Shown here in pieces: positions 1 through 64,000 of a DNA stretch of 64,000 nucleotides. The stretch is taken from positions 12,666 through 76,665 of the forward strand of contig CACWHK010000004.1 of the NCBI GenBank assembly GCA_902760755.1, given 5' to 3'. A model generated the notes under the pieces. The model ran no database searches and had not been told where the DNA came from. It was given only the letters and a program-made list of their open reading frames with translations. The DNA comes from an uncultured Lachnospiraceae bacterium. GTDB lineage: Bacteria; Bacillota; Clostridia; Lachnospirales; Lachnospiraceae. How positions within the stretch are numbered: the first letter of the stretch is position 1; each line of letters begins with the position of its first letter. Both the position numbers and the translations under genes were made by a program.

Positions 1-439
1 TTACGGGCACGGATACGTGCGGGGGCTCTGCGGGAGCCCGGAGGTCCTCCACGTCTGCCGGATCCCGGTCCTCGGAATCCTCCGGCTGAACCACCCGGAG
101 ATAGTCGATGATCCGCGGAACATTTCCGGGACGCTCCGGATTCTTCGGCTGATTAAAGGTAAGGCTGACGGGCTGCCGGTGCTCGTCGAACTGGCAGTTT
201 AAAAGCCCCTTCGCGATCCAGTAATCTATGGCGCGGGTCACGTCCTTTTCCATGCAGTTTAAATGATCTGCGATCTCCGAAAAAGAAGAGATCTGCCGGT
301 TGCTCTGCTGCAGGCGCAGAAGATACAGATAGACCTTTACGAAGTCTCCGTTTGCCTCCGGCATGTAGTAATCTATAAATATATTCGAAAGGATGGAGCT
401 GCCTGTTGCCGCATCCGATGAAAGACTGATTATTCCCAT
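1..439 (-). CDS. dnaD: DnaD-domain replication protein (5' part; runs off window start)
   Basis: Not in the ORF track. ATG at 439 after a GAAAGGA RBS. Translates MGIISLSSDAATGSSILSNIFIDYYMPEANGDFVKVYLYLLRLQ...EKDVTRAIDYW, typical of the clostridial DnaD N-terminus. Confidence 0.8.
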   Translation of the reverse strand, partial: MGIISLSSDAATGSSILSNIFIDYYMPEANGDFVKVYLYLLRLQQSNRQISSFSEIADHLNCMEKDVTRAIDYWIAKGLLNCQFDEHRQPVSLTFNQPKNPERPGNVPRIIDYLRVVQPEDSEDRDPADVEDLRAPAEPPHVSVPV

Positions 440-659
440 AAGTTGTACCAAATTCCTTTCCGCGACACATTATAACATAAAGCAAGAGAATTGCAACTCA
501 GCCCGCGCCGCAGGTTGGCTTGTGGAAAATGTGGATAATTTGGTTTACAGGGGTGTTATTGCACGGAAAATCGTACATTTTGAACCCGGGTTCCATGGGT
601 TACAATCAAAAACAATCCGCAGCGGGGGCTGCGGATTATTTTGTGGGAAATGTTGATAA

Positions 660-2078
660 CTACTGTCGAAGCAGGCTTTCCCCAATAGTATAGATGGGTC
701 CGGAGCCCTGAGTTATCAACAGATCGTTGTTTTTACAATGTTCAAGAATATATTTTTCAATCGTAGCAAAATCGCCTAAATAAAGAGAATCGCTGCCCAG
801 TTTCAGAACACGATCGACGATATCCTGTGCAGAAACCGTGCCATCATCTGCTTCACGATCATCGCGGATATCCGCAACGAGAGAGTGGTCAGCCAGGGCC
901 AGAGCAGCTGCAAATTCATCCAGATGATCCTTGGTGCGGGAGTGGGTATGGGACTGGAATGCCACCCAGAGCTCGCCGCGCTCCTCGGGAGCACGCTGGT
1001 TCAGAACCTCACGTGCGGCGCGGACGGTTACCTCCACCTCTGTGGGGTGATGGCCGTAATCATCAATGATGGTAACACCCTGTTTCGTGGTTCCCTTATA
1101 TTCGAACCGGCGCTTCGCGCTGGGGCAGCTGCGAAGGCCTTCCTTGATATCATTCATGTCAAGACCCAGGAAATCTCCGGCTGCGATGGCGGAGAGAGAG
1201 TTCCACACATGATGCTCGCCCACAACGGAAAGAACCACATCCCCCAGCTCCTCACCGTTCCGTACCAGGGTGTAGGTGGGGTGGATCGCAGAGTCCAGAC
1301 GGATATTCACGGCACGATAATCATTTGCCTCGCCGGTACCGTAGGTGATCACGCGGATGTCGCGGTCAGCCACGGCAGCCCTGATCGCCTCCAGATAGGG
1401 CATATCTCCGTTTACCACGAGGGCTCCGCCGTCCTTGGTCTTCCGGGCAAACTCGCCGAAGGACTTTACGATATTCTCCATATTGTGGAAGAAGTCCAGA
1501 TGGTCATTGTCGATGTTCAGGATGATGCTTACCCACGGATTCATTTCATGGTAGCTGTTGGTGTACTCGCAGGCCTCTGCCACGAAGTAGTCGGAGTGTC
1601 CGATCCGGATATTTCCGCCGATCAGGTCCAGGTCTCCGCCTATGGTGATGGAGGGATCCTTATCTGCCTTCATCAGGATATGGGATACCATGGCAGTAGT
1701 GGTGGTCTTGCCGTGGGTTCCTGCCACAGCCACGCCGTACTTGTAGTTATCCATCAGCTGGCCCAGGAACTGAGCACGGGAGAGCACCGGGATATCGTGG
1801 GCCAGTGCGTAGGTATATTCCGGGTTATCCATGAAGATGGCTGCGGTGTAGACCACGAACTCGATGTCCGGATTGTTCACCATATTCTCCTCGGAATGCT
1901 CCGGATACACCGGGATTCCCTGCTTCCGAAGGTTGTCGCAATATTTGGAAGGCACCGTGTCAGAACCGGTCACCGTGAATCCCTCCTCATGCAGGAGTCG
2001 TGCCAGACCGCTCATGCTGGTCCCGCCGATCCCGATAAAATGTGCATGACAGGGCTTCTTAAAATCTACTTTATACAT
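660..2078 (-). CDS. murC: UDP-N-acetylmuramate--L-alanine ligase
   Basis: HFIGIGGTSMSGLA, GTHGKTTTT, EACEY, DHLDFF and DDYGHHPTE motifs. Confidence 0.96.
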   Translation of the reverse strand: MYKVDFKKPCHAHFIGIGGTSMSGLARLLHEEGFTVTGSDTVPSKYCDNLRKQGIPVYPEHSEENMVNNPDIEFVVYTAAIFMDNPEYTYALAHDIPVLSRAQFLGQLMDNYKYGVAVAGTHGKTTTTAMVSHILMKADKDPSITIGGDLDLIGGNIRIGHSDYFVAEACEYTNSYHEMNPWVSIILNIDNDHLDFFHNMENIVKSFGEFARKTKDGGALVVNGDMPYLEAIRAAVADRDIRVITYGTGEANDYRAVNIRLDSAIHPTYTLVRNGEELGDVVLSVVGEHHVWNSLSAIAAGDFLGLDMNDIKEGLRSCPSAKRRFEYKGTTKQGVTIIDDYGHHPTEVEVTVRAAREVLNQRAPEERGELWVAFQSHTHSRTKDHLDEFAAALALADHSLVADIRDDREADDGTVSAQDIVDRVLKLGSDSLYLGDFATIEKYILEHCKNNDLLITQGSGPIYTIGESLLRQ

Positions 2079-2252
2079 GGTCGTTCCCTCTTTCTTTTCT
2101 GTCCTATGGCAGCCGACGGACGGGCTTCCCTGACCGGGAATCCGCGGTGTCCCATCGGATGCTTACCTTGAATATAATATCACGCATAAGAAAATGAGGC
2201 AAGGGACACTATAAAGTGAAGAAACCCCTTTCAAACACCGAAAAGAATTATC

Positions 2253-2280
2253 TTGACATTCTACATTAAGAAAGTAAAAT
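2253..2280 (+). promoter_or_regulatory. sigma-A promoter of ilvE
   Basis: TTGACA (2253-2258), 16 nt, TAAAAT (2275-2280). Confidence 0.55.
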
Positions 2281-2367
2281 ATTAAGTATCATTTCATTAA
2301 CAAAAAAAAGAGTGCAAGGATATCCCGAAGGAACAAAAAAATCTTTGCACAGAATGGAGATGGAACT

Positions 2368-3390
2368 ATGGAGAAAAAGGATATTGACTGGGGAAGCCTT
2401 GGATTCGGTTATGTTGAGACCGATAAGAGCTACGTATCAACCTATAAGAACGGCGCATGGGATGACGGCGTGCTGACATCGGAGCACACGGTTACCATGA
2501 GCGAGTGTGCGTGCGTTCTGCAGTATGCCCAGACCTGCTTCGAGGGACTGAAGGCCTACACCACAGAGGATGGCCGGATCGTAACCTTCCGCCCGGACCT
2601 TAACGCAGAGCGTATGATTGACACCGCAAAGCGTCTGGAGATGCCCCCGTTCCCGAAGGAGCGGTTTATCGACGCGGTTCGTCAGGTTGTAAAAGGAAAT
2701 GAAGCATGGGTACCGCCCTATGGTTCCGGTGCAACCCTGTATATCCGTCCGTTCATGTTCGGTATCAATGCCGTAATCGGTGTTAAGCCGGCTGACGAGT
2801 ATATGTTCCGTTGCTTCGCAACACCGGTTGGTCCTTACTTCAAGGGCGGCGCTAAGCCCATCACCATCCGCGTCAGCGACTTCGACCGAGCAGCACCGCA
2901 CGGAACCGGCCACATCAAGGCAGGCCTTAACTATGCCATGAGCCTGCATGCCATCGTGGATGCGCATAAGAACGGTTTTGACGAAAATGTATATCTGGAC
3001 CCGGCATCCCGTACCAAGATCGAGGAGACCGGTGGTGCAAACGTAATCTTCATCAAGGGCAACAAGTTCGTTACCCCGAAGTCCGGAAGCATCCTTCCGT
3101 CCGTAACCCGTCGTTCCCTCGAGGTTGTTGCGAAGGAATATCTGGGTATGGAAGTAGAGGAGAGAGAAGTTTTCCTGGACGAGGTACCGTCCTTTGAGGA
3201 GTGCGGCCTCTGCGGAACCGCAGCGGTTATCTCTCCGGTAGGCAAGATCGTTGACCATGGCCGTGAGATCTGCTTCCCTGCAGGCATGGAGGAAATGGGC
3301 CCGACCACGAAGAAGCTGTACGAGACCCTGACCGGCATCCAGATGGGCCGGATCCAGGCGCCGGAAGGCTGGATCTACGAGATTGCGTAG
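2368..3390 (+). CDS. ilvE: Branched-chain amino acid aminotransferase
   Basis: LQYAQTCFEGLKAY, FRPDLNAERM, KAGLNY (PLP Lys), EETGGAN, ILPSVTR, GTAAVISP. Confidence 0.95.
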   Translation: MEKKDIDWGSLGFGYVETDKSYVSTYKNGAWDDGVLTSEHTVTMSECACVLQYAQTCFEGLKAYTTEDGRIVTFRPDLNAERMIDTAKRLEMPPFPKERFIDAVRQVVKGNEAWVPPYGSGATLYIRPFMFGINAVIGVKPADEYMFRCFATPVGPYFKGGAKPITIRVSDFDRAAPHGTGHIKAGLNYAMSLHAIVDAHKNGFDENVYLDPASRTKIEETGGANVIFIKGNKFVTPKSGSILPSVTRRSLEVVAKEYLGMEVEEREVFLDEVPSFEECGLCGTAAVISPVGKIVDHGREICFPAGMEEMGPTTKKLYETLTGIQMGRIQAPEGWIYEIA

Positions 3391-3430
3391 TTAATTGCCG
3401 TAGGGTGAGCGAAAAGGGTGCCTGTCACAA

Positions 3431-3504
3431 CGAAAAGGTGCCTGTCACCGTGACGAAACTGTGAAAGCTTTCACAATTTCGTCACGGTGACAGGCACCTT
3501 TTCG
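3431..3504. repeat. 74-bp near-perfect palindrome (REP-like) between convergent genes; probable bidirectional terminator
   Basis: CGAAAAGGTGCCTGTCACCGTGACGAAA-C-TGTGAAAGCTTTCACA-A-TTTCGTCACGGTGACAGGCACCTTTTCG has a single mismatch; an extra partial arm lies at 3411-3428. Confidence 0.85.
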
Positions 3505-3522
3505 GCGACGACACCCTCGCCA

Positions 3523-4125
3523 TCATTCCATAAACGCCGTTGCAACCTTCTGAAGTCCCATATCCTCGGCATATGCGTAGAAGGCTTCCAGATCCCGGCC
3601 CTTATACTTCTTGTAGGATGCGATGATCTGATCGAAGAGCGCTGGATCCATATCGCTCCGAAGGCGGATACAATCCACTACGGAACGGTCAATACTGAAG
3701 ACCTTCACCGGTCCTGCCGGTGTATCGACGGTCCGGACGAATTCCCCGATGCTTCGCTCTGCGAAGTAATGACGGTGGAACTTGAAGTTCATCCGCATGC
3801 GGGACCGGTCGGTCCGGGAGGTAGCCAGCCGGATCTCTGCCGGTTCCTTCTTCAGGAAGCCCTGAAGGAAGAGAGCGCTTTCCATACAGATCACTGCATT
3901 CGGATTCGTCATCTGCAGCTCATAGTACTTATAGTATTTCGGCTTCTTTCTGTGATCCGCCTTCCACCAGTAGATTCCGTGGGTGACGTGCTCCAGGCTG
4001 CCGTCATCGATCAGCTGCCGAAGCTGAAGAGTTGTGATCCCTGCGGAAAGAAGATCTGTAGTGCGAAGATATCCGTTCCCGTTCTGGAACAGAGCCCTTG
4101 TTTTGTCGTAGGTTTTCTGCAACAT
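3523..4125 (-). CDS. Type IV TA system AbiEi-family antitoxin / transcriptional regulator
   Basis: N-terminal wHTH (LRTTDLLSAGI...LEHVTHGIY), then ICMESAL and FSIDRSVVDCIR motifs typical of AbiEi. Confidence 0.75.
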   Translation of the reverse strand: MLQKTYDKTRALFQNGNGYLRTTDLLSAGITTLQLRQLIDDGSLEHVTHGIYWWKADHRKKPKYYKYYELQMTNPNAVICMESALFLQGFLKKEPAEIRLATSRTDRSRMRMNFKFHRHYFAERSIGEFVRTVDTPAGPVKVFSIDRSVVDCIRLRSDMDPALFDQIIASYKKYKGRDLEAFYAYAEDMGLQKVATAFME

Positions 4126-4438
4126 ATGAAGTCCTCCGTTGTGTCATGTCCGCGGGGGGCCGCAGAGCATCTCCAAACATGTTCATGAAAATTGTTGAAT
4201 GTAGAGTATCTTATTGTGTGTAAAAAAACAAGAGCGTTTGACACATAATATGTCATTATGACAAATTGACATGGAGCGGGAGGTTGCCTCGATGGCAAAC
4301 TCTGCGTAACAGGCGTAATAATAGGGTTTCTGTCCCTGGAATGTGTCCATGTATATATAAAGAAGTTTTTGGAGTGTGTGTCACTATATTTAAGTAGGCT
4401 TTTGTGGTGTGTATCACTATGTATAAGGAGAGAAGCGG

Positions 4439-5170
4439 ATGCAGCTACGACTTGACAAACTCTTAGCCGACGCGGGTTTTGGAACAAGAAGCACTGTCCG
4501 GACCCTCATTCGAAGCGGGTCCGTCATGATCGACGGAACGATCGTTAAATCCCCGGAGACGAAGGTTGACATAACATCGACGTCCCCGGAAGGGAAAGCA
4601 TCTGTCGTTACGGTGAACGGAGCACCCGTGTTCTTTGAACCCGTTTCCTATTATTTATTGTACAAACCCGCGGGTGTCGTATCCGCAACCACAGACCCCC
4701 GGGAGAAAACCGTGATCGACCTGATCCCGGAGCCCAGACGCAGGGACCTCTTTCCCGTGGGACGCCTAGACAAGGACACCACAGGACTTTTGCTCATCAC
4801 AAATGACGGCAAGCTGTCCAATCGCCTCCTTGCCCCCGGCAGGCATGTCCCCAAAACCTACCGCGCCCTTGTAACGGGAACCCTCCCCGAAGATGTCATT
4901 CCCCGCTTCCTGGCCGGCCTTGACATCGGAGACGAGAAACCCACCGCCCCCGCCAACCTTCAAATCCTGGAATCCACCCCCGAAGGAACCATGACTGAAC
5001 TGACCATCACCGAAGGACGCTACCACCAGGTCAAGCGCATGTTCGAAGCCGTCGGCTGCCAGGTGATCTTACTGAAGAGGGTATCCATGGGCGGACTCAT
5101 TCTTCCCGATGACATGAAACCGGGCGACGTACGCAAGCTGTCGATTGAGGAGCTTACCGGATTACTTTGA
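4439..5170 (+). CDS. rsuA: RsuA-family rRNA pseudouridine synthase
   Basis: S4 domain (RLDKLLA), KPAG, GRLDKDTTGLLL catalytic Asp, EGRYHQVKRMF. Confidence 0.9.
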   Translation: MQLRLDKLLADAGFGTRSTVRTLIRSGSVMIDGTIVKSPETKVDITSTSPEGKASVVTVNGAPVFFEPVSYYLLYKPAGVVSATTDPREKTVIDLIPEPRRRDLFPVGRLDKDTTGLLLITNDGKLSNRLLAPGRHVPKTYRALVTGTLPEDVIPRFLAGLDIGDEKPTAPANLQILESTPEGTMTELTITEGRYHQVKRMFEAVGCQVILLKRVSMGGLILPDDMKPGDVRKLSIEELTGLL

Positions 5171-5391
5171 CCATCAGAGGCGTGAGCCGGTCCTCAAAAA
5201 AGCATGGCTGGCGAAGGACACAGCGCCGACTCTGAATCTGCATATATATAATTAAAGAAAAACACCTTGACTTTTTGGCGGGCCTATGGTACATTATCAC
5301 GTGCCGGCCAAAGCGGCCTTTTTTTGGTGCGCCCACGCCCGGCAAAGGCTTTTAGTTGTTTTTAATCTGATAGAAATCGGAGGTGAGGCTC

Positions 5392-5541
5392 GTGCGCGTA
5401 AAGATTACACTTGCTTGTACAGAATGTAAGCAGAGAAATTACAATCTGACAAAAGAGAAGAAGAACCACCCGGAACGTATGGAAACAAAGAAGTACTGTC
5501 CGTTCTGCAAGGCACACACCATGCACAAGGAAACGAAGTAA
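5392..5541 (+). CDS. rpmG: 50S ribosomal protein L33 (Zn-ribbon form)
   Basis: Not in the ORF track. GTG start after GGAGGTG; [49 protein letters not shown]. Confidence 0.97.
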
Positions 5542-5656
5542 TAGGGTGATAGGGAGGTGCGGTCATGACGAAGTCATGACATATGAATCGCACCAACCGA
5601 CGTGCCGCCGAACGCAGTGAGGGGGCAATACATACGGTAGATAGGAAGGTGCAATT

Positions 5657-5863
5657 ATGTCTGAGAATAAAGAGAATACATCTCCTGCCCTGAAGAGAAG
5701 CTGGTTTCAGGGACTGAAGGTCGAGGCGAAGAAGATCACCTGGCCGGACAAGAAGCGTGTGGCTCGTGAGACCACAGCCGTTGTCATCTCTGCAGTGATC
5801 CTCGGAGCAATCACCCTGGGCATCGATTTCCTGATCGAATACGGACTCAGTTATATTTGGTAG
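5657..5863 (+). CDS. secE: Preprotein translocase subunit SecE
   Basis: EAKKITWP motif plus one TM helix; lies between rpmG and nusG. Confidence 0.93.
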   Translation: MSENKENTSPALKRSWFQGLKVEAKKITWPDKKRVARETTAVVISAVILGAITLGIDFLIEYGLSYIW

Positions 5864-5875
5864 GCAGGTGATCGG

Positions 5876-6586
5876 ATGGCAGAGATGAACGAAAAAAACA
5901 TCGAAGAAAACATCGACGAGACCGTCGAAACAGTAGCGCCCGATGCCGTTGACGTGGCTGCAGATGATACCGCAGAAGCGATCGGTGATAAGATCGAAGA
6001 TGCAGTAGAGGAAGCTGCGGAAGAGAGAAAGGACGTCGCTCCGGTATCTGCGAACATCAAGCAGGGCGGAGACAACGAACCGCACTGGTACGTGGTCCAC
6101 ACCTACTCCGGATATGAGAATAAGGTAAAGGCTGATATCGAGAAGACCATCGAGAATCGCCGCCTTCAGGAGCAGATGTTCGAAGTCATGGTTCCCGTTC
6201 AGGATGTCGTTGAGGTTAAGAACGGCACACGCCGCTCCGTACCGAAGAAAATGTTCCCGGGCTATGTCCTGGTACACATGATCAAGAACGACGTAACCTG
6301 GTATGTGGTACGGAACACCCGTGGTGTGACAGGCTTTGTCGGCCCCGGATCCGAACCCGTTCCGCTCACGGATCAGGAAATGAGAGTCCTCGGCGTTAAG
6401 ACCGACGACTTCGTGATCGACGTGGCGATCGGAGATTCCGTAAAGGTTATCTCCGGAGCCTGGGAAGGAACCATCGGTACGATCAAGCAGATCAATACGG
6501 GCAAGCAGTCCGTAACCATCGATATGGATATCTTCGGACGTTCCACAGATGTGGAGATCGGTCTGGGAGAGATCGTAAAGCTTTAA
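5876..6586 (+). CDS. nusG: Transcription termination/antitermination factor NusG with acidic N-terminal extension
   Basis: WYVVHTYSGYENKV, FPGYVLV, VRNTRGVTGFVG, C-terminal KOW domain. Confidence 0.96.
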   Translation: MAEMNEKNIEENIDETVETVAPDAVDVAADDTAEAIGDKIEDAVEEAAEERKDVAPVSANIKQGGDNEPHWYVVHTYSGYENKVKADIEKTIENRRLQEQMFEVMVPVQDVVEVKNGTRRSVPKKMFPGYVLVHMIKNDVTWYVVRNTRGVTGFVGPGSEPVPLTDQEMRVLGVKTDDFVIDVAIGDSVKVISGAWEGTIGTIKQINTGKQSVTIDMDIFGRSTDVEIGLGEIVKL

Positions 6587-6597
6587 GTTGTTAATTC

Positions 6598-6625
6598 GTG
6601 GAAGGGTAAAACCCGCTAATACCAC
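6598..6625 (+). promoter_or_regulatory. Putative ribosomal protein L1 autoregulatory site upstream of rplK
   Basis: GTGGAAGGGTAAAACCCGCTAATACCAC hairpin with an asymmetric internal loop, directly before the rplK RBS. Confidence 0.65.
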
Positions 6626-6643
6626 ATAAGGAGGTACGCTAAA

Positions 6644-7069
6644 ATGGCGAAGAAAGTAACAGGCTACATCAAATTACAGATCCCTGCAGGGAAGGCAACT
6701 CCGGCTCCCCCGGTAGGTCCTGCACTGGGTCAGCACGGTGTGAACATTGTTGAGTTCACAAAGCAGTTCAACGCAAGAACCGCTGACAAGGGTGATCTGA
6801 TCATCCCGGTTGTCATCACCGTGTATGCAGACAGAAGCTTCAGCTTCATCACCAAGACACCGCCGGCAGCAGTTCTGATCAAGAAGGCATGCAAGATCCA
6901 GAGTGGCTCCGGAGAACCGAACAAGAAGAAAGTCGCAAAGATCACCAAGGCACAGCTGAAGGAAATCGCTGAAGCAAAGATGCCGGATCTGAACGCCGCT
7001 TCCGTCGAGGCTGCTATGAGCATGATCGCCGGAACCGCACGTTCCATGGGTGTTGAAGTTATTGACTAA
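6644..7069 (+). CDS. rplK: 50S ribosomal protein L11
   Basis: [30 protein letters not shown]. Confidence 0.99.
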
Positions 7070-7086
7070 TGTCTGAATAAATATAG

Positions 7087-7120
7087 GTGGAAGGAGTTGA
7101 AGAAACTCCGATAATACCAC
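7087..7120 (+). promoter_or_regulatory. Second putative L1-binding site upstream of rplA
   Basis: GTGGAAGGAGTTGAAGAAACTCCGATAATACCAC has the same GTGGAAGG...CGNTAATACCAC frame as 6598-6625 and abuts the AGGAGG RBS. Confidence 0.6.
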
Positions 7121-7132
7121 AGGAGGAATATC

Positions 7133-7831
7133 ATGAAAAAAGGAAAAAGATATTTAGAAGTTGCAAAGCTTGTTGAGAAGAGCAAACTGTATGATCTCCC
7201 CGAGGCAGTTGCGATCCTGAAGAAGACCGCAAATGCAAAGTTTGATGAGACCGTAGAGGCTCACCTGAAGCTGGGTGTTGACGGACGTCACGCTGATCAG
7301 CAGGTACGTGGTGCGGTAGTACTTCCCCACGGAACAGGTAAGACCGTAAAGGTACTCGTATTCGCAAAGGGCGAGAAGGTAGATCAGGCACTGGCAGCCG
7401 GTGCTGACTATGCAGGCGGCGAGGAGCTGGTACCGAAGATCCAGAACGAAGGTTGGCTGGACTTTGACGTTGTTATCGCAACTCCCGATATGATGGGTGT
7501 TGTAGGACGTCTGGGTCGTGTCCTTGGACCGAAGGGCCTTATGCCGAACCCGAAGGCCGGAACCGTAACGATGGACGTTGTAAAGGCTATCGAAGAGGTT
7601 AAGGCTGGTAAGATCGAGTATCGTCTTGACAAGGCAAACATCATTCACGTTCCGGTAGGAAAGATCTCCTTTACCGAGGAGCAGATCGTAGACAACTACA
7701 AAGCCTTAATGTATGCAGTCGTAAAGGCTAAGCCGTCGGCAGCAAAGGGTCAGTACCTGAAGAGCGTAACGATTACCTCTACAATGGGTCCTGGAATCAG
7801 ACTGAATCCCATTCGCTTCACCGAGGGTTAA
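7133..7831 (+). CDS. rplA: 50S ribosomal protein L1
   Basis: [40 protein letters not shown]. Confidence 0.99.
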
Positions 7832-7837
7832 GCCACG

Positions 7838-7878
7838 AAAAAGATATCCGGCATGGAAATGCCGGGTATTTTTTTATT
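7838..7878 (+). terminator. Intrinsic terminator after rplA
   Basis: ATATCCGGCAT-GGAA-ATGCCGGGTAT hairpin followed by a T tract. Confidence 0.85.
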
Positions 7879-7954
7879 GATTTTTATTGTATATTTTAGT
7901 AAACTATTCATAGATTATTTTGTCACATTTGACAAAGGAGAAGGGAGCGTTACT

Positions 7955-8209
7955 ATGGATAAACAACAACTCGAACAGGAATTTATATCCCTCGTGGGCG
8001 AAGTTATGCCCGAGCTTACGGATGTGGATCTGAAAGCAGACTTTGTGTCTGAATATGGGGTGAATTCAATATCCATCATCCGTCTTATTGTTGCAGTGGA
8101 AGAGAAGTTTGAAGTAAGCTTCACCGATTATGAGCTTGCACTTGAGGGTTATAAGTGCTTTGGGGATGTAGTGGCTCTGATCGAGAAGAAATTGGACGAT
8201 AAGGAATAA
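7955..8209 (+). CDS. Stand-alone acyl/peptidyl carrier protein
   Basis: 84 aa, acidic. YGVNSISIIRLIVAVEEKFEVSF is the phosphopantetheine-Ser motif (NS variant). ATG at 7955 follows AAGGAG/GGGAG. Confidence 0.85.
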   Translation: MDKQQLEQEFISLVGEVMPELTDVDLKADFVSEYGVNSISIIRLIVAVEEKFEVSFTDYELALEGYKCFGDVVALIEKKLDDKE

Positions 8210-8224
8210 AGGGGGAAGGAAGAC

Positions 8225-9292
8225 ATGGAGAACAAGAAAATCCTTGCAATTACAAAACCGATGATCACGTCCTGGCAGTGGCATGCGACCCTGTTCTCGA
8301 TCCTGTCAGATGACGAAAATGCAAAGCGCTGGATCTTCAGTAACTATATCCAGCTGCGCTGCTATAATATCCAGGAGATCTTTACGGGCGATGAGATGCT
8401 TCTTGCCGACATCATGCCGGGCAGCAGCTCCCTAAAGGAATGTCCGTACCTGATCACATCCCTCCTTACCAAGGAGCAGATTGAGAGCTATTGCGGAAAT
8501 ATCATTGATTTCATCATCAAGACCATCAACCTGAACGGTTATGTATACGGTGTCTTCGATGAGGCAAAGATTCTTTCCGACGTGGATGTGGAAGTGGATT
8601 ACAAGTTCCCTCACGAGCTCTTCATTTACGGCTATGACCTGGAGAAGGAAGTCTTCCATGTAGGCGACTTCACCTTCAAGGATCATTATTCAACCAATAC
8701 CGTATCCTTCAAGGACGTACAGCGCGGCTACGAGGATATCACAGCATCCGATGACCATATGTTCAAGGATGACTACAAGGGAACCCGCGGTCTCTTCGTA
8801 ATCCTGAAGAATACCGACACAACCTACTATGAGGTTGATACCACCCTGATCCGTGATACCCTTCGCGAGTACCTGAATTCCGAGGATACCAAGAACCATT
8901 TCCGTATGATGCGTAACCGTTTCGCAGACACCACCTTCGGTGTGGATGTATATGAGAGAGTTTACAAGCGCATCATGGAGCAGATGGAGCAGGAGGAGCC
9001 TGATTACGACATCCGTGCTCTGCATGTAATGTACGATCACAAGGTTCTGATGCTGGAGCGTATCAAGTACCTTATGGCCAACGGATTCCTCAACTATGAC
9101 GAGACGCTGATCAAGAACTACGAGCTGGTTGTAAAGAATATGCAGACCGCACGTAACCTGCTGATCAAGATCTCCATCAATGATGATGTACGTCAGGCAA
9201 CCAAGTTCAAGATGTACTTCGACATTGCGAAGGAGAAGGAAGTGTCTGTGCTGCTTGAGGTTCTTTCCAGACTGGACCAGAGAGCGAAATAG
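8225..9292 (+). CDS. Uncharacterised 355-aa protein, possibly a BtrH-like ACP-dependent acyltransferase (papain-like fold)
   Basis: Strong RBS and codon bias. HELFIYGYD resembles the His...Asp strand of papain-like/BtrH_N folds. Flanked by ACP and PPTase genes. Family call is tentative. Confidence 0.45.
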   Translation: MENKKILAITKPMITSWQWHATLFSILSDDENAKRWIFSNYIQLRCYNIQEIFTGDEMLLADIMPGSSSLKECPYLITSLLTKEQIESYCGNIIDFIIKTINLNGYVYGVFDEAKILSDVDVEVDYKFPHELFIYGYDLEKEVFHVGDFTFKDHYSTNTVSFKDVQRGYEDITASDDHMFKDDYKGTRGLFVILKNTDTTYYEVDTTLIRDTLREYLNSEDTKNHFRMMRNRFADTTFGVDVYERVYKRIMEQMEQEEPDYDIRALHVMYDHKVLMLERIKYLMANGFLNYDETLIKNYELVVKNMQTARNLLIKISINDDVRQATKFKMYFDIAKEKEVSVLLEVLSRLDQRAK

Positions 9293-9353
9293 AGGTTTTT
9301 TGCTGAGTGACGGAAGGGCGTGGAGACACGCCCTTCCTGTTATCTGAAAACGT

Positions 9354-9995
9354 ATGATCAAAGTGTTTTTTTACAATCTGGATAAGGAAGGCCTGGCTGC
9401 CAACTGGGATCGCTGTCTGGCGCAGCTTCCGGAATGGCGGCGGGAGAGTTGTCTTCGGATGAAGTTTGAGCAGGGGAGACTGCAGCAGCTGGCTGCAGGG
9501 CTCCTGCTTCGGCTTGCCCTCAGGGAGGAGGGCGTGGACCTGATGACGGCTGATATTACGAAGAATGAGCACGGAAAGCCCATGATGGAGGGGCTTTACT
9601 TCAACATTTCCCACTCCGGTGACTATATCGCTGTAGCGATAGCAGACTGCCCGGTGGGAATCGACGTGGAGATCAAAACCGATCCGGACCTGAAGATCAC
9701 GGAGCGCTTTTATTCCGAGGAGGAGCAGAGGGCGGTCCGGGATGCAGAGGACCCGCAGAAGGAGTTCCGCCGGCTTTGGACCCGGAAGGAAGCCTATGTG
9801 AAGTGCACCGGCACAGGCATCTACGATTCCGTGGCAAAGATCCCGTCTCTTGTGGAGCGAAGCGGTGACTATCGTATATTCACACTGCAGGAAGAGGAGG
9901 AATACACCCTCTCTCTGGCGGTTCGCTGTGGGGCAGATGCCGGAAGGATTGAGATTTCCCATGAAACCGTGGGACTTCCATTAAGTTTTCCTTGA
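9354..9995 (+). CDS. Sfp-type 4'-phosphopantetheinyl transferase
   Basis: GKP, FNISHSGD, VGIDVE, WTRKEAYVKCTGTG. Confidence 0.93.
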   Translation: MIKVFFYNLDKEGLAANWDRCLAQLPEWRRESCLRMKFEQGRLQQLAAGLLLRLALREEGVDLMTADITKNEHGKPMMEGLYFNISHSGDYIAVAIADCPVGIDVEIKTDPDLKITERFYSEEEQRAVRDAEDPQKEFRRLWTRKEAYVKCTGTGIYDSVAKIPSLVERSGDYRIFTLQEEEEYTLSLAVRCGADAGRIEISHETVGLPLSFP

Positions 9996-10019
9996 CATCG
10001 TGCATTTATTTGGTATAAT
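9992..10019 (+). promoter_or_regulatory. Consensus sigma-A promoter for tRNA-Arg
   Basis: TTGACA (9992-9997, overlapping the PPTase stop) and extended -10 TGGTATAAT (10011-10019). Confidence 0.8.
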
Positions 10020-10059
10020 AATATGCGTTGCAAAGATAGAAATGATTTGCAACAGGAAT

Positions 10060-10133
10060 GCGTGCTTAGCTCAGCTGGATAGAGCGTTTGGCTACGGACC
10101 AAAAGGTCGGGGGTTCGAATCCTCTAGCACGCA
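10060..10133 (+). tRNA. tRNA-Arg (anticodon ACG); CCA not encoded
   Basis: Cloverleaf: acceptor GCGTGCT/AGCACGC, D arm GCTC/GAGC, anticodon arm TTTGG-CTACGGA-CCAAA, T loop TTCGAAT. Confidence 0.97.
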
Positions 10134-10145
10134 CATCTTTTTTAA

Positions 10146-10218
10146 GTCGGGAACCCTTGTAAAATAAGGGCTCCCGCTTTTTTATGCGTATCGAAAAATG
10201 TGTTCACCTGTGTTCACC
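10146..10218 (+). other. Terminator-like hairpin plus tandem 10-mer after the tRNA (integration-end-like signature)
   Basis: GGGAACCCTTGTAAAATAAGGGCTCCC and T tract, then TGTGTTCACC x2 (10199-10218). Confidence 0.5.
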
Positions 10219-10329
10219 TACCTCGGGAACCCGCATAAACACTGGGGACCGTGCCCATCTGGTGTGGACCGATAATCTGCTGGACGGCTTTGAGGCACTG
10301 TAAGCACACATAGATATGGCACCACAGGC

Positions 10330-11079
10330 CTACTGCGGGCCGGTCAGGCTCTTTCGGAAATACTCCTTCTTGTAATCCCCCGGTGTGAGACCGGTATACT
10401 TATGGAACAGCTCCGTGAAGTAGCTCTGGCTCGGGAAGGAGAGGATGGATGCGATCTCAGCTGCGCGATAATCGGAGTACACCAGCATGTTCTTTGCAGT
10501 CTCTAACTTTTGCCGGCGGATGTATTCACTGATGGAGGTTCCAACCTCCTTCTTGAAGAGCCGTGACAGATAGCTTTCATTCAGGTGCACATGCTCCGCC
10601 AGATCATGCACCGTGATCCTGGCATGCAGATGATCATAGATATAGTCAATACACTGCGCGATCTGTATGGAACAGATCGCGTTTTTTCTCAGGTCCCGCA
10701 TCCGCTTTGCGTATTCCAGGCACATTTTCGGGTGCAGTCTGGAGATATCCTCCGTCCGAAGACACTTATCCGCCTTCTGGATGAAGTAGTCGCTGAGACC
10801 GTAGGCTGCAGGAAGCTCCATCCCGCCCTGGATGCAGTAGCGGGCAACGAGAGCAGTGGTGATGACAAAATGAAACTTCAGATTCTGAAGCGGATCATCC
10901 GAGAGTCTTCCGAGGCCGGGCTTATCCACAAGAGGGTCCTTGCAGAGCTCCTTTACACGCTCCACATCCCCTGCCTTGATGCTGTTGTAGAATTCAATCT
11001 CCGGATTGTAGGGAGCGCGTAAAAATTCATCCTCACGCTGCACAAATTCCCGGTAGAACAGTTCCTTTTCAAATTCCAT
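10330..11079 (-). CDS. AraC-family transcriptional regulator
   Basis: C-terminal double HTH (LAEHVHLNESYLSRLFKKEVG...FPSQSYFTELF); start placed at MEFEK; divergent from the GH16 gene. Confidence 0.9.
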   Translation of the reverse strand: MEFEKELFYREFVQREDEFLRAPYNPEIEFYNSIKAGDVERVKELCKDPLVDKPGLGRLSDDPLQNLKFHFVITTALVARYCIQGGMELPAAYGLSDYFIQKADKCLRTEDISRLHPKMCLEYAKRMRDLRKNAICSIQIAQCIDYIYDHLHARITVHDLAEHVHLNESYLSRLFKKEVGTSISEYIRRQKLETAKNMLVYSDYRAAEIASILSFPSQSYFTELFHKYTGLTPGDYKKEYFRKSLTGPQ

Positions 11080-11367
11080 AGCTAAATCCTCAAAAATTGT
11101 CCTGAAATTGCCTTCTTTTTGCCTTCTTATCGGTGGCAATGTTGCACGATACCATTTTGTGTTTGGATTGTTCGTTTTTTATATCAAAACACCTAATAAT
11201 CTATTGACTTTGGGCATGATTACCTAGCAATATCCACGCGTGAATTATTATAGCACAAAAACGACAAAAATTAAATGAAAAAGATATATTTACTAGTGCG
11301 TATTTTACTATACTCAAACTAGCTTATTTTGTTCGTCAAAAGCAATATTAGGAAAGGAGTCATAAGT

Positions 11368-14300
11368 ATGACGAAAGTGAGAAGAAGAGCAACGAAGAAG
11401 AGTCTTGCTTTCCTCATGTCTCTGTCCATGGTTGCACCGATGGCAGTACCGGCTATCCCGGCATTTGCAACAACAGCAGCTGAGGACGTTCCGGACGTGA
11501 TCGCCGGTAAGGGTTATTCACTGGTTTGGAACGATGAGTTTGAGGGAACGACGCTGAACACAGACGACTGGAACGTGGAGCTCCACGAGCCCGGATGGGT
11601 AAATGCCGAGCTGCAGACGTACACAAAGCTGGATGAGGGAAATATCGTAGTAAAGGACGGTGTTCTCTCGATCCTCCCGAAGGCTGAGAAGAAGGAAGGC
11701 GATGCCGGCTCGGCACAGGCTGTATCCGATGTTTTCGAAGGCAAAGGCTTTGAGGGCTGGGGCGGATCAGCAACCTCTGAAATCAAAGATGGCGCTGCTA
11801 CGGTAGTTGTCAGCAATGTTGGAGAAAACGCTTGGGACGTTCAGTTCCAGAAAGCCGGTCTTACCTTGATCGAGGGACATGATTATAAGCTGACAATGAA
11901 GGTGAGTGCCGCTGAATCCAGAGATATTCAGTTAAATATTACGGATTTGAGAGATTATAGTCCGTATAAGAATGAAATCTTTACGGTTGGACCGGAAGAA
12001 AAAGAATGCTCGATCGAGTTTACCATGGGTGAATGTGAAGCAGAAAAGGTTGCTGCTCAGATTAATCTTGGTAATTTTGGAGAAGGAAAGAGTGCTGCAA
12101 CAACGCTTGAGTTCTCTGACGTGGAATTGATCGATCTGACTGTTACTTCAAGTTCGTCAGGAAAGACGATTCTTGATGCTTTTGATAGCAGCTGGGACGG
12201 ATATGGTTTCGACAGCAAGTCTGTTGTTGACGGAACTGCAACGATTGTAGTCTCCGATGCAAAGGCAAACCCTTGGGACGTTCAGTTCCAGAAGGCTGGA
12301 ATGACACTGGTGGAAGGACATGATTATGTTCTGTCCATGAAGGCAAAATCCAACGTGGTTAAGAAGATTCAGTTGAATGCAACCAATACGACGAATTATG
12401 CGGCTGTGAAGAATGAAATCGTTACGGTTGGCACGGAAGAAACTGTATGCGAGCTTAAGTTTACTATGACCGATGTTCCGGCGGAAAAGCTGGCTCTTCA
12501 AGTGAATTTAGGCAAGATGGATGCTGAGGACGCTGATAGTGCAACGGTTGAACTCTACGATCTGTCGCTTGTCGATCTTTCCGACACAGGTTCTGTAGAC
12601 GTTAAGAAGGCTTACAATTACACCTCCGGCCGTGTGAATACACAGGGCAAGGAAGACTTCATCTATGGTTACTTCGAGGCGCGCGCACGCGTACCGGAAG
12701 GCCAGGGATATCTGCCGGCATTCTGGCTGATGGCATCTGATGAGGATAACTACGGTCAGTGGCCGAAGTGTGGTGAGGTTGATATCATGGAGGTTATGGG
12801 CCAGGATACTACAACATCCCACCATACGATCCATTATGGTTACGACGCAAACACAGGACACAGATCCGAGCAGCATTCCGTTACGATCCCCGAAGGCGAG
12901 AAGGATTACTATGAAGATTATCATACCTTCGGTCTTGAGTGGGAGCCCGGCAAGCTGACATGGTACGTGGATGGCAAGGTTGTCGGAACCTCCAATAAGT
13001 GGTTCACAGGCAAGGATGAGACAAGCAAGCTTACATATCCGGCTCCGTTCGATCAGGAATTCTATGTGATCCTGAATCTGGCAGTCGGTGGTAGCTGGGT
13101 TGGCTATCCGGATCAGGCAGCTGTTGATGACATGCCGAACCAGTCCTACGATATCGACTATGTACGTGTATACCAGAAGGATCCGGATGTATATGCGAAG
13201 GAAGAGGCTGCCTGCGTAGAGCCGGAAGAGACCTCGACCCGTCGTGAGCCTGACGCTTTCGGAAACTATGTTGTAAATGGTGATTTCGCAAATCAGCTTG
13301 TAGAAGACAGCTCCGCAGAAGATGGCTGGGAGCTTCACCTCGAGCCTGATAACAAGGAATCAATCGCACTCATCGGAGATAACGAGATCTGGATCGGGCA
13401 GGCAGTAGAAGGCACTGTTGATTACAGCTGCCAGCTTAAGCAGGCAAATGTTCCGATGGTTAAGGGCTATGAGTATGAGCTTTCCTTCGATGCATATGCT
13501 GACGAAGCAAGAGAAATGCTCGTATGTATTGAGGGTGACACCGACAACAACTGGGCTAGATATTTTGGTGATCAGAAAGTTACTTTATCGACAGAGAAGG
13601 AATCCTTCTCCTACAAGTTTACCATGGAAGAGAAGACGGACGAGACCTGCTGCCTCGAGTTCGCACTCGGCAACCAGAAGTCCACGGCTGGTGTATACAT
13701 CTCCAACGTTAAGCTGGTTCAGACCGGTGGTGAGGAGATCGTAGACGTATTCCAGAAGGAAGTAGCAGCTGACGGTAACTACATACTGAACGGATCCTTT
13801 GATCAGGGTGAAGGACGCCTTGGTTATTGGGAACTGGAAGACAATGACAAGAAGAGAGTATCCGTAACAAATGTACTGGTCGGTGACGAGAGAGTAAGAC
13901 AGGCCATGGTTGAGATCAAGGTTCCGAAGGTTCGTTCAACCCCGGTTCCGGTAATCCTCTCCCAGACAGAGCTTGCACCGATCGCTAAGGGAACCTATGA
14001 GTTCTCATTTGACGCTTATACAACCGATGGTTCCACGGACGGCATGTATGTGGTTCTCGGTGGTGAGACCTTCGAGCCGAAGCTGACTGAGAGAAACCAG
14101 ACCTTTACCTTTACATTCAAGAACAAGGAGAATCTCACAAGAGAGAATTCCAACATTTTCTTTATCGTAACCAAGCCGGGCACCTATTATCTTGACAATG
14201 TGGCAGTTCGCGAGACTGCTATGATCAAGAACGGTTCCTTCAACTCCGGCCTTGCAGGCTATGAGTACGGCGCATATCAGCCGGGCGATGCAACCTTCGG

Positions 14301-15357
14301 TGTTGATTCACAGAAGGCCGGAAATGACACGGCATTTGACGCTGACATCAAGGATGTCGGAACCGCTGACTGGAACGTACAGCTGAAGCAGCGTGGTATC
14401 CTTCTTGAGAAGGGGCATTTCTACAAACTGAGTTATCAGGCAAAGGCTACCCAGGATCGTACCATCAGTGTTGTTATGCAAAAAGACGGTTCCAAGGATG
14501 ATATCTGGGCTGTTTACACCGATGACAACAAGAACAGTCTGACAAGCAAGTGGCAGAATTTTGATCTCTTCTTCGAGATGAAGGATGACACGGATGATGA
14601 CGCACTCCTCAGTGTAAGTCTTGGTTACTTCGATGGTGATGTGATCGACGGCGTACATCATGTATATCTGGACAACTTCGTACTGGTTGAGACCGATGAG
14701 AACGGCAACCCGCTGGATGACGCAGAAGAGCCGCAGGCTGAGTGGAAGAAGGTTGACGGCAAGTGGTATTACTTTGACGAAGACGGCGAGATCGAGAAGA
14801 ACGCATACCGCGATGGCTATGCTCTGAATAAGAGCGGTGTTCGTACAGGCAAGAAGGTTCCGGGATGGAAGAAGGACAGCAAGGGCTGGTACTATGACCT
14901 CGGAAGCGGCAAGTATCTGAAGAACACATGGAAGATGATCGACGGTGACTGGTACTTCTTCGCAGCTAACGGCTACATGGCTTCCTACGAGTGGCGTAAG
15001 GGCTACTGGCTGAACAAGGACGGAACTCAGACCTATGACGGTGTAGCTTCCTGGTACCAGGATAAGCTCGAATGGGCTTACGGCGATTCCAACGGCTGGG
15101 TAGCTAGCAATCAGTGGGAGAAGATCGACGGCAAGTGGTACTACTTCAACGAGGCAGGCTTCCTTGCAACCGAGCAGTTTATCGACGGCTGGTGGGTAGG
15201 AAAGAACGGAGCTCAGACCTACAAGTTTAAGGCAACCTGGCGTAAGGATGCTAACGGCTGGTGGTTTGGCGACAAGTCCGGTTGGTATGCAAAGGGCGAG
15301 ACCCTCGTGATCGATGGTGTTGAGTATACCTTTGGTGCTGACGGCTATGTGAAGTAA
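11368..15357 (+). CDS. Secreted multidomain GH16 beta-1,3(4)-glucanase with about 5 CBM4-like modules and Trp-rich cell-wall-binding repeats
   Basis: Signal peptide; LVWNDEF, YTSGRVNT, PAFWLM, WPKCGEVDIME (ExDxxE); CBM4 motifs (WDVQFQ, NGSF); C-terminal W-K-x-I-D-G-K-W-Y-Y-F repeats. Confidence 0.9.
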   Translation: MTKVRRRATKKSLAFLMSLSMVAPMAVPAIPAFATTAAEDVPDVIAGKGYSLVWNDEFEGTTLNTDDWNVELHEPGWVNAELQTYTKLDEGNIVVKDGVLSILPKAEKKEGDAGSAQAVSDVFEGKGFEGWGGSATSEIKDGAATVVVSNVGENAWDVQFQKAGLTLIEGHDYKLTMKVSAAESRDIQLNITDLRDYSPYKNEIFTVGPEEKECSIEFTMGECEAEKVAAQINLGNFGEGKSAATTLEFSDVELIDLTVTSSSSGKTILDAFDSSWDGYGFDSKSVVDGTATIVVSDAKANPWDVQFQKAGMTLVEGHDYVLSMKAKSNVVKKIQLNATNTTNYAAVKNEIVTVGTEETVCELKFTMTDVPAEKLALQVNLGKMDAEDADSATVELYDLSLVDLSDTGSVDVKKAYNYTSGRVNTQGKEDFIYGYFEARARVPEGQGYLPAFWLMASDEDNYGQWPKCGEVDIMEVMGQDTTTSHHTIHYGYDANTGHRSEQHSVTIPEGEKDYYEDYHTFGLEWEPGKLTWYVDGKVVGTSNKWFTGKDETSKLTYPAPFDQEFYVILNLAVGGSWVGYPDQAAVDDMPNQSYDIDYVRVYQKDPDVYAKEEAACVEPEETSTRREPDAFGNYVVNGDFANQLVEDSSAEDGWELHLEPDNKESIALIGDNEIWIGQAVEGTVDYSCQLKQANVPMVKGYEYELSFDAYADEAREMLVCIEGDTDNNWARYFGDQKVTLSTEKESFSYKFTMEEKTDETCCLEFALGNQKSTAGVYISNVKLVQTGGEEIVDVFQKEVAADGNYILNGSFDQGEGRLGYWELEDNDKKRVSVTNVLVGDERVRQAMVEIKVPKVRSTPVPVILSQTELAPIAKGTYEFSFDAYTTDGSTDGMYVVLGGETFEPKLTERNQTFTFTFKNKENLTRENSNIFFIVTKPGTYYLDNVAVRETAMIKNGSFNSGLAGYEYGAYQPGDATFGVDSQKAGNDTAFDADIKDVGTADWNVQLKQRGILLEKGHFYKLSYQAKATQDRTISVVMQKDGSKDDIWAVYTDDNKNSLTSKWQNFDLFFEMKDDTDDDALLSVSLGYFDGDVIDGVHHVYLDNFVLVETDENGNPLDDAEEPQAEWKKVDGKWYYFDEDGEIEKNAYRDGYALNKSGVRTGKKVPGWKKDSKGWYYDLGSGKYLKNTWKMIDGDWYFFAANGYMASYEWRKGYWLNKDGTQTYDGVASWYQDKLEWAYGDSNGWVASNQWEKIDGKWYYFNEAGFLATEQFIDGWWVGKNGAQTYKFKATWRKDANGWWFGDKSGWYAKGETLVIDGVEYTFGADGYVK

Positions 15358-15395
15358 TCACACTGCAGTGAAACGAACGTTTTGAATCTCATTTT

Positions 15396-15430
15396 GGGGC
15401 GGGACCCTTTGGGGCTCCCGCCCCTTTTTT
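15396..15430 (+). terminator. Intrinsic terminator after the GH16 gene
   Basis: GGGGCGGGA...TCCCGCCCC followed by TTTTTT. Confidence 0.8.
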
Positions 15431-15523
15431 GTGCTACTTATGACAAGGAAATGCTGGAATTTTTTCTTTAATACAGGCATAAAAAGTGCTATATTATAAA
15501 CAAATGTGTGGCGAGGCATAGCT

Positions 15524-16594
15524 ATGGGGTTTGTGAAACTGATCAACAAAGATGTGGTTTCCGAAAATGAGACGAAGCGAGGTATGGTATCCCTTCGGAT
15601 CCTGTATCTTGTTGTTTTTGTTGCCTTTTTGATCGACATGATCTTCGCGGGTGTGGATGTGCTGACCCATTATCCCTGGAGGGTTGTGATCTTCTCCCTG
15701 GCTATGATCCTGCTCTTTATCCAGACCTATTATGTGCGGACACAGGTCGCACTGGTTGGCTTCATCTTCCTGATCTTTAGCTGGAGCCTCTTCATGATCC
15801 CCTGCTTTGGCTGGAGCGCCGGCATGCAGAACTACTTTATCATCATTCTGATGCTCAGCTTCTTTGCAACCCACGGCAGTAAGGTGTTCAAGTTCTGCCT
15901 CGCATTTCTGGTGCTTCTGGCCAGGATCGTAACCATCTTTATCTTTGCGGGCATGCAGCCGGAGATCGAGATCAGCAATCTTACCAACAAGATGATCCAG
16001 ATCACCAATATTTCCGCGGTGTTCACATCCATCATCGTGATCTCCTACATCTTCAGCCGGGAGGAGAATGAAGCGGAAGGCAAGCTTATGGCCTTCAATG
16101 ACCGGCTGATGAAGCAGGCAAATATGGACCCCCTTACGGGTCTTTCGAACCGCCGGCGGGCCACGGAATATCTGGAGCTGGTGATCAAATCTCCGAGCTT
16201 TTATGCAGTCAGTCTGGCCATGGCGGATATTGACTTCTTCAAGAAGGTAAATGACACCTACGGCCATGATGCCGGGGATGAGGTGCTGAAGTTTGTGGCG
16301 GCCTCCATGAAGGAAATCTGCGGACAGCAGGATCTGGCAGCCCGCTGGGGAGGAGAGGAGTTCCTGCTGGTGTTCCCGGGTAAGAACGGGGATGAGACCC
16401 TGTCCATCCTGGAGAGCCTTCGCATGAAGATAAAGAACAGCGTGGTCCGGGTGAAGGATCAGGAGATCCGCGTGACCATGACCTTCGGCCTCACGGAATA
16501 TGATTATCAGGGAAATGTGGAGGATACCATCAAGGCTGCCGATAACAACCTCTACACCGGCAAGGCCAACGGACGGAATCAGGTAGTATTTTAG
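15524..16594 (+). CDS. Membrane-bound diguanylate cyclase
   Basis: About 6 TM helices; DPLTGLSNRR, DIDFFKKVNDTYGHDAGD, RWGGEEF. Confidence 0.92.
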   Translation: MGFVKLINKDVVSENETKRGMVSLRILYLVVFVAFLIDMIFAGVDVLTHYPWRVVIFSLAMILLFIQTYYVRTQVALVGFIFLIFSWSLFMIPCFGWSAGMQNYFIIILMLSFFATHGSKVFKFCLAFLVLLARIVTIFIFAGMQPEIEISNLTNKMIQITNISAVFTSIIVISYIFSREENEAEGKLMAFNDRLMKQANMDPLTGLSNRRRATEYLELVIKSPSFYAVSLAMADIDFFKKVNDTYGHDAGDEVLKFVAASMKEICGQQDLAARWGGEEFLLVFPGKNGDETLSILESLRMKIKNSVVRVKDQEIRVTMTFGLTEYDYQGNVEDTIKAADNNLYTGKANGRNQVVF

Positions 16595-16653
16595 GGACAG
16601 AGCAGACAGGTTTGACCGGCCTGCTCTGATTCTCACTTTGGGAGGATGCGCGT

Positions 16654-17520
16654 ATGAAGATCGCTCTGATCCAGTCGGAAATCGAATATGAGAACAAGGA
16701 AGAAAACCTTCGGAGAGCCGAGGCGGTTATCCGGGAGGAAGCATCCCTGGGTATGGACCTGATCCTTTTCCCGGAAATGAGCTTTACCGGTTTCTCCATG
16801 CGTGTGGAGAAGATCGGAGAGGAGGCCCGGGTGGTGGATTCCGAAGCCGGGATCGAGATCGAGGGCCGGACCCTGCAGCACCTACGTGAGCTGGCCGTAG
16901 CGTACCGGGTGGCCATCGGCTTTGGGTGGGTAGCGCTGCCACGGGATACGGAGAAGGAATCAACGGACACGGAAGTTGCCGCGGGTACGGCTGAAGAGGC
17001 TTCGGACACGCAGTCAGTCGGTCATAAGGCCGAAAACCGCTACACCATTCTGGACAAAACAGGACACATCATCAGCACCTTCACGAAGCTGCATCCCTTC
17101 TCCTACGCAGGGGAGGACCGTTTCTTCCGTGGGGGAGAGGGACCGTTGAAGTATACTGTCGCAGGGATCCCGTTTACTACCATGATCTGCTACGATCTTC
17201 GCTTTCCGGAGGAGTTTCGTGTGGTTGCACCGGATGTTCATGCAGCCTTGATCCCCGCCAACTGGCCGGCATCCCGGGCAGAGCACTGGAAGACGCTGCT
17301 TCGGGCACGGGCTATCGAGAATCAGATCTATATCTTCGCCGTAAACTGTGCCGGACATATGGCAGGGCAGTACTACTCCGGCGACAGCTGCATCATCCGC
17401 CCGGACGGACAGGTAGTGCAGTCCCTTACGGGGGAGGCGGGAGTGCTCCGCTATGAATTTAACGATGATACCGAGGACTTCCGGGCGAAGTTCCCGGTGC
17501 TGCAGGATATGAGACATTAA
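16654..17520 (+). CDS. Carbon-nitrogen hydrolase (nitrilase/omega-amidase family)
   Basis: E-K-C triad (LFPEM, KLHPF, ICYDLRFPE) and RARAIENQ. Confidence 0.9.
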   Translation: MKIALIQSEIEYENKEENLRRAEAVIREEASLGMDLILFPEMSFTGFSMRVEKIGEEARVVDSEAGIEIEGRTLQHLRELAVAYRVAIGFGWVALPRDTEKESTDTEVAAGTAEEASDTQSVGHKAENRYTILDKTGHIISTFTKLHPFSYAGEDRFFRGGEGPLKYTVAGIPFTTMICYDLRFPEEFRVVAPDVHAALIPANWPASRAEHWKTLLRARAIENQIYIFAVNCAGHMAGQYYSGDSCIIRPDGQVVQSLTGEAGVLRYEFNDDTEDFRAKFPVLQDMRH

Positions 17521-17521
17521 C

Positions 17522-17654
17522 CTGTCATTCTGAACCGCCACAGGCGGTGAAGGATCCATCCACTCGAACAGGATTCTTCGCTTCGCTCAGAATGACGCCC
17601 ATCTGTCATCCTGAACCGCCACAGGCGGTGAAGGATCCATCCACTCGAACAGGA
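17522..17654. repeat. REP/MITE-like repeat cluster
   Basis: 52-bp direct repeat (17522-17573 and 17603-17654, one mismatch) with an inverted arm GATTCTTCGCTTCGCTCAGAATGAC at 17572-17596. Confidence 0.8.
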
Positions 17655-17659
17655 AGAAT

Positions 17660-17836
17660 ATGGAAGAGAAAAACACCACCCTCGACGATGGCTCGAAGGA
17701 AGAAAAACTGCATAACGCCCGTCGCGGTTCCAACCGGTACTTCCTGCTGATGGTGGTGAACATCGTTGGCTTTATTCTCTATGCCCGTTTTATCAAAGGA
17801 AGAAAGAACTGGGAGAAAGGACGTGGGATCTGGTAA
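17660..17836 (+). CDS. Small 58-aa single-TM hypothetical protein
   Basis: Below the ORF-track size cutoff. MEEKNTTLDDGSKEEKLHNARRGSNRYFLLMVVNIVGFILYARFIKGRKNWEKGRGIW, with AGGAAG upstream. Confidence 0.45.
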   Translation: MEEKNTTLDDGSKEEKLHNARRGSNRYFLLMVVNIVGFILYARFIKGRKNWEKGRGIW

Positions 17837-17909
17837 AGCCGATTGATTCTGATCTATTATACGAAACCCTTCGTGATTGGATCGCGAAGACGAGGAAGGA
17901 GAAGAGGAA

Positions 17910-18278
17910 ATGACACTTCAGGAATTATATGCGGCAATTGACGGTGACTATGATCAGGCAATCCGGGTTCTCCGGGTGGAGAAGCTGGTGGATAAGCATA
18001 TCCGAAAGCTTACGGCCAACGGCGTGGTGGAAGGACTGATCGAAGCAGGAAACGGTATGGATGCGACGGAGCTTTTTGAAAAGGCCCATGCCATGAAGGG
18101 GGTCTGCGCGAATCTGGGACTCACCTCCCTTTCTGTGGCTGCTTCCGAGATCGCAGAGGAGTACCGTCCCGGAAATCCCCGCACCATGTCGGATGATGAG
18201 GTGAAGGCGCGGATCGCTGCCATTTCGGAAATGTATGCAAAAACGGCAGAAGGGATCCGCAGGTACGAAGAAAGCTAG
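17910..18278 (+). CDS. Stand-alone Hpt phosphotransfer protein
   Basis: [12 protein letters not shown] Hpt His motif; [15 protein letters not shown]-terminus; GAGG RBS. Confidence 0.88.
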
Positions 18279-18279
18279 A

Positions 18280-18308
18280 GATTCTTTGCCCTATGGGCTC
18301 AGGATGGC
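18280..18308. repeat. Degenerate right-hand REP-like arm
   Basis: GATTCTTTGCCCTATGGGCTCAGGATGGC resembles the 17572-17596 arm. Confidence 0.55.
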
Positions 18309-18496
18309 TTCGTACCATAGGTATCGAGCCGGATACGAAGACTATTCCGATCATTGCCATGACGGCCAACGTTTTTGATGAGGATGTGGAGCGGTCCCTG
18401 CAGGCCGGTATGAATGCACATCTCTCCAAGCCGGTGGAACCCGAGCGCCTGTATGAGACCATGGCACGGCTGATCCGGGAGCACTCGGAGCAGTAA
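18293..18496 (+). pseudogene. C-terminal remnant of a receiver domain (hybrid histidine kinase type)
   Basis: [30 protein letters not shown] is present, but the N-terminal half with the phospho-Asp is missing. Confidence 0.75.
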
Positions 18497-18545
18497 AGTT
18501 AAGACGAAAGATGCATGCCGGCGGCATGGCGGAGGAACCCCCTGT

Positions 18546-19823
18546 ATGGATGGAAGAGCAGTAAATACAAACCTGATCATTGCAATATCAGGTCTTGTGA
18601 TCAGTGGAATTGGTCTGATCCAGGTTTGTGTCGGCTTTCGTTACGCAAAGAAAACCAAGATGTTTTTCCTTCTGCTTTTCTCCTGTCTGATCGCGTATAT
18701 CGGCATGGATATTCTGGGGCAGCTGACGGAAGGAAACCCGAATACTGTGCTGATATCACGGTTGGCCCTTTTTCTGGAATCGGTATTTTCCTCCGTCCTC
18801 ATGCTGCTGCTTTCGGGATTCCTGCAGGAATCCTGTGGCATGGAACGAAAGAGGCATCCCCTGTTCATCACGTCCCTTGTTCTGTGGATCGTCTATATGG
18901 GGCTTCTGATCTTTACCCAGTTTACAACGGAGATCTATTACTATGATGCCGGAGGGAATTATCAGCGCGGACCCTGGTATCCCGTGCTTCTGATCCCGCC
19001 GGTGCTTCTTATGCTCGTAAACCTGATCGGCCTCATCCGCTATCGGAAGCGGCTCTCGGAGAAGCAGTGGTTTGCGTTTGCCATCTATCTGATCCTGCCC
19101 ATGATCGCCATGTTGCTCCAGATGCTGTTCTACGGAGTCTATGTGATCGTCCTCGGATCTGCCATGGCAGCCTCTTTCATGCTGACCTTCAACCTTATGG
19201 ATCAGACGGAGCGGTTCTATAAGCAGGAGGCGGAAAATGAGAAGCTGAAGGCAGAGATCCTCATGGCAGAGGTGCGGCCCCATTTTATCTTTAACAGCCT
19301 TACTGCCATCCGGGCCTGTCTGGATGAGCCGGAGAAGGCGGAGGAGGCGCTGAATCACTTTACGAAGTTCCTCCGCAGCAGTATCGACGTGCTGTCGGAG
19401 ACGGAGTGCATCCCTGTGACGCAGGAGCTGAATACGGTAGAGAACTATCTCTACCTGGCAAAGGAGCGCTTCGGCGAGAAGCTGACGGTGATCCGGGAGA
19501 TCCGGGACAGTGACTTCATGCTTCCTTCCTTCTCCATCCAGACACTGGTGGAAAATGCGGTTCAGCACGGGATACGTGAGAATAAGGGGGGCAGGGGAAC
19601 CCTGCAGATCCGGTGCTTCCGGAAGGACAGGACACATGTGATCGAGGTGGAGGATGACGGTACCGGCTTTCGGGAAGAGGCAACCGCTTCCGGGGATGAC
19701 CGGTCCCATATAGGCATCAGCAACCTGAGGGAACGCCTTCGGATGATGTGTGACGGGGTGCTGGAGATTGAAAGTGAAGCCGGGAAGGGAACCCTGGCCC
19801 GGATCCTGATTCCCGTGGCGTAA
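18546..19823 (+). CDS. LytS/YesM-type membrane sensor histidine kinase
   Basis: About 7 TM helices; PHFIFNSL H-box, QTLVENAVQHG, DDGTGF, HIGISN, GKGT. Confidence 0.92.
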   Translation: MDGRAVNTNLIIAISGLVISGIGLIQVCVGFRYAKKTKMFFLLLFSCLIAYIGMDILGQLTEGNPNTVLISRLALFLESVFSSVLMLLLSGFLQESCGMERKRHPLFITSLVLWIVYMGLLIFTQFTTEIYYYDAGGNYQRGPWYPVLLIPPVLLMLVNLIGLIRYRKRLSEKQWFAFAIYLILPMIAMLLQMLFYGVYVIVLGSAMAASFMLTFNLMDQTERFYKQEAENEKLKAEILMAEVRPHFIFNSLTAIRACLDEPEKAEEALNHFTKFLRSSIDVLSETECIPVTQELNTVENYLYLAKERFGEKLTVIREIRDSDFMLPSFSIQTLVENAVQHGIRENKGGRGTLQIRCFRKDRTHVIEVEDDGTGFREEATASGDDRSHIGISNLRERLRMMCDGVLEIESEAGKGTLARILIPVA

Positions 19824-19853
19824 GCGGAATCGATGAATAAAGAGGTACAGTAA

Positions 19854-20660
19854 ATGAAGATTCTGATCGTGGATGATGAACGGACGGCACTGCGAGACCT
19901 GGAGAGGGCCCTCGGCAAGGTGGTTCCGGAAGCTGGGATTGACAGTACGGATGAGGTGGACACGGCACTCGCTCTTTGCAGGGAGCGGGAGTATGATGTG
20001 GTATTCCTGGATATTCATATGCCGGAACGGGACGGTCTCAGTCTGGCAAAGGAGATGAAGCAGATCCGCCCCATGCTGAATATCGTTATGGTGACGGCGT
20101 ATCCGAACTACGCACTGGATGCCATGAAGCTTTATGTCAGTGATTATATCCTGAAGCCTGCCATGGCGGAGGATCTGAAGAATGCGCTTACGCACCTCCG
20201 GAACCCGGTGCAGACGAGGCAGAAGGGGCTCTATGTCCGGTGCTTCGGGAATTTCGAGGTCTTCCTGGACGGAGAGGTTGTCCGGTTCAGCCGTGCGAAG
20301 GTAAAGGAGCTCTTTGCCTATCTGGTTGACCGGAAGGGGTCCACCTCGACCAACGCCGAGCTCCGCGCCATTCTGTGGAAGGATGATGTATCGGATGATC
20401 AGAAGCAGCGGAAGTATTTCGCCCAGATCGTATATGAGCTAAGGCAGAAACTGGAGGAACTGGGCTACGGAGATATCTTTACCCAGAGCCGGGATTCCTA
20501 TGCGCTGATCCCGGAAATAATCCCCTGTGACTACTATATGGCGCTGGACCGGGATCCGGATGCCATAGCCCGGTACGAAGGGGAGTATATGAGTCAGTAT
20601 GAGTGGGCAGTGAATCGTCTGGGCATCCTGAATAAGGAGCTTCATTTTATCAGTGTGTGA
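19854..20660 (+). CDS. Response regulator (REC + winged-helix/SARP-like output)
   Basis: IVDDE, FLDIHMP, YILKP; C-terminal CFGNFEVF...KELFAYLVDRKG. Confidence 0.9.
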   Translation: MKILIVDDERTALRDLERALGKVVPEAGIDSTDEVDTALALCREREYDVVFLDIHMPERDGLSLAKEMKQIRPMLNIVMVTAYPNYALDAMKLYVSDYILKPAMAEDLKNALTHLRNPVQTRQKGLYVRCFGNFEVFLDGEVVRFSRAKVKELFAYLVDRKGSTSTNAELRAILWKDDVSDDQKQRKYFAQIVYELRQKLEELGYGDIFTQSRDSYALIPEIIPCDYYMALDRDPDAIARYEGEYMSQYEWAVNRLGILNKELHFISV

Positions 20661-20683
20661 TACGTGACAAATGATGATGCAAT

Positions 20684-20727
20684 AAAAATGAACCGCAGAA
20701 GGTGTCAGCCTTCTGCGGTTCGTTTTT
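20684..20727. terminator. Bidirectional intrinsic terminator
   Basis: AAAAATGAACCGCAGAAGG / CCTTCTGCGGTTCGTTTTT between convergent genes. Confidence 0.85.
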
Positions 20728-20745
20728 ATTGATACTTAACTGTGT

Positions 20746-22359
20746 TTACGGATTTACGCAATATCCCTTTGCATCAAAGGTGTAGCTCTTTCCGTCGATC
20801 ACGAGAGTCCGGTTCTTAGCATACCATCCGGATGTGTCGCTGTAGTACCAGCCGTTGGAATCCTGCTTCCAGGAAGCCTTCTTGCTGCCGTCCCATGCGC
20901 CGTCTTTTCCGATATAGTATCCGTCTACATACTCACACTCTGCGATATATCCGTCAGCGTGGAAGTAATACCACTTACCGTTGATCTTCTTCCAGGTTTT
21001 AGCCAGCCAGGAACCATTCGGAAGGCTGTACCACCAGCCTGTGGAGGTCTTTCTCCAGCCTGCTTTCTTGTTTACGCCGTCCCAAGCACCGTTCTTCTTA
21101 AGATAGTAGCCCTCGCGGTAAGCGTTTTCTTCCATGTAGCCGTCTTCGTCAAAGAAGTACCACTTGCCGTCGATCTTCATCCAGGCGTTCTGCGGATAGG
21201 ACTCATCGGGCATCTCGTATCTCCAGCCCTTGGAATACTTCTTCCACTGGGAGATGGTTGATATGATGCATACCGGCTCCGTATCGTTATAAAGCAGATT
21301 GCCGACGATCATGTACCATACATAGTAGGTTCCCTTATCCTTCGCGGTAGGAACTTCGGTGCTCCAAGCTGTATCTTCGATATCCTCATCTACGTCATAT
21401 TCCGGAGCGATGATAGGATCCTCGCCAAGAGCGTAGTAGTAGGTTCCGCCCTTGCATTCGCCTTCGGTTACAAGTGCCTGAGCCTTCTTGTTGTAAGTAA
21501 GAGCCTTTCCGGCGGGTTCGCTTTCCACTACCGGGTCCTTCAGGACGATCAGCTTCTTGGCTTCTTCAATCAGCTTTCCGATCACTTCCTTAACTTCTTC
21601 GATCTTCGCGGGAACCTTTTCCTTTACGGTTGCGATAAGCCCAGCAGCCTTTTCCTTTGCAGCGGTAAGAAGCTTCTCACCGGCTTCCTTTGCTTCTGCA
21701 AGAACCTTCTCTGCGGCTTCCTTTGCCTTTTCGATTACCTCGGGTGCCTTATCCTTTACTTCTGCAATGATCTTTTCTGCGGCTTCCTTCGCCTGAGCAT
21801 ACTTCTCAGCAGCAGCTGCCTTTGCATTGGCGATGAACTCCTCAGCCTTTTCCTTAGCTTCTGTCAGGGACTGCTTCAGCTGTTCCGCGGTCTCTTTTGC
21901 TTTCTCCAGAAGTGCTTCGCTCTTCTCCTTAACTGCCGTTACGAGCTGCTCGCCCTTTTCCTTGGCATCTGCAATGAACTGTTCAGCCTTTTCCTTGGTG
22001 TCGGCCAGAAGCTGCTCAGCCTTCTCCTTGGCATCGGCAACGAACTCCTCTGCGGCTTCCTTTGCTTCGGCAATCTTCTCACTGATACGTTCGGACAGCT
22101 CCGGTACCAGAGTGTCGATATAATCCTGAACATCAGCAAGCAGCACCTTCAGGTCTTCCATGATCTGCTGAAGGCTCTCACTAAAGACGTCGTCCATTTC
22201 GACCGGATCGCCTTCGCCACCCTCATTTTGGACTACGATATCATCACCTGCAGGAGCGGCAAAAACCGGTGTTCCGCTTAAGGATAATGACATGGCAGCA
22301 GCAAGAACCAGAGTGAGGAATCTGCCTGCTTTTTTCTTCCGCATGGTCTTTTGCTTCAT
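20746..22359 (-). CDS. Secreted surface protein: 11-mer helical repeats, Ig-like domain and cell-wall-binding repeats
   Basis: Signal peptide (PVFA/A); AKEKAEQ-type 11-residue repeats; ALTYN...GTYYVWY domain; Trp-rich tail. Confidence 0.8.
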   Translation of the reverse strand: MKQKTMRKKKAGRFLTLVLAAAMSLSLSGTPVFAAPAGDDIVVQNEGGEGDPVEMDDVFSESLQQIMEDLKVLLADVQDYIDTLVPELSERISEKIAEAKEAAEEFVADAKEKAEQLLADTKEKAEQFIADAKEKGEQLVTAVKEKSEALLEKAKETAEQLKQSLTEAKEKAEEFIANAKAAAAEKYAQAKEAAEKIIAEVKDKAPEVIEKAKEAAEKVLAEAKEAGEKLLTAAKEKAAGLIATVKEKVPAKIEEVKEVIGKLIEEAKKLIVLKDPVVESEPAGKALTYNKKAQALVTEGECKGGTYYYALGEDPIIAPEYDVDEDIEDTAWSTEVPTAKDKGTYYVWYMIVGNLLYNDTEPVCIISTISQWKKYSKGWRYEMPDESYPQNAWMKIDGKWYFFDEDGYMEENAYREGYYLKKNGAWDGVNKKAGWRKTSTGWWYSLPNGSWLAKTWKKINGKWYYFHADGYIAECEYVDGYYIGKDGAWDGSKKASWKQDSNGWYYSDTSGWYAKNRTLVIDGKSYTFDAKGYCVNP

Positions 22360-22536
22360 CCAGTTAATACCTCCTTCTTCATTTTGATCACAAATTGATA
22401 TGGTTTTATTTCATTTTTGGACACGGGAATCGCCCAAAATCTCACTTTAATCATATCACGTTCCATGGGCCATGCGCTACTGCTTTCTTACAATTTTTCT
22501 TAATATTTCGTGAAAAAAGGCGATAATTATACAGAC

Positions 22537-22570
22537 TGTGATACTGCTGTGATACTTGGGTTGGTATAAT
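22537..22570 (+). promoter_or_regulatory. Activator-type promoter, copy 1
   Basis: TGTGATAC (22537), 3 nt, TGTGATAC (22548), 9 nt, TATAAT (22565). Confidence 0.75.
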
Positions 22571-22605
22571 CTTGCCGTTAACATCAGATAAGGGGAGAGA
22601 GTTTC

Positions 22606-23784
22606 ATGTATTATGCAAGCATAGGTGTTTTATCCCTGATCATTCACGTCATTATCAATTTCGAGGCATTAAAGAAGAGAAACAGCCACAGGGTCAAGCT
22701 GTCCCAGGTAAGATACCGGCATTTTCTCTATGCTGTCATGCTGTTTTATATCTCGGATATCCTGTGGGGATGGTTCTATGAGCAGCACTGGATCGTTCCG
22801 ACATATATCGATACCATGCTGTTCTTTATTTCCATGGGAGCATCCGTACTGATCTGGACCAGATTCGTTGTAGCCTTTATTGATAATCAGGGAAGGTTCG
22901 GAGTTCTGCTTAAGGCGGGGGGCTGGATGATCTTTACCTTCCAGCAGGTTACCCTGATCATCAACTTCTTTACACCCATTGTTTTCAGATTCATGGAGAA
23001 TGATGAGTATAAGACCGGTCCGGTGAGAAATATCTCGCTAGTCCTTCAGATGATCCTTTTCATAATCGCTTCGATCTACACTCTGAGTGTTTCTGCCAGA
23101 GTGAAGGGAGAGACGCGGGCGCATCACCGGACCATAGGCTTTTCCGGGATCGTGATGTCCCTTTTTATCCTGCTTCAGTGCCAGTATCCCCTGATGCCGT
23201 TTTATTCCATCGGTTGTCTTCTTGCCACCTGCACCATTCACTCCTTTGTGTACAAGGATGAGATGCTGGAGCATTTTAAGGAAATGGAAGTCGCAAGAAG
23301 GATGGCCTTCCGGGATCCGCTTACCGGGGTTCGAAACAAGCTGGCTTATCTGGAGGTTCTGAAGGAGATCGAGCTTCGGATAGAGAGGAAGGAGCTTACG
23401 GAGTACGGTGTTGCCGTATTTGATCTGAACGGGCTGAAGGAGGTTAACGATACCCGCGGCCATGACGAGGGTGATGAGTATATTAAAAGTGCGTGCAGCC
23501 TGATCTGTCATGTATTTCAGCATAGTCCGGTTTTTCGGATCGGTGGAGATGAGTTTGCAGCGGTTCTGGAGCGAGATGATTATCAGAACCGGAAAGCACT
23601 GCTGGCGGAGTTTAATGCTGCGGTGGAGAAGAATCTGAGGAACAATGATGTGGTGGTCGCATGCGGGATCGAAGCCTATGATCCGAAGATCGATACCAGT
23701 TACAACGATGTGTTCCGCCGGGCAGATAAGAATATGTATGTTCGAAAAGAGGCATTGAAGGAGATGAACGTCGAAGGGAGATGA
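22606..23784 (+). CDS. Membrane-bound diguanylate cyclase
   Basis: About 7 TM helices; DPLTGVRN, DLNGLKEVNDTRGHDEGD, RIGGDEF. Confidence 0.92.
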   Translation: MYYASIGVLSLIIHVIINFEALKKRNSHRVKLSQVRYRHFLYAVMLFYISDILWGWFYEQHWIVPTYIDTMLFFISMGASVLIWTRFVVAFIDNQGRFGVLLKAGGWMIFTFQQVTLIINFFTPIVFRFMENDEYKTGPVRNISLVLQMILFIIASIYTLSVSARVKGETRAHHRTIGFSGIVMSLFILLQCQYPLMPFYSIGCLLATCTIHSFVYKDEMLEHFKEMEVARRMAFRDPLTGVRNKLAYLEVLKEIELRIERKELTEYGVAVFDLNGLKEVNDTRGHDEGDEYIKSACSLICHVFQHSPVFRIGGDEFAAVLERDDYQNRKALLAEFNAAVEKNLRNNDVVVACGIEAYDPKIDTSYNDVFRRADKNMYVRKEALKEMNVEGR

Positions 23785-26700
23785 AGGATATGATGGGGGC
23801 TGAAAAAAGAACAAATGTAAGGAAAACAGGCAGGGCGAGAAAGAGACTTTTCGCCCTGCTTCTGTCCATCGGACTTTTGCTGCCGCAAGGGATGCCGGTG
23901 GCAGCAAAGACCGTAAATGATAACGGTTCAGATGCTTTGGTTGAGAAGGATGAACTGGTACCGGGAACCTATGTTGAGGGTGAAGCAATCGTATGCTATA
24001 AAGCCGGGGGAGATCCGGCCTCAAAGCCTGAAGATCAGGTAAAGCAGGAGGTAGAGAAGACACTGGAGAAGGAACAATCTGTGGATGATGCGGAGGTATT
24101 GCTTACGGTAGAGGATGTAAGTGGTGTCGAAGATATCATATCAGGGGAGACCGAAACAGCGGAGTCTCTTACGGCATATGAGGAGGAAACAGTGGCTCCG
24201 GGGATGATCACCCTGGTCCGTTCCGACCGGCTTTCCACGGAGGAGCTTCTGGCGGAGCTCCGCCTGCGGGAGGATGTTCTTTATGCGGAACCGAACTATA
24301 TCATAAGTCCCCAGTCTGCGGACTATACCGACCGTCAGTGGGGGAATGATTCCACCTACGGCATGGGCGTGGATGGCTGGAATACTTACAGCGGTACCGC
24401 ACCGACACCTTCGGTAGATACCTCGGATCAGGTTGTTGCGATCATTGATTCGGGTGTGGACTATACCCATGAGGATCTGAAGGATGTGATGTGGAACCGG
24501 GGACGGGAGTATCCGTCGCTGGTTGCCATGGGCGGAGGAGGCTTTGGCATCTGCACGGCTTACAGGGATGTGGGCGGAGGTGTCCTTGATACAACGGATC
24601 CCAGGGATCAGTACGGTCATGGAACCCACTGTGCCGGCATCGTGGCGGCTGCCTGGAACGGCAGCGGAGTCAGCGGTGTTACCTCCGGTGCAAAGATCAT
24701 GGCGGTCAAGGTCTCCAACATGGCCGGCAACTTCCCTGAGGATGCCATCGTCCGCGGTTATCAGTACGTGCTCGAGGCAAAGAAGGCCGGGGTGAATGTG
24801 GTCGCGACCAACAATTCCTACAGCCGTTTCATGCAGACCCTGACGAATTCGATCCTTGTCGAGGAAGCGGGAAAGCTGGGGATCGTTTGTGTCTATGCGG
24901 CAGGAAATGAAGATCTGGATCTTTCCATGACGAATTCCACCTCTGTCTTTACGGGCCAGCCGCGGAACTCCCTGGTGATCGGAGCAAGTGATGTGAAGGG
25001 GAATAAGGCCTCCTTCAGCAATTATGGACCGAAGGATGTGGACGTTTTTGCGCCTGGGGATAATATCTGGTCCACGGTTATGATGCAGAGGGGACGTCCC
25101 ACAAGGAAGACGCCTGTGTTTTCCGTGGATGGAAAGCCATATGAGGTGGACTTTTCGACGAGTGAGACTACGGAGGAGCCGATCATCGGGCTTTCGGGAG
25201 AGAAGGTGGAGCTCTCCATCCGGACCGTCGGAGACGGAAAGAAGGCCCTTCATGTAAAGAATACGGACACCTCCAAAGAGATTATTTTTCATACCCGGAC
25301 ATTTGCGGATCTGAAGGATTGCCCGGGTGGGTGCCTTGAGATCTATGCAGAGAAGGAGGCCTCCTTCCAGTATGGTGTATATGTGATGGAGGGAAATGAT
25401 GATTCCACTGCGAAGAAGGCCTACAGTGATGTTGTGACGCTGGTGCCGGGGCTGAATGATATCGGTTTCCTGTGCACGGGAGAGACCGATGATATTCCGG
25501 AGGAGAATGTCAGCCTTCTTTTCAAGGTGAATGTGAATGCAAGTGAGGACCTGTCGATCTTCTATCCGGATTTTTATATCCGAGGTATCCGCATGTGCTC
25601 AGCGCTTGAAAACTACGAATCCTGGAGCGGAACCTCCATGGCAACGCCCATGGTGACCGGAGGAGTTGCGGTGCTTGCAGCAGTGTTCCCGGAGGATCCG
25701 GCAGCAAAGCTTGCAGCAAGAGTTGCAGGAAGTGTGGAAAGAAGAGAGGGACTTGACGGGAAATGCCTTTCCGGAGGAATCTTCCGTCTGGATAAGGCCA
25801 TCGCAGGCGATACGGTTCCCGTACCCCAGAAGGCGGATGTGGAAGGAAGCCTTCTTACGGTGGAAGGATACTTCTTCGGGGATACAGCCGGAAGTATCTC
25901 TCTTGGCAACGTGAACTGTACCGTGAAGTCCTGGACGGATGAGAAGATCACCGCTGAGCTTCCGGAGGATTATGAACCGGGAGAAAACCGGATTGAGGTA
26001 ACCTCCGGGAAAGGCTCGGGGCATGCATATTTCCGTCTGGGTACGGCAGCAGAGCTCTGGCCGAGACTTCCCCTTCCGGGAAGTACGCTCTCGGAATCCG
26101 GAGAGTATATCGTCACGGAGGAGGCAAAGCGAAACTATCCGGATTTCTATCTGGGAGCCGTGAAGTCCATAATCGTGATGGAAGAAGAACTGTACGCCTT
26201 TGTGGAGGGTCTGGAGCAAAAAACAGCGGTTTACCGGTATCAGATCAGCAAGAAGACCTGGGATGTGGTTCTTACAAGTAAAGACTATGCCCCTACGGAT
26301 GGGATCACGGCCTGGAACGGGAAGATCCTGATCCTGGGGATCGCGCCTACGAAGAATACGACAGCCATCGGTTTATTCGATCCGAAGGCGAATACACTCT
26401 CCTGGACCGCCTTTGACGAAGGAAACAATGAAAAGATGGTTCATATGGTCAATAACGGATACGGAATCTTCCTGATCGGAGGGGTCACAATGACCTATGA
26501 TGATCCGCAGAGTGAGTGCCCCGTCCCCCGGTGCCGTCAGCTGAACCCGGTAACGATGGAGGTGACGGAGCCGGAGGATGAGGCGGCGTCCTATATCACA
26601 AGGTGTGTAAGCCTCTCTGCAAAGGAGGATGGAACTGTCATTGGCGTAACCGGAGAGGATATCAATCCGGGCGGTATGGAGTACATCACGGTATCATTTC

Positions 26701-27629
26701 AGGGAGATAAGTATAAAAAGGTAACGGAGAGTAACCTGAAAGGACTCTTTAAGGAGCTTGCGCCGAATATCCACGCAGGCTGCAGCTGCCTGGCAACAAA
26801 GGACGGACTCCTTTTATTCGGGCCTGTCATAAAGGATGAGGAGGATTTGGTTGTAGCAGACAGCTATCTTCTTTCCGATGACGGAAAGAAGATGACGAAG
26901 CTGCAGAAAGTCCTTTCCCGGCGACCGACACAGAATATTGTAACTGCAGCCGGTGACGGCAGCGGTTATGTTATCGGAATGAACCCCGGCGAAGAGGGCT
27001 ACTATGTCTTTGCAGAGGTGAAGGCGGATATGATTCCCCAGTATGGAATGAAAGCTTACTCCAATGAGTGGGTGGACGGTATCCGGTACGGGAAGGACGG
27101 CTTCCGGAGCCTTACACATAAGGAGAAGGCTGTCTGGAAGAAGAATAAGACCGGATGGTGGTATGAAGACGCCTCCGGCTGGTATCCGAAGAAGTGCTGG
27201 CAGAAGATCGACGGAAAGTGGTATTATTTCAATGAGAAGGGTTATATGGAAGCGGATGCCTATCGCAGCGGATATTACCTTACGGCAGATGGTGCCTGGG
27301 ACGGACGGGCGAAGGCATCAGGCTGGAAAGAGGACAGCAGGGGCTGGTGGTACTCTTTGGACAAAGAAAACTATCTCTCAAACGGCTGGAAAAAGATTGA
27401 CGGAAAGTGGCATTATTTTAAGGAATCAGGTTATATTGCCGTAAATGAATTCGTTCGGGGCTGGTGGATCAACAAGAACGGCATTCAGAGTGATCCCGTA
27501 CACTACGGTTGGCATAAAACCGACACCGGGTGGTGGTACGGTGCGAACGGTGGATGGTATGCAAAGGGCAAAACCTATATCATCGACGGGAAAAGCTACG
27601 CTTTTGACAGGAATGGCTACATGGAGTGA
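23781..27629 (+). CDS. Cell-surface S8 subtilisin-like serine protease with IPT-like domain and cell-wall-binding repeats
   Basis: IIDSGVD, HGTHCAG, AAGNE and SGTSMATP catalytic motifs; ATGA overlap with the upstream gene; Trp-rich tail. Confidence 0.92.
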   Translation: MKDMMGAEKRTNVRKTGRARKRLFALLLSIGLLLPQGMPVAAKTVNDNGSDALVEKDELVPGTYVEGEAIVCYKAGGDPASKPEDQVKQEVEKTLEKEQSVDDAEVLLTVEDVSGVEDIISGETETAESLTAYEEETVAPGMITLVRSDRLSTEELLAELRLREDVLYAEPNYIISPQSADYTDRQWGNDSTYGMGVDGWNTYSGTAPTPSVDTSDQVVAIIDSGVDYTHEDLKDVMWNRGREYPSLVAMGGGGFGICTAYRDVGGGVLDTTDPRDQYGHGTHCAGIVAAAWNGSGVSGVTSGAKIMAVKVSNMAGNFPEDAIVRGYQYVLEAKKAGVNVVATNNSYSRFMQTLTNSILVEEAGKLGIVCVYAAGNEDLDLSMTNSTSVFTGQPRNSLVIGASDVKGNKASFSNYGPKDVDVFAPGDNIWSTVMMQRGRPTRKTPVFSVDGKPYEVDFSTSETTEEPIIGLSGEKVELSIRTVGDGKKALHVKNTDTSKEIIFHTRTFADLKDCPGGCLEIYAEKEASFQYGVYVMEGNDDSTAKKAYSDVVTLVPGLNDIGFLCTGETDDIPEENVSLLFKVNVNASEDLSIFYPDFYIRGIRMCSALENYESWSGTSMATPMVTGGVAVLAAVFPEDPAAKLAARVAGSVERREGLDGKCLSGGIFRLDKAIAGDTVPVPQKADVEGSLLTVEGYFFGDTAGSISLGNVNCTVKSWTDEKITAELPEDYEPGENRIEVTSGKGSGHAYFRLGTAAELWPRLPLPGSTLSESGEYIVTEEAKRNYPDFYLGAVKSIIVMEEELYAFVEGLEQKTAVYRYQISKKTWDVVLTSKDYAPTDGITAWNGKILILGIAPTKNTTAIGLFDPKANTLSWTAFDEGNNEKMVHMVNNGYGIFLIGGVTMTYDDPQSECPVPRCRQLNPVTMEVTEPEDEAASYITRCVSLSAKEDGTVIGVTGEDINPGGMEYITVSFQGDKYKKVTESNLKGLFKELAPNIHAGCSCLATKDGLLLFGPVIKDEEDLVVADSYLLSDDGKKMTKLQKVLSRRPTQNIVTAAGDGSGYVIGMNPGEEGYYVFAEVKADMIPQYGMKAYSNEWVDGIRYGKDGFRSLTHKEKAVWKKNKTGWWYEDASGWYPKKCWQKIDGKWYYFNEKGYMEADAYRSGYYLTADGAWDGRAKASGWKEDSRGWWYSLDKENYLSNGWKKIDGKWHYFKESGYIAVNEFVRGWWINKNGIQSDPVHYGWHKTDTGWWYGANGGWYAKGKTYIIDGKSYAFDRNGYME

Positions 27630-27635
27630 TTTTGC

Positions 27636-29378
27636 ATGTATCAGGGAAAAATACTTAACAGAAAATTTTATCAGTACCTGTTTCCAACGGTGCTTTGTGT
27701 GATGGCCACGTCCCTGAACGAGTTTGTCGACAGTATCATCGTGTCGCGGATGTTGGGTGCAGAGGCTATGAGTCTGGTCAATCTGGGTGCACCGGTCATG
27801 CTTGCTTTTGCAATGCTTTATGTGCTTCTCGGAGTGGGAGGTTCGGCTGTATATGCGGTATACGCGGGGCGGATGGAGAAGAAAAAAGCTGACGGTATCT
27901 TTACGCTTACCATGATCGTGTCAGCCGTACTCATAGCGATCATAATCCTGTTCGGTTTATTCTTTACCGAACCTCTCGCCGGGATGATGTGTAAATCTGA
28001 GGATATGTTACCGCAGTTTGTTTCGTATCTTCGTATCGTCACCTTCTCCGGTATCCTGATCCTGCCGCTGCAGGTGATCATAAGCTTTATGCCGGCCTTC
28101 GGGCATCCGGCTATAGGTACCGCATTGAATATCATCGCAAATGTGGTGAATCTTATTTTTGATTACGTATTTATCCGTATCCTCGGGGATGTGAGAGGCG
28201 CAGGTCTGGGGACTCTTTCAGGGTATATCGCAGGTGCAATCGTTGTCCTGGTTTTGTGGCAATTGAAAAAGGTATCCCTGCCCTTCGCACGTATAACCTT
28301 TAAGGTTGGTGAGGAATTAAAGGGTGTTGTCAAACACGGGATTTCGCCATCTATCAACCAGTTGGGATTTTGCATCAAGATCGCCTTTTCCAACTGGCTT
28401 GCTTTCGAGGTTGCGCAAATGACGGGCGTTACCACATTTGCGCTTTGTATTCAGGTTGTGTCCATTCTGTCCATCTTTATCGGGGGCATCCTCGGAGCGG
28501 TAATTCCTCTGGTTGCAGCGCTGTACGGGCAACGGGATTTTCATGGGATGAGGATCCTGATGAAAACCGGCCTTAAGCTTCAGTTCATCATCAATATGGT
28601 ACTTCTTCTGATACTTGAGCTCTGGCCGGAGGTTATACTCTGGATCTACGGCGTGGGCGGAGAGGATGCACCGGCCGCAATCTCTGCAGTTCGGATCTTC
28701 TCGATCATGTTTGTGTTCCGCGGCTTTACGGTCCTTTTTATCTACTATCTGCCTATCATCAAGCGTAGCGGTTACGCCATGGTCATCAGCATCATAGACG
28801 GATTTGCCGGTGTGATCCCGATCGAATATGTTCTGTCACGATTCTACGGGATTAACGGCATCTGGGCCGGCTTTACGGTGACATCGGTGCTTCTGCTGAT
28901 CGGCGTGGTGATCACGAATTACATCATTTCCAGAAGGTCTGAAGGAGCATACAGCAGTTTCCTTCTGCTGGAGAATGAAAGCCGAGAGATCCCTACATTT
29001 GCCACCACCGTGGAGATGAAGGATGCAGATATATCAAGACTCACGCCTTCCATTCAGGAGTTCTGTAAGAAGGAGCAGGTGGACGACAGGATCGCCGTGC
29101 TTACGGCCATATCCACAGAGGAAATGAGCCTTTACTCCATCTGCCACAGCAGCAGGATCGATTATATCGATATACTTCTTAAGGTCTATCCTGACCATAT
29201 CCTGATGGATTTCAGGAGTATCGGAGATCCGTTTGACCTGACATCTGCAGATCCTGAGGAGTACTCCAATCTGGCGATGCTTAAGAAAATGGTTACAACC
29301 GTGGATTATAATTATGTTATGGGAATGAACCAGACGAGGATCACGATTCGCCGGGAGGCAAATATTTTGAATCGATAG
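27636..29378 (+). CDS. MATE-family transporter with C-terminal HATPase_c/RsbW-like domain
   Basis: About 12 TM helices with VDSIIVSRMLG and NLIFDY MATE motifs. The ~130-aa soluble tail (EEMSLY...FRSIGDPFD...YNYVMGMN) resembles the anti-sigma kinase fold. Confidence 0.85.
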   Translation: MYQGKILNRKFYQYLFPTVLCVMATSLNEFVDSIIVSRMLGAEAMSLVNLGAPVMLAFAMLYVLLGVGGSAVYAVYAGRMEKKKADGIFTLTMIVSAVLIAIIILFGLFFTEPLAGMMCKSEDMLPQFVSYLRIVTFSGILILPLQVIISFMPAFGHPAIGTALNIIANVVNLIFDYVFIRILGDVRGAGLGTLSGYIAGAIVVLVLWQLKKVSLPFARITFKVGEELKGVVKHGISPSINQLGFCIKIAFSNWLAFEVAQMTGVTTFALCIQVVSILSIFIGGILGAVIPLVAALYGQRDFHGMRILMKTGLKLQFIINMVLLLILELWPEVILWIYGVGGEDAPAAISAVRIFSIMFVFRGFTVLFIYYLPIIKRSGYAMVISIIDGFAGVIPIEYVLSRFYGINGIWAGFTVTSVLLLIGVVITNYIISRRSEGAYSSFLLLENESREIPTFATTVEMKDADISRLTPSIQEFCKKEQVDDRIAVLTAISTEEMSLYSICHSSRIDYIDILLKVYPDHILMDFRSIGDPFDLTSADPEEYSNLAMLKKMVTTVDYNYVMGMNQTRITIRREANILNR

Positions 29379-29412
29379 AGTTTACAAAGTTTAGATTTTG
29401 GAGGGGTTTACT

Positions 29413-31086
29413 ATGGATCATGTATTGATTGTTGAAGCGGTTTCGACGGGGTTCAATCTGGTGGAGGATGTGGCACGAAGGGGATACGCGCCGGTGGTGA
29501 TGGAACCGCTGGGGGGAGGATTCCCGGTTCTCTTCCGAGAGGAATGCTACAAGCTGTTTTACCGAAAGCCGGTAATCCTCCGGGAGCAGGAAAACTATGA
29601 AGATACACTGGCGCTGGTAAAGTCCTACGCGCCGGTTGCGGTGATGCCCGGATCGGAGTCGGGCGTTGTGCTCGCGAACCGTCTGGCTGCGGATCTGGGG
29701 CTTCCGGGGAATCCGATCAGCAAACTTCCGGCAATGACCGAGAAAGATGCCATGCAGGAGGCATTGAAACAGGCTGGGATCCGTTACATTAACGGGAAAA
29801 ATGTATCGTCTCCGGAGGAGGCAGTTTCCTTCTGCCGTGAGAACGGGCTTACCACGGCTGTGGTGAAACCCGTCCATAGTGCGGGGAGCGTGGGAGTCTA
29901 CCTTTGTGACAATCTGGAGGAAGTGGAGCATGCCGTCCGGGAAATCCTCGGGGCAGAGGGCTTCTATGGCTCCACGGTCCGTGAGGTGGTTGTCCAGGAA
30001 CGGATCGTAGGGACGGAGTATATCGTTAACACGGCGTCCTGCGACGGGGTGCACCGCCTCAACTCCATTCTTCGGTATAAGAAGGAAAAGACCGCTGAGG
30101 GCAGATACATCTATGATTATGCAGAGACCATAAATCATCTGGAGCCCGGCCATAGCGAGCTGATCGAGTATGCATTTCAGGTGGCGGATGCCATAGGATT
30201 CCGGTACGGGATCGTTCACGGTGAATATATGATCGACGAGAAGGGACCGGTTCTGATCGAGGTGAACTGCCGCCCCATGGGATGCAGCATGCATGCGGAT
30301 TATCTGGACCCCATTTACGGGCATCATGAAACCGATATTCTGCTGGACTGCTTTCTGGACAGGGAGAAGTTCATGCGGGAACGGAACGCCCCTTACGCGC
30401 CGAAGGCGAAGGGCATGCTGAAGCTTATTATGGTTCCGAAGGATATGGAGGCGGAGAGCCATCCGATCTGGACAATCGCAAGGCGTCTGAAAAGCACGTA
30501 CCGGATCGCAGTCGGAGATGAGAACAGTGTGGCGGAATATGTGAAAACCAGGGATCTGGAATCTGCCGGAGGGATCATTTACATGCTGCATGAGGATGAA
30601 AATGTAGTGATGAAAGAGCTGCATCTCCTGCAGCGTCTGGAGAGAGATTTCTTCCAGTTCCTTCTCAGTGAGGGAACGGCCCGAAGATGGTTTATGGATG
30701 CGGGTGTTCCGACGGAAGAGCCGGAGGAACTCATGAAGGCCTGCGGTTGTTCCGGCGCAGTGCTGCTGGCGGTGGATGAGCCGGCGGAGATCCCGGGAGC
30801 ACAGGTGGTAATGCCTGAAACGCTGGAGGATGCCCACATGGGATTTGATCATGTGATCATAGCGTACCAGAAGTCGCTTCTTTCCATCGGCGATCCGGCA
30901 TGTCTTAAGCTGATCTTTGATACTATGGATAAGGTTCGCCCGGGAGGACGTGTGATCATACCGAAGAGCACGTATCGGTATATGGCCTACGAACGGGAAG
31001 GGGCAGAGATGCTTATGCTGGTGAACGGAATCAGCATCACTGCACCGGTTCCGGGGCAGAAGGATCTGGTAATCGGCACGAAATAA
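29413..31086 (+). CDS. ATP-grasp ligase (L-amino acid ligase-like) with extra C-terminal domain
   Basis: IVEAVSTG, PGSESGV, KDAMQEAL, VVKPVHSAGSVGV, QERIVGTEY, HGEY, IEVNCR. Confidence 0.85.
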   Translation: MDHVLIVEAVSTGFNLVEDVARRGYAPVVMEPLGGGFPVLFREECYKLFYRKPVILREQENYEDTLALVKSYAPVAVMPGSESGVVLANRLAADLGLPGNPISKLPAMTEKDAMQEALKQAGIRYINGKNVSSPEEAVSFCRENGLTTAVVKPVHSAGSVGVYLCDNLEEVEHAVREILGAEGFYGSTVREVVVQERIVGTEYIVNTASCDGVHRLNSILRYKKEKTAEGRYIYDYAETINHLEPGHSELIEYAFQVADAIGFRYGIVHGEYMIDEKGPVLIEVNCRPMGCSMHADYLDPIYGHHETDILLDCFLDREKFMRERNAPYAPKAKGMLKLIMVPKDMEAESHPIWTIARRLKSTYRIAVGDENSVAEYVKTRDLESAGGIIYMLHEDENVVMKELHLLQRLERDFFQFLLSEGTARRWFMDAGVPTEEPEELMKACGCSGAVLLAVDEPAEIPGAQVVMPETLEDAHMGFDHVIIAYQKSLLSIGDPACLKLIFDTMDKVRPGGRVIIPKSTYRYMAYEREGAEMLMLVNGISITAPVPGQKDLVIGTK

Positions 31087-31111
31087 CCGATTTTCATTGA
31101 TTTCATTGGTG

Positions 31112-31145
31112 TGTGATACTAGTGTGATAGTTGATGTGCTATAAT
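31112..31145 (+). promoter_or_regulatory. Activator-type promoter, copy 2
   Basis: TGTGATAC (31112), 3 nt, TGTGATAG (31123), 9 nt, TATAAT (31140). Confidence 0.75.
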
Positions 31146-31146
31146 T

Positions 31147-31183
31147 CCTATTCGGACAGGGGAGGTCTGTCCGAATAGGTTTT
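31147..31183 (+). terminator. Intrinsic terminator overlapping the predicted transcription start of the VanY gene
   Basis: 13-bp perfect stem CCTATTCGGACAG/CTGTCCGAATAGG followed by TTTT. Confidence 0.75.
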
Positions 31184-31209
31184 ATTATACATCAAAAGGA
31201 GAACAGAAT

Positions 31210-32187
31210 ATGAAAAAGAAGCTTTTTATCCTTGCAGCCGTTTGTATGGCGTTATCCATGGTCGGCTGCGGTAATGACAGTTCAAAGGAAGTAACTACAA
31301 GTTCTGCGCAGAGTTCATCCAGTGCAAGTGTCATAAGTGTAAATACTTCCTCCGGAGGTATGATCGCTTATGCTGCAGAAGGTGCGGAGATTAAATTCGA
31401 CGAAGACTTTCCGACACAATCTCTGCAGTTCCCCGGTACAGACGGTGCAAAGTTTGTTCTGGAAGCAAAGGTGAACCCGGAGAAAGAGGGTGTGCAGTTC
31501 ATAAAGTGGAAGAAGGATGGCTCGGACTATTCGACGGATGCGAAGATTACCATCACGGTTTCCGGAAATGCTGAGTATTATGCAGTGATTGAGGATCCGA
31601 ATGCTGAGTTTGAAGGCTCCTATGACTATCTTGTACTCGTGAATAAAACTCATAAGCTTCCGGATGACTGGGAGCAGAATGTGGTCCTCGAGGAAGCAAC
31701 GAATCGTTACGGAGAGAAGTATAAGGTAGAAAGGAAGGCTCTGGAGCAGTTCCTGAAGCTGCAGAAGGAGCTTGCAGACGAAGGGATCTATATCGAACTG
31801 GACAGCACCACCAGAAGCGTTGCGGAGCAGCAGAAGCTCTGGGATGACTGGACGGTTGAGAAGGGCGAGGACTATGTGAAGAAGTATGTGGCTGTTCCGG
31901 GTTACTCGGAGCATCACACCGGTCTTGCCATCGATGTCTGCCTGGATAAGGACGGAAAGCGGATCGACGATAATGATGATATGATCGCTGAGAAGGAGAT
32001 CTTTGCAAAGGTCCATGAAAAGCTGGCAAAGTACGGCTTTATCCTGCGTTACCTTGAGGGTAAGGATGCAGAAACCGGATACAGCTATGAGCCGTGGCAT
32101 TTCCGTTATATCAATGATCCGGATAAGGCGAAAGAGATTATGGATAAGGGAATTACGCTTGAGGAATATCTTGGAGCGTTGAACTAG
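31210..32187 (+). CDS. Lipoprotein D-Ala-D-Ala (or L,D-) carboxypeptidase, M15B/VanY family
   Basis: Lipobox MVGC; SEHHTGLAID and EPWH Zn-peptidase motifs. Confidence 0.9.
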   Translation: MKKKLFILAAVCMALSMVGCGNDSSKEVTTSSAQSSSSASVISVNTSSGGMIAYAAEGAEIKFDEDFPTQSLQFPGTDGAKFVLEAKVNPEKEGVQFIKWKKDGSDYSTDAKITITVSGNAEYYAVIEDPNAEFEGSYDYLVLVNKTHKLPDDWEQNVVLEEATNRYGEKYKVERKALEQFLKLQKELADEGIYIELDSTTRSVAEQQKLWDDWTVEKGEDYVKKYVAVPGYSEHHTGLAIDVCLDKDGKRIDDNDDMIAEKEIFAKVHEKLAKYGFILRYLEGKDAETGYSYEPWHFRYINDPDKAKEIMDKGITLEEYLGALN

Positions 32188-32221
32188 ACACAGTTAAAGC
32201 CCGAATATAAAGAAATACCGG

Positions 32222-32249
32222 ATGAGAGCGCTTTGGCGCTCTCATTCTT
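32222..32249 (+). terminator. Probable terminator
   Basis: ATGAGAGCGC/GCGCTCTCAT stem followed by TCTT. Confidence 0.6.
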
Positions 32250-32463
32250 CTAACCTGCAAAAGCGTGGAATAGGAGAGATGGGAGCTACGGCGGAGATAA
32301 ATGTCGGGGCTGAGAATTATGTGCTTACCTGCGGGGCAAAGTAAACATAGTTGATGACTGATTGAGTACACAGGCTTAAAATGGTATAATAAGTCCGTTG
32401 GAATCGGGATGCTGAAGGAACCGTTTCATCGGTGGAAGCATATTCTTTCGGGGACAGGATGTT

Positions 32464-33186
32464 ATGGAAAGAAAAACGTCAAATGAAATCATATTGCAGA
32501 CGAATGGTCTGTACAAGGTATATGGTAGCGGCGAAAATGCCGTAAACGCCCTGGACGGTGTGGATATTTCGGTTTATGCGGGGGAGCTTCTGGTAATCCT
32601 CGGAAGCAGTGGCAGCGGGAAATCCACGATCCTGAACATGCTCGGCGGGATGGATGTGCCCACCGGAGGAGAGGTTCTGTTTCAGGGGACGGACATCGGG
32701 AAGTTCAGTGACAAGAAGCTGACCGCCTATCGAAGACATCATGTGGGGTTCGTGTTTCAGTCCTTCAATCTGATCGGAGAGCTTACGGTCCGGGAGAATG
32801 TTAAGCTGACCGCGGATCTAAAGAGCAATCCGAATATCGTGGACGAGATGCTGGATATCCTGGGTCTTTCCGAAAAGAAGGATAAGTATCCTTCCCAGCT
32901 GTCCGGCGGACAGCAGCAGAGAGTGGCAATTGCCAGAGCTCTGGCGGGAAATGCGGATATCCTGCTTTGTGATGAGCCCACCGGCGCGCTGGATTATGAA
33001 ACCGGAAAGCAGATCCTGGTACAGTTACAGGATCTGGTGAGAGTACATGGGAAAACAGTGATCATCGTCACACATACAAAGGAAATTTCCACGATGGCAG
33101 ACCGAGTGATCGTCATGAAGGACGGACGGGTGATCCGTACGGAGGTCAACGATACACCTGCTTCGGCGGAAATGATCGAGTGGTAA
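32464..33186 (+). CDS. ABC transporter ATP-binding protein (LolD/MacB type)
   Basis: GSSGSGKS, LSGGQQQRVAIARAL, LLCDEPTGALD. Confidence 0.95.
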   Translation: MERKTSNEIILQTNGLYKVYGSGENAVNALDGVDISVYAGELLVILGSSGSGKSTILNMLGGMDVPTGGEVLFQGTDIGKFSDKKLTAYRRHHVGFVFQSFNLIGELTVRENVKLTADLKSNPNIVDEMLDILGLSEKKDKYPSQLSGGQQQRVAIARALAGNADILLCDEPTGALDYETGKQILVQLQDLVRVHGKTVIIVTHTKEISTMADRVIVMKDGRVIRTEVNDTPASAEMIEW

Positions 33187-33210
33187 TATACATTTGGAAG
33201 TGGTTTTGGA

Positions 33211-36200
33211 ATGAAGAACAGCTTGTTTCGCGTGATCAGAAAAAAATACGCCAGACTGCTGGTATCCATGCTGTTGGTATCATCGCTGGGATGTGGAATC
33301 ATGTCCGGCATGTCCAATGGCTTTTTGTCGTTGAAACAGACACTGAATGAGTATATTTCGGATATGGGATATCCGGATGTGGTGATCTCGACGACAACCA
33401 CAACCAAAGACAAGGCAGATCTGCTCCGTGCCCTGGATGGCGTGGAGGAGGTGAATCCGAGACTGAAGGGAAATCTTGTTCTGATCGACAGAGAAGGGCG
33501 CTACATCTCAGCAGAAGCCCTGACCTACGACGAACAGGATTTTTCAAAGTTTTATTACTGGGAAAAGGTGGATAAAAAGGGAGAATATCCAATCCTTATG
33601 GAGCACGCCTTTTGTGAAAGCAATGGAATTCATGCAGGGGACGAACTGACGGCCCGGCTGGGAGAGGATGAAAGGCTCTGTACGGTATATGGCGTGATCT
33701 CCAGACCGGAAACCCTGTCAACTCCAAGCATCGGACGTATGAAGGCATCCCCCATGGATGTCTGCTATATATATGTCCCCGCGTCGATTCTGGAGGATGA
33801 AGAAAACCCGGAATATGTGAAGGCCTTTGCCGAGTGGGAAACGAAGAACCGGGAATATGAAGAGGCAAAGGAAAAAGCGGATTCGGAGCACGAAAAGACT
33901 TTGGATCAGATTACGGATTCCGAAAAACAGCTGTCGGAAAAAGAAAAGGAAATGACGGAAAAGCTTTCGGAAGCGGAGCAGCAGAAGGAGTCCCTGCTCC
34001 GGAACCGGGAGGAGCTAAGAAAGAAACAGCAGGAATTGGCGGAACTGGAAAAGCAGCTTCAGTCGAAGAAGGATGAGCTTGCGGATGGTGAAAAGAAGCT
34101 TTTGCAGGAAAAGCAAAAGCTGGAGGATTCGAAGAAGGAACTGGCCGGAAAGCGTGAGGAACTGGACCGGACCAAAAAGGAACTGGAGGCGCAGTATAAC
34201 GAACTGAAGACGAAGCTGGATGAGGGAAGGCGTAGTCTGGATGAGAATAAGAAAAAGATCGACGAGTGGAAAGAGCTGATCCGGATTCTGGAAGACAATA
34301 AGGATCAGATCGAACAGATCGTAGGGAGTATTAATCTTCCGAAGGATACCTATGAACGTGCATCCGCTCTTGTTTCGGATGTGGACCGGATTCTTTCGAA
34401 TACGGACTATGTGATCAGAATGCTGAAGTCCTTTGATCAGATAATCCATGATGTGAATGTGGACTCCCTGCTGGATCATATGGGACAGTATTCCGATACA
34501 CTACGAAAGCTCCGGGATCAGTTGAGTGACGCGGTAAAGCGGGCGGAGGATCCGGCGGTAGTGGAAAAGTTTCGGGAGGAGATCATATCCCAAAGCCGGT
34601 TATTCCTGGATACCTTTGTAAAAGACAGTAAAACCGTGAAGGAGGTTGTTGATTCCGCGGTTCTTTACGTGAAGGATATGGAGACTAAGCTGGAGGAGGG
34701 CTATAAACAGCTGGAGGAGTATTCCGGTTATCTGAAGCAGATCGAGGAAGGCCTTCGGACCGTCGATGCCGGATACGGAGAGCTGGAGAAGTACGAGAAG
34801 AAGCTTTCGGATGGTGAGAAGCAGATCCGGGACGGCGAAAAGACGCTGGATTCCTACAGAAGCCAGATCCGGGACGGTGAAAAGCAGATCGCTGACGGGA
34901 GAAAAGAGATCGAGAAGTATCTGATCGAGATCGAGAAAGCAATCGAAGCCATCGAGCAGGGAATCCTTGACGGAAAAACAGAGTTTGAAAATGCACGGGA
35001 CCTGCTGAAGGAAGCAAAGGCAGAGGTCCAATCCGAGTGGTCGAAGATCCTGAAGGAACTGTCCCGGGGTGAGGAGGAGCTTGCGAATGCAAAGGATCAG
35101 CTGGATGACTGGCAGGGATATGAAAACTTCTGCAATCAGTTCCTGATCCGGGTTTCGGAGGGCATGGATCCGGAAGATGTACGACGCCGGGCAGAGGAAG
35201 CCCTGCTTGATGTTGAGATCAAGGAAAGCTACACGTATCAGACATCAGAACTCCGGGATAAACTGGAGGGAGAAAACTTAAGTCCTCTGGAGATCATGAC
35301 CATGTACATCCCCATGGTCTTCTTTGGCGTTGCACTGATCGTGATCTTCCTTTTCATGAATCTACTGGTTCGGCGGTGCCGCAGGGAGATTGGAATTCTG
35401 CGTGCCCTTGGCTTTTCTAAGCGTTCCATCGTATCGCAGTTTTGTACGGTGAGCCTGATCGTCTCCCTTGGTGCAGTTTTGATCGGGGCACTTATGGGGA
35501 TTATCGTGGGAAGATTGATCGGTAACAGCTTTCAGGACTTTCTTGATCTCTATTATATGAACCACCAGTTTTACTGGGGACGGATCCTGCTTGCTGCCGG
35601 TATAACGGTGCTGGTGGGACAGATCGCCACCTTGCTTAGCATGGGCTATGTGAATCATATTGCGCCTGCGGAGGCCATGACCAGGCCGGCTCCGAAGGAG
35701 GCGTTCCATGCAAGCGGTTTTATGAGAAATTCCAACTCGTTTTTCAAATACAGTGTATTTTCACTGATGAGGAATAAAATGCGGTTTTTCTTTACCGTGA
35801 TCTGTCTTGCCGCTTCATCCATGCTGATGTTCTCAGCCTTTTCCTTCGGGGCATGCAAGGATAAGCTTCTGGTCAGCTATTACGAAGACCGGGTCAACTA
35901 TGACTGCGAAGCGTTTTTCAGTTATGAACCTTCTGCAGAAAAGATCGGAGAGCTGGAGCGGCTTGGGATCGCAAGCTCGCCGGAGTCCGTCAGGTATTAT
36001 AAAAAGGAGATCCGTTTCGGGGATGCTTCGGAAGAGGCTTTCATCCAGGCAATCCCAAAGGATACCGATAAGGTCAGAATCCTTGATTCCGATGAAAAGG
36101 ATTTAAGGCTATCGGAGGAGGGCCTGATTCTGGAGAGATATATCGCTGAGAAACTGAACCTTAAGGCGGGAGATGTGGTTACCATCGACGGAGAGAGTTT

Positions 36201-36822
36201 CCCGGTAACAGCCATTTCCGAGCAGTATGAAGGCCGTGTTCAGTTTATTTCTCTGGAAGCGGCAGAACGTCTCGGGGAACCTGTATTTTACTCGGTTCTC
36301 CTCTCGGTGGAACCGGATCAGCAGATCAAACTGGGGCAGAAGTTATCGGAGGTTGACGGATATATCCTTGCGTCCTTTATCGACCGGAATTACAACTATT
36401 GGAAGAAAAACTTCCGGGGCTTTACTGCCTGCGTGATTGCCGTCATTCTGTTCTCGGTCCTGATCGGATTTGTAATTATAACAAATACGCTTCTTGCCAA
36501 CCTTCTGGAGCAGAAGAAGGATCTCTGTATCCTCCGGACACTGGGCTTCCAGTGCTCTGAACTATCCTTCCGCCTGTTTTTCCAGACAGCGCTATATTAT
36601 GTATTCGCCTGTCTGATCGGGATTCCGGCGGGAGCGCTGGTGGCAAAAATGGCGATCGATCATATGGAGACGGAGGGAAGAAGCTATCCCTTTGTGAATG
36701 AACCGTATCTTTACCTGCAGACCGCCGCGCTGGTTCTCGGGTATCTGATCATCGGGCATATCATATCCATGAAGTCCCTTCGGAAGTGGGATATTGTGGA
36801 GAGTGTGAAGGATAAAGAGTAA
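33211..36822 (+). CDS. FtsX-like ABC exporter permease with long coiled-coil extracellular insert
   Basis: Two FtsX halves (REIGILRALG, KDLCILRTLG) and about 450 aa of E/K-rich heptads. Confidence 0.9.
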   Translation: MKNSLFRVIRKKYARLLVSMLLVSSLGCGIMSGMSNGFLSLKQTLNEYISDMGYPDVVISTTTTTKDKADLLRALDGVEEVNPRLKGNLVLIDREGRYISAEALTYDEQDFSKFYYWEKVDKKGEYPILMEHAFCESNGIHAGDELTARLGEDERLCTVYGVISRPETLSTPSIGRMKASPMDVCYIYVPASILEDEENPEYVKAFAEWETKNREYEEAKEKADSEHEKTLDQITDSEKQLSEKEKEMTEKLSEAEQQKESLLRNREELRKKQQELAELEKQLQSKKDELADGEKKLLQEKQKLEDSKKELAGKREELDRTKKELEAQYNELKTKLDEGRRSLDENKKKIDEWKELIRILEDNKDQIEQIVGSINLPKDTYERASALVSDVDRILSNTDYVIRMLKSFDQIIHDVNVDSLLDHMGQYSDTLRKLRDQLSDAVKRAEDPAVVEKFREEIISQSRLFLDTFVKDSKTVKEVVDSAVLYVKDMETKLEEGYKQLEEYSGYLKQIEEGLRTVDAGYGELEKYEKKLSDGEKQIRDGEKTLDSYRSQIRDGEKQIADGRKEIEKYLIEIEKAIEAIEQGILDGKTEFENARDLLKEAKAEVQSEWSKILKELSRGEEELANAKDQLDDWQGYENFCNQFLIRVSEGMDPEDVRRRAEEALLDVEIKESYTYQTSELRDKLEGENLSPLEIMTMYIPMVFFGVALIVIFLFMNLLVRRCRREIGILRALGFSKRSIVSQFCTVSLIVSLGAVLIGALMGIIVGRLIGNSFQDFLDLYYMNHQFYWGRILLAAGITVLVGQIATLLSMGYVNHIAPAEAMTRPAPKEAFHASGFMRNSNSFFKYSVFSLMRNKMRFFFTVICLAASSMLMFSAFSFGACKDKLLVSYYEDRVNYDCEAFFSYEPSAEKIGELERLGIASSPESVRYYKKEIRFGDASEEAFIQAIPKDTDKVRILDSDEKDLRLSEEGLILERYIAEKLNLKAGDVVTIDGESFPVTAISEQYEGRVQFISLEAAERLGEPVFYSVLLSVEPDQQIKLGQKLSEVDGYILASFIDRNYNYWKKNFRGFTACVIAVILFSVLIGFVIITNTLLANLLEQKKDLCILRTLGFQCSELSFRLFFQTALYYVFACLIGIPAGALVAKMAIDHMETEGRSYPFVNEPYLYLQTAALVLGYLIIGHIISMKSLRKWDIVESVKDKE

Positions 36823-36865
36823 GAGTATTGCAGATGATTTCCTGATAAGGAGGCTTAAAGCAACA

Positions 36866-39800
36866 ATGGACAGAGTTGAAAAGAATTCCGGATACTGGTC
36901 AGAGCTGATGGCAGATTCCGGCAGGTATCTGAAATTCTATAACATCAAAGGAAACGACTATGGTTCCGTACCGGTCAGAATAAAGGAAGACAGTGTCCTT
37001 GCCCATGTGAGTGAGACGAATTCTTCGTTGTTTGACTTTTACGGGAGCGTATTTGCGCTGTATCTGTCACGGATCGACCGGCTCCCCGGTGTTTTGATGT
37101 ATACCGGAATGCCTGCAAAGGAAGGTGAACAGCCCGGAAGGAAGACGCTGCTCAGGGTTCCTGTGGATCAGGAGAGCAGCTTCCCGGATTTCCTTCGGTC
37201 CTTTAAAGCAGCGTATCAGGAGGCTGTGGAGCATACGGATGTTGATGTGAGTCAGTATCTTACGGAGAAAGGCTCCTATTACTCGGTTTATGACCTTTCT
37301 GATTCTGATGAGAGTAAGGATGCGAATTCGGAGGATGCCTATGCCCTGATGCTGATCCTTCGGGAAGGCGCAGTGGAGATAAAGTATAACACCGGGCTTT
37401 TCACGGAGACGTATATAAGTCACATGGTGAAGAATCTGGAAAGCTTAACCGATGAGATCCTTCGCTCTCAGGAATGTAAGATTTCGGATCTGGACATTCT
37501 TTCGAAAGAGGAGAAGGAATGCCTATCCGAATTCTCCAAGGGTAAAACCATTGAAGTAGATCAGGACAGGATGTTTGCAGAGGCGTTCCGAAGCTTTGCG
37601 GCAGAGAATCCGAATGCTCTGGCGGTAGATGACGGGGTGAATAAGATCAGTTATGTAGAACTGGAGAGATCCAGCAATTCCGTGGCTTATGATCTGGCAA
37701 ACCGGTTCCATATTGCCCCCGGCAGCCGCGTGGCATTAATGCTTCCGAGAACCTATCATTTCCCGGAACTGGTTCTGGCTTTGAATAAGATTGGTGCAGC
37801 TTATGTTCCCATCGATACACAGTTTCCGGTGAACCGAATCCGGCATATGATCGGCATCGCCGGAGTGGATCATTTCATCACAGTAAAAGCCATAGGAGAG
37901 AAACTGGATTCGGACATCCGTGTGATCTGTCTGGAAGATCTTAAATATGACCATGATGTGGTAGTGGAGATACAGAGTAAAAAAGAGGACTTGTTCGCTA
38001 TCCTCTTTACCTCCGGCACCACAGGCATCCCCAAGGGAGTTATGTTTTACAACCGGCAGTTCCCATGGGCTGCCGTAGCTTTAACGGATGTGTTTCATAC
38101 CTCCTGCGGGGACTGCATGGGATCTTTCTTCAGCTTCAGCTTTGTGGCATCCTTTGTGGTCTGTGCAGCACTTTTTATGGGTTGCTCCCTCAGACTGTTC
38201 AACGAAGAGGAGCAAAGGAACAGCCTGCTGCTGATCAAGGCGCTGAAAGAAAATCATATGAACAGCCTGATCCTGCCTCCGACGGTGGGAATTCCCATCT
38301 ACGAAAGGGAAGATCTGAATCTGGATTATCTGGTCCTGGCCGGTGCTAAGCTGAATGAACTCAGTCATACAGAGAGACACACCAGGCTGGTGAATTTCTA
38401 CGGCACCACCGAAACCATAGTAGCCATCAGTAAGATCTATGATCTGGAGAACACTAAGGACGACCGGGTTCCTTTGGGAAGACCGGTTGCGAATACCTCG
38501 GCCTATATTCTGGATGAGCAGAATCGTCAGATGCCTGTAGGCGTTCCCGGTGAGATCTGCATATCCGGTGGCATTATGACGCCCGGATATTGCAATGATC
38601 AGGAGCTGACCGCCAAAAGCTTTGTGGAGAATCCCTATTCTGACTGCGATACCAACCGGACCATGTATCGTACCGGTGATATCGGCTATTATAATTTTGA
38701 TGGCGAGATCGAGATCATCGGACGGGAAGATGACCAGCTTTCTGTCAGAGGCTTCCGGATCGAATCCGGCGAGATCTCAGCCATCATGAAGAGCTTCCCG
38801 GAGATTGCTGATGTATGTCTGGATGTTGAAAATGATACACTGACCGCGTATTATACACTCTCGAATAAAACCGGTGTGGATCAGAAAACGGAAGATGCGG
38901 ATCAGGATTCGGAGCAGAATGATGACCTGTTGGAGAACCGGATCAGGGAAGCCCTGAAGCGGGAACTGCCCTATTATATGATTCCATCCCTTTTTGTAAA
39001 GCTGGATAAGATTCCGCTGAATATCAACGGAAAGGTCGATAGAACCGGCCTGAAAAGGGTGGCCCGGCAGCAGAACATAGAGATCAAGGATGAAACCCTC
39101 CGTGCAGTTGTGGAAGCGTTCCGTGAGGTTCTTAGGTTAGAGGTTGTACTGCCGGATGACCGCTTTGTTGCTCTGGGCGGAACCTCTCTTTCTGCCATGA
39201 GGCTGCAGCTTCTGCTGCAGGATAAGCTGAAGATCAGTCTCTCCGCGAATGAACTGATCGGCCTTTCCACGCCGGAGGAGATTGCGGATTATGTAAGGTC
39301 GAATCGAAATGCCCATCCGGTGGTGGATGAGAAGAAGTATTCCTTCGATGCACCATGTCCCTTATCAGAGTCTCAACTGAATATATACCTGGATGAAAGC
39401 GTACATGACCGGGAAACTGCGTATAACAACCCGTTCACTCTGCGGTTCAAAAAGGACGGATTTTCTGCAGATCTGCTGAAGCAGGCACTGCAGAAGGTGT
39501 TTAAAGCATTCCCGATATTAAAAGCACGTGTCCTGAATCAGGATGGTGCTTTGTCCCTCTGCTTTGATGCGGAACCCGTGATCACGGAAGGATCTGTAGA
39601 GGAGATCGGGTCCTTTGTCGTGCCCTTTAAAACGGATGAATGCCTCGCCAGATTTCTGATCGCCCGGGACGGAGAAGCTACGATCCTGTGCGCGGATGTT
39701 CATCACCTGATCTTTGACGGTGTTTCGTTAAATGTCTTCCTGAACAGCCTCTTTTCTGCTTTAGGGGAGGAAGCGTTGGATTCCGTGGATCGGGGATTAT

Positions 39801-42800
39801 TTAAGGAACTGGCCTTCGAGGAAGCAGTCGCTTCCTCCGGTATGGACGAGGCAAAGGCATTTTACAGAGAGATGCTTGCCGACAGAGAAGAAGCCCATGA
39901 ACTGCTGCCTTCCGTCACCGGAGCAGGGGAAGATTTTGAATATATAGAGACTTTTGACATGGATATGGAGCAGCTGGCTTCCTTTCTTCGAAAGCATGCC
40001 ATCACCCACAACCAGTTTTTTGCGGGTGTCTTTGCCTATACCCTTTCCAGGTTCACCGGCGGAGAGAAGGCACTCTTTAATCTGATCGAAGACGGAAGGG
40101 GGCATGTGGATCTGTCCCGGTCTATCGGAATGTATGTAAAGACACTTCCGGTTCTTATGGACTGTAAGGATCAGGACATGGCGTCCTTCCTTTCGTTAGT
40201 CTCGGAACGGATCAATTCCGTCATGAAGTATGACCTGGTCCCCTTCCGTATCCTGGCTTCCGAATTTGATCTTACCGCAGGTATTCTGTTCCAGTATTCT
40301 CATGCCATGTTTACGGATGCCCTGAACATGGAGGGAAGAAATATAGAGATCGAACCGTTAAAGCATGATCTGGATTCGGAGCTGTCCTTTAATGTTTTAA
40401 ACAACGGGGAGAAGGGACTGACACTCAGGATCCTTTCCTCCTCCCGCTATTCGGAGGAATTTATTACTCGTTTTGCCAAAGCGTATCAGCAGATCCTCCG
40501 GGGGATGATGACGGCAGAGCGGCTGAAGGAGATTCCTTATACATCCGAAGAGGATATCTCTCTGCTAAATGGCTGGAACCTGACGGAAGTTAGTCTTCCC
40601 TATGGGCATATTCTGGAGGCTTTCCGTGATACCCTGTCCAAGTATCCGGAAAATAAAATGGTTGTATATAAGGATGCATCCTATACCTTTGCGGAGGGGG
40701 CTTTTATCGCGGATCGGATCCGGCAGAAGCTTCTTTCCCTTGGCATTACGCCGGAGGACAGAGTCGGATTTCTGGTCCCCCGTTCGGAGCTGTATATGTT
40801 CTCCGTTTTAGGTATTCTTTCCACAGGTGCAGCCTATGTTCCGTTGGATGAGAATCTGCCGGATGAACGTCTGTCCTTCATGATTCAGGATGCCGTAACC
40901 GGTTGTCTGATCGTAAGCGATGATACACAGGAACGGGCAAAGAAGCTGGCAGGGGACGGTATTACCCTTTTCAATATCTCCGGGATCATGAAAGAGGATA
41001 TCGGAACGCTGACGGAGCTTACCTTTACTCCGGGAACGATTGCTTCCATACTCTACACCAGCGGCAGTACCGGTATTCCGAAAGGTGTGAAGATTACTAC
41101 AGGAGCGGTACTAAACTATACATCTTTCCACCTGAAGAAGATCCCGCTTCTTCCGGGAGATGTTTGTGCGTTATATGCTTCCATCGGGTTTGATGTCTCC
41201 ATGGAGGTTCTCTTCTCCGTGCTTTCCTCCGGTGCATGTATGGATATCGTTCCGGAAGAGAAGAAGCTGGATATTCATGCGCTGAATCGTCATTTCGTGG
41301 AGCATGGTGTGACGCAGGCACATCTCCCTGCGCAGATGGCCCGGCTGTTTATCCGTGAGATTGCTGATACATCCCTTCGGGATCTGGTAAGCGGCGGAGA
41401 GAAGCTGGGGCGGGTTCGTGTTGACAGAGATTACAGGATCACGGATACCTATGGGCCTACGGAAGCATGTATAACCGTGACATGTATCGATCTGAAGGAT
41501 AAGATCGATCCGTCCGGTATCGGTTTTGTGATCAGCAATATGAAAGCGTATGTTCTGGACAAAGAGCGAAGAAGAGTACCGGTGGGGGCTGTGGGAGAAC
41601 TGTATCTCTCCGGCCTGCAGCTTGCAGACGGATACCTGAACCGTAAGGAGGAAACCAACCGGGCATTTTTGACGAATCCTTTTGAAGACAGAAAGGAATA
41701 TGGAATCATCTATGCCACAGGGGATGTGGTAAGGGTTTTGCCGGATGGAAGGTACGGATTCATCGGAAGGCGGGACAGCCAGGTAAAGATCCGTGGAAAC
41801 CGGCTGGAACTTACGGAAGTCGAAGCCGTGATCCGAAAGATCGATGGGGTAAGCGATGTGACCGCCCAGATCCGGAAGCTGGACGGGAATAATGAACTGG
41901 TCGTTTATGTTGTATCAGAGGATCCGGATAATGAATCCGCCGCGAACAGGGTAGTATCTTATCTAAGTGGCCGTGTACCGGAGTATATGGTTCCATCCTT
42001 TGTGATCCGTCTTGACAGCATTCCGGTGAATGTCAATGGTAAGGTGGACAAGCGTGCATTACCGGAGGTTGATTTCGGCATGCTGCATGCAGAGTATGCT
42101 GCACCCCGAAATGAACTGGAAGAACGAGTTGTCCGTGAATTTGAAAGAGTCTTTGAACTGGAGCAGGTCGGAATCAATGATGATTTCGTCCGCCTTGGCG
42201 GCGACTCCCTGACGGCGGTGAAGCTGGTTTCTGTTTTGGGAAATACCGGCATCACGGTCGGCGATATTCTGCGCCTTCGGACGCCGGCGGCCATTGCCGA
42301 TACTATGAAGGGATCTTTGTATTCGTTCAAGGCTGATCTCACGAAATACTCCTATGACAGACCCTGTCCATTATCGGAATCCCAGTTAAATGTATATCTG
42401 GATGAAAGCGTTCATGAAAAGGGAACGGCATATAATATTCCCTATATCATCCGGTTCCGTGAAAACTATTCCCCGGACAGGATCAGGGCTGCGCTGGAGG
42501 AACTTCTTACGGCATATCCGGTCCTGCGAGGCCGGGTCCGGGATACGGAAGGGTCACCGGCCATGGCATATGACGCGGAACCCGAAATCCGGGAAGGCTC
42601 CGTGGATGAGATCAGTTCCTTTGTAAGGCCGTTCGAACTGGAAAAAAGTCTGTCGAGATTCATGATCCTCCGGGAGGAAGACGCCACAGTTCTTTGTGTG
42701 GATTTCCACCATCTGGTCTTTGACGGCGCTTCCATGAATGTCTTCCTGGATAGTCTGGGGGCTCTCTTGCAGGGAGATACCATAGACTCTGTAGATATGG

Positions 42801-45800
42801 GAATGCTACAGGAGACTTCCCTGGAAGAGTTCATCCGTTCGTCCGGAATGGATGAGGCTCTCGACTTCTATGCTCATATGCTTGCCGACAGGGATGAGGT
42901 TTATCCCATGCTCCCGTCTGTGAATGGTGCAGAGAAAGCTTTTGAATCAATCCATACCTTCGACATTGATAAGAAGCAGTTGGACGCTTTCTTACGGAAG
43001 CATTCCATGACACGTAACCAGTACTTTATGGGTATCTTTGCCTATACCCTTTCCAGGTTCAGCGGCTCGGAGAAGGTGCTTTTCAATCTGATCGAAGACG
43101 GAAGAGGCCATATGGACCTGTCCCGTTCCATCGGAATGTATGTAAAGACCCTGCCGATCCTTATGGATTGCCGGAATCAGAAGGTTGATGCTTTTCTTTC
43201 CTACGCATCGGATCTCATGAATTCCGTGATGGAATATGATCTGGTTCCGTTCCGAACGCTTGCTTCCGGATATGAATTGAATGCCGGGACTACATTCCAG
43301 TATGCACATTCTCTCTATATGGATACCCTGAACCGATACGGGCAAAGTCTCAAACTTGAGCCGCTGCCGCAGGATCCGGATGCGGAGCTTTCCTTCTATG
43401 TATTTGACAATGAAGATGACGGCCTGATCCTTCGGATCAAGTCTTCCTCACGTTATTCGGAAGATTTTATACAACGCTTTGCCGAGTCCTATGAAATGAT
43501 TCTCCGGAGTATGATGACAGCTGAGCGGATGCAGGAGATTTCTTATATTTCCACGAAGGATCTGTCACTGTTAAACGGCTGGAATCAGACAGAAGCGAAA
43601 CTCCCCTATGGGCATATTCTGGAGGCTTTCCGTGATACCCTGTCCAAATATCCGGGAAATAGATTAGTGACATATAAGGATACATCCTATACCTTTGCCG
43701 AGGGGGCTTTTATCGCGGATCGGATCCGGCAGAAGCTTCTTTCGCTTGGCATTACGCCGGAGGACAGAGTCGGATTTCTGGTGCCCCGTTCGGAGCTGTA
43801 TGTGTTCTCTGTTTTAGGTATTCTTTCCACAGGTGCAGCCTATGTTCCGCTGGATGAGAATCTGCCGGATGAGCGTCTGTCCTTTATAATCCGGGATGCA
43901 GTGAACGGGTGTCTTATCGTTAGCGATGATACTCAGGAACGGGCGGAAAAGCTGGCCGGGTATGGAAGTACCCTTTTCAACATCTCCGGGATACTGAAAG
44001 AGGAGATCGGAACGCTGACGGAGTTGCCTTTTACTTCAGGCAATATTGCTGCCATACTTTACACCAGCGGTAGCACCGGCATTCCGAAAGGGGTGAAGAT
44101 TACCGCGAGATCCGTGCTGAATTTCGCTACGTCCCATAGGAGGGATATACCGCTTCTTCCGGGAGATAATTGTGCTTTATATGCTTCCATCGGGTTTGAT
44201 GTGTCCATGGAGGTTCTCTTTTCCGTGTTTTCTTCCGGCGCATGCATGGATATCATTCCAAACGAGAAAAAGCTGGATATTCAGGCGCTGAATCGTCATT
44301 TCGTAGACCGGGGTGTGACACAGGCACATCTTCCCACACAGATAGCCCGGCTATTCATTCAGGAGATTGCTGATACCTCCCTTCGGGATCTGGTATGCGG
44401 CGGAGAGAAACTGGGACAGGTGAGTGTTGACAGAGATTACAGGATCACAGATACCTATGGTCCGACCGAGGCGTGTGTATATGTTACCAGTATCGATCTG
44501 AAAGAGAAGATCGATCCTTCAAGTATCGGTTTTGTGATCGGCAATACGAAAGCGTATGTTCTGGACAAAGAGCGTAGAAGAGTACCGGTGGGTGCTGTGG
44601 GTGAATTGTATCTCTCCGGGCCGCAGCTTGCGGACGGATACCTGAACCGCGAGGAAGAAACTGCCCGTGCATTTCTTCCGAATCCTTTTGAAGAAGGCTC
44701 GGGATACTATAGTACATTCTATGCCACAGGAGATGTGGTAAGAATCTTACCCGATGGCAGTTACGGATTCATCGGACGACGGGACAGTCAGGTGAAGATC
44801 CGGGGGAACCGGCTGGAATTATCAGAAGTTGAAGCTTTGATCCGAAAGATCGACGGGGTAAGTGACGTGACTGCCCGGATCCGGAAGCTGGATGGAAATA
44901 ATGAGCTGATCGTTTATGTTGTAACGGAGGATCCGGATGAGGAAGCGGCAGCGAGCAGGGTACAGTCGTACCTCACCGGTCGTGTGCCGGATTATATGAT
45001 TCCTTCCTTTGTGATCCGGATGGACAGTATACCGCTGAATGTCAACGGGAAGGTGGATAGGCGTGCGCTGCCGGAGGTTGACTTCAGCAGGCTGCACGCA
45101 GAGTATGCTGCACCGAGAAATGAACTGGAAGCGCGTATCGTCCGTGAATTTGAACGGGTATTTGAAATGGAACGGATCGGTATCCATGATGATTTCATGA
45201 GCCTGGGTGGAGATTCCCTGACTGCGGTGAAACTGCTGTCAGGTCTTCGGGACTATGGAATTAGGGTGGCGGATATTCTAAGCCTTCGTACGCCGGCGGC
45301 CATAGCTGAGGGAGTGGAGGAGCTGTCTCCGAAAAAGGTACATTATACCCTTGACAGTGGCTGCCCGTTGAACAACTCCCAGATGACGATCTATAAGGAC
45401 TATGAAAAACGCAGGAAAAATGACACCTTTATGATTCCGGTGATCATTCCCATCGATAAAAGATACAGCAAGAAGCAGATCCGGAGAGCGCTGGATATTG
45501 TATTTAAGGCACATCCGGTGATGAGCATGCATGTGGAACTCCGGGATGGAACCCCCTGGCTTGTAAAGGGTTCCAACCCGGAGGTACGGAAGGGTGTGAC
45601 CAACCTGGCGAATATGATCAGGCATCTGGAAGAGGAGTTTGATATCTTCGAAAGCCTGTCAAAGCATGTGGTCGTAAGAACACCGAGAAAGCGTTATCTG
45701 GTGTCGATCTTCCATCATATCTGCTTTGACCTTATATCCGGGAACGTGTTCCGAAGGGAATTCCTGAATGCGCTGAGGGGTGTAGTGCCGAAGCACGTAG

Positions 45801-46546
45801 ATACCGATTTCTTAAAGATAGCCGCTTTCCAGCAGCAGACCCGAAACAGCGAGGGATATGATCAGATCATGCAGGATGCCAGGACCATGTTAGGGAATCG
45901 GAAGGGAGTCGGTTTCTACCGAAATCCCGGAGAAATGGGGCATGCCGGATTTATCATGCAGGAGCTTTCCGTAAGCAGGAAGCAGGTAAAGAGATTTACG
46001 GACAGATTCGGAACCAACAAAAACATTTTATTTACTTCGGCGCTGGCCCTCACCTTAGCCGGACTGACCGGGAAGGATGACGTCCTCTTCGGCATAAATG
46101 AGAACGGACGGGACAGATTCCTAAGCTATAACGCCATTGGTTTATATATGAATGTTGTCCCTATGGTGGCGCATGTGGACCGTCGGAATATGAAGACGTT
46201 TCTGAAGAGTCTTTCTGATCAGTATTATAAATATGCTCGACTCAGTCATTATCCCTTTGGGCCTCTGGCGCTGGAATTAGGTGTTTCACCGATCATCTTG
46301 TTCCAGTTTTTGCCGGAATGGATCATTGATGACGGTGGATATGATCATTTACCGGTCGGGGAGAAGGTGCTCAATAAAATCGTCTCGACGATGACGGACC
46401 TTGTGGTGGAAGCACATATGGAGCTTGTGGAAGGGAAGAACGGCTATACGCTCCGGATCTACCATTCAGGATATTACAGCAGAAAGATGATCAAACGGCT
46501 GGCGTATACCTATCAGGAGACATTATCCCGGATGCTGAGGGACTAA
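36866..46546 (+). CDS. Non-ribosomal peptide synthetase: partial C-A-T-C-A-T-C-A-T-C, no thioesterase
   Basis: Three A domains (TSGTTGIPKG, TSGSTGIPKG x2; YGTTE/YGPTE; TGD; NGKVD). T domains GGTSL, GGDSL, GGDSL. C domains HHLIFDG, HHLVFDG, HHICFDL. Confidence 0.95.
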   Translation: MDRVEKNSGYWSELMADSGRYLKFYNIKGNDYGSVPVRIKEDSVLAHVSETNSSLFDFYGSVFALYLSRIDRLPGVLMYTGMPAKEGEQPGRKTLLRVPVDQESSFPDFLRSFKAAYQEAVEHTDVDVSQYLTEKGSYYSVYDLSDSDESKDANSEDAYALMLILREGAVEIKYNTGLFTETYISHMVKNLESLTDEILRSQECKISDLDILSKEEKECLSEFSKGKTIEVDQDRMFAEAFRSFAAENPNALAVDDGVNKISYVELERSSNSVAYDLANRFHIAPGSRVALMLPRTYHFPELVLALNKIGAAYVPIDTQFPVNRIRHMIGIAGVDHFITVKAIGEKLDSDIRVICLEDLKYDHDVVVEIQSKKEDLFAILFTSGTTGIPKGVMFYNRQFPWAAVALTDVFHTSCGDCMGSFFSFSFVASFVVCAALFMGCSLRLFNEEEQRNSLLLIKALKENHMNSLILPPTVGIPIYEREDLNLDYLVLAGAKLNELSHTERHTRLVNFYGTTETIVAISKIYDLENTKDDRVPLGRPVANTSAYILDEQNRQMPVGVPGEICISGGIMTPGYCNDQELTAKSFVENPYSDCDTNRTMYRTGDIGYYNFDGEIEIIGREDDQLSVRGFRIESGEISAIMKSFPEIADVCLDVENDTLTAYYTLSNKTGVDQKTEDADQDSEQNDDLLENRIREALKRELPYYMIPSLFVKLDKIPLNINGKVDRTGLKRVARQQNIEIKDETLRAVVEAFREVLRLEVVLPDDRFVALGGTSLSAMRLQLLLQDKLKISLSANELIGLSTPEEIADYVRSNRNAHPVVDEKKYSFDAPCPLSESQLNIYLDESVHDRETAYNNPFTLRFKKDGFSADLLKQALQKVFKAFPILKARVLNQDGALSLCFDAEPVITEGSVEEIGSFVVPFKTDECLARFLIARDGEATILCADVHHLIFDGVSLNVFLNSLFSALGEEALDSVDRGLFKELAFEEAVASSGMDEAKAFYREMLADREEAHELLPSVTGAGEDFEYIETFDMDMEQLASFLRKHAITHNQFFAGVFAYTLSRFTGGEKALFNLIEDGRGHVDLSRSIGMYVKTLPVLMDCKDQDMASFLSLVSERINSVMKYDLVPFRILASEFDLTAGILFQYSHAMFTDALNMEGRNIEIEPLKHDLDSELSFNVLNNGEKGLTLRILSSSRYSEEFITRFAKAYQQILRGMMTAERLKEIPYTSEEDISLLNGWNLTEVSLPYGHILEAFRDTLSKYPENKMVVYKDASYTFAEGAFIADRIRQKLLSLGITPEDRVGFLVPRSELYMFSVLGILSTGAAYVPLDENLPDERLSFMIQDAVTGCLIVSDDTQERAKKLAGDGITLFNISGIMKEDIGTLTELTFTPGTIASILYTSGSTGIPKGVKITTGAVLNYTSFHLKKIPLLPGDVCALYASIGFDVSMEVLFSVLSSGACMDIVPEEKKLDIHALNRHFVEHGVTQAHLPAQMARLFIREIADTSLRDLVSGGEKLGRVRVDRDYRITDTYGPTEACITVTCIDLKDKIDPSGIGFVISNMKAYVLDKERRRVPVGAVGELYLSGLQLADGYLNRKEETNRAFLTNPFEDRKEYGIIYATGDVVRVLPDGRYGFIGRRDSQVKIRGNRLELTEVEAVIRKIDGVSDVTAQIRKLDGNNELVVYVVSEDPDNESAANRVVSYLSGRVPEYMVPSFVIRLDSIPVNVNGKVDKRALPEVDFGMLHAEYAAPRNELEERVVREFERVFELEQVGINDDFVRLGGDSLTAVKLVSVLGNTGITVGDILRLRTPAAIADTMKGSLYSFKADLTKYSYDRPCPLSESQLNVYLDESVHEKGTAYNIPYIIRFRENYSPDRIRAALEELLTAYPVLRGRVRDTEGSPAMAYDAEPEIREGSVDEISSFVRPFELEKSLSRFMILREEDATVLCVDFHHLVFDGASMNVFLDSLGALLQGDTIDSVDMGMLQETSLEEFIRSSGMDEALDFYAHMLADRDEVYPMLPSVNGAEKAFESIHTFDIDKKQLDAFLRKHSMTRNQYFMGIFAYTLSRFSGSEKVLFNLIEDGRGHMDLSRSIGMYVKTLPILMDCRNQKVDAFLSYASDLMNSVMEYDLVPFRTLASGYELNAGTTFQYAHSLYMDTLNRYGQSLKLEPLPQDPDAELSFYVFDNEDDGLILRIKSSSRYSEDFIQRFAESYEMILRSMMTAERMQEISYISTKDLSLLNGWNQTEAKLPYGHILEAFRDTLSKYPGNRLVTYKDTSYTFAEGAFIADRIRQKLLSLGITPEDRVGFLVPRSELYVFSVLGILSTGAAYVPLDENLPDERLSFIIRDAVNGCLIVSDDTQERAEKLAGYGSTLFNISGILKEEIGTLTELPFTSGNIAAILYTSGSTGIPKGVKITARSVLNFATSHRRDIPLLPGDNCALYASIGFDVSMEVLFSVFSSGACMDIIPNEKKLDIQALNRHFVDRGVTQAHLPTQIARLFIQEIADTSLRDLVCGGEKLGQVSVDRDYRITDTYGPTEACVYVTSIDLKEKIDPSSIGFVIGNTKAYVLDKERRRVPVGAVGELYLSGPQLADGYLNREEETARAFLPNPFEEGSGYYSTFYATGDVVRILPDGSYGFIGRRDSQVKIRGNRLELSEVEALIRKIDGVSDVTARIRKLDGNNELIVYVVTEDPDEEAAASRVQSYLTGRVPDYMIPSFVIRMDSIPLNVNGKVDRRALPEVDFSRLHAEYAAPRNELEARIVREFERVFEMERIGIHDDFMSLGGDSLTAVKLLSGLRDYGIRVADILSLRTPAAIAEGVEELSPKKVHYTLDSGCPLNNSQMTIYKDYEKRRKNDTFMIPVIIPIDKRYSKKQIRRALDIVFKAHPVMSMHVELRDGTPWLVKGSNPEVRKGVTNLANMIRHLEEEFDIFESLSKHVVVRTPRKRYLVSIFHHICFDLISGNVFRREFLNALRGVVPKHVDTDFLKIAAFQQQTRNSEGYDQIMQDARTMLGNRKGVGFYRNPGEMGHAGFIMQELSVSRKQVKRFTDRFGTNKNILFTSALALTLAGLTGKDDVLFGINENGRDRFLSYNAIGLYMNVVPMVAHVDRRNMKTFLKSLSDQYYKYARLSHYPFGPLALELGVSPIILFQFLPEWIIDDGGYDHLPVGEKVLNKIVSTMTDLVVEAHMELVEGKNGYTLRIYHSGYYSRKMIKRLAYTYQETLSRMLRD
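39338..45310 (+). repeat. Tandem duplication of one NRPS C-A-T module (~3.0-kb period)
   Basis: Long identical DNA tracts, e.g. CCCTATGGGCATATTCTGGAGGCTTTCCGTGATACCCTGTCCAA at 40598 and 43604 (offset 3006). Confidence 0.88.
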
Positions 46547-46653
46547 GCAACGCTTCCCGTATACAGCGGGAAAAAGAGGTGCTATAATAATGCGTGCAAA
46601 GGGGAAGTAGTAAGCATTTATTTGGTAAAGGAAAAGAAGGAGAGGCGGAAGGT

Positions 46654-48795
46654 ATGAAGAAAAAACTGGTAAGCTGGATTCTGGTTGCAGCATTCCTGAT
46701 CTCGGGCATAGCCATAAATGCCCCCGATACTGCGGACGCTGCAAGCGGAACGTGGAAGAGTGATTCCAAGGGATGGTGGTATAGCTATTCCGACGGGTCA
46801 TATGCAAAGAACCAGTGGCTGCAGTATGGGGGAAAGTGGTATCATTTTGGCTCGAATGGTTATATGCAGACCGGATGGCAGCAGATCGACGGCAAGTGGT
46901 ATTACTTTGCGGCCTCCGGTATCATGCAGACCGGGTGGAAGCAGATCTCCGGAAAGTGGTACTTCTTTGCATCCGGAGTCATGCAGACGGGCTGGAGGAA
47001 GTTCTCAGGCGTCTGGTACTATTTCGGATCCAACGGTGCCATGCAGACCGGATGGAAGCAGCTCTCCGGGAAGTGGTATTATTTCTCTGCAGCAGGAGAG
47101 ATGCAGACCGGCGTTTTCACGATCAAGGGAAAGAGCTATTACTTCGGGAAAGACGGAGCATGGGTTGACCGTGAGCCGCCGATCAGGATCGATAAGGCAC
47201 ATTTCCCGGATGATAACTTCAGAGCCTATATAAAACAGGCCTTTGACGAGAACAAGGACGGGTCTCTTAGTGCAAATGAGATCATGCTGATCTGGAATGT
47301 TCACTGCGAGAACATGAACATTTATTCCGTGAAGGGGATCGAGTACTTCCCGGATCTGAAGGGACTCTGGTGCAAGGGAAATCATATCTCCGAGCTGGAT
47401 CTTTCCGGAAATCCGGGACTTAAGGGAATCTGGTGCTCCTTTAATGACTTCACATCTCTTGACTTTTCGGATTGTCCGGAGCTGGAGTGGGTATACTGCT
47501 TCAACTGTAAGCTGAAATCCCTGAATATCCGGAATAATCCGGAGATGGCTTATCTGGAGTGCAATTCCAATCCGGATCTGAAAACCCTGGATCTTACGCA
47601 GAACAGCAAGCTGGAAAATCTTTTCTGCAGTAAATGCGGACTGACCAAGCTGGACGTTTCGAAGAATCCGCTGCTTTGCGAGCTGGCGGCATTCTATAAT
47701 GACCTGAAAACCGTCGATGTATCCAACAATCCGAACCTGAAGCGGCTGGATATCTGGCATAATCCGAAGCTCGGAAATGTGGATGTCAGCAATCTGTCGG
47801 GACTTCAGTACTACAACTGTGCATGGACCTCGCTGACCAAGATCGATGTGACCCATAATCCGGAGCTGGTGGAGCTGGTCTGCGGATATAATGACGGACT
47901 GAAATCGCTGAATCTTTCCAGGAATCCCAAGCTGGCGTATCTGGCAGTGGAGTGCGATGTGAACCTGAAGTCTCTGGATGTTTCCAAGAATCCGAGGCTG
48001 TATTATCTGTTGGCATTCGGACTCAGCAGCATCGATAAGATCGATATCAGCCAGAACAGTCGTCTTTGCAAGGCTTATAATGAAGGCGAATATGTACATG
48101 AAACCGAGAATCTCGGAGCTGTCTACTCCATGACCATCGATTATGGCGGAAGCAGTGATCCCTTCGATGAGCTGAGACACTGTGTATGCTTTGATGACGG
48201 GTCTACCATCGTCGGTACCTATAAGGGTAAGAATGATGTAAAGGACAGTGTGCTCAATACGAAGGATGGCCATAAGAGTTCGGAGAAGTTTGTTACCAGA
48301 GCCCAGGCTATGCAGGCGCTGTATGAAGCGGCAGGAAGTCCGGCAGTATCGGGTAAATCCCGGTTTACGGATGTATCCTCCTCGGCATCCTATGCAAAGG
48401 CAGTGAAGTGGGGTGAGGATAAGAAGATCTGTTTCGGTTATCCCAATATCAGTTCGGATAAGTTCTGCCCGAATGAGCTGATCAGCAGACAGGATTTTGC
48501 GCTTATGGCCCATAGATATGCAGGTGTCATGGGCTTCGGAACGGCCCTGGACTACGGAAGAACCGACTGGTTTAATGACTACTTCGATATCGATTTTTAT
48601 GCATGGTGCCCCTTTACCTGGGCTATCCAGTGGCGGGTACTCACCTACGATAAGGATAAGAACCTCTGCTATCCGCGGGGCAGGATGACTGAGGCTGAGC
48701 TTGAGTCGGCCGTTAAGGAGATCTTTGATCTGGATGAGGGCGCTGCTTATTCCGGTATCGTAGGCGGAAATGAAGGAGACCCGAGCGGAAACTGA
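46654..48795 (+). CDS. Surface protein: cell-wall-binding repeats, leucine-rich repeats and SLH-like domains
   Basis: Signal peptide; MQTGW repeats; FPDDNFR cap and L-x-x-L-D-V-S-x-N-P-x-L LRRs; VTRAQAM/FTDV/ISRQDF SLH-like motifs. Confidence 0.88.
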   Translation: MKKKLVSWILVAAFLISGIAINAPDTADAASGTWKSDSKGWWYSYSDGSYAKNQWLQYGGKWYHFGSNGYMQTGWQQIDGKWYYFAASGIMQTGWKQISGKWYFFASGVMQTGWRKFSGVWYYFGSNGAMQTGWKQLSGKWYYFSAAGEMQTGVFTIKGKSYYFGKDGAWVDREPPIRIDKAHFPDDNFRAYIKQAFDENKDGSLSANEIMLIWNVHCENMNIYSVKGIEYFPDLKGLWCKGNHISELDLSGNPGLKGIWCSFNDFTSLDFSDCPELEWVYCFNCKLKSLNIRNNPEMAYLECNSNPDLKTLDLTQNSKLENLFCSKCGLTKLDVSKNPLLCELAAFYNDLKTVDVSNNPNLKRLDIWHNPKLGNVDVSNLSGLQYYNCAWTSLTKIDVTHNPELVELVCGYNDGLKSLNLSRNPKLAYLAVECDVNLKSLDVSKNPRLYYLLAFGLSSIDKIDISQNSRLCKAYNEGEYVHETENLGAVYSMTIDYGGSSDPFDELRHCVCFDDGSTIVGTYKGKNDVKDSVLNTKDGHKSSEKFVTRAQAMQALYEAAGSPAVSGKSRFTDVSSSASYAKAVKWGEDKKICFGYPNISSDKFCPNELISRQDFALMAHRYAGVMGFGTALDYGRTDWFNDYFDIDFYAWCPFTWAIQWRVLTYDKDKNLCYPRGRMTEAELESAVKEIFDLDEGAAYSGIVGGNEGDPSGN

Positions 48796-48822
48796 TAAAA
48801 GCCGGGGTGTGAATCAGGAAAA

Positions 48823-48867
48823 GCTTCCAAATCTCTCATTTTATGATGAGATTTGGAAGTTTTTTTT
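48823..48867 (+). terminator. Intrinsic terminator
   Basis: GCTTCCAAATCTC/GAGATTTGGAAGT followed by a T tract. Confidence 0.8.
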
Positions 48868-48890
48868 GATTTTCAGGATTCCCCTCTTTT

Positions 48891-48924
48891 TGTGATACTT
48901 CTGTGATAATTCGTGTGGTATAAT
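48891..48924 (+). promoter_or_regulatory. Activator-type promoter, copy 3
   Basis: TGTGATAC (48891), 3 nt, TGTGATAA (48902), 9 nt, TATAAT (48919). Confidence 0.75.
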
Positions 48925-48956
48925 CCAATACATACTTGATTTTATGGAGGTACGCA

Positions 48957-50141
48957 ATGAAGAAGAAGCAGGAGGGGGACAGACTTACGATCTGTCTGGA
49001 TGGACGAGTAGATTCGACGAATGCAGCGGATTTTGAAAGGGAATTGCTGGAGGCAGCTGCCGGTGCGTCCGGTGAAGATATTATACTGGATGCAGAGGAA
49101 CTGGAGTATATTTCCTCGGCGGGCCTACGGGGGTTGATGAAGCTGAGAAAACAGACGGGCAGGTCCATGTCGATCGTGAATGTCTCGCCGGATATATATG
49201 AGATCTTTGATACAACAGGGTTTACGGACCTTTTTGATGTGAAGAAGCGTCTCCGCAGTATCAGTGTCGAGGGGTGTGAGAAAATCGGAAGGGGTGCAAA
49301 CGGAGAGATCTATCGTCTGGACCCGGAAACCATAGTGAAGGTATATACAGGTGTCCGGAATTCACCGGAGAAGATCGCACACAACAGAGAGCTTTCCAAG
49401 AAGGTGTTTACCCATGGAATTCCTTCCGTAATACCCTTCGATATGGTAAAGGTCGGGGATGATTATGGTCTGGTATATGAAATGCTTTCCGGCGGTTCTC
49501 TGGCGAATCATCTTTCCAAACATCCGGAAGAGATTGAACTTTACGGAAAGAAGCTTGCAGAGCTTCTCCGTACGCTTCATGAGACAACCTTTGAGAAGGG
49601 AGAGCTTCAGGATGCCAGAAAGCCGTATCTGGATGATATAGAGCTTCTCCGAAACACCGGATGGTATACGGATGCAGAGGCGGATCGGCTGATCACGCTT
49701 GTGGAGGGGATCCCTGAGAGGAATACATTTATCCATCAGGATTTCCATCCCGGAAACATCATGCTGATGGACGGAGAACTGGTACTGATCGATGTGGATG
49801 ATTCGGGAATCGGGCATCCCATGCTGGATCTTATGGGTATGTATCAGGTTTATGTTGCTGCGGCCAAAACAGGATGGACAAAGATGATGATGGGGCTTGG
49901 AGAGGAAGAGTTCCGGCCTCTTTGGAATACGGCACTTCTGGAATACCTTGGGAAGGAACATGTGGATGATATTCCGGAGATCAACAGAGTGCTTCAGGGA
50001 TATACAAGAATGAAGCATATCCGCGGTGTGGCTACATCGCCGCAGGTTCCGGAGGAGCTGAGGAAGCCTGCCGTGGAAAGGGAAAAGGCTGAATTGTTTG
50101 ATGTGATAGACACGTTGTATCCGGTTCCGAAATGGTTCTAA
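48957..50141 (+). CDS. STAS (anti-anti-sigma) domain fused to an APH/choline-kinase-like phosphotransferase
   Basis: GRVDSTNA, YISSAGLR (STAS); GRGANG, IVKVY, HQDFHPGNIM, LID (kinase). Confidence 0.88.
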   Translation: MKKKQEGDRLTICLDGRVDSTNAADFERELLEAAAGASGEDIILDAEELEYISSAGLRGLMKLRKQTGRSMSIVNVSPDIYEIFDTTGFTDLFDVKKRLRSISVEGCEKIGRGANGEIYRLDPETIVKVYTGVRNSPEKIAHNRELSKKVFTHGIPSVIPFDMVKVGDDYGLVYEMLSGGSLANHLSKHPEEIELYGKKLAELLRTLHETTFEKGELQDARKPYLDDIELLRNTGWYTDAEADRLITLVEGIPERNTFIHQDFHPGNIMLMDGELVLIDVDDSGIGHPMLDLMGMYQVYVAAAKTGWTKMMMGLGEEEFRPLWNTALLEYLGKEHVDDIPEINRVLQGYTRMKHIRGVATSPQVPEELRKPAVEREKAELFDVIDTLYPVPKWF

Positions 50142-50168
50142 GCTGGATGGACTGCAGATTAAAGGATT

Positions 50169-51008
50169 ATGATGATGGAAAAACAGGGAATTGATCTGCC
50201 GGGGATCGGAAATGCGAGAGAACTCGGCGGATATAGAATCAAAGATAAGGTGATCCGTCGGGGAGTTCTTCTTCGAACAGGAAAGCTGGATCAGGCAGCT
50301 TCGGAGGCGTTGCAGCTGTTGCAGGATAAGTACAGGCTGCAGACAATCGTGGATTTCCGGATGAGCACGGAAAAAACCGGGCAGTCAGATCCGGAGATTC
50401 CCGGGGCAGAGTATGTCCACCTTCCGGTATTTGAGATAGAGGATATGATGGACGGGGCTGATCCCGGGCTGGTGGCATTTTATATGGAACATGCAACGGA
50501 TCGAATGGCGCTGTTCGAGTTGAGCTATGAGCAAAAACTGGTGGATGAAAAGCTTTATGTCCGGTTTTTACTGGGAGACCGTGGAAAGCATGCAGTGAAG
50601 GAGTTCTTTCGGCTGCTTATGGAGTTGGAGAAAGAAAGAGCAATCCTCTGGCACTGCGCAGACGGGAAGGATCGCACAGGCTGTGCAGCCATGCTGATCC
50701 TGTTCGCTCTTGGCGCGGATCGGGAGCTGGTCCTTCGGGATTACCTTCTGACGAACGAATATAATGCCCCGATTCTGGAAGCGATACGGGCAAAGGTGGC
50801 TCCGATGAGGATGCCGGAAGATAAACTGAAGCTGCTTCTTTTTATGTCAGGGGGAGTATTCCCGGAGTATATGGATCATGCGATCGACGCGCTGTGCGAG
50901 CACTATGGATCGGTTCAGGGGTACCTTGAAGAGGAGATCGGACTGGGAAAATATGAGCTGGAGAAGCTGAAGGAGGCTTTTCTGGTAACGGATGATCATG
51001 ATCAATAA
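50169..51008 (+). CDS. Cys-dependent tyrosine/dual-specificity phosphatase (PtpB/IphP-like)
   Basis: NARELGG, DFR, HCADGKDRTG P-loop, DYLLTN. Confidence 0.92.
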   Translation: MMMEKQGIDLPGIGNARELGGYRIKDKVIRRGVLLRTGKLDQAASEALQLLQDKYRLQTIVDFRMSTEKTGQSDPEIPGAEYVHLPVFEIEDMMDGADPGLVAFYMEHATDRMALFELSYEQKLVDEKLYVRFLLGDRGKHAVKEFFRLLMELEKERAILWHCADGKDRTGCAAMLILFALGADRELVLRDYLLTNEYNAPILEAIRAKVAPMRMPEDKLKLLLFMSGGVFPEYMDHAIDALCEHYGSVQGYLEEEIGLGKYELEKLKEAFLVTDDHDQ

Positions 51009-51023
51009 TAGTGGAGGTTAATT

Positions 51024-52232
51024 ATGAGAAAGAATCTTGAAGGAAACAAGCTGACACTGTTCCTGGAAGGACGTATTGACACAAACAATGCTCCGGAGGT
51101 TGAAAAGGAATTGCTGGAAGCGGTGGCCGAGGCTCAGGACGCGGAACCGGTCCTGGATGCAGAAGGATTGGAATATATATCATCTGCAGGACTTCGCGGG
51201 CTTATGAAGCTGAGAAAACAGACAGGAAAGGTTATGTCGATCAGGAATGTGTCCTCTGATGTTTATGAGATATTTCAGACTACGGGCTTTACAGACCTTT
51301 TTGATGTGCAGAAACGTCTTCGTGTGATCAGTGTTGAGGGCTGTGAAAAGATCGGAGAAGGCGGTAACGGGAAGGTGTTCCGTCTGGATGAAGATAAGAT
51401 CGTGAAGGTTTACAAGCCCTGGATGCAGATGGATGCGATCGAAAGGGAGAGGAGCTTCGCAAGAACCGCATTTATCAATGGTATTCCGTCTGTGATCGCA
51501 TACGATACGGTGAAGGTTCCGCAGCCGGAGGGAGAGTGTCTGGGAATCGTCTTTGAGATGCTGGATTCCGATACACTGGGGCATGCCATGGCGAAGAATC
51601 CGGAGAAGCTTCCGGAGTTTGTGGATCGGTATGTTGAACTTGCAAGATCGCTGCATACCACGCATGTTCCGGAGGGCAGTTTTACAAAGATTCAGGATGT
51701 GGCGCATGGGTATGCTGATAATCTGGGTCAGTGGTGCTCCAGGGAGGAGATTGAGCTTTTGCATGGGATTGTGGATTCGATTCCTGAAGCGGATACGGTG
51801 GTACACAATGACCTGCATCCCGGGAATATCATGATCCAGAACGGGGAGCTGATCCTGATCGATATGCCGGCAGTAACCATGGGACCCCCGGTCTGTGATC
51901 TGATGACGATCTTCCGTGATATGATCTCTGCGCCTAAGAGGAGTCCTGAACATGTCGTTCACAGCATCGGCATGCCTGCAGATCTGATACTGAAAGCCGG
52001 AAATCTGTTTTTCATGAAGTATACCGGAATTACCGATCCGGGTGAGCTTGAGGCATTCTACAAGAAGCTTGGACTTCTTTATTCGGTTGACGTTGTCCTG
52101 TTTACCGGATCCGGAAACAAAACTGCCATGGAAAGGGCGGATCAGATCATGAATAATCTGCTGCGTCCGATTGTCATTCCGAACGAGCAAACGATCAAAT
52201 ACCTGTTCCGGACACTTGTAGAGATGAAGTAG
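51024..52232 (+). CDS. Second STAS-APH-like kinase fusion (paralogue)
   Basis: GRIDTNNA, YISSAGLRGLMKLRKQTG, GEGGNG, HNDLHPGNIM. Confidence 0.88.
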   Translation: MRKNLEGNKLTLFLEGRIDTNNAPEVEKELLEAVAEAQDAEPVLDAEGLEYISSAGLRGLMKLRKQTGKVMSIRNVSSDVYEIFQTTGFTDLFDVQKRLRVISVEGCEKIGEGGNGKVFRLDEDKIVKVYKPWMQMDAIERERSFARTAFINGIPSVIAYDTVKVPQPEGECLGIVFEMLDSDTLGHAMAKNPEKLPEFVDRYVELARSLHTTHVPEGSFTKIQDVAHGYADNLGQWCSREEIELLHGIVDSIPEADTVVHNDLHPGNIMIQNGELILIDMPAVTMGPPVCDLMTIFRDMISAPKRSPEHVVHSIGMPADLILKAGNLFFMKYTGITDPGELEAFYKKLGLLYSVDVVLFTGSGNKTAMERADQIMNNLLRPIVIPNEQTIKYLFRTLVEMK

Positions 52233-52364
52233 TAAAACGGGATTGAATGGCGGGGAGAAGACCGGGATTTTCACTATGTTGTGATTCTGTTGTAGTCTGT
52301 CTGCTATACTTCCCTTTGTTCCGTGATTCACAGGGGATTTGTATTTCGAAAGGAAAGGGTGAAA

Positions 52365-53957
52365 ATGAGAAGGAGAAGAATAACAACGATGGTCATCGCA
52401 GGAATGCTGGCTTTATCCATGGCGTTCACCGGCTGTGAGAAGAAGACGGAGGGTGATACCTCTGCGGCGACAGAGGAGGACAGCACGGTAGCTGCCACGG
52501 AGGAAGGTACCAAAGATGTGGCAACTGAGGATCCCTCTACAGAAGCAACAACCGGGGAGGGCGCCACGGAAGCTGCAACTCCAGGCGGCGGTACAACAGA
52601 TTCAAAGATCACACTTGAGAATATCCGTTCCTATGTGGTCGGGATCGATGAGCCGGTGGAGCTGAAGGACGGATCGAAGCAGCCGTTGATCAACTTCGAT
52701 AATGCGGCGACCACACCGTCACTGACTCCGGTTTCGGAGCTGGTGGAGGAGGAACTGAAGATGTACGGCTCCGTAGGACGCGGGTTCTCTCAGAAGTCCG
52801 ATCACTCCACAGACTTTGTGTATCAGACCAGGCAGAAGGTCCTCGAGTTCGTGGGTGCGGATAAAGAGAAAGATGAATATTGTTGCGTCTATGTGAATAA
52901 CACGACGGATGGTCTGAACAAGCTGGCTTCGGCACTGGTCAAGGATAAGAATGATGTGGTCCTTACCACCCGGATCGAGCATCATTCCAATGATCTTTCC
53001 TGGCGTGAAAGAGGTACGGTGATCTACGCTGAGGTAGATGAGAAGGGACGTGTAAAATACGAAGATATCGAGAAGCTTCTGAAGGAGAATAAGGTCAAGA
53101 TCGTCTCCGTAACGGCGGCTTCCAATGTAACCGGTTATGTAACAGACGTACACCGCGTGGCAAAGCTGGCGCATCAGTATGGTGCGATGCTGGTTGTGGA
53201 CGGTGCGCAGATCGTTGCTCATCGCAAGTTTGAGATGAAGGGTGCCACTCCGGAGGAGGATGTGGATTTTCTGGTATTCTCTGCACATAAAATGTACACT
53301 CCGTATGGCGGAGGTGCCATCGTCGGCAAGCAGGAGCTTATGAATAATACCATGCCGGATGTATATGGCGGAGGTACGGTACATATCGTGGCTGACAGTC
53401 GTCAGGAATACAAGAACGCGCCGGAAAGCTGGGAGGCAGGTTCTCCGAACTATCCGAGTATCGTAGGACTCAGCAAAGCCATCGACATCCTTGAGGAGGT
53501 TGGTTTTGACAAGATCGAAGAGCATGAGAAGGTACTGAACCGGAAGTTGATCGATGGTCTGAAGAAGTTTGATAATATCATCATCTATGGTGATACGGAG
53601 AACATCGATGACCGGGTGGGCGTTGTCACATTTGACTTTACGGATTTGAATTCCTATTACCTGGCGGTTGCCTTGAAGGAGTATGGTGGTGTGGCTACCC
53701 GCCGCGGATCCTTCTGCGCGCATCCCTATGTGTGGAGACTGAAGGGGATTTCGGATGATCAGGTTGGAGCCTTTGAGAACTGCGAAGCTGCTTATACTCC
53801 GGGTATGGTCCGTGTAAGCTTCGGGATCTATAATACCGAGGAAGAAGTAGATAAGTTCCTGGAGGTGCTTCCGAAAGCCATCGAGGAGGGAAAGAAGGAA
53901 GTACAGAGGCTGACGGATTCCGATCAGCTGGTTAAACCGATCGATCCTACCTTCTAG
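52365..53957 (+). CDS. Lipoprotein-type class V aminotransferase / SufS-like cysteine desulfurase
   Basis: MRRRRITTMVIAGMLALSMAFTG-C lipobox and T/E-rich linker, then NFDNAATT, EHHSND, DGAQ, SAHKMY, EAGSPN, RRGSFCAHPY, RVSFGIYN. Confidence 0.85.
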   Translation: MRRRRITTMVIAGMLALSMAFTGCEKKTEGDTSAATEEDSTVAATEEGTKDVATEDPSTEATTGEGATEAATPGGGTTDSKITLENIRSYVVGIDEPVELKDGSKQPLINFDNAATTPSLTPVSELVEEELKMYGSVGRGFSQKSDHSTDFVYQTRQKVLEFVGADKEKDEYCCVYVNNTTDGLNKLASALVKDKNDVVLTTRIEHHSNDLSWRERGTVIYAEVDEKGRVKYEDIEKLLKENKVKIVSVTAASNVTGYVTDVHRVAKLAHQYGAMLVVDGAQIVAHRKFEMKGATPEEDVDFLVFSAHKMYTPYGGGAIVGKQELMNNTMPDVYGGGTVHIVADSRQEYKNAPESWEAGSPNYPSIVGLSKAIDILEEVGFDKIEEHEKVLNRKLIDGLKKFDNIIIYGDTENIDDRVGVVTFDFTDLNSYYLAVALKEYGGVATRRGSFCAHPYVWRLKGISDDQVGAFENCEAAYTPGMVRVSFGIYNTEEEVDKFLEVLPKAIEEGKKEVQRLTDSDQLVKPIDPTF

Positions 53958-54061
53958 TTCGTTTCATCTCAGAATCATTCTTTCTATACCTGCCGTCGTG
54001 CCGGGACTGAACTCCACGACGAAACTCATGAGGAAGGAAGAATAAACAGGTAATTCATGAT

Positions 54062-54096
54062 AAGGGCTGTCAGTTCGTCAATGACAGCCTTTTTTC
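54062..54096 (+). terminator. Intrinsic terminator
   Basis: GGCTGTCA/TGACAGCC followed by a T tract. Confidence 0.8.
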
Positions 54097-54220
54097 TTTT
54101 GCCGCCGTTATGGAATATCCACATGCAGGGATGTACCTGGTGGTTAGTGTGTGGCAGGAATGGCAGAACGAACGTTTTTTTCTAAGCCGGACCACATTAA
54201 TATAAAAATGTCTTTTGATG

Positions 54221-55105
54221 TTAAAGAATACTTGTAAAAGATTGCTTCAACTGCGCAAGAAATCTTTCGGCAATAGGAGTGAACGCCTGATAACGATTCC
54301 AAGCAATATAGAGTTTGGTTTCTGCTTTTGGAGTGAGTGGACGGAAAACAAGACCGCTACTTTCAGAAGTATCGATTAGATGTTTAAATGTAAGCAGATA
54401 CCCCAGACCTTCTTTTGCAAAAATCGATCCATTATAGGACAGACGGAATGATCCTTCCAATTTCATTTCGGAAAATGATGCTCCGGCCCACTCTTTGATC
54501 TCATTATCCCATGCCTGCTCAGAACAGAAGAGGGGCAGTCCGACCAGATCTTTCGCACGGATAGTCTTTTTCTTTGCCAGCGGATCATCCGCCGGCATCA
54601 CAAGCCCCCACTTATCACTTTCCGGGAATTCGATATATTCATATTTGCGACTGTCGGGATATTCAGCCAGAACAAGAAAATCCAGCAGTCCTTTGTCGAG
54701 TTTGTCCGCTATCTGTTCTGTATCGCCGCTTGTGATGTGGTAATGAAGGTTCGGATAGCGTGTCTTAAATTCTTTTATAACTCTTGCAAGGTATTTGATC
54801 TGATATGATTCCGCAAGTCCGAGGTATAGTTCGCCTCCGGTGATGTCATCAAGGGATACGAATTCCTGCTCGATTTTATCGGCCATACTGATCAGATCTT
54901 CCGCACGGTTCCGAAGAAGGATGCCTTCATCCGTCAGACATATGCTGAAACTGTGACGGGTAAAGAGCTTCTTTCCCAGTTCATCCTCAAGGGCTTTCAA
55001 TTGCTTTGAAAGCGTGGGTTGTGTAACATGCAGAAGCTCTGCAGCACGGGTCATATTTTCTTCCCTTGCAACGGCAAGGAAGTATCTAAGGGTTCTTATT
55101 TCCAT
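54221..55105 (-). CDS. LysR-family transcriptional regulator
   Basis: MEIRTLRYF...AAELLHVTQPTLSKQLKALEDELG. Confidence 0.95.
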   Translation of the reverse strand: MEIRTLRYFLAVAREENMTRAAELLHVTQPTLSKQLKALEDELGKKLFTRHSFSICLTDEGILLRNRAEDLISMADKIEQEFVSLDDITGGELYLGLAESYQIKYLARVIKEFKTRYPNLHYHITSGDTEQIADKLDKGLLDFLVLAEYPDSRKYEYIEFPESDKWGLVMPADDPLAKKKTIRAKDLVGLPLFCSEQAWDNEIKEWAGASFSEMKLEGSFRLSYNGSIFAKEGLGYLLTFKHLIDTSESSGLVFRPLTPKAETKLYIAWNRYQAFTPIAERFLAQLKQSFTSIL

Positions 55106-55245
55106 GAGGATCATCCTTTCATACTATCGTTGATATTCCCAAAAGGCATATCACGATATTCATTATAACCATTAGCGAGGATTCGTTCAAGCGTTTATGA
55201 TAGGAACTGTAAAGAAAAGAATCTATGCAGGATGCGAGGAATACC

Positions 55246-55476
55246 ATGGATCTGAAACGATTGAAGCAAAACCTGTCCGATGCGGGTTGCTGCAAAAAAA
55301 CAACTGAGGACGTCATAAGGATGTGTGAATCCGGAAACATGGCAGGTGCCCTGCAAATGATGAGGAAAGACCGGTGCAGGCTGATGGATGAGCTGCACGA
55401 GAGCGGAAGGAAGGTCGATTGCCTGGATTTTCTGATCCGTACCACGGAAAAGGAAATGAAGCAGGCAGACCGGTAG
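55246..55476 (+). CDS. Small conserved hypothetical protein
   Basis: QNLSDAGC...VDCLDFLI pattern, recalled from small clostridial ORFs next to LysR genes; GAGG RBS. Confidence 0.65.
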   Translation: MDLKRLKQNLSDAGCCKKTTEDVIRMCESGNMAGALQMMRKDRCRLMDELHESGRKVDCLDFLIRTTEKEMKQADR

Positions 55477-55493
55477 AATTGGAGGTAATCACG

Positions 55494-56495
55494 ATGATAA
55501 AGAAAGAGGAACTGAATCTTACACAGGAATGGGATAAGACTTTCTCGAAAAGCGACAAGGTAGATCATGGCAAGGTAACTTTTGTGAATCGTTACGGAAT
55601 CACGCTGGCGGCTGACATGTATGTTCCTAAGAATGCTGAAGGAAAGCTTCCGGCAATAGCAGTAAGCGGACCCTTTGGAGCAGTAAAGGAGCAGAGTTCA
55701 GGCCTGTACGCACAGACGATGGCCGAGAGGGGATTTCTGACGATCGCTTTTGATCCATCGTTTACGGGTGAGAGTGGAGGATTTCCGAGATATATGGCTT
55801 CACCTGATATCAATACGGAGGATTATATGGCGGCGGTAGATTTTCTCTCCCTGAATGAAAAGGTGGATCCGGACAGAATAGGTATTCTTGGAATCTGCGG
55901 ATGGGGTGGAATGGCGATCAATACCGCGGCACTTGATACCAGGATCAAGGCAACCGTAGCATCTACCATGTATGACATGACCAGAGTAGGGGCAAAGGGC
56001 TACTTTGATTCTGAAGACAGTGAAGAAGCCCGTTATAAGCAGAGAGCAGCCATTTGCGCACAGAGACTTGAAGACTTAAAAGCCGGTGAATACAAGCGTG
56101 CAGGCGGCGTTGTGGATCCTCTTCCTGAAGATGCACCGTTCTTTGTGAAGGATTACTATGACTATTACAAGACAGACCGCGGATATCATGCAAGAAGCCT
56201 TAATTCCAATGATGGCTGGAACGTGATCGGATGTGAGTCGTTCATAAATCAGCCAATCCTTAAATACAGTAACGAGATCAGAAGTGCAGTTTTGCTGATC
56301 CATGGAGAGAAGGCACATTCCTGCTATTTTTCAAAGGATGCATATGCTGACATGATAAAAGATAGCAAATATACAGATAACAAGGAACTTCTTATCATTC
56401 CTGACGCAGTACATACAGATCTCTATGACGGCGGCGATAAGGACTATATTCCTTTTGACAAGCTCCAGATTTTTTATGAGCAGTATCTGCAGTAA
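55494..56495 (+). CDS. Alpha/beta hydrolase (YcjY-like, Cys nucleophile)
   Basis: GPFGAVKEQ, FDPSFTGESGG, GICGWGG, HTDLYD. Confidence 0.9.
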   Translation: MIKKEELNLTQEWDKTFSKSDKVDHGKVTFVNRYGITLAADMYVPKNAEGKLPAIAVSGPFGAVKEQSSGLYAQTMAERGFLTIAFDPSFTGESGGFPRYMASPDINTEDYMAAVDFLSLNEKVDPDRIGILGICGWGGMAINTAALDTRIKATVASTMYDMTRVGAKGYFDSEDSEEARYKQRAAICAQRLEDLKAGEYKRAGGVVDPLPEDAPFFVKDYYDYYKTDRGYHARSLNSNDGWNVIGCESFINQPILKYSNEIRSAVLLIHGEKAHSCYFSKDAYADMIKDSKYTDNKELLIIPDAVHTDLYDGGDKDYIPFDKLQIFYEQYLQ

Positions 56496-56643
56496 GGGAG
56501 GTCATTATGAGTAGTACCTGAGAAAGCGGTAAGCGGGCTTCAGGACTGGGTGGACTGCTTTGAAAAGGCAGAGTTTGCCGGATCACTGTTCTGCGGAGGA
56601 ATCTCAGATCCGGGAGAGGCAGACGGAAAGGATACAGAGAAGG

Positions 56644-57264
56644 ATGAAGCATATCAGTTTGGAAGGGCTCTGGAATAAGGGAAGAATAATAAGCGTCATC
56701 TTATTCGTATTTGTGATGCTGGTGTCTTTGACTGCGTGCGGACAGACTGAGACTACGAAGGAATCACCGGCTGAATCACAGGAAACAGAACCTGTTACAA
56801 TAACTGCCTCAGAGGATGCGGAAGCTGTTAATGAAGTCGGTGAAGTGACGACAGAATCTGAGGTCGGTGAAACAGAGATAGTTCAAGATAATGAATCGGA
56901 GCAGGAGTCAGATACGATGGTTATGGCAATAAATGGAAAAAAAGTTTCCGTAGAGTGGGAAGATAATGAATCGGTGGAAGCACTTATGGATCTTGTTTCG
57001 AAAGAACCGCTATCTATCCAGATGTCCATGTATGGAGGTTTTGAACAGGTCGGCTCCATAGGAACGAGCCTTCCGCGAAACGATGTACAGACCACGACAG
57101 AAGCCGGAGACATAGTCCTGTATTCAGGTGACCAGATCGTTGTTTTCTATGGTTCTAATTCCTGGGCGTATACTCGTCTTGGACGTATAACAGATAAGAA
57201 TGTAGATGAACTTGCTGAAATGCTTGGAAAAGAAGATGTGACGATTTCAGTCGATAGTGAATAA
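56644..57264 (+). CDS. Lipoprotein with cyclophilin-like fold domain
   Basis: LTAC lipobox, acidic linker, MSMYGGFEQVG, GDIVLY, YTRLG; start position uncertain. Confidence 0.75.
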   Translation: MKHISLEGLWNKGRIISVILFVFVMLVSLTACGQTETTKESPAESQETEPVTITASEDAEAVNEVGEVTTESEVGETEIVQDNESEQESDTMVMAINGKKVSVEWEDNESVEALMDLVSKEPLSIQMSMYGGFEQVGSIGTSLPRNDVQTTTEAGDIVLYSGDQIVVFYGSNSWAYTRLGRITDKNVDELAEMLGKEDVTISVDSE

Positions 57265-57290
57265 TATCGTATATAACTTGATATGAACCC

Positions 57291-57320
57291 AAAGGGATCG
57301 ATCAACATCGTTCCCTTTTA
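57291..57320 (+). terminator. Probable terminator
   Basis: AAAGGGATCGAT...ATCGTTCCCTTT followed by T's. Confidence 0.55.
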
Positions 57321-57578
57321 TTATGCCCGGATTTCCGGGCTTTTTTCATGAAATGGAGGTAAAGAAGATGATGAAGGAAAGACTGGGAGTTGAAGCTGTA
57401 TCCGGACTTCACTGCATTGGCACATTGTTGCAAAGATAAATCCGATATTCAAGTGTGGAAAAATCTGACCACTTTTTAGCCAATACTCAGGGCAACATTC
57501 TGTTGACTATTTCTGTGGTGAGCAGTGCTGGAGTGTGGTAGAATACAAACATGGTTGCAATATGGAGAGGTATATGTG

Positions 57579-58547
57579 ATGTCAATCTGGAATCCCTGGC
57601 ATGGGTGTAAAAAACTGAGTCCCGGATGTGCGAACTGCTATGTCTACCGAAGAGATGAGAGTGTATCCAAAACCGGTGACTATGATCTGCCTCTGAAAAG
57701 GAATCGGAAAAAGGAATACAAGCTCTCTCTGGAGGATGGGATAGTATATACATGCATGACATCGGATTTCTTTCTTGAGGAAGCAGATGAATGGAGAACC
57801 GGTTGCTGGGATATGATCCGGGAACGAAGAGACCTTTCATTCTTTATCATAACGAAGCGGATTGATCGTTTTGAGAAGTGTATGCCGCCGGACTGGGGAG
57901 ACGGATGGGACCATGTGACCATCTGCAGTACCTGTGAGAATCAGGATCGGAAGTATATAGCCGAAAAAGGTTTGGATACCATTCAAAAGCATGCGGAGGA
58001 TTTCGTTGAGAAGACTTCTTACCGATATGTCGTTTATGATGTGGAAACGCCAAATGCGTTGAATGATCGGATGAGTGCCATTGGAATCTCTGTCATAGAG
58101 GATGGGAAGATCGTAAAAGAATTCTTCTCCTATGTGGATCCTGAGACACATTTTGATCCGTTCAATGTGGAGCTGACCGGGATTGACGAGGATGTGGTTC
58201 GCGGAAAGCCGACATTTCCGGAGCTTTGGAAGGAAATCGAGCCGATCATGTCCAGCGGAATCCTTGTTGCTCACAATGCGGTATTCGATTTGGGAGTATT
58301 GAAGAGGTGTTTGGAAGATTACGGGATTACATGGAAGCCTTCGGTGAAATATGCCTGCACGGTTCAGATCGGTCGGAAACTGCTACCGGACATGAAACAT
58401 AATCTGAAGGTCATGTGTGAGTATTACGGTATCCCTCTGGATCACCACAAGGCTGACAGCGACAGCCATGCCTGCGCAGAGATCTTGATTAAGTATTTTG
58501 AAGAAGGCGTGGACGAGAAGAGTATCATCCGAACATATCGGTTTTGA
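57579..58547 (+). CDS. Chimeric ORF: truncated DUF5131 (Gp37Gp68-like), DUF4186-like fragment and DEDDh 3'-5' exonuclease
   Basis: WNPWHGCKKLSPGCANCY and TSDFF; then YIAEKGLDTIQKHAEDFV; then DVET, AHNAVFD, HHKADSD. Confidence 0.7.
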   Translation: MSIWNPWHGCKKLSPGCANCYVYRRDESVSKTGDYDLPLKRNRKKEYKLSLEDGIVYTCMTSDFFLEEADEWRTGCWDMIRERRDLSFFIITKRIDRFEKCMPPDWGDGWDHVTICSTCENQDRKYIAEKGLDTIQKHAEDFVEKTSYRYVVYDVETPNALNDRMSAIGISVIEDGKIVKEFFSYVDPETHFDPFNVELTGIDEDVVRGKPTFPELWKEIEPIMSSGILVAHNAVFDLGVLKRCLEDYGITWKPSVKYACTVQIGRKLLPDMKHNLKVMCEYYGIPLDHHKADSDSHACAEILIKYFEEGVDEKSIIRTYRF

Positions 58548-58605
58548 AAGCGGATGGTGTGAGTTTTATCTTTCAGAATAACGATTAAAAGAGAGTGTGT
58601 GAATA

Positions 58606-59265
58606 ATGATTGGTATATATTTTAGCGGGACAGGCAATTCAAAATATGCGGTGGAGTTGTTTTGTAAGGAATATGAAAATGAAAGCTATAACAGAAGCGG
58701 ATTTTATCGTATTTGCATATCCGGTTCAGTTTAGTACAGTTCCGAAGATCATGCGGGATTATATCACAGATCATAATGAACTGTGGAAGAACAAGAAGGT
58801 TTTTATAATCGCAACGATGGGGCTTTTCAGTGGTGACGGATCAGGGATGCTCGGACGTCTTTTGCAATGTTATGGCGCTGAAGTAATAGGCGGACTCCAT
58901 CTTAAGATGCCGGACAGTATAGCAGATGAGAAGGCATTAAAACGTCCGATTGAAAAGAATAAAGAACTTAGGAAGGTATAGGTGCTTTGTATAGGTTGGC
59001 CGGTTTCTTTGGACAGAGAGCATACTTTGGCCATAAGACCAGGGGATATTCCTCAAGGCTTAAGGTTGATACTGATAAATGTATCGGATGCGGACTATGT
59101 GAAAAGCTGTGCCCGATGAAGAACATTGCTATCAAGGATCAAAAAGCAGTGTCAAGTGACCGATGTACCATGTGTTATCGTTGTGTCAATAAATGCCCTG
59201 GACAGGCACTTACTCTTCTTGGAAAAAGGGTTGTAGAACAGTGTGGGATTGAGAAGTATATATAA
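58606..59265 (+). pseudogene. Fragmented EFR1-type flavodoxin-ferredoxin
   Basis: MIGIYFSGTGNSKY (ATG 58606) is out of frame with FAYPVQFS...; stop at 58981; last piece carries CIGCGLCEKLCP and CTMCYRCVNKCP. Confidence 0.8.
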
Positions 59266-59497
59266 GGAGAGTTCGTTTGAGCCGCTGGAGGAGCTGGAGA
59301 ATCAGGTGCATCTGGGCAGGGGGCTTACGCATATCGGATTTGCGGCGTTCCATCGGTGTGTGAATTTGAGGAGCGTGGTCCTGCCGGAGGGGCTGTTGGA
59401 GATCGAAACGTCGGCGTTTGCCGGGTGCAAAAGCCTGGGGGCTGTGAGGATCCCGAAGAGCGTGGTGCATGTTGGGACGGCGGCGTTTGCGCGGTGA
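59266..59497 (+). pseudogene. 3' remnant of a BspA-type (LRR_5) leucine-rich repeat gene
   Basis: IGFAAFHRCVNLRSVVLPEGLLEIETSAFAGCKSL repeats; no credible start. Confidence 0.65.
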
Positions 59498-59536
59498 GGT
59501 GATCTCTACCTCTGGGGAGGTCGTTCAGAAGAGCCG

Positions 59537-59603
59537 AAAATGTAGGCAAAATGTAGGCATAAAAATGAGAGCCCTTATTTTACAAGGACTCTCGAGTTTT
59601 TTT
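59537..59603 (-). other. Terminator-like hairpin plus tandem 11-mer (integration-end-like signature)
   Basis: AAAATGTAGGC x2 (59537-59558), then GAGAGCCCTTATTTTACAAGGACTCTC. Confidence 0.5.
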
Positions 59604-59608
59604 ATAGG

Positions 59609-60940
59609 TCATTGCGGGATGATGATTCCTCCGAAATACTCCGGCTCACCATTGCTGTCGTTCAGGACAAACCCTCTCGGCTTCAGAGTTATGTAGGATC
59701 CATCCGCTCTGCGGGCACGATAGCTGATGGAGTAGAGTACGGCATTTCCCTGTAAAACGGAATCCACCACCTCCAGATATCTTCCCACATCATCAGGATG
59801 TATGATGTACTCCCAGATCTTTTCGACGTGGTACATATACTCGGACGGGAGTCCGAAATCATTGATCAGGGATAGGGACCAGCGGGAAAAATCATATTTC
59901 AGATCCGTCAGAAAGACGTATCCGTCTCCCGCCACGGTATATAACGCCCCAAAAAGACTGTCAAGCTTTCGCTTTCTTTCGTCCGGAATACTGACATTTC
60001 CCAGCGGTTTCTTAACGCGTTCCGTAAGATTGCCGGTTTTCAGTTCACTTTTATTCAGATACATTTTCGCATCTGCGCGTTCATATACTTCATAGAAGCT
60101 CTTATCGATATCCGGATCAAACACCGCCATACCGCAGGCCAGAACCGGTCCGGAACGCATGCGTTCGTTCTCTTCGGACTCCTTCTTCAACTTATTCAGA
60201 AGGGATTTACGTCTCTCGTAGTCTTCCCCGGAAAGGATCACTGCAAACTCGTCTCCTCCGACCCGGTACACGGAGCTGTTCTCATAGACATCACATATCA
60301 TGCGACACGCCCTCTGGATCGATTCGTCTCCGAAGTAGTGCCCTCTCGTATCATTGATCAGCTTCAGATCGTTGATATCACACATGACAACGCCGAATTC
60401 CATATCCGTATCTCCGCTGCCGAGCTTCTCCTCGATCTCGTTGACATATTCCGTAAATGCATTCTTATTCTTGACCCCAGTCAGCTCGTCAAGTCTGGCC
60501 AGACGTTCAACGGATGTAAGAAGCGCCTCCTGTTCCTCTCTTTCCATGAATTCAGGCTCAACATTCTTTATACATCCCAATATGTGCTTGCCATCCTCAC
60601 ACATAATACTGATATGGCATATGTGCTCGATCCGACCTCCCAGAATAAATCTGCACACAACCAGACTGGAGTTATTCTCCGACAGCTTCTCCAGAAGCGA
60701 CTCCTTATTGATCATCTGAAGAACATACTCCATGTCATCCGGATGCACGACTCTCCTTGCCTGTTCCGAGAGAAATGCAAAAAAATCCGTTCCCTGCTTC
60801 GGAAGGTTCATCTCATCCAGCATTTGCGAATGAAAGAACTCTATAAAATTATCGGACTCTATATCCACGTAATATAAACTATCAAACTGTTTTGCCAGGA
60901 TCGTTGCAACCTGCCCAAATGCCCCCTGATCTATATTCAT
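59609..60940 (-). CDS. Cytoplasmic diguanylate cyclase with PAS-like domains
   Basis: VHPDD and IHPDD PAS motifs flank DELTGVKN, DINDLKLINDTRGHYFGD, RVGGDEF. Confidence 0.9.
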   Translation of the reverse strand: MNIDQGAFGQVATILAKQFDSLYYVDIESDNFIEFFHSQMLDEMNLPKQGTDFFAFLSEQARRVVHPDDMEYVLQMINKESLLEKLSENNSSLVVCRFILGGRIEHICHISIMCEDGKHILGCIKNVEPEFMEREEQEALLTSVERLARLDELTGVKNKNAFTEYVNEIEEKLGSGDTDMEFGVVMCDINDLKLINDTRGHYFGDESIQRACRMICDVYENSSVYRVGGDEFAVILSGEDYERRKSLLNKLKKESEENERMRSGPVLACGMAVFDPDIDKSFYEVYERADAKMYLNKSELKTGNLTERVKKPLGNVSIPDERKRKLDSLFGALYTVAGDGYVFLTDLKYDFSRWSLSLINDFGLPSEYMYHVEKIWEYIIHPDDVGRYLEVVDSVLQGNAVLYSISYRARRADGSYITLKPRGFVLNDSNGEPEYFGGIIIPQ

Positions 60941-61227
60941 CCGGCTATCCCTCCTGTCTGTTCATGATCTCACTTCACTCTTCCGGCCGGCCGACGTGTA
61001 CGGAACACTCCTCTCCGGCCCTCCGGAATCCCTACTCTATCGTATCACATTACGTGATAATGAACAATATACAATATAGGAAAGGGAAAAGGCATCTGCC
61101 AGAGAGAAGATTGGAAATGATGTTGTAATAATTGTCAAAAACTGTTATACTAAATCATACGAGTTGAACAAAAACAGACAGAAAATTCATCAGCAACTCC
61201 CTTTCCGGCTTTGGTCAGAAAGGAAAA

Positions 61228-61306
61228 GAGAATACATTTAGAAAAATCATGGAAACGTGATGACTCAAAGCTCCAGAGCCTGTCAAATGGTAGTCAGCTG
61301 CATTAT
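61228..61306 (+). ncRNA. GEMM-I (c-di-GMP-I class) riboswitch, A20 variant
   Basis: A-GA-AAA-ATCATG-GAAA-CGTGAT-GACTC-AAAGCT...ATGGTAGTCAGCTGC fits the GEMM-I layout: GAAA tetraloop on P2 and a compensatory A22-U45 pair. Confidence 0.8.
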
Positions 61307-61313
61307 AGAAACA

Positions 61314-61350
61314 ACGGGCATCGTCTACCATGATGATGCCTGTTTTTCTT
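61314..61350 (+). terminator. Riboswitch expression-platform terminator
   Basis: ACGGGCATCGTC/GATGATGCCTGT followed by TTTTCTT, right after the aptamer. Confidence 0.8.
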
Positions 61351-61444
61351 TATAGAAAATCGAATAAGCAGTTGAATGTGTTGCGCTTTTGTTGCGCACA
61401 GATTGTTACATTTAAAGTGAAGAATTAAAAAAGGAGGAAAATTG

Positions 61445-64000
61445 ATGAAAAAGAAGAAACGAAGATTACTAAGCATCCTGCTAAGTCTGGCGATGATGCT
61501 GGGGATGCTTTCGGGAATGAGTTTGACAGCGGTTGCTCAGGCTACATCTATAAACATCACCTTCAAATCCAGTGGTTCATCCTCAGATGGCACTTCGGCA
61601 CGAGACAGTATTGACTATATCATTGAGTCTGGAGCCGCATATGTGAGCAGTCTCTCTGCCTCAAAGGTGTTCAATGGTAAAGACGGATGCGGTATCAAGC
61701 TCGGCAGTACTAGCCAAGCTGGTTCGTTGACGCTGAATCTTTCCGACCCCATGACGGTTAGCGCCATAACTGTGGAAGCGAAAAGGTATTCTGTTTCAGA
61801 TAGTTGTGGGCTGAAGATTCAGGATAAAACATACGACGATGTCGGTAGTGATTTCGAAACCTTCACCTACACCTATGCGCAACCCACGGAGATATCTTCC
61901 GTTGCCCTGTCGTCAACCGGCAAGCGCATCTATATCAAGAGCGTTACGTTGATTGGACAGGCGGCTTCCGACCACACCCACAACGACGTCACCTTCACCG
62001 AGTGGACGGATGCGGTGGCTGAGACGCAGAACGGCGCGGGAGCAACCGCTGCTACCAGCCTCCCCAGCGTGGAGGGCAGTTACTATCTGACGGCGGACGT
62101 GACGATCAGTGGCACATGGTCTGTTCCGGGTACGACGAATCTCTGCCTGAACGGGCACAGCATTACCAGAACCGGCAACGGCAGCGTCATCTCCATCCCC
62201 CTTGATTCGACGCTGAATCTGTACGATGAGGAAGGTGATGCCGGTACAATCACAGGTGGTAATACTTCTAAAGGCGGAGGCGTGATGATCAATGGCGGCA
62301 CGCTCAATATGTACGGAGGAAAAATCAGTGGCAACAAAGCGACTTCTTATGGCGGTGGAGTCTGCATCGACAACAGTGGCGAGTTTGTAATGGATGGAGG
62401 TACGATATCAGATAATGATTCGTCCAACAACGGATTTGGCGGCGGAGTATGTGCTTATAACGGTACATTTATCCTAAAAAGCGGTCTGATCAGCGGAAAT
62501 AAAGCCAAAATTGGAGGTGGAGTGCAGGTATATTATAACTCTGATACCCAGTTTACTATGTCAGGCGGAGCGATTCAGGGTAATTCGGCGTTGGGTCAAT
62601 CATATTCAGCGCGCGGCGGCGGAATAGATATCATGCGTCCATTTACCATGTCAGGTGGTAAGATCTCAGGCAATTACACCGACGGACAAGGTGGCGCTAT
62701 GTATGTCCAGAATGATATTGTCATTAATGGAGGCGAGATCTACGGAAACAGTGCAGCGGCCGGCAGCGGTGGCATATATAACTCTAATTACAATATTAGT
62801 ATTTCCGGAAATGTACTTATAAAAGATAACAATGTCGGCGGAACGCTTGACGGCGATATCTATACCGGAGGTACAGTTAGCAATGTGTATTTTTCCGGAA
62901 CATCTGGTGGATTTAACATAACCGGTGCACTTGCACAAACAGCATCCATCGGCTTGACAATGAAAACTCCGGGAGTTTTCACATCGAGTGCCGAGGGTAT
63001 AAATGCAATTGACTACAAAGATAACTTTGTCAGTGATGATCCGGAGCTGTTTATCGCGAAGCAGGAGGATGGCGACGAACTGCAGCTCTTCCGGCAGCCG
63101 GTTTCGTATCTGGATGAAAACGGAGAGGAACAGCAGTGCAACGTATATACACCTGTTGACAAGAATACAGCATCATGGTCAAATGGTTGGTATTTTGTGA
63201 ATGACAGCATCACAATCAATAGTTATCAGGCATCTGTTTCCGGAACGGTTAATCTGATCCTCGGTGACGGTGCAACTCTGACTGCCGAGAAAGGAATAAG
63301 AGTAGTAGGCAGCTACACACTGAATATTTTTGTACAAAGTCATGGAACATCTACCGGTAAACTGATTTCTACCGGTGCTGACGGTCAGGCCGGCATAGGC
63401 AGCGCTGCTCCCGGGTATTCTAGTTCTAATCCTTCAGCCGGTGGAACAGTAAATATTTATGGTGGTGATATTACGGCAATCGGAGGTAAAGGTGCCGCAG
63501 GTATAGGCGGAGGTGCCCGATATAATTCGTCAAAGCAGGGTTGTCCGGGCGGCACAGTTAATATCTACGGCGGTACTGTTACCGCTACAGCCGGTGCGGC
63601 TGACGATGCCAAGGGCAGTGCTGTAGCCATCGGCGCAGGAGGAAGCGCAGAGGACCACGGAACCTTGACCCTCGGTGAAGGCGTGAAGCTGGAGACTTCA
63701 ACAGACGGCGAGATATGGATAGAAGCAACAGACACAACCACCAGAACGCAGTACATGAAGACCAGCTATACTGAACCGGTAGCGACCTATGATGTGTCGA
63801 TCACTGCCGGTGAGGGAATGACAAAGACAATGGATTCCGGTGAAGCATCGCAGACCGGTCTGACCGACGCGATGACTGATGTGGTTTATACCGCAAATGA
63901 CGGCTATTATTTCCCGACAGATTACAGCGTTGATGCTGTGAACGGAATCACTGTGACCCGCGACAGCTACACGCAGATCACCGTTTCCGGAACCCCAACC
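61445..64000 (+). CDS. Large secreted adhesin-like protein with beta-helix repeats (runs off window end)
   Basis: Not in the ORF track. AAGGAGG RBS; signal peptide MKKKKRRLLSILLSLAMMLGML; GGGV/GGKISGN/AGIGGG repeats; frame is open where I translated it, through to 64000. Confidence 0.85.
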   Translation, partial: MKKKKRRLLSILLSLAMMLGMLSGMSLTAVAQATSINITFKSSGSSSDGTSARDSIDYIIESGAAYVSSLSASKVFNGKDGCGIKLGSTSQAGSLTLNLSDPMTVSAITVEAKRYSVSDSCGLKIQDKTYDDVGSDFETFTYTYAQPTEISSVALSSTGKRIYIKSVTLIGQAASDHTHNDVTFTEWTDAVAETQNGAGATAATSLPSVEGSYYLTADVTISGTWSVPGTTNLCLNGHSITRTGNGSVISIPLDSTLNLYDEEGDAGTITGGNTSKGGGVMINGGTLNMYGGKISGNKATSYGGGVCIDNSGEFVMDGGTISDNDSSNNGFGGGVCAYNGTFILKSGLISGNKAKIGGGVQVYYNSDTQFTMSGGAIQGNSALGQSYSARGGGIDIMRPFTMSGGKISGNYTDGQGGAMYVQNDIVINGGEIYGNSAAAGSGGIYNSNYNISISGNVLIKDNNVGGTLDGDIYTGGTVSNVYFSGTSGGFNITGALAQTASIGLTMKTPGVFTSSAEGINAIDYKDNFVSDDPELFIAKQEDGDELQLFRQPVSYLDENGEEQQCNVYTPVDKNTASWSNGWYFVNDSITINSYQASVSGTVNLILGDGATLTAEKGIRVVGSYTLNIFVQSHGTSTGKLISTGADGQAGIGSAAPGYSSSNPSAGGTVNIYGGDITAIGGKGAAGIGGGARYNSSKQGCPGGTVNIYGGTVTATAGAADDAKGSAVAIGAGGSAEDHGTLTLGEGVKLETSTDGEIWIEATDTTTRTQYMKTSYTEPVATYDVSITAGEGMTKTMDSGEASQTGLTDAMTDVVYTANDGYYFPTDYSVDAVNGITVTRDSYTQITVSGTPT

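Follow-up and report, generated by a model that had tools for sequence, protein, structure and literature searches.

The open reading frame at positions 36866-46546 (+ strand) of the window, by which we mean the whole 64,000-nucleotide stretch of Lachnospiraceae DNA that was analysed, encodes an intact modular (type I) nonribosomal peptide synthetase (NRPS) of a ruminant-gut Clostridia bacterium, with three modules and no thioesterase (TE). The scheme that we favor for its function combines an acid starter, two amino acids, release by a terminal condensation (C) domain and an ABC/FtsX partner, and we give the scheme as a whole a probability of about 0.55. Here the first adenylation domain (A1) would adenylate a 2-oxo, aryl-alkanoic or short- or medium-chain fatty acid and load it onto the carrier T1, and C2 and C3 would attach two amino acids selected by the near-identical A2 and A3. 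The terminal C domain would then condense the capped dipeptide with a nucleophile free of any carrier, and the ABC ATPase and FtsX permease encoded just upstream in the same orientation would either export the product or protect the producer. The substrate classes are predicted from pocket residues, and what we propose for release and for the transporter's role is likewise inferred.

Domain layout of the synthetase

The gene has exact bounds in the reading of the window's open reading frames, and encodes 3226 amino acids with no internal stops. Pfam searches with the entire protein and with seven pieces of it give the domain order truncated C remnant, A1-T1-C2-A2-T2-C3-A3-T3, terminal C, all on the + strand. 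The N-terminal remnant (36866-37570, residues 1-235) is starter condensation-like and consists of the C-terminal lobe only, without the HHxxxD region; its residues 139-220 cover just positions 371-455 of the PF00668 profile. The initial annotation had described a TE-less three-module NRPS ending in a C domain, which Pfam and the motifs bear out, but it had passed over this 235-residue remnant.

The adenylation domains A1 (37571-39100; Pfam AMP-binding match at residues 241-575), A2 (40622-42043, residues 1253-1726) and A3 (43628-45052, residues 2255-2729) match PF00501 with 192-208 bits each, and all three keep FTSGTTG, YRTGD, GRxDxQ..RGxRIE and NGKVD, the A10 lysine included. The core motifs of A1 read FTSGTTGIPKG, YRTGD, GREDDQLSVRGFRIE and NGKVDR. 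The GGxS serine is kept in all three carriers (PF00550), as GGTS at residue 771, with Ser774, in T1 (39104-39295, residues 747-810), and as GGDS in T2 (42125-42301, residues 1754-1812; motif at 1778) and T3 (45137-45310, residues 2758-2815; motif at 2781). HHxxxDG is present in both elongation C domains, where it reads HHLIFDG at residue 946 of C2 (39359-40522, residues 832-1219; PF00668, 138 bits) and HHLVFDG at residue 1948 of C3 (42365-43525, residues 1834-2220; PF00668). The C domains are compact, with 388 residues across profile positions 6-440. The terminal C domain (45359-46546, residues ~2832-3226; PF00668, 64.6 bits) forms the end of the protein, and its motif HHICFD occupies residues 2950-2955 (nucleotides 45713-45730); both the T1 GGTS and the full HHICFDL had been read correctly in the initial annotation. 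No TE or R domain was found in the NRPS protein by Pfam, and there is no PF00975 (thioesterase) match anywhere in the 88%-complete genome.

Modules 2 and 3 are close copies. C3 is 59% identical to C2, A3-T3 is 83% identical to A2-T2, and the bacterial C3 domains nest within the bacterial C2 domains in the C-domain tree. The bacterial three-module form arose by duplication of module 2, and module 3 is the recent duplicate. A2 and A3 (codes DVEHVGTITK and DVEHVGTVYK) both carry Glu at position 239. For a reading of these codes as specifying basic residues, nothing usable was found in the literature on specificity-code strings, and the matches of A2 among PDB structures are generic. Near-identical strains differ through swaps of A3, a natural form of the A-domain exchange that NRPS engineers try to imitate.

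Loading module and protein family

The A4 motif of A1 reads FSFVAS at residue 424, and Val427 (nucleotides 38144-38146) lies opposite Asp235 when the domain is aligned to LgrA with HMMER, as had been claimed from the sequence at the outset. Column extraction with hmmalign gives the A1 pocket as V-A-V-I-V-A-F-V-A-K, and the codes extracted for A1, A2 and A3 are identical to those first obtained by manual alignment. A PDB match of A1 to the Gly-activating LgrA domain (E 7e-105) was rejected as a sign of kinship; the value adds up two unremarkable hits of 175 bits, one to each A domain of LgrA.

Eighty-eight proteins are homologous at 39-100% identity over 93-100% of residues 1-830, and other bacterial NRPSs reach at most 31% identity, in the A-T part only. 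In all 88, the first A domain lacks Asp235 (with V, I, G, T, M or A in its place) and has a hydrophobic pocket, and every downstream A domain keeps Asp235. There are no acidic residues among the ten pocket positions of the first A domain, either in A1 or across the 88 homologues. An aliphatic residue at 235 has been tied to the activation of 2-keto acids (PMC10949194, PMC13643306); the rule has exceptions, since one keto-acid-activating A domain that retains Asp235 is on record (PMC10949194). Taken with this literature, the loss of Asp235 in 88 of 88 first A domains supports the non-amino-acid starter that had been suggested, and the A1 substrate would most likely be a hydrophobic carboxylic acid that lacks an alpha-amino group. 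In contrast to keto-acid modules, the NRPS protein has no ketoreductase (KR) or SDR match in Pfam; for an A domain in the starter position without a KR, any carboxylic acid would be chemically acceptable.

Upstream of A1, most homologues have ~140 more N-terminal residues than the window protein, among them bacterial members such as P0010. Of 56 sequences with this long form of the starter-C-like domain, 55 have Ser or Pro in place of the second His of HHxxxD. The complete catalytic starter C domain that is a feature of lipoinitiation is thus lacking, with only the C-terminal lobe left in the window. A starter-C-like domain that is dead or truncated fits a starter unit with no need for N-acylation.

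All 88 homologues have this head in common (dead or truncated starter-C-like domain, Asp235-less A domain and carrier), and most also have a common tail, a dedicated terminal-C subtype that keeps HHxxFD. As read from the sequences, the family is one with a constant head and tail and a variable count of C-A-T modules between them. It divides into 76 low-GC and 12 moderate-GC sequences, the low-GC class being assigned mostly by amino-acid composition only. All named low-GC members are from Methanobrevibacter, and their loading modules are 46-58% identical to that of the window, so that the resemblance to Methanobrevibacter NRPSs, to which the initial annotation had pointed, is real and strong. 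Archaeal members occur in several copies per genome. Close relatives are confined to a few rumen Clostridia and rumen methanogens. A sample of 300 genera from the host's own family yielded no copy of the NRPS gene, and a search of metagenome contigs returned the same species only (99-100% identity). A genome of the same genus (G210) has almost no DNA-level match at window positions 18000-54000, the matching contig starting at its own edge. The species of the window apparently also exists as a complete 3.86-Mb genome.

More broadly, and as a rather doubtful proposal, this may be a ruminant-gut family common to Methanobrevibacter and a few Clostridia whose products are peptide amides or esters with an acid cap, their length set by the number of inserted C-A-T modules, and perhaps with a bacterial clade of archaeal origin. 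If so, rumen methanogens and fermenters would share a small-molecule vocabulary in these products. Rumen methanogens attract interest in connection with methane mitigation, and the products of their numerous NRPS genes have not been known since 2010 (PMC2812497, PMC8024701). The window gene, a compact, moderate-GC member of the family, may lend itself better to expression and chemical work than its archaeal relatives. The rules described here (Asp235-less starter, dead starter C, dedicated terminal C, ABC/FtsX partner and variable modules) provide a testable scheme for an orphan gene.

Release, transport and origin

Bacterial and archaeal terminal C domains group together in a single clade, apart from the elongation C domains (SH-aLRT 96), and are only 27-33% identical to other C domains. 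This domain is the last one across the family, with HHxxFD kept in nearly all members, and in the window it follows the final carrier, retains the catalytic His and has no TE or R domain beside it. Against solved structures, it gives weak generic C-domain matches (best E 2e-4), from which no subtype is assignable. The clade and its conserved motif support the view, taken initially, that the terminal C serves as the release device. One member of the family (P0178; 1438 residues, N-A-T-Cterm, on a 17.7-kb contig) has a single module and the right length for head plus tail; as it is apparently complete, its terminal C would be restricted to a free acceptor. Our best guess for the window product is an acid-capped dipeptide that would be released onto a free nucleophile, most likely a free amine, and hydrolysis or cyclization by the terminal C is possible.

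The motif HHICFDL departs from HHxxxDG, which cuts against release onto an amine and favors a reading in which the terminal C acts without an external amine, either by hydrolysis or by forming a lactam with the side chain of residue 2 or 3, to give a capped free-acid or cyclic dipeptide. Terminal C-type domains with cyclizing or hydrolytic roles are known among NRPSs, and if the Glu239-bearing A2 and A3 select residues of the Lys, Orn or Dab kind, a side-chain nucleophile would be available. However, cyclization is impossible in P0178, because a one-module member would hold only an amine-free acid, and the orthology of the terminal C domains, which make up a single clade, makes one common chemistry the simpler reading. 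Release without an external amine is thus unlikely in our judgment, with hydrolysis still possible. It is more improbable again that A1 loads an amino-bearing substrate (beta-, N-substituted or otherwise unusual), or is bypassed, and that the product is an ordinary tri- or dipeptide. Specificity codes are imperfect, and the keto-acid domain that retains Asp235 is an exception to the rule (PMC10949194), but all ten pocket positions are free of acidic residues in A1 and its 88 homologues alike, the C-like domain ahead of A1 is dead or truncated throughout the family, and the intact adenylation core motifs make a bypass unlikely.

Directly upstream of the NRPS gene are those for an ABC transporter ATPase (32464-33186, +; PF00005) and a 1203-residue FtsX/MacB-type permease (33211-36822, +; PF02687 in two stretches, and PF12704, MacB_PCD). 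The gene order is that of MacB/FtsX-type systems, with the ATPase followed by a permease that has FtsX and MacB-like extracytoplasmic domains, which bears out the LolD/FtsX-type assignment made initially. All three genes point the same way, spaced 24 and 43 nt apart (the latter from the permease end to the NRPS start); a promoter-like site lies at 32362-32390, ahead of the ABC ATPase gene, and no strong terminator-like site was found between the ABC, FtsX and NRPS genes. Four bovine metatranscriptome runs from two studies contain scattered contigs of 151-342 nt on these genes (95-100% identity), which may include DNA carry-over. In the same runs many stretches are uncovered, with zero contigs bridging the FtsX-NRPS junction. 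At 9354-9995 (+), 27 kb upstream of the NRPS, is a phosphopantetheinyl transferase that is of the Sfp type by PF01648 and PF22624; it had also been picked out initially, and is a candidate activator of the NRPS carrier domains.

An ABC ATPase and FtsX pair also directly adjoins family NRPSs at three Methanobrevibacter loci (L011, L128 and L131), and so the exporter link recurs; at L010, no transporter gene was found next to the NRPS. The window ATPase is 46-49% identical to the ATPases at the three loci, which is ordinary within this ABC ATPase class, and the window permease is ~21% identical to the 760-768-residue FtsX permeases that adjoin archaeal family NRPSs. Given these values, recurrence need not mean co-inheritance. 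Of the coupling to an exporter proposed in the initial annotation, the functional link to ABC/FtsX is upheld by the recurrence, and the pair may either export the product or protect the cell. The pair might instead serve envelope resistance or unrelated transport, the usual exporter of the family being a MATE protein with an anti-sigma-kinase-like tail (27636-29378), a second candidate exporter 7.5 kb upstream of the NRPS. This is consistent with the VanY-type peptidase gene just ahead of the ABC gene, with the low identity of the FtsX permeases across bacteria and archaea, and with full-length homologues of the MATE fusion (565-594 residues) that directly adjoin NRPS and STAS genes in Methanobrevibacter; Leahy et al. 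described this same arrangement around mru0068 (PMC2812497). In the archaeal loci examined, however, the MATE/STAS pair flanks another NRPS type without the family head (L129, L130 and L132), whereas the ABC/FtsX pair flanks NRPSs with the family head and tail (L011, L128 and L131), and the same orientation and very short gaps of the window genes also speak against a transporter unrelated to the NRPS. We consider the MATE reading unlikely, and favor the ABC/FtsX pair as the partner. In one homologue of the MATE fusion (L124, genome G302), the tail has a weak HATPase_c_2 match.

The trees support one cross-domain transfer of the synthetase. The bacteria-archaea transfer suggested in the initial annotation stands in that archaeal homologues fall near the window protein, and two AU tests are compatible with either direction. 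Transfer from a Methanobrevibacter-like archaeon to the window's bacterial clade, the reverse of the published direction, is a real possibility, if at somewhat less than even odds. When the tree is rooted on the outgroups under a site-heterogeneous model, the nine bacterial sequences with a short head group together (100/99), and their clade lies deep among the low-GC sequences, beside clusters in which M. millerae proteins occur. The archaeal side is also much more diverse, with 76 low-GC sequences to 12 of moderate GC and several copies per genome, and the 300 genera sampled from the host's family yielded no copy. On the other side, a tree with all low-GC sequences as one clade, sister to the bacterial one, is not rejected, with AU p values of 0.351 (566 columns) and 0.694 (1226 columns), and in the 1226-column test this constrained tree is 9 log-likelihood units better than the quick-search tree. 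Nesting of the bacterial clade as evidence for an archaea-to-bacteria transfer is not upheld at these values. In addition, as all outgroups are bacterial, a single transfer from bacteria to archaea is at least as parsimonious, and most low-GC sequences are classed by amino-acid composition only. The basal placement of three bacterial sequences (P0059, P0063 and P0071) by FastTree is a long-branch artefact; they join the window's clade under LG+C20 (100/99).

Comparison with known systems

A1 resembles the keto-acid A domains of cereulide- and cryptophycin-type depsipeptide synthetases in having an aliphatic residue (Val427) in place of Asp235 (PMC13643306, PMC10949194). In the keto-acid modules described so far, a KR usually converts the product to a hydroxy acid, which is joined by an ester bond (PMC13643306, PMC10949194). 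Those modules have a KR, occupy an elongation position and form ester bonds, whereas A1 is in the starter position and has no KR in its module.

The Oaa fatty-acid-amide pathway of Coprococcus eutactus (OaaA, OaaACP and OaaC; PMC13310621) is analogous to the route predicted here at both ends: a non-amino acid is activated by an A domain and placed on a carrier, and a C domain that has no acceptor carrier then transfers it to a free small-molecule amine. The Oaa proteins are free-standing and the C motif is DHxxxDS, whereas the window NRPS is a single polypeptide in which two C-A-T modules are inserted, and its terminal C is fused and has HHICFD. In the search of solved structures, the terminal C had no match to OaaC at E up to 0.01. 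The terminal C is like terminating C domains with a free acceptor in being last, after the final carrier, with the His pair present and TE absent, but the solved-structure search relates it to them only through the general C-domain fold.

The closest known systems are the NRPSs of rumen Methanobrevibacter, which were first described in M. ruminantium M1 by Leahy et al. in 2010 (PMC2812497) and surveyed by Anderson and Fernando in 2021 (PMC8241843), and whose products are unknown too (PMC8024701). Their loading modules (N domain, A1 and T1) align at full length with that of the window at the identities given above, and they have in common with it the Asp235-less first A domain, the compact C domains, the orthologous terminal C and, in several loci, the ABC/FtsX neighbors. 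Unlike the window protein, the Methanobrevibacter proteins have the ~140 additional residues of dead starter-C-like domain and a ~60-residue insert in the terminal C; their modules number from 1 to >5, their internal C domains belong to a different type and their composition is low-GC. The two printed M1 NRPSs have TE or R ends in place of the terminal C found here, and we do not assume that they belong to the head-and-tail family. Similarity between archaeal and Firmicute NRPSs was reported before (PMC2812497, PMC8241843), and what is new here is the set of family-wide rules for head and tail.

Domain organization and genetic context of the NRPS

The NRPS gene (36866-46546, + strand) is open throughout its 3226 codons. 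Based on Pfam searches with the whole protein and with seven pieces of it, a 235-residue N-terminal piece is followed by A1-T1, C2-A2-T2, C3-A3-T3 and a final Condensation domain that extends to the stop codon. In the N-terminal piece, the Condensation match is confined to residues 139-220 and to the final 85 profile positions. Pfam detected no thioesterase or reductase domain in the protein, and a search of the genome, which is 88% complete, found no PF00975 match. The motifs FSFVAS (residue 424), GGTS (771), HHLIFDG, HHLVFDG and HHICFDL read as first described. In an HMMER alignment, Asp235 of linear gramicidin synthetase corresponds to Val427 of A1, and the ten pocket columns read VAVIVAFVAK in A1, DVEHVGTITK in A2 and DVEHVGTVYK in A3, reproducing the Val-for-Asp replacement and the codes of the initial annotation. 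Since the adenylation core motifs are all retained, A1 looks active.

The two upstream genes on the same strand encode an ABC ATPase (32464-33186) and an FtsX/MacB_PCD permease of 1203 aa (33211-36822). The gaps among these three genes, of 24 and 43 nt, contain no strong terminator-like site, and a promoter-like site precedes the ABC gene. The PPTase is an Sfp-type enzyme (9354-9995). Every checked detail of the original description (reading frame, domains, motifs, pockets, upstream genes and PPTase) agrees with the present analysis. The window also encodes a MATE protein with a tail of about 130 residues (27636-29378). Between the MATE/ATP-grasp pair and the VanY, ABC, FtsX and NRPS genes there is a strong terminator-like hairpin (31147-31179; 14-bp stem, then a T run), located after the ATP-grasp gene. 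Two STAS-kinase (APH) fusions surround a Y_phosphatase3 gene (48936-52232); this group lies 2.4 kb downstream of the NRPS gene. Since 46860-47060 falls within the choline-binding repeats of a surface-protein gene (46594-48795), the joints and loose ends of metatranscriptome contigs there most likely reflect repeats mis-joined from related organisms. The same genome has at least two more NRPS loci, both of the ordinary type (a 3957-aa open frame on contig C14 and a 1012-aa frame on C18).

A family with a common head and tail

When residues 1-830 (N piece, A1 and T1) were used as the query, 88 long proteins matched over the full length of this region (39-100% identity). Ordinary bacterial NRPSs come next at approximately 30%, with the A-T part alone matched; P0203, from the anaerobic rumen fungus Orpinomyces, is at this generic level (∼29% to the A-T part). 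When one genome per species was considered, full-length matches were confined to one Clostridiales MAG from the rumen (72%) and to three Methanobrevibacter MAGs (46-49%), with all others at 31% or less, which bears out the resemblance to Methanobrevibacter NRPSs proposed in the initial annotation. Named members are Lachnospiraceae and Eubacterium sp. MAGs on the bacterial side, and on the archaeal side Methanobrevibacter, among them the isolate M. millerae with partial proteins in the P0028 cluster. The FYMINK/GARP amino-acid ratio of the 88 sequences is sharply bimodal: twelve, including the window protein and all named bacteria, fall at 1.14-1.48, and 76, including all named Methanobrevibacter, at 1.82-3.57.

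The head was not found in the 300 genera sampled from the window's own family, nor in the one other genome of its genus, and a match occurs in 6 of 151 sampled genomes of the Methanobrevibacter family. Three Methanobrevibacter genomes have two to six matches apiece, some of them fragments or broken copies. The archaeal copies are surrounded by clearly archaeal genes (Rpb4/RpoF, NucS, PurP, Lhr), which rules out binning errors as their source. The window stretch itself is present in bovine and sheep gut metagenomes from at least seven studies. One Methanobrevibacter MAG contains an unusually large archaeal gene, a 10,865-aa NRPS open frame with the family head (locus L012/L108, G303:C109:16654 onward). 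In another Methanobrevibacter genome (G301), two copies are broken by in-frame stops or frameshifts (C17:11988-13169, and 3046-10362 of locus L131 on C36); the ABC and FtsX genes after the L131 copy are intact.

Position 235 of the first A domain is V, I, G, T, M or A in all members, and never Asp; the first-A pockets are hydrophobic, without any acidic residue, and Asp235 is kept in every later A domain. The N piece is ∼140 residues longer in most members, and this extra part aligns to the N-lobe of C domains. The second (catalytic) His of HHxxxD is replaced by Ser or Pro in 55 of 56 long N pieces, and the N-lobe is wholly lost in the bacterial clade; the head thus carries a dead starter C domain. 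Most members terminate, like the window NRPS, in a C domain that retains HHxxFD, with an insert of ∼60 residues in archaea. When all C domains are placed in one tree, the bacterial and archaeal terminal domains form one clade (SH-aLRT 96), separate from the elongation domains. A minority have tails of ∼220 or ∼670 residues instead, some with a thioesterase match. Between head and tail there are one to at least five modules, and P0178 (1438 aa, on a 17.7-kb contig) consists of head and tail only.

The exporter link, initially proposed from adjacency, recurs across domains: in three Methanobrevibacter loci (L011, L128 and L131), the genes immediately after a head-and-tail NRPS, frameshifted in L131, encode an ABC ATPase and an FtsX permease of 760-768 aa. 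Identity to the window proteins is 46-49% for the ATPases but just ∼21% for the permeases, and we therefore consider the pairing to be a recurrent association that need not reflect co-inheritance. No transporter gene adjoins the NRPS of locus L010. Full-length homologues of the MATE fusion (565-594 aa) occur in many copies in Methanobrevibacter genomes, and in the copy that was checked (L124, G302) the tail gives a weak HATPase_c_2 match. In the archaeal loci that were examined, the MATE genes (L129, 12616-14364; L130, 3867-5594; L132, 11165-12880) and a small STAS gene directly flank an NRPS of another type, without the family head, which is the arrangement of Leahy et al. 2010 around mru0068 (mru0066-0071; PMC2812497). 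STAS matches lie within a few kb of an NRPS gene in 6 of 13 cases (five Methanobrevibacter genomes).

Duplication, domain swaps and transfer between domains

In the bacterial clade C3 is nested within C2, and A2-T2 and A3-T3 of the window NRPS are 83% identical. Thus, module 2 was duplicated to give the three-module form, the ancestor being a two-module protein resembling P0048, P0063 or P0071. The window gene is also a mosaic. From the N piece through C2 its closest relatives are P0004-P0006 (59-78% identity); from A2 through the terminal C it is 82-87% identical to P0020, the head of which shares just 44-62%. Among near-identical strains, A3 is the point of difference. P0002, a cluster representative from a 3.86-Mb contig, has 37 differences from the window NRPS, mostly at residues 2414-2561 (nt 44105-44548) in the A3 pocket region, and its A3 has the code of A2. 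P0003 is 99-100% identical to the window NRPS up to the A2 pocket and then has a P0020-like C-terminal half, with a P0020-type A3 (DMSMVIECYK).

The nine short-headed bacterial sequences group as a single clade (100/99) when a site-heterogeneous model is used, and rooting with bacterial outgroups places this clade within the low-GC sequences. AU tests did not reject the alternative, a single clade of all low-GC sequences with the bacteria as its sister group (p 0.35, and 0.69 in a second test, where the constrained tree was better than the quick-search tree). Of the bacteria-archaea transfer suggested in the initial annotation, these trees support one cross-domain event, in either direction. 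As the outgroups are bacterial, transfer from bacteria to archaea, the direction given in the literature (PMC2812497, PMC8241843), is still no less parsimonious than the reverse.

Proposed chemistry and comparison with known systems

A starter unit requires no nucleophile, and the window NRPS contains no KR domain. The safe inference is that A1 would load a hydrophobic carboxylic acid that lacks an alpha-amino group. An aliphatic residue at 235 is a hallmark of keto-acid-activating A domains (PMC10949194, PMC13643306). C2 and C3 would then append two amino acids, chosen by the almost identical A2 and A3 pockets, where Glu at 239 hints at basic residues. The terminal C domain would free the chain by transfer to a free nucleophile. 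This is the most economical reading, as the domain is one orthologous subtype and, in a one-module member that is apparently complete, is the sole catalytic partner; hydrolysis by the same domain and side-chain cyclization remain its rivals.

The existence of archaeal NRPSs and their similarity to Firmicute NRPSs were already published (PMC2812497, PMC8241843), with no products of the archaeal relatives reported in the literature. The present analysis adds the fixed head and tail, the dead starter C, the family-wide loss of Asp235, the terminal-C clade, the recurrent ABC/FtsX partner, and the history of duplication and swaps. Release onto a free nucleophile would follow the same logic as in the fatty-acid-amide pathway of gut Clostridia and other terminating C domains (PMC13310621), although the CFAA subtype has DHxxxDS and the terminal C of the window has HHICFD, which places it outside that subtype.

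Follow-up and report, generated by a model that had tools for sequence, protein, structure and literature searches.

Sulfur enters Fe-S clusters, thio-cofactors, and tRNA by way of cysteine desulfurases, which are regarded as strictly intracellular enzymes that hand a persulfide to partner proteins. An open reading frame from an uncultured Lachnospiraceae bacterium raises the question whether such an enzyme may also act outside the cell, because an earlier note, made from the DNA alone, described its product as a SufS-like desulfurase carrying a lipoprotein signal peptide. The gene lies in a 64,000-nucleotide stretch of contig CACWHK010000004.1 (assembly GCA_902760755.1), referred to as the window in the following. 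A surface-tethered cysteine desulfurase is the best explanation for its product, and we assign this reading a probability of roughly 55%.

Family and catalytic domain

The open reading frame (52365-53957, plus strand) encodes a 530-amino acid protein, the features of which are compiled in Table 1. Signal peptides of its relatives were called with a simple heuristic on charge, hydrophobicity, and lipobox. It called a signal peptide in 136 of 143 full-length relatives (54-88% identical) and a lipobox in 87 of the 143; among distant relatives (35-50% identity), a signal peptide was called in just 6 of 84. The exported members form a monophyletic group (SH-aLRT 98) that comprises about ten Bacillota families and includes nested Coriobacteriales copies with Tat-type lipoprotein signals. 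A single origin of export that also covers a Tat-type Atopobiaceae branch was not rejected (p-AU 0.83).

Table 1. Features of the desulfurase gene and its product in the window.
Feature	Residues	Position	Strand	Basis
Shine-Dalgarno sequence, purine-rich, 5-nt spacer to ATG at 52365		52350..52359	+	Direct sequence reading
Lipoprotein (SPII-type) signal peptide (predicted)	1-24	52365..52436	+	Sequence and orthologue comparison
Low-complexity Thr/Glu/Ala/Gly tether, 57 aa	25-81	52437..52607	+	Composition count
SufS-fold class V PLP domain	82-530	52608..53954	+	Pfam PF00266, AF2 model, Foldseek
PLP Schiff-base lysine, S-A-H-K	309	53289..53291	+	Invariant in family alignment; aligned to SufS lysine
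Predicted persulfide-forming catalytic cysteine	451	53715..53717	+	121/121 homologues; aligned to SufS Cys
17-residue insertion past catalytic Cys	461-477	53745..53795	+	BLASTP gap versus genome's own SufS; family alignments
Second cysteine, invariant in core exported clade	473	53781..53783	+	121/121 homologues
GC-rich hairpin and T-run, ~110 nt past stop codon		54065..54099	.	Sequence reading

The gene tree intermixes families and phyla, and 35 of 44 species-representative carrier genomes bear a ruminant label. Gut metagenomes of cattle and goats contain DNA of the gene as well (15 studies, among them possibly the source of this assembly). No orthologue was found at E ≤ 1e-100 in 150 other genera of the same GTDB family; thus, the gene is not a trait of the lineage. 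Neighboring genes differ even among the closest orthologues. From these sequences, the gene is best explained as a stand-alone unit that would have moved by horizontal transfer between Gram-positive bacteria in the ruminant gut.

The product had been taken for a complete class V PLP enzyme, and the domain searches agree: Pfam Aminotran_5 (PF00266) covers residues 109-498 (E 1e-84), and the AF2 model (pLDDT 91, pTM 0.90) gave Foldseek TM values of 0.82/0.91 to SufS from Bacillus subtilis (5xt5). The fold is that of SufS (B. subtilis 5xt5; Escherichia coli SufS/CsdB; TM 0.82-0.91, ~31-33% identity). Both catalytic residues named by the earlier note are in place: the PLP lysine of its S-A-H-K motif is Lys309, aligned with the SufS lysine, and the cysteine of its R-R-G-S-F-C-A motif is Cys451, which falls on the catalytic Cys when the protein is aligned with SufS of B. 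subtilis or with the genome's own copy. Other SufS features with aligned counterparts in the window protein are the acid/base His pair, D-G-A-Q, and the carboxylate-binding Arg. In the family alignments, little or no variation is seen in E-H-H-x-N, D-G-A-Q, the carboxylate-binding Arg483, the PLP lysine, or Cys451.

In contrast to SufS, the window protein possesses an export signal, a tether, and an insertion behind the catalytic Cys with a second invariant Cys. The insertion is modeled with lower pLDDT (78-84) and carries Cys473, a residue that L054 (a basal exported member), the Tat-type Atopobiaceae clade, and most cytosolic relatives lack. The short Cys loop of SufS contains a His-His ahead of the catalytic Cys, whereas the exported family has Ser/Ala-Phe at this site and a longer loop. 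With TIGR01979, a score of 299.9 bits was obtained, below the curated SufS cut-off of 475.1; together with the replaced His-His and the longer Cys loop, this score implies that the substrate could differ from that of SufS.

A further difference concerns the genomic context. SufS has a SufE/SufU partner and a suf operon, and the window gene is near neither. No suf or isc genes lie within ~10 kb of it, in line with the earlier note; the genome's suf operon, of the ordinary sufD-sufS-sufU type, is found on this contig ~57 kb farther upstream. The window desulfurase is the fifth paralogue in its genome, where a nifS-thiI pair and an encapsulin cargo desulfurase occur in addition to that operon; identity to the genome's own SufS is 33% (BLASTP). 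Since the genome keeps these housekeeping and cargo enzymes, the exported copy is an additional one. The Family 2A encapsulin cargo desulfurase resembles the window protein in being SufS-like and in having an N-terminal extension that sends it to a special compartment. It differs in that the extension is a disordered domain and the compartment a cytoplasmic protein shell, so that no membrane is crossed; the cargo profile NF041166 gave 221 bits on the window protein versus a cut-off of 800.

Closer to the window protein (40-44% identity) is a cytosolic COG0520-like desulfurase branch from Peptococcaceae, Dehalobacter, Desulfitobacterium, Wukongibacter, and others. It shares the long loop following the catalytic Cys, the F-C-A-H-P core in which this Cys lies, and a conserved N-terminal segment, but lacks a signal peptide, and in place of Cys473 many of its members have a Cys at position -2 relative to the catalytic one. 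As a further difference, 10 of 33 loci of the branch have a gene for a DsrE2-like sulfur carrier (PF13686, E 1e-57) as the immediate downstream neighbor.

Fusions, gene neighborhood, and substrate

One subclade of the exported family carries a fused rhodanese domain (four clusters, 70-75% identical) with an intact C-R-[ST]-G-x-R-S loop. This fusion, the DsrE2-like neighbor of the cytosolic relatives, and the invariance of the mapped SufS catalytic residues lend indirect support to the proposed action on cysteine, and the comparison points to persulfide chemistry outside the membrane. In contrast, the suggestion of redox conditioning found no support, because the AhpC/TSA-like (thioredoxin-fold) domain fused to some members is devoid of CxxC in both examples; this fusion was dropped as redox evidence.

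All-against-all ORF clustering of 45 loci revealed no conserved partner or acceptor gene in the exported clade. Recurrent neighbors were STAS/STAS-kinase genes (6 loci) and ABC ATPase genes (11 loci), both at varying distances; neither is taken as a functional linkage.

The missing acceptor gene would also fit an exported PLP lyase for another amino acid of the rumen, harvested or detoxified before uptake, with the two cysteines serving regulatory or structural roles. Candidate substrates are a plant-derived S- or Se-substituted cysteine, cystine, cysteine sulfinate, or a lanthionine-type compound. A rumen-restricted, horizontally spread distribution is what a diet-linked substrate would give, and the deviations from SufS in profile score, His-His, and loop length agree with a changed specificity. 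We nevertheless consider such a lyase rather unlikely: Cys451 sits exactly where SufS forms its persulfide and does not vary, all mapped SufS substrate and PLP contacts are kept, and the rhodanese fusion and the DsrE2 neighbors of the relatives indicate specifically sulfane-sulfur transfer. Cystine, also named in the earlier note, is an unlikely substrate in the strongly reducing rumen.

Selenocysteine, the other substrate put forward, would make the protein an extracellular lyase that serves selenium scavenging by releasing selenide at the cell surface. SufS/CsdB-type enzymes act on selenocysteine too, judging from PDB entry names, and NCBIfam SclA matched with 138 bits, below its cut-off. 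However, no SelD above cut-off, and hence no pathway of selenium utilization, was detected in the window's genome (88% complete), which weakens the selenocysteine option, and the rhodanese and DsrE2 associations are features of sulfur relays. Selenium scavenging was therefore set aside as improbable. With regard to sulfur assimilation, the genome contains two CysK genes above cut-off. The ATP-sulfurylase profile had no match, but it does not detect enzymes of the CysDN type and matched only 5 of 14 control genomes, so this negative says nothing about sulfate assimilation.

Signal peptide and export route

The N-terminus has the architecture of a bacterial lipoprotein (basic n-region, h-region, lipobox Cys within ~35 residues), as the earlier note had stated: an n-region with four Arg is followed by a hydrophobic core and F-T-G-C, with the codon of the lipobox Cys24 at 52434-52436. 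The tether, previously put at ~55 residues and Thr/Glu-rich, contains 14 Thr, 10 Glu, and 9 Ala among its 57 residues; its length and sequence drift among homologues, and its flanks are conserved. A check of the lipobox in orthologues had been proposed, and in the closest ones (P0002-P0012, L013, L014) the Cys occupies the identical position.

If translation started downstream, the signal peptide would be artefactual or non-functional and the protein a cytoplasmic SufS paralogue; an internal Met9 is present, and in L052, a nested homologue, no signal peptide would fit. This reading is highly improbable. A Shine-Dalgarno sequence precedes Met1, the signal peptide recurs in nearly all full-length family members, and its n-region, h-region, and lipobox are conserved in orthologues at the protein level, whereas the tether diverges. 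In addition, the type of signal tracks the export machinery of the host, and some family members are fused to dockerin or Big_2 modules, which are sensible only outside the cell and thus argue against a signal without function. Taken together, the signal conserved in a monophyletic clade, its exchange for a Tat-type signal, and the dockerin and Big_2 modules strongly support, at the level of sequence comparison, the predicted anchoring of the desulfurase at the surface.

Both enzymes of lipoprotein maturation, Lgt (PF01790, E 9e-64) and LspA/signal peptidase II (PF01252, E 4e-42), are encoded by the window's genome. TatC was not found in this genome (88% complete), so export probably proceeds via Sec. 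The four Arg of the window protein had raised the possibility of Tat export; they do not form a consensus Tat motif, and this route was ruled out as no TatC was detected and the n-regions of the closest homologues, which contain Lys/Arg, are Lys-rich. An RR motif fits only 3 of 136 family signals, and TatC was likewise not found in two of three Bacillota genomes tested. Twin-arginine lipoprotein signals occur in the members from Coriobacteriales and Atopobiaceae, whose genomes encode TatC.

PLP enzymes beyond the cytoplasm have precedents. PvdN, a protein of the class V fold, and PtaA tailor pyoverdine in Pseudomonas, and neither is known as a persulfide-forming desulfurase. The NCBIfam description places PvdN in the periplasm; its profile NF051467 gave 18 bits on a cytosolic relative (cut-off 650) and did not match the window protein among the matches listed (25 of 54 NCBIfam). 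According to PMC13673990 (with reference to Ringel et al. 2016, 2017), both are periplasmic enzymes exported by Tat in the folded state, with PLP inserted prior to transport. The statement that cysteine desulfurases and selenocysteine lyases are normally cytoplasmic thus needs the correction that class V PLP enzymes can also occur outside the cytoplasm. PvdN and PtaA are comparable to the exported family in acting outside the cytoplasm, and the Actinomycetota members of the family share their type of signal; they differ from the window protein in the Tat route, as the latter is most likely exported by Sec. No precedent for PLP loading after Sec export was found in the literature searched, which counts against the proposed reading.

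Proposed reaction at the cell surface

The export or lipid-anchor signal on this protein and on well over a hundred relatives from rumen bacteria makes action on cysteine at the cell surface the most likely function. From the sequence and its comparison, Sec would export the precursor in the unfolded state, Lgt would attach the lipid at Cys24, and LspA would cleave it, after which the mature enzyme would hang from the outer face of the membrane by its flexible tether. The SufS-fold domain is expected to fold, dimerize, and bind PLP at Lys309 extracellularly. Judging from conserved residues, fold, fusions, and the neighbors of relatives, it would convert free L-cysteine to L-alanine and keep the sulfur as a persulfide on Cys451, which is located on a long and probably mobile loop. 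The clade-specific Cys473 of the same loop probably receives or resolves this persulfide. The sulfane sulfur would then pass to small thiols or to sulfide present in the reducing rumen fluid, and in one subclade to the fused rhodanese domain.

The likeliest purpose is a guess: membrane-permeant H2S or sulfane sulfur could be freed at the surface and assimilated by the two CysK enzymes. Free sulfide is already present in the rumen, so the benefit of extra sulfide is questionable.

The need to capture PLP outside the cell would also suit a non-catalytic surface receptor for vitamin B6 or an amino acid, with a role in scavenging or sensing, and tethered lipoproteins resemble the solute-binding proteins of Gram-positive ABC systems, but Cys451, the His pair, and Arg483 are invariant without being needed for binding alone, and locus comparison revealed no conserved adjoining transporter gene, which leaves such a receptor with very little probability.

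For a surface desulfurase, a wider scenario may be tentatively drawn, which we hold to be less probable than the basic reading. It would be an ecto-cysteine-desulfurase shared horizontally by rumen Gram-positives and the first Sec-exported PLP enzyme to load its cofactor extracellularly. A persulfide relay from Cys451 to Cys473, and in some members on to the fused rhodanese, might run on the cell surface or the cellulosome and maintain an extracellular pool of sulfane sulfur that could supply sulfur or capture thiophilic toxins, e.g. plant-derived cyanide.

The literature searched contained nothing relevant on an exported, extracellular, periplasmic, or secreted cysteine desulfurase, or on a dockerin combined with a desulfurase. 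A cell-surface role of a desulfurase would most likely be new for the SufS-like family. If true, sulfane-sulfur chemistry would also take place extracellularly in an anaerobic gut ecosystem, which would matter for sulfur cycling and hydrogen sulfide production in the rumen and possibly for the handling of toxins. A cell-biological question arises as well, namely whether a PLP enzyme exported unfolded via Sec can acquire its cofactor outside the cell. The family is a natural comparison here, since the same enzyme comes with signals of the Sec type in Bacillota and of the Tat type in Actinomycetota.

The hairpin downstream of the gene is likely an intrinsic terminator, perhaps shared with a convergent LysR gene; an automatic promoter and terminator scan yielded nothing above shuffles and did not list this hairpin. 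A few metatranscriptome contigs of 151-234 nt on the gene, all from three bovine runs, are compatible with transcription but do not prove it. One RNA-library contig joins position 53974 to 52298, as an empty-site allele would, but has just 19 letters on one side, short of the 31 required, and was not accepted as such an allele.

Predicted structure and family assignment of the SufS-like desulfurase

The earlier note had described a complete class V PLP enzyme with its PLP lysine and cysteine behind a lipoprotein signal and a Thr/Glu-rich tether, and this observation was confirmed (residues 1–24, 57-residue tether, PF00266, Lys309, Cys451). The top NCBIfam model was SufS (TIGR01979) with 299.9 bits, the trusted cut-off of 475.1 not being reached, and the best solved-structure relative was SufS from B. 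subtilis (E 1e-57). An AlphaFold2 model of residues 80–530 (input alignment of 43 sequences) had a mean pLDDT of 91.1 and a pTM of 0.90; Foldseek comparison with SufS structures gave TM-scores of 0.82 (query) and 0.91 (target) at approximately 30% identity. The PLP lysine Lys309, the D-G-A-Q motif, the E-H-H-x-N motif (which contains the acid/base His), the carboxylate-binding Arg483, and the catalytic Cys451 aligned with SufS and showed little or no variation across the family. In contrast to SufS, Ser/Ala-Phe stands in place of the His pair that precedes the catalytic Cys, and after this Cys there are 17 extra residues (461–477) with another cysteine, Cys473, found in 121 of 121 homologues. 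A long loop after the catalytic Cys is common to the wider family, including the cytosolic, signal-less relatives, whereas Cys473 is confined to the core of the signal-bearing (exported) clade. Model confidence within the C-terminal half was lowest in the Cys-loop region (78–84), which would fit a mobile loop.

Desulfurase gene, its product, and related genes of the same genome
Feature	Position	Strand	Description
Desulfurase ORF	ATG 52365, stop 53955–53957	+	530 residues
Shine-Dalgarno, purine-rich	52350–52359	+	5 nt spacing to ATG, read from sequence
Signal region	residues 1–24	+	basic n-region with four Arg, hydrophobic core, F-T-G-C with Cys24
Low-complexity tether	residues 25–81	+	57 aa; 14 Thr, 10 Glu, 9 Ala, 7 Gly
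Aminotran_5 domain, full	residues 109–498	+	PF00266, E 1e-84; preceded by conserved segment from residue 82
GC-rich hairpin and T-run	54065–54099		3' of desulfurase gene, read from sequence
Canonical sufS	~57 kb upstream, same contig		between sufD and sufU-like gene
nifS/iscS-type gene	own genome		adjoins thiI
Encapsulin-cargo-type desulfurase	contig C41, locus L002, 1474–3360	minus	628 aa; beside shell gene and cysE
One further class V gene	own genome

With 33% identity to the housekeeping SufS of its own genome (2.58 Mb assembly, 88% complete), the window desulfurase is an additional paralogue. The C41 desulfurase has a long disordered N-terminus; on one side lies a cysE-like serine acetyltransferase gene and on the other a gene for a probable encapsulin shell. 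Family 2A encapsulin systems for sulfur storage are laid out in this way, and here the arrangement occurs in a Clostridia genome from the rumen.

Conservation and type of the export signal

The N-terminus is a signal peptide in nearly all of the 120 closest database clusters (58–88% identical). A true start downstream of the lipobox, which the earlier note had considered, was not borne out: by a heuristic combining a positive n-region, a 12-residue hydrophobic window, and a lipobox pattern, 136 of 143 full-length members were signal-bearing (lipobox in 87, none in 49), and the position of the lipobox Cys is the same in the nearest orthologues, the tether behind it being freely variable. Among relatives at 35–50% identity, the same heuristic called only 6 of 84. 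Six of the seven failures were truncated or borderline signals; in four, the lipobox was still visible and the sequence started inside the h-region, while the signal of P0123 is of the Tat type and the hydrophobic stretch of P0049 is truncated.

In a maximum-likelihood tree, 44 exported sequences formed one clade (SH-aLRT 98), next to which were an Atopobiaceae branch with Tat-type lipoprotein signals and a branch lacking signals. A topology grouping all signal-bearing sequences was not rejected (p-AU 0.83), so the data allow export to have been gained just once. Two Coriobacteriales sequences nested within the Bacillota clade have twin-arginine lipoprotein signals, and TatC is present in the genomes of both and of the Atopobiaceae member; none was found in the window's own genome (88% complete) or in two of three Bacillota carriers tested. 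Lgt and LspA are both encoded in the window's own genome. If export did not matter, it would be difficult to account for the signal type following the export machinery of the host. Some members have the anchor replaced or extended by a surface or cellulosome module (dockerin or Big_2). Taken from sequence comparison, export of the family is well supported.

One sequence nested in the exported clade, from an Anaerovoracaceae rumen MAG (L052:9995–11317, 61% identical, Cys473 retained), has a stop two codons 5' of its first Met and no signal peptide; it may have returned secondarily to the cytoplasm, or the copy may be decaying.

Sulfur chemistry and proposed mechanism

In one subclade (four clusters, mutually 70–75% identical over the full length), a rhodanese domain lies between signal peptide and desulfurase, with the six-residue active-site loop C-R-[ST]-G-x-R-S intact in all four. 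Rhodanese domains accept persulfide from cysteine desulfurases, the ThiI and MOCS3 pathways being examples. A gene for a DsrE2-like sulfur carrier (PF13686, E 1e-57) was found at 10 of 33 loci of the signal-less relatives (40–44% identical), directly downstream at L072, L074, L075, L076, L081, L082, L085, L086, and L087 (~11.4–11.9 kb in most) and ~5 kb off on the opposite strand at L090. The hosts comprise Peptococcaceae, Gracilibacter, Dehalobacter, Wukongibacter, Halanaerobiales, and others, and the pair has the appearance of a two-gene module for sulfur relay that has not been described before. As rhodanese fusion and DsrE2-like neighbours are two independent lines, sulfane-sulfur mobilisation by the window protein family is reasonably supported over another PLP reaction. 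Behind the signal peptide, two members (L033:9167–10100 and P0116, residues 1–170) have a thioredoxin-fold domain of AhpC/TSA-like type; it is probably not redox-active, since W-D-T-N-G and W-Y-P-D-G replace the usual CxxC.

The exported enzyme would bind PLP after export and desulfurate L-cysteine to alanine, keeping the sulfur as a Cys451 persulfide that may be passed on or resolved via Cys473; the sulfur would then go to small thiols, leave as sulfide, or, in members with the fusion, be handed to the rhodanese domain. For an ecto-enzyme that depends on cysteine to be plausible, its habitat has to be reducing; the rumen fits this. The cell could assimilate sulfide released at the surface, since two genes of its genome scored above the cut-off for CysK. 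The surface-anchored PLP enzyme on extracellular cysteine, cystine, or selenocysteine proposed in the earlier note is partly supported: export well and persulfide chemistry reasonably so, with purpose and substrate only proposed. A selenium role is weakened because no SelD was found in the own genome (88% complete).

No paper on an exported cysteine desulfurase was found, and the only exported PLP enzymes traced in print were PvdN and PtaA of Pseudomonas, described in PMC13673990 as Tat substrates that receive PLP before transport. In contrast, the Bacillota enzymes would fold and load PLP extracellularly, given that the twin-arginine motif fits only 3 of 136 called signals and that a TatC search of the host genome was negative; this is the least certain mechanistic step.

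Occurrence, spread, and gene neighbourhood

Members at least 55% identical occurred in 44 species-representative genomes (lowest Lachnospira L055, others at least 61%), of which 35 have ruminant labels in their record titles and nine state no habitat. The carriers belong to Oscillospiraceae/Ruminococcus, Lachnospiraceae, Erysipelotrichaceae, Anaerovoracaceae, Eubacteriaceae, Acutalibacteraceae, Christensenellales, and Coriobacteriales, intermixed on short branches in the gene tree. A search of the window's own family, covering 150 other genera, turned up no orthologue at E ≤ 1e-100, and no conserved neighbour genes were seen among the compared loci, even between orthologues ~80% identical over the full length. 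Together, labels, mixed tree, the negative search in these genera, and unconserved neighbours indicate a stand-alone gene that moved horizontally between members of the ruminant gut community. Fifteen studies yielded bovine or goat gut metagenomes containing window DNA, and one of them may have provided the assembly.

Contigs of 151–234 nt (98–100% identical) from three bovine metatranscriptome runs fall within the coding region, weak evidence of transcription because of possible DNA carry-over. A 246-nt contig from bovine metatranscriptome run X20 (depth 23.5) joins window positions 52280–52298 to 53974–54118, the pattern expected for a strain without the whole desulfurase gene; one side comprises 19 letters only, too few for a bridge.

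The desulfurase gene looks monocistronic, as the hairpin and T-run are followed by a convergent LysR regulator gene. Upstream are two STAS-kinase fusions and a tyrosine-phosphatase-family gene, the phosphatase being flanked by the STAS-APH fusions (48936–52232). Comparable fusions lie 0.3–6 kb from the exported desulfurase in two further rumen MAGs (L034:4932–6176, L047:16229–18862), and small STAS proteins are encoded close to it in three more; these 6 of 45 loci are too few to call a linkage. At the closest Lachnospiraceae orthologue locus, the directly downstream gene (L014:4544–6016), without a window counterpart, encodes a 491-residue protein with a lipoprotein signal.
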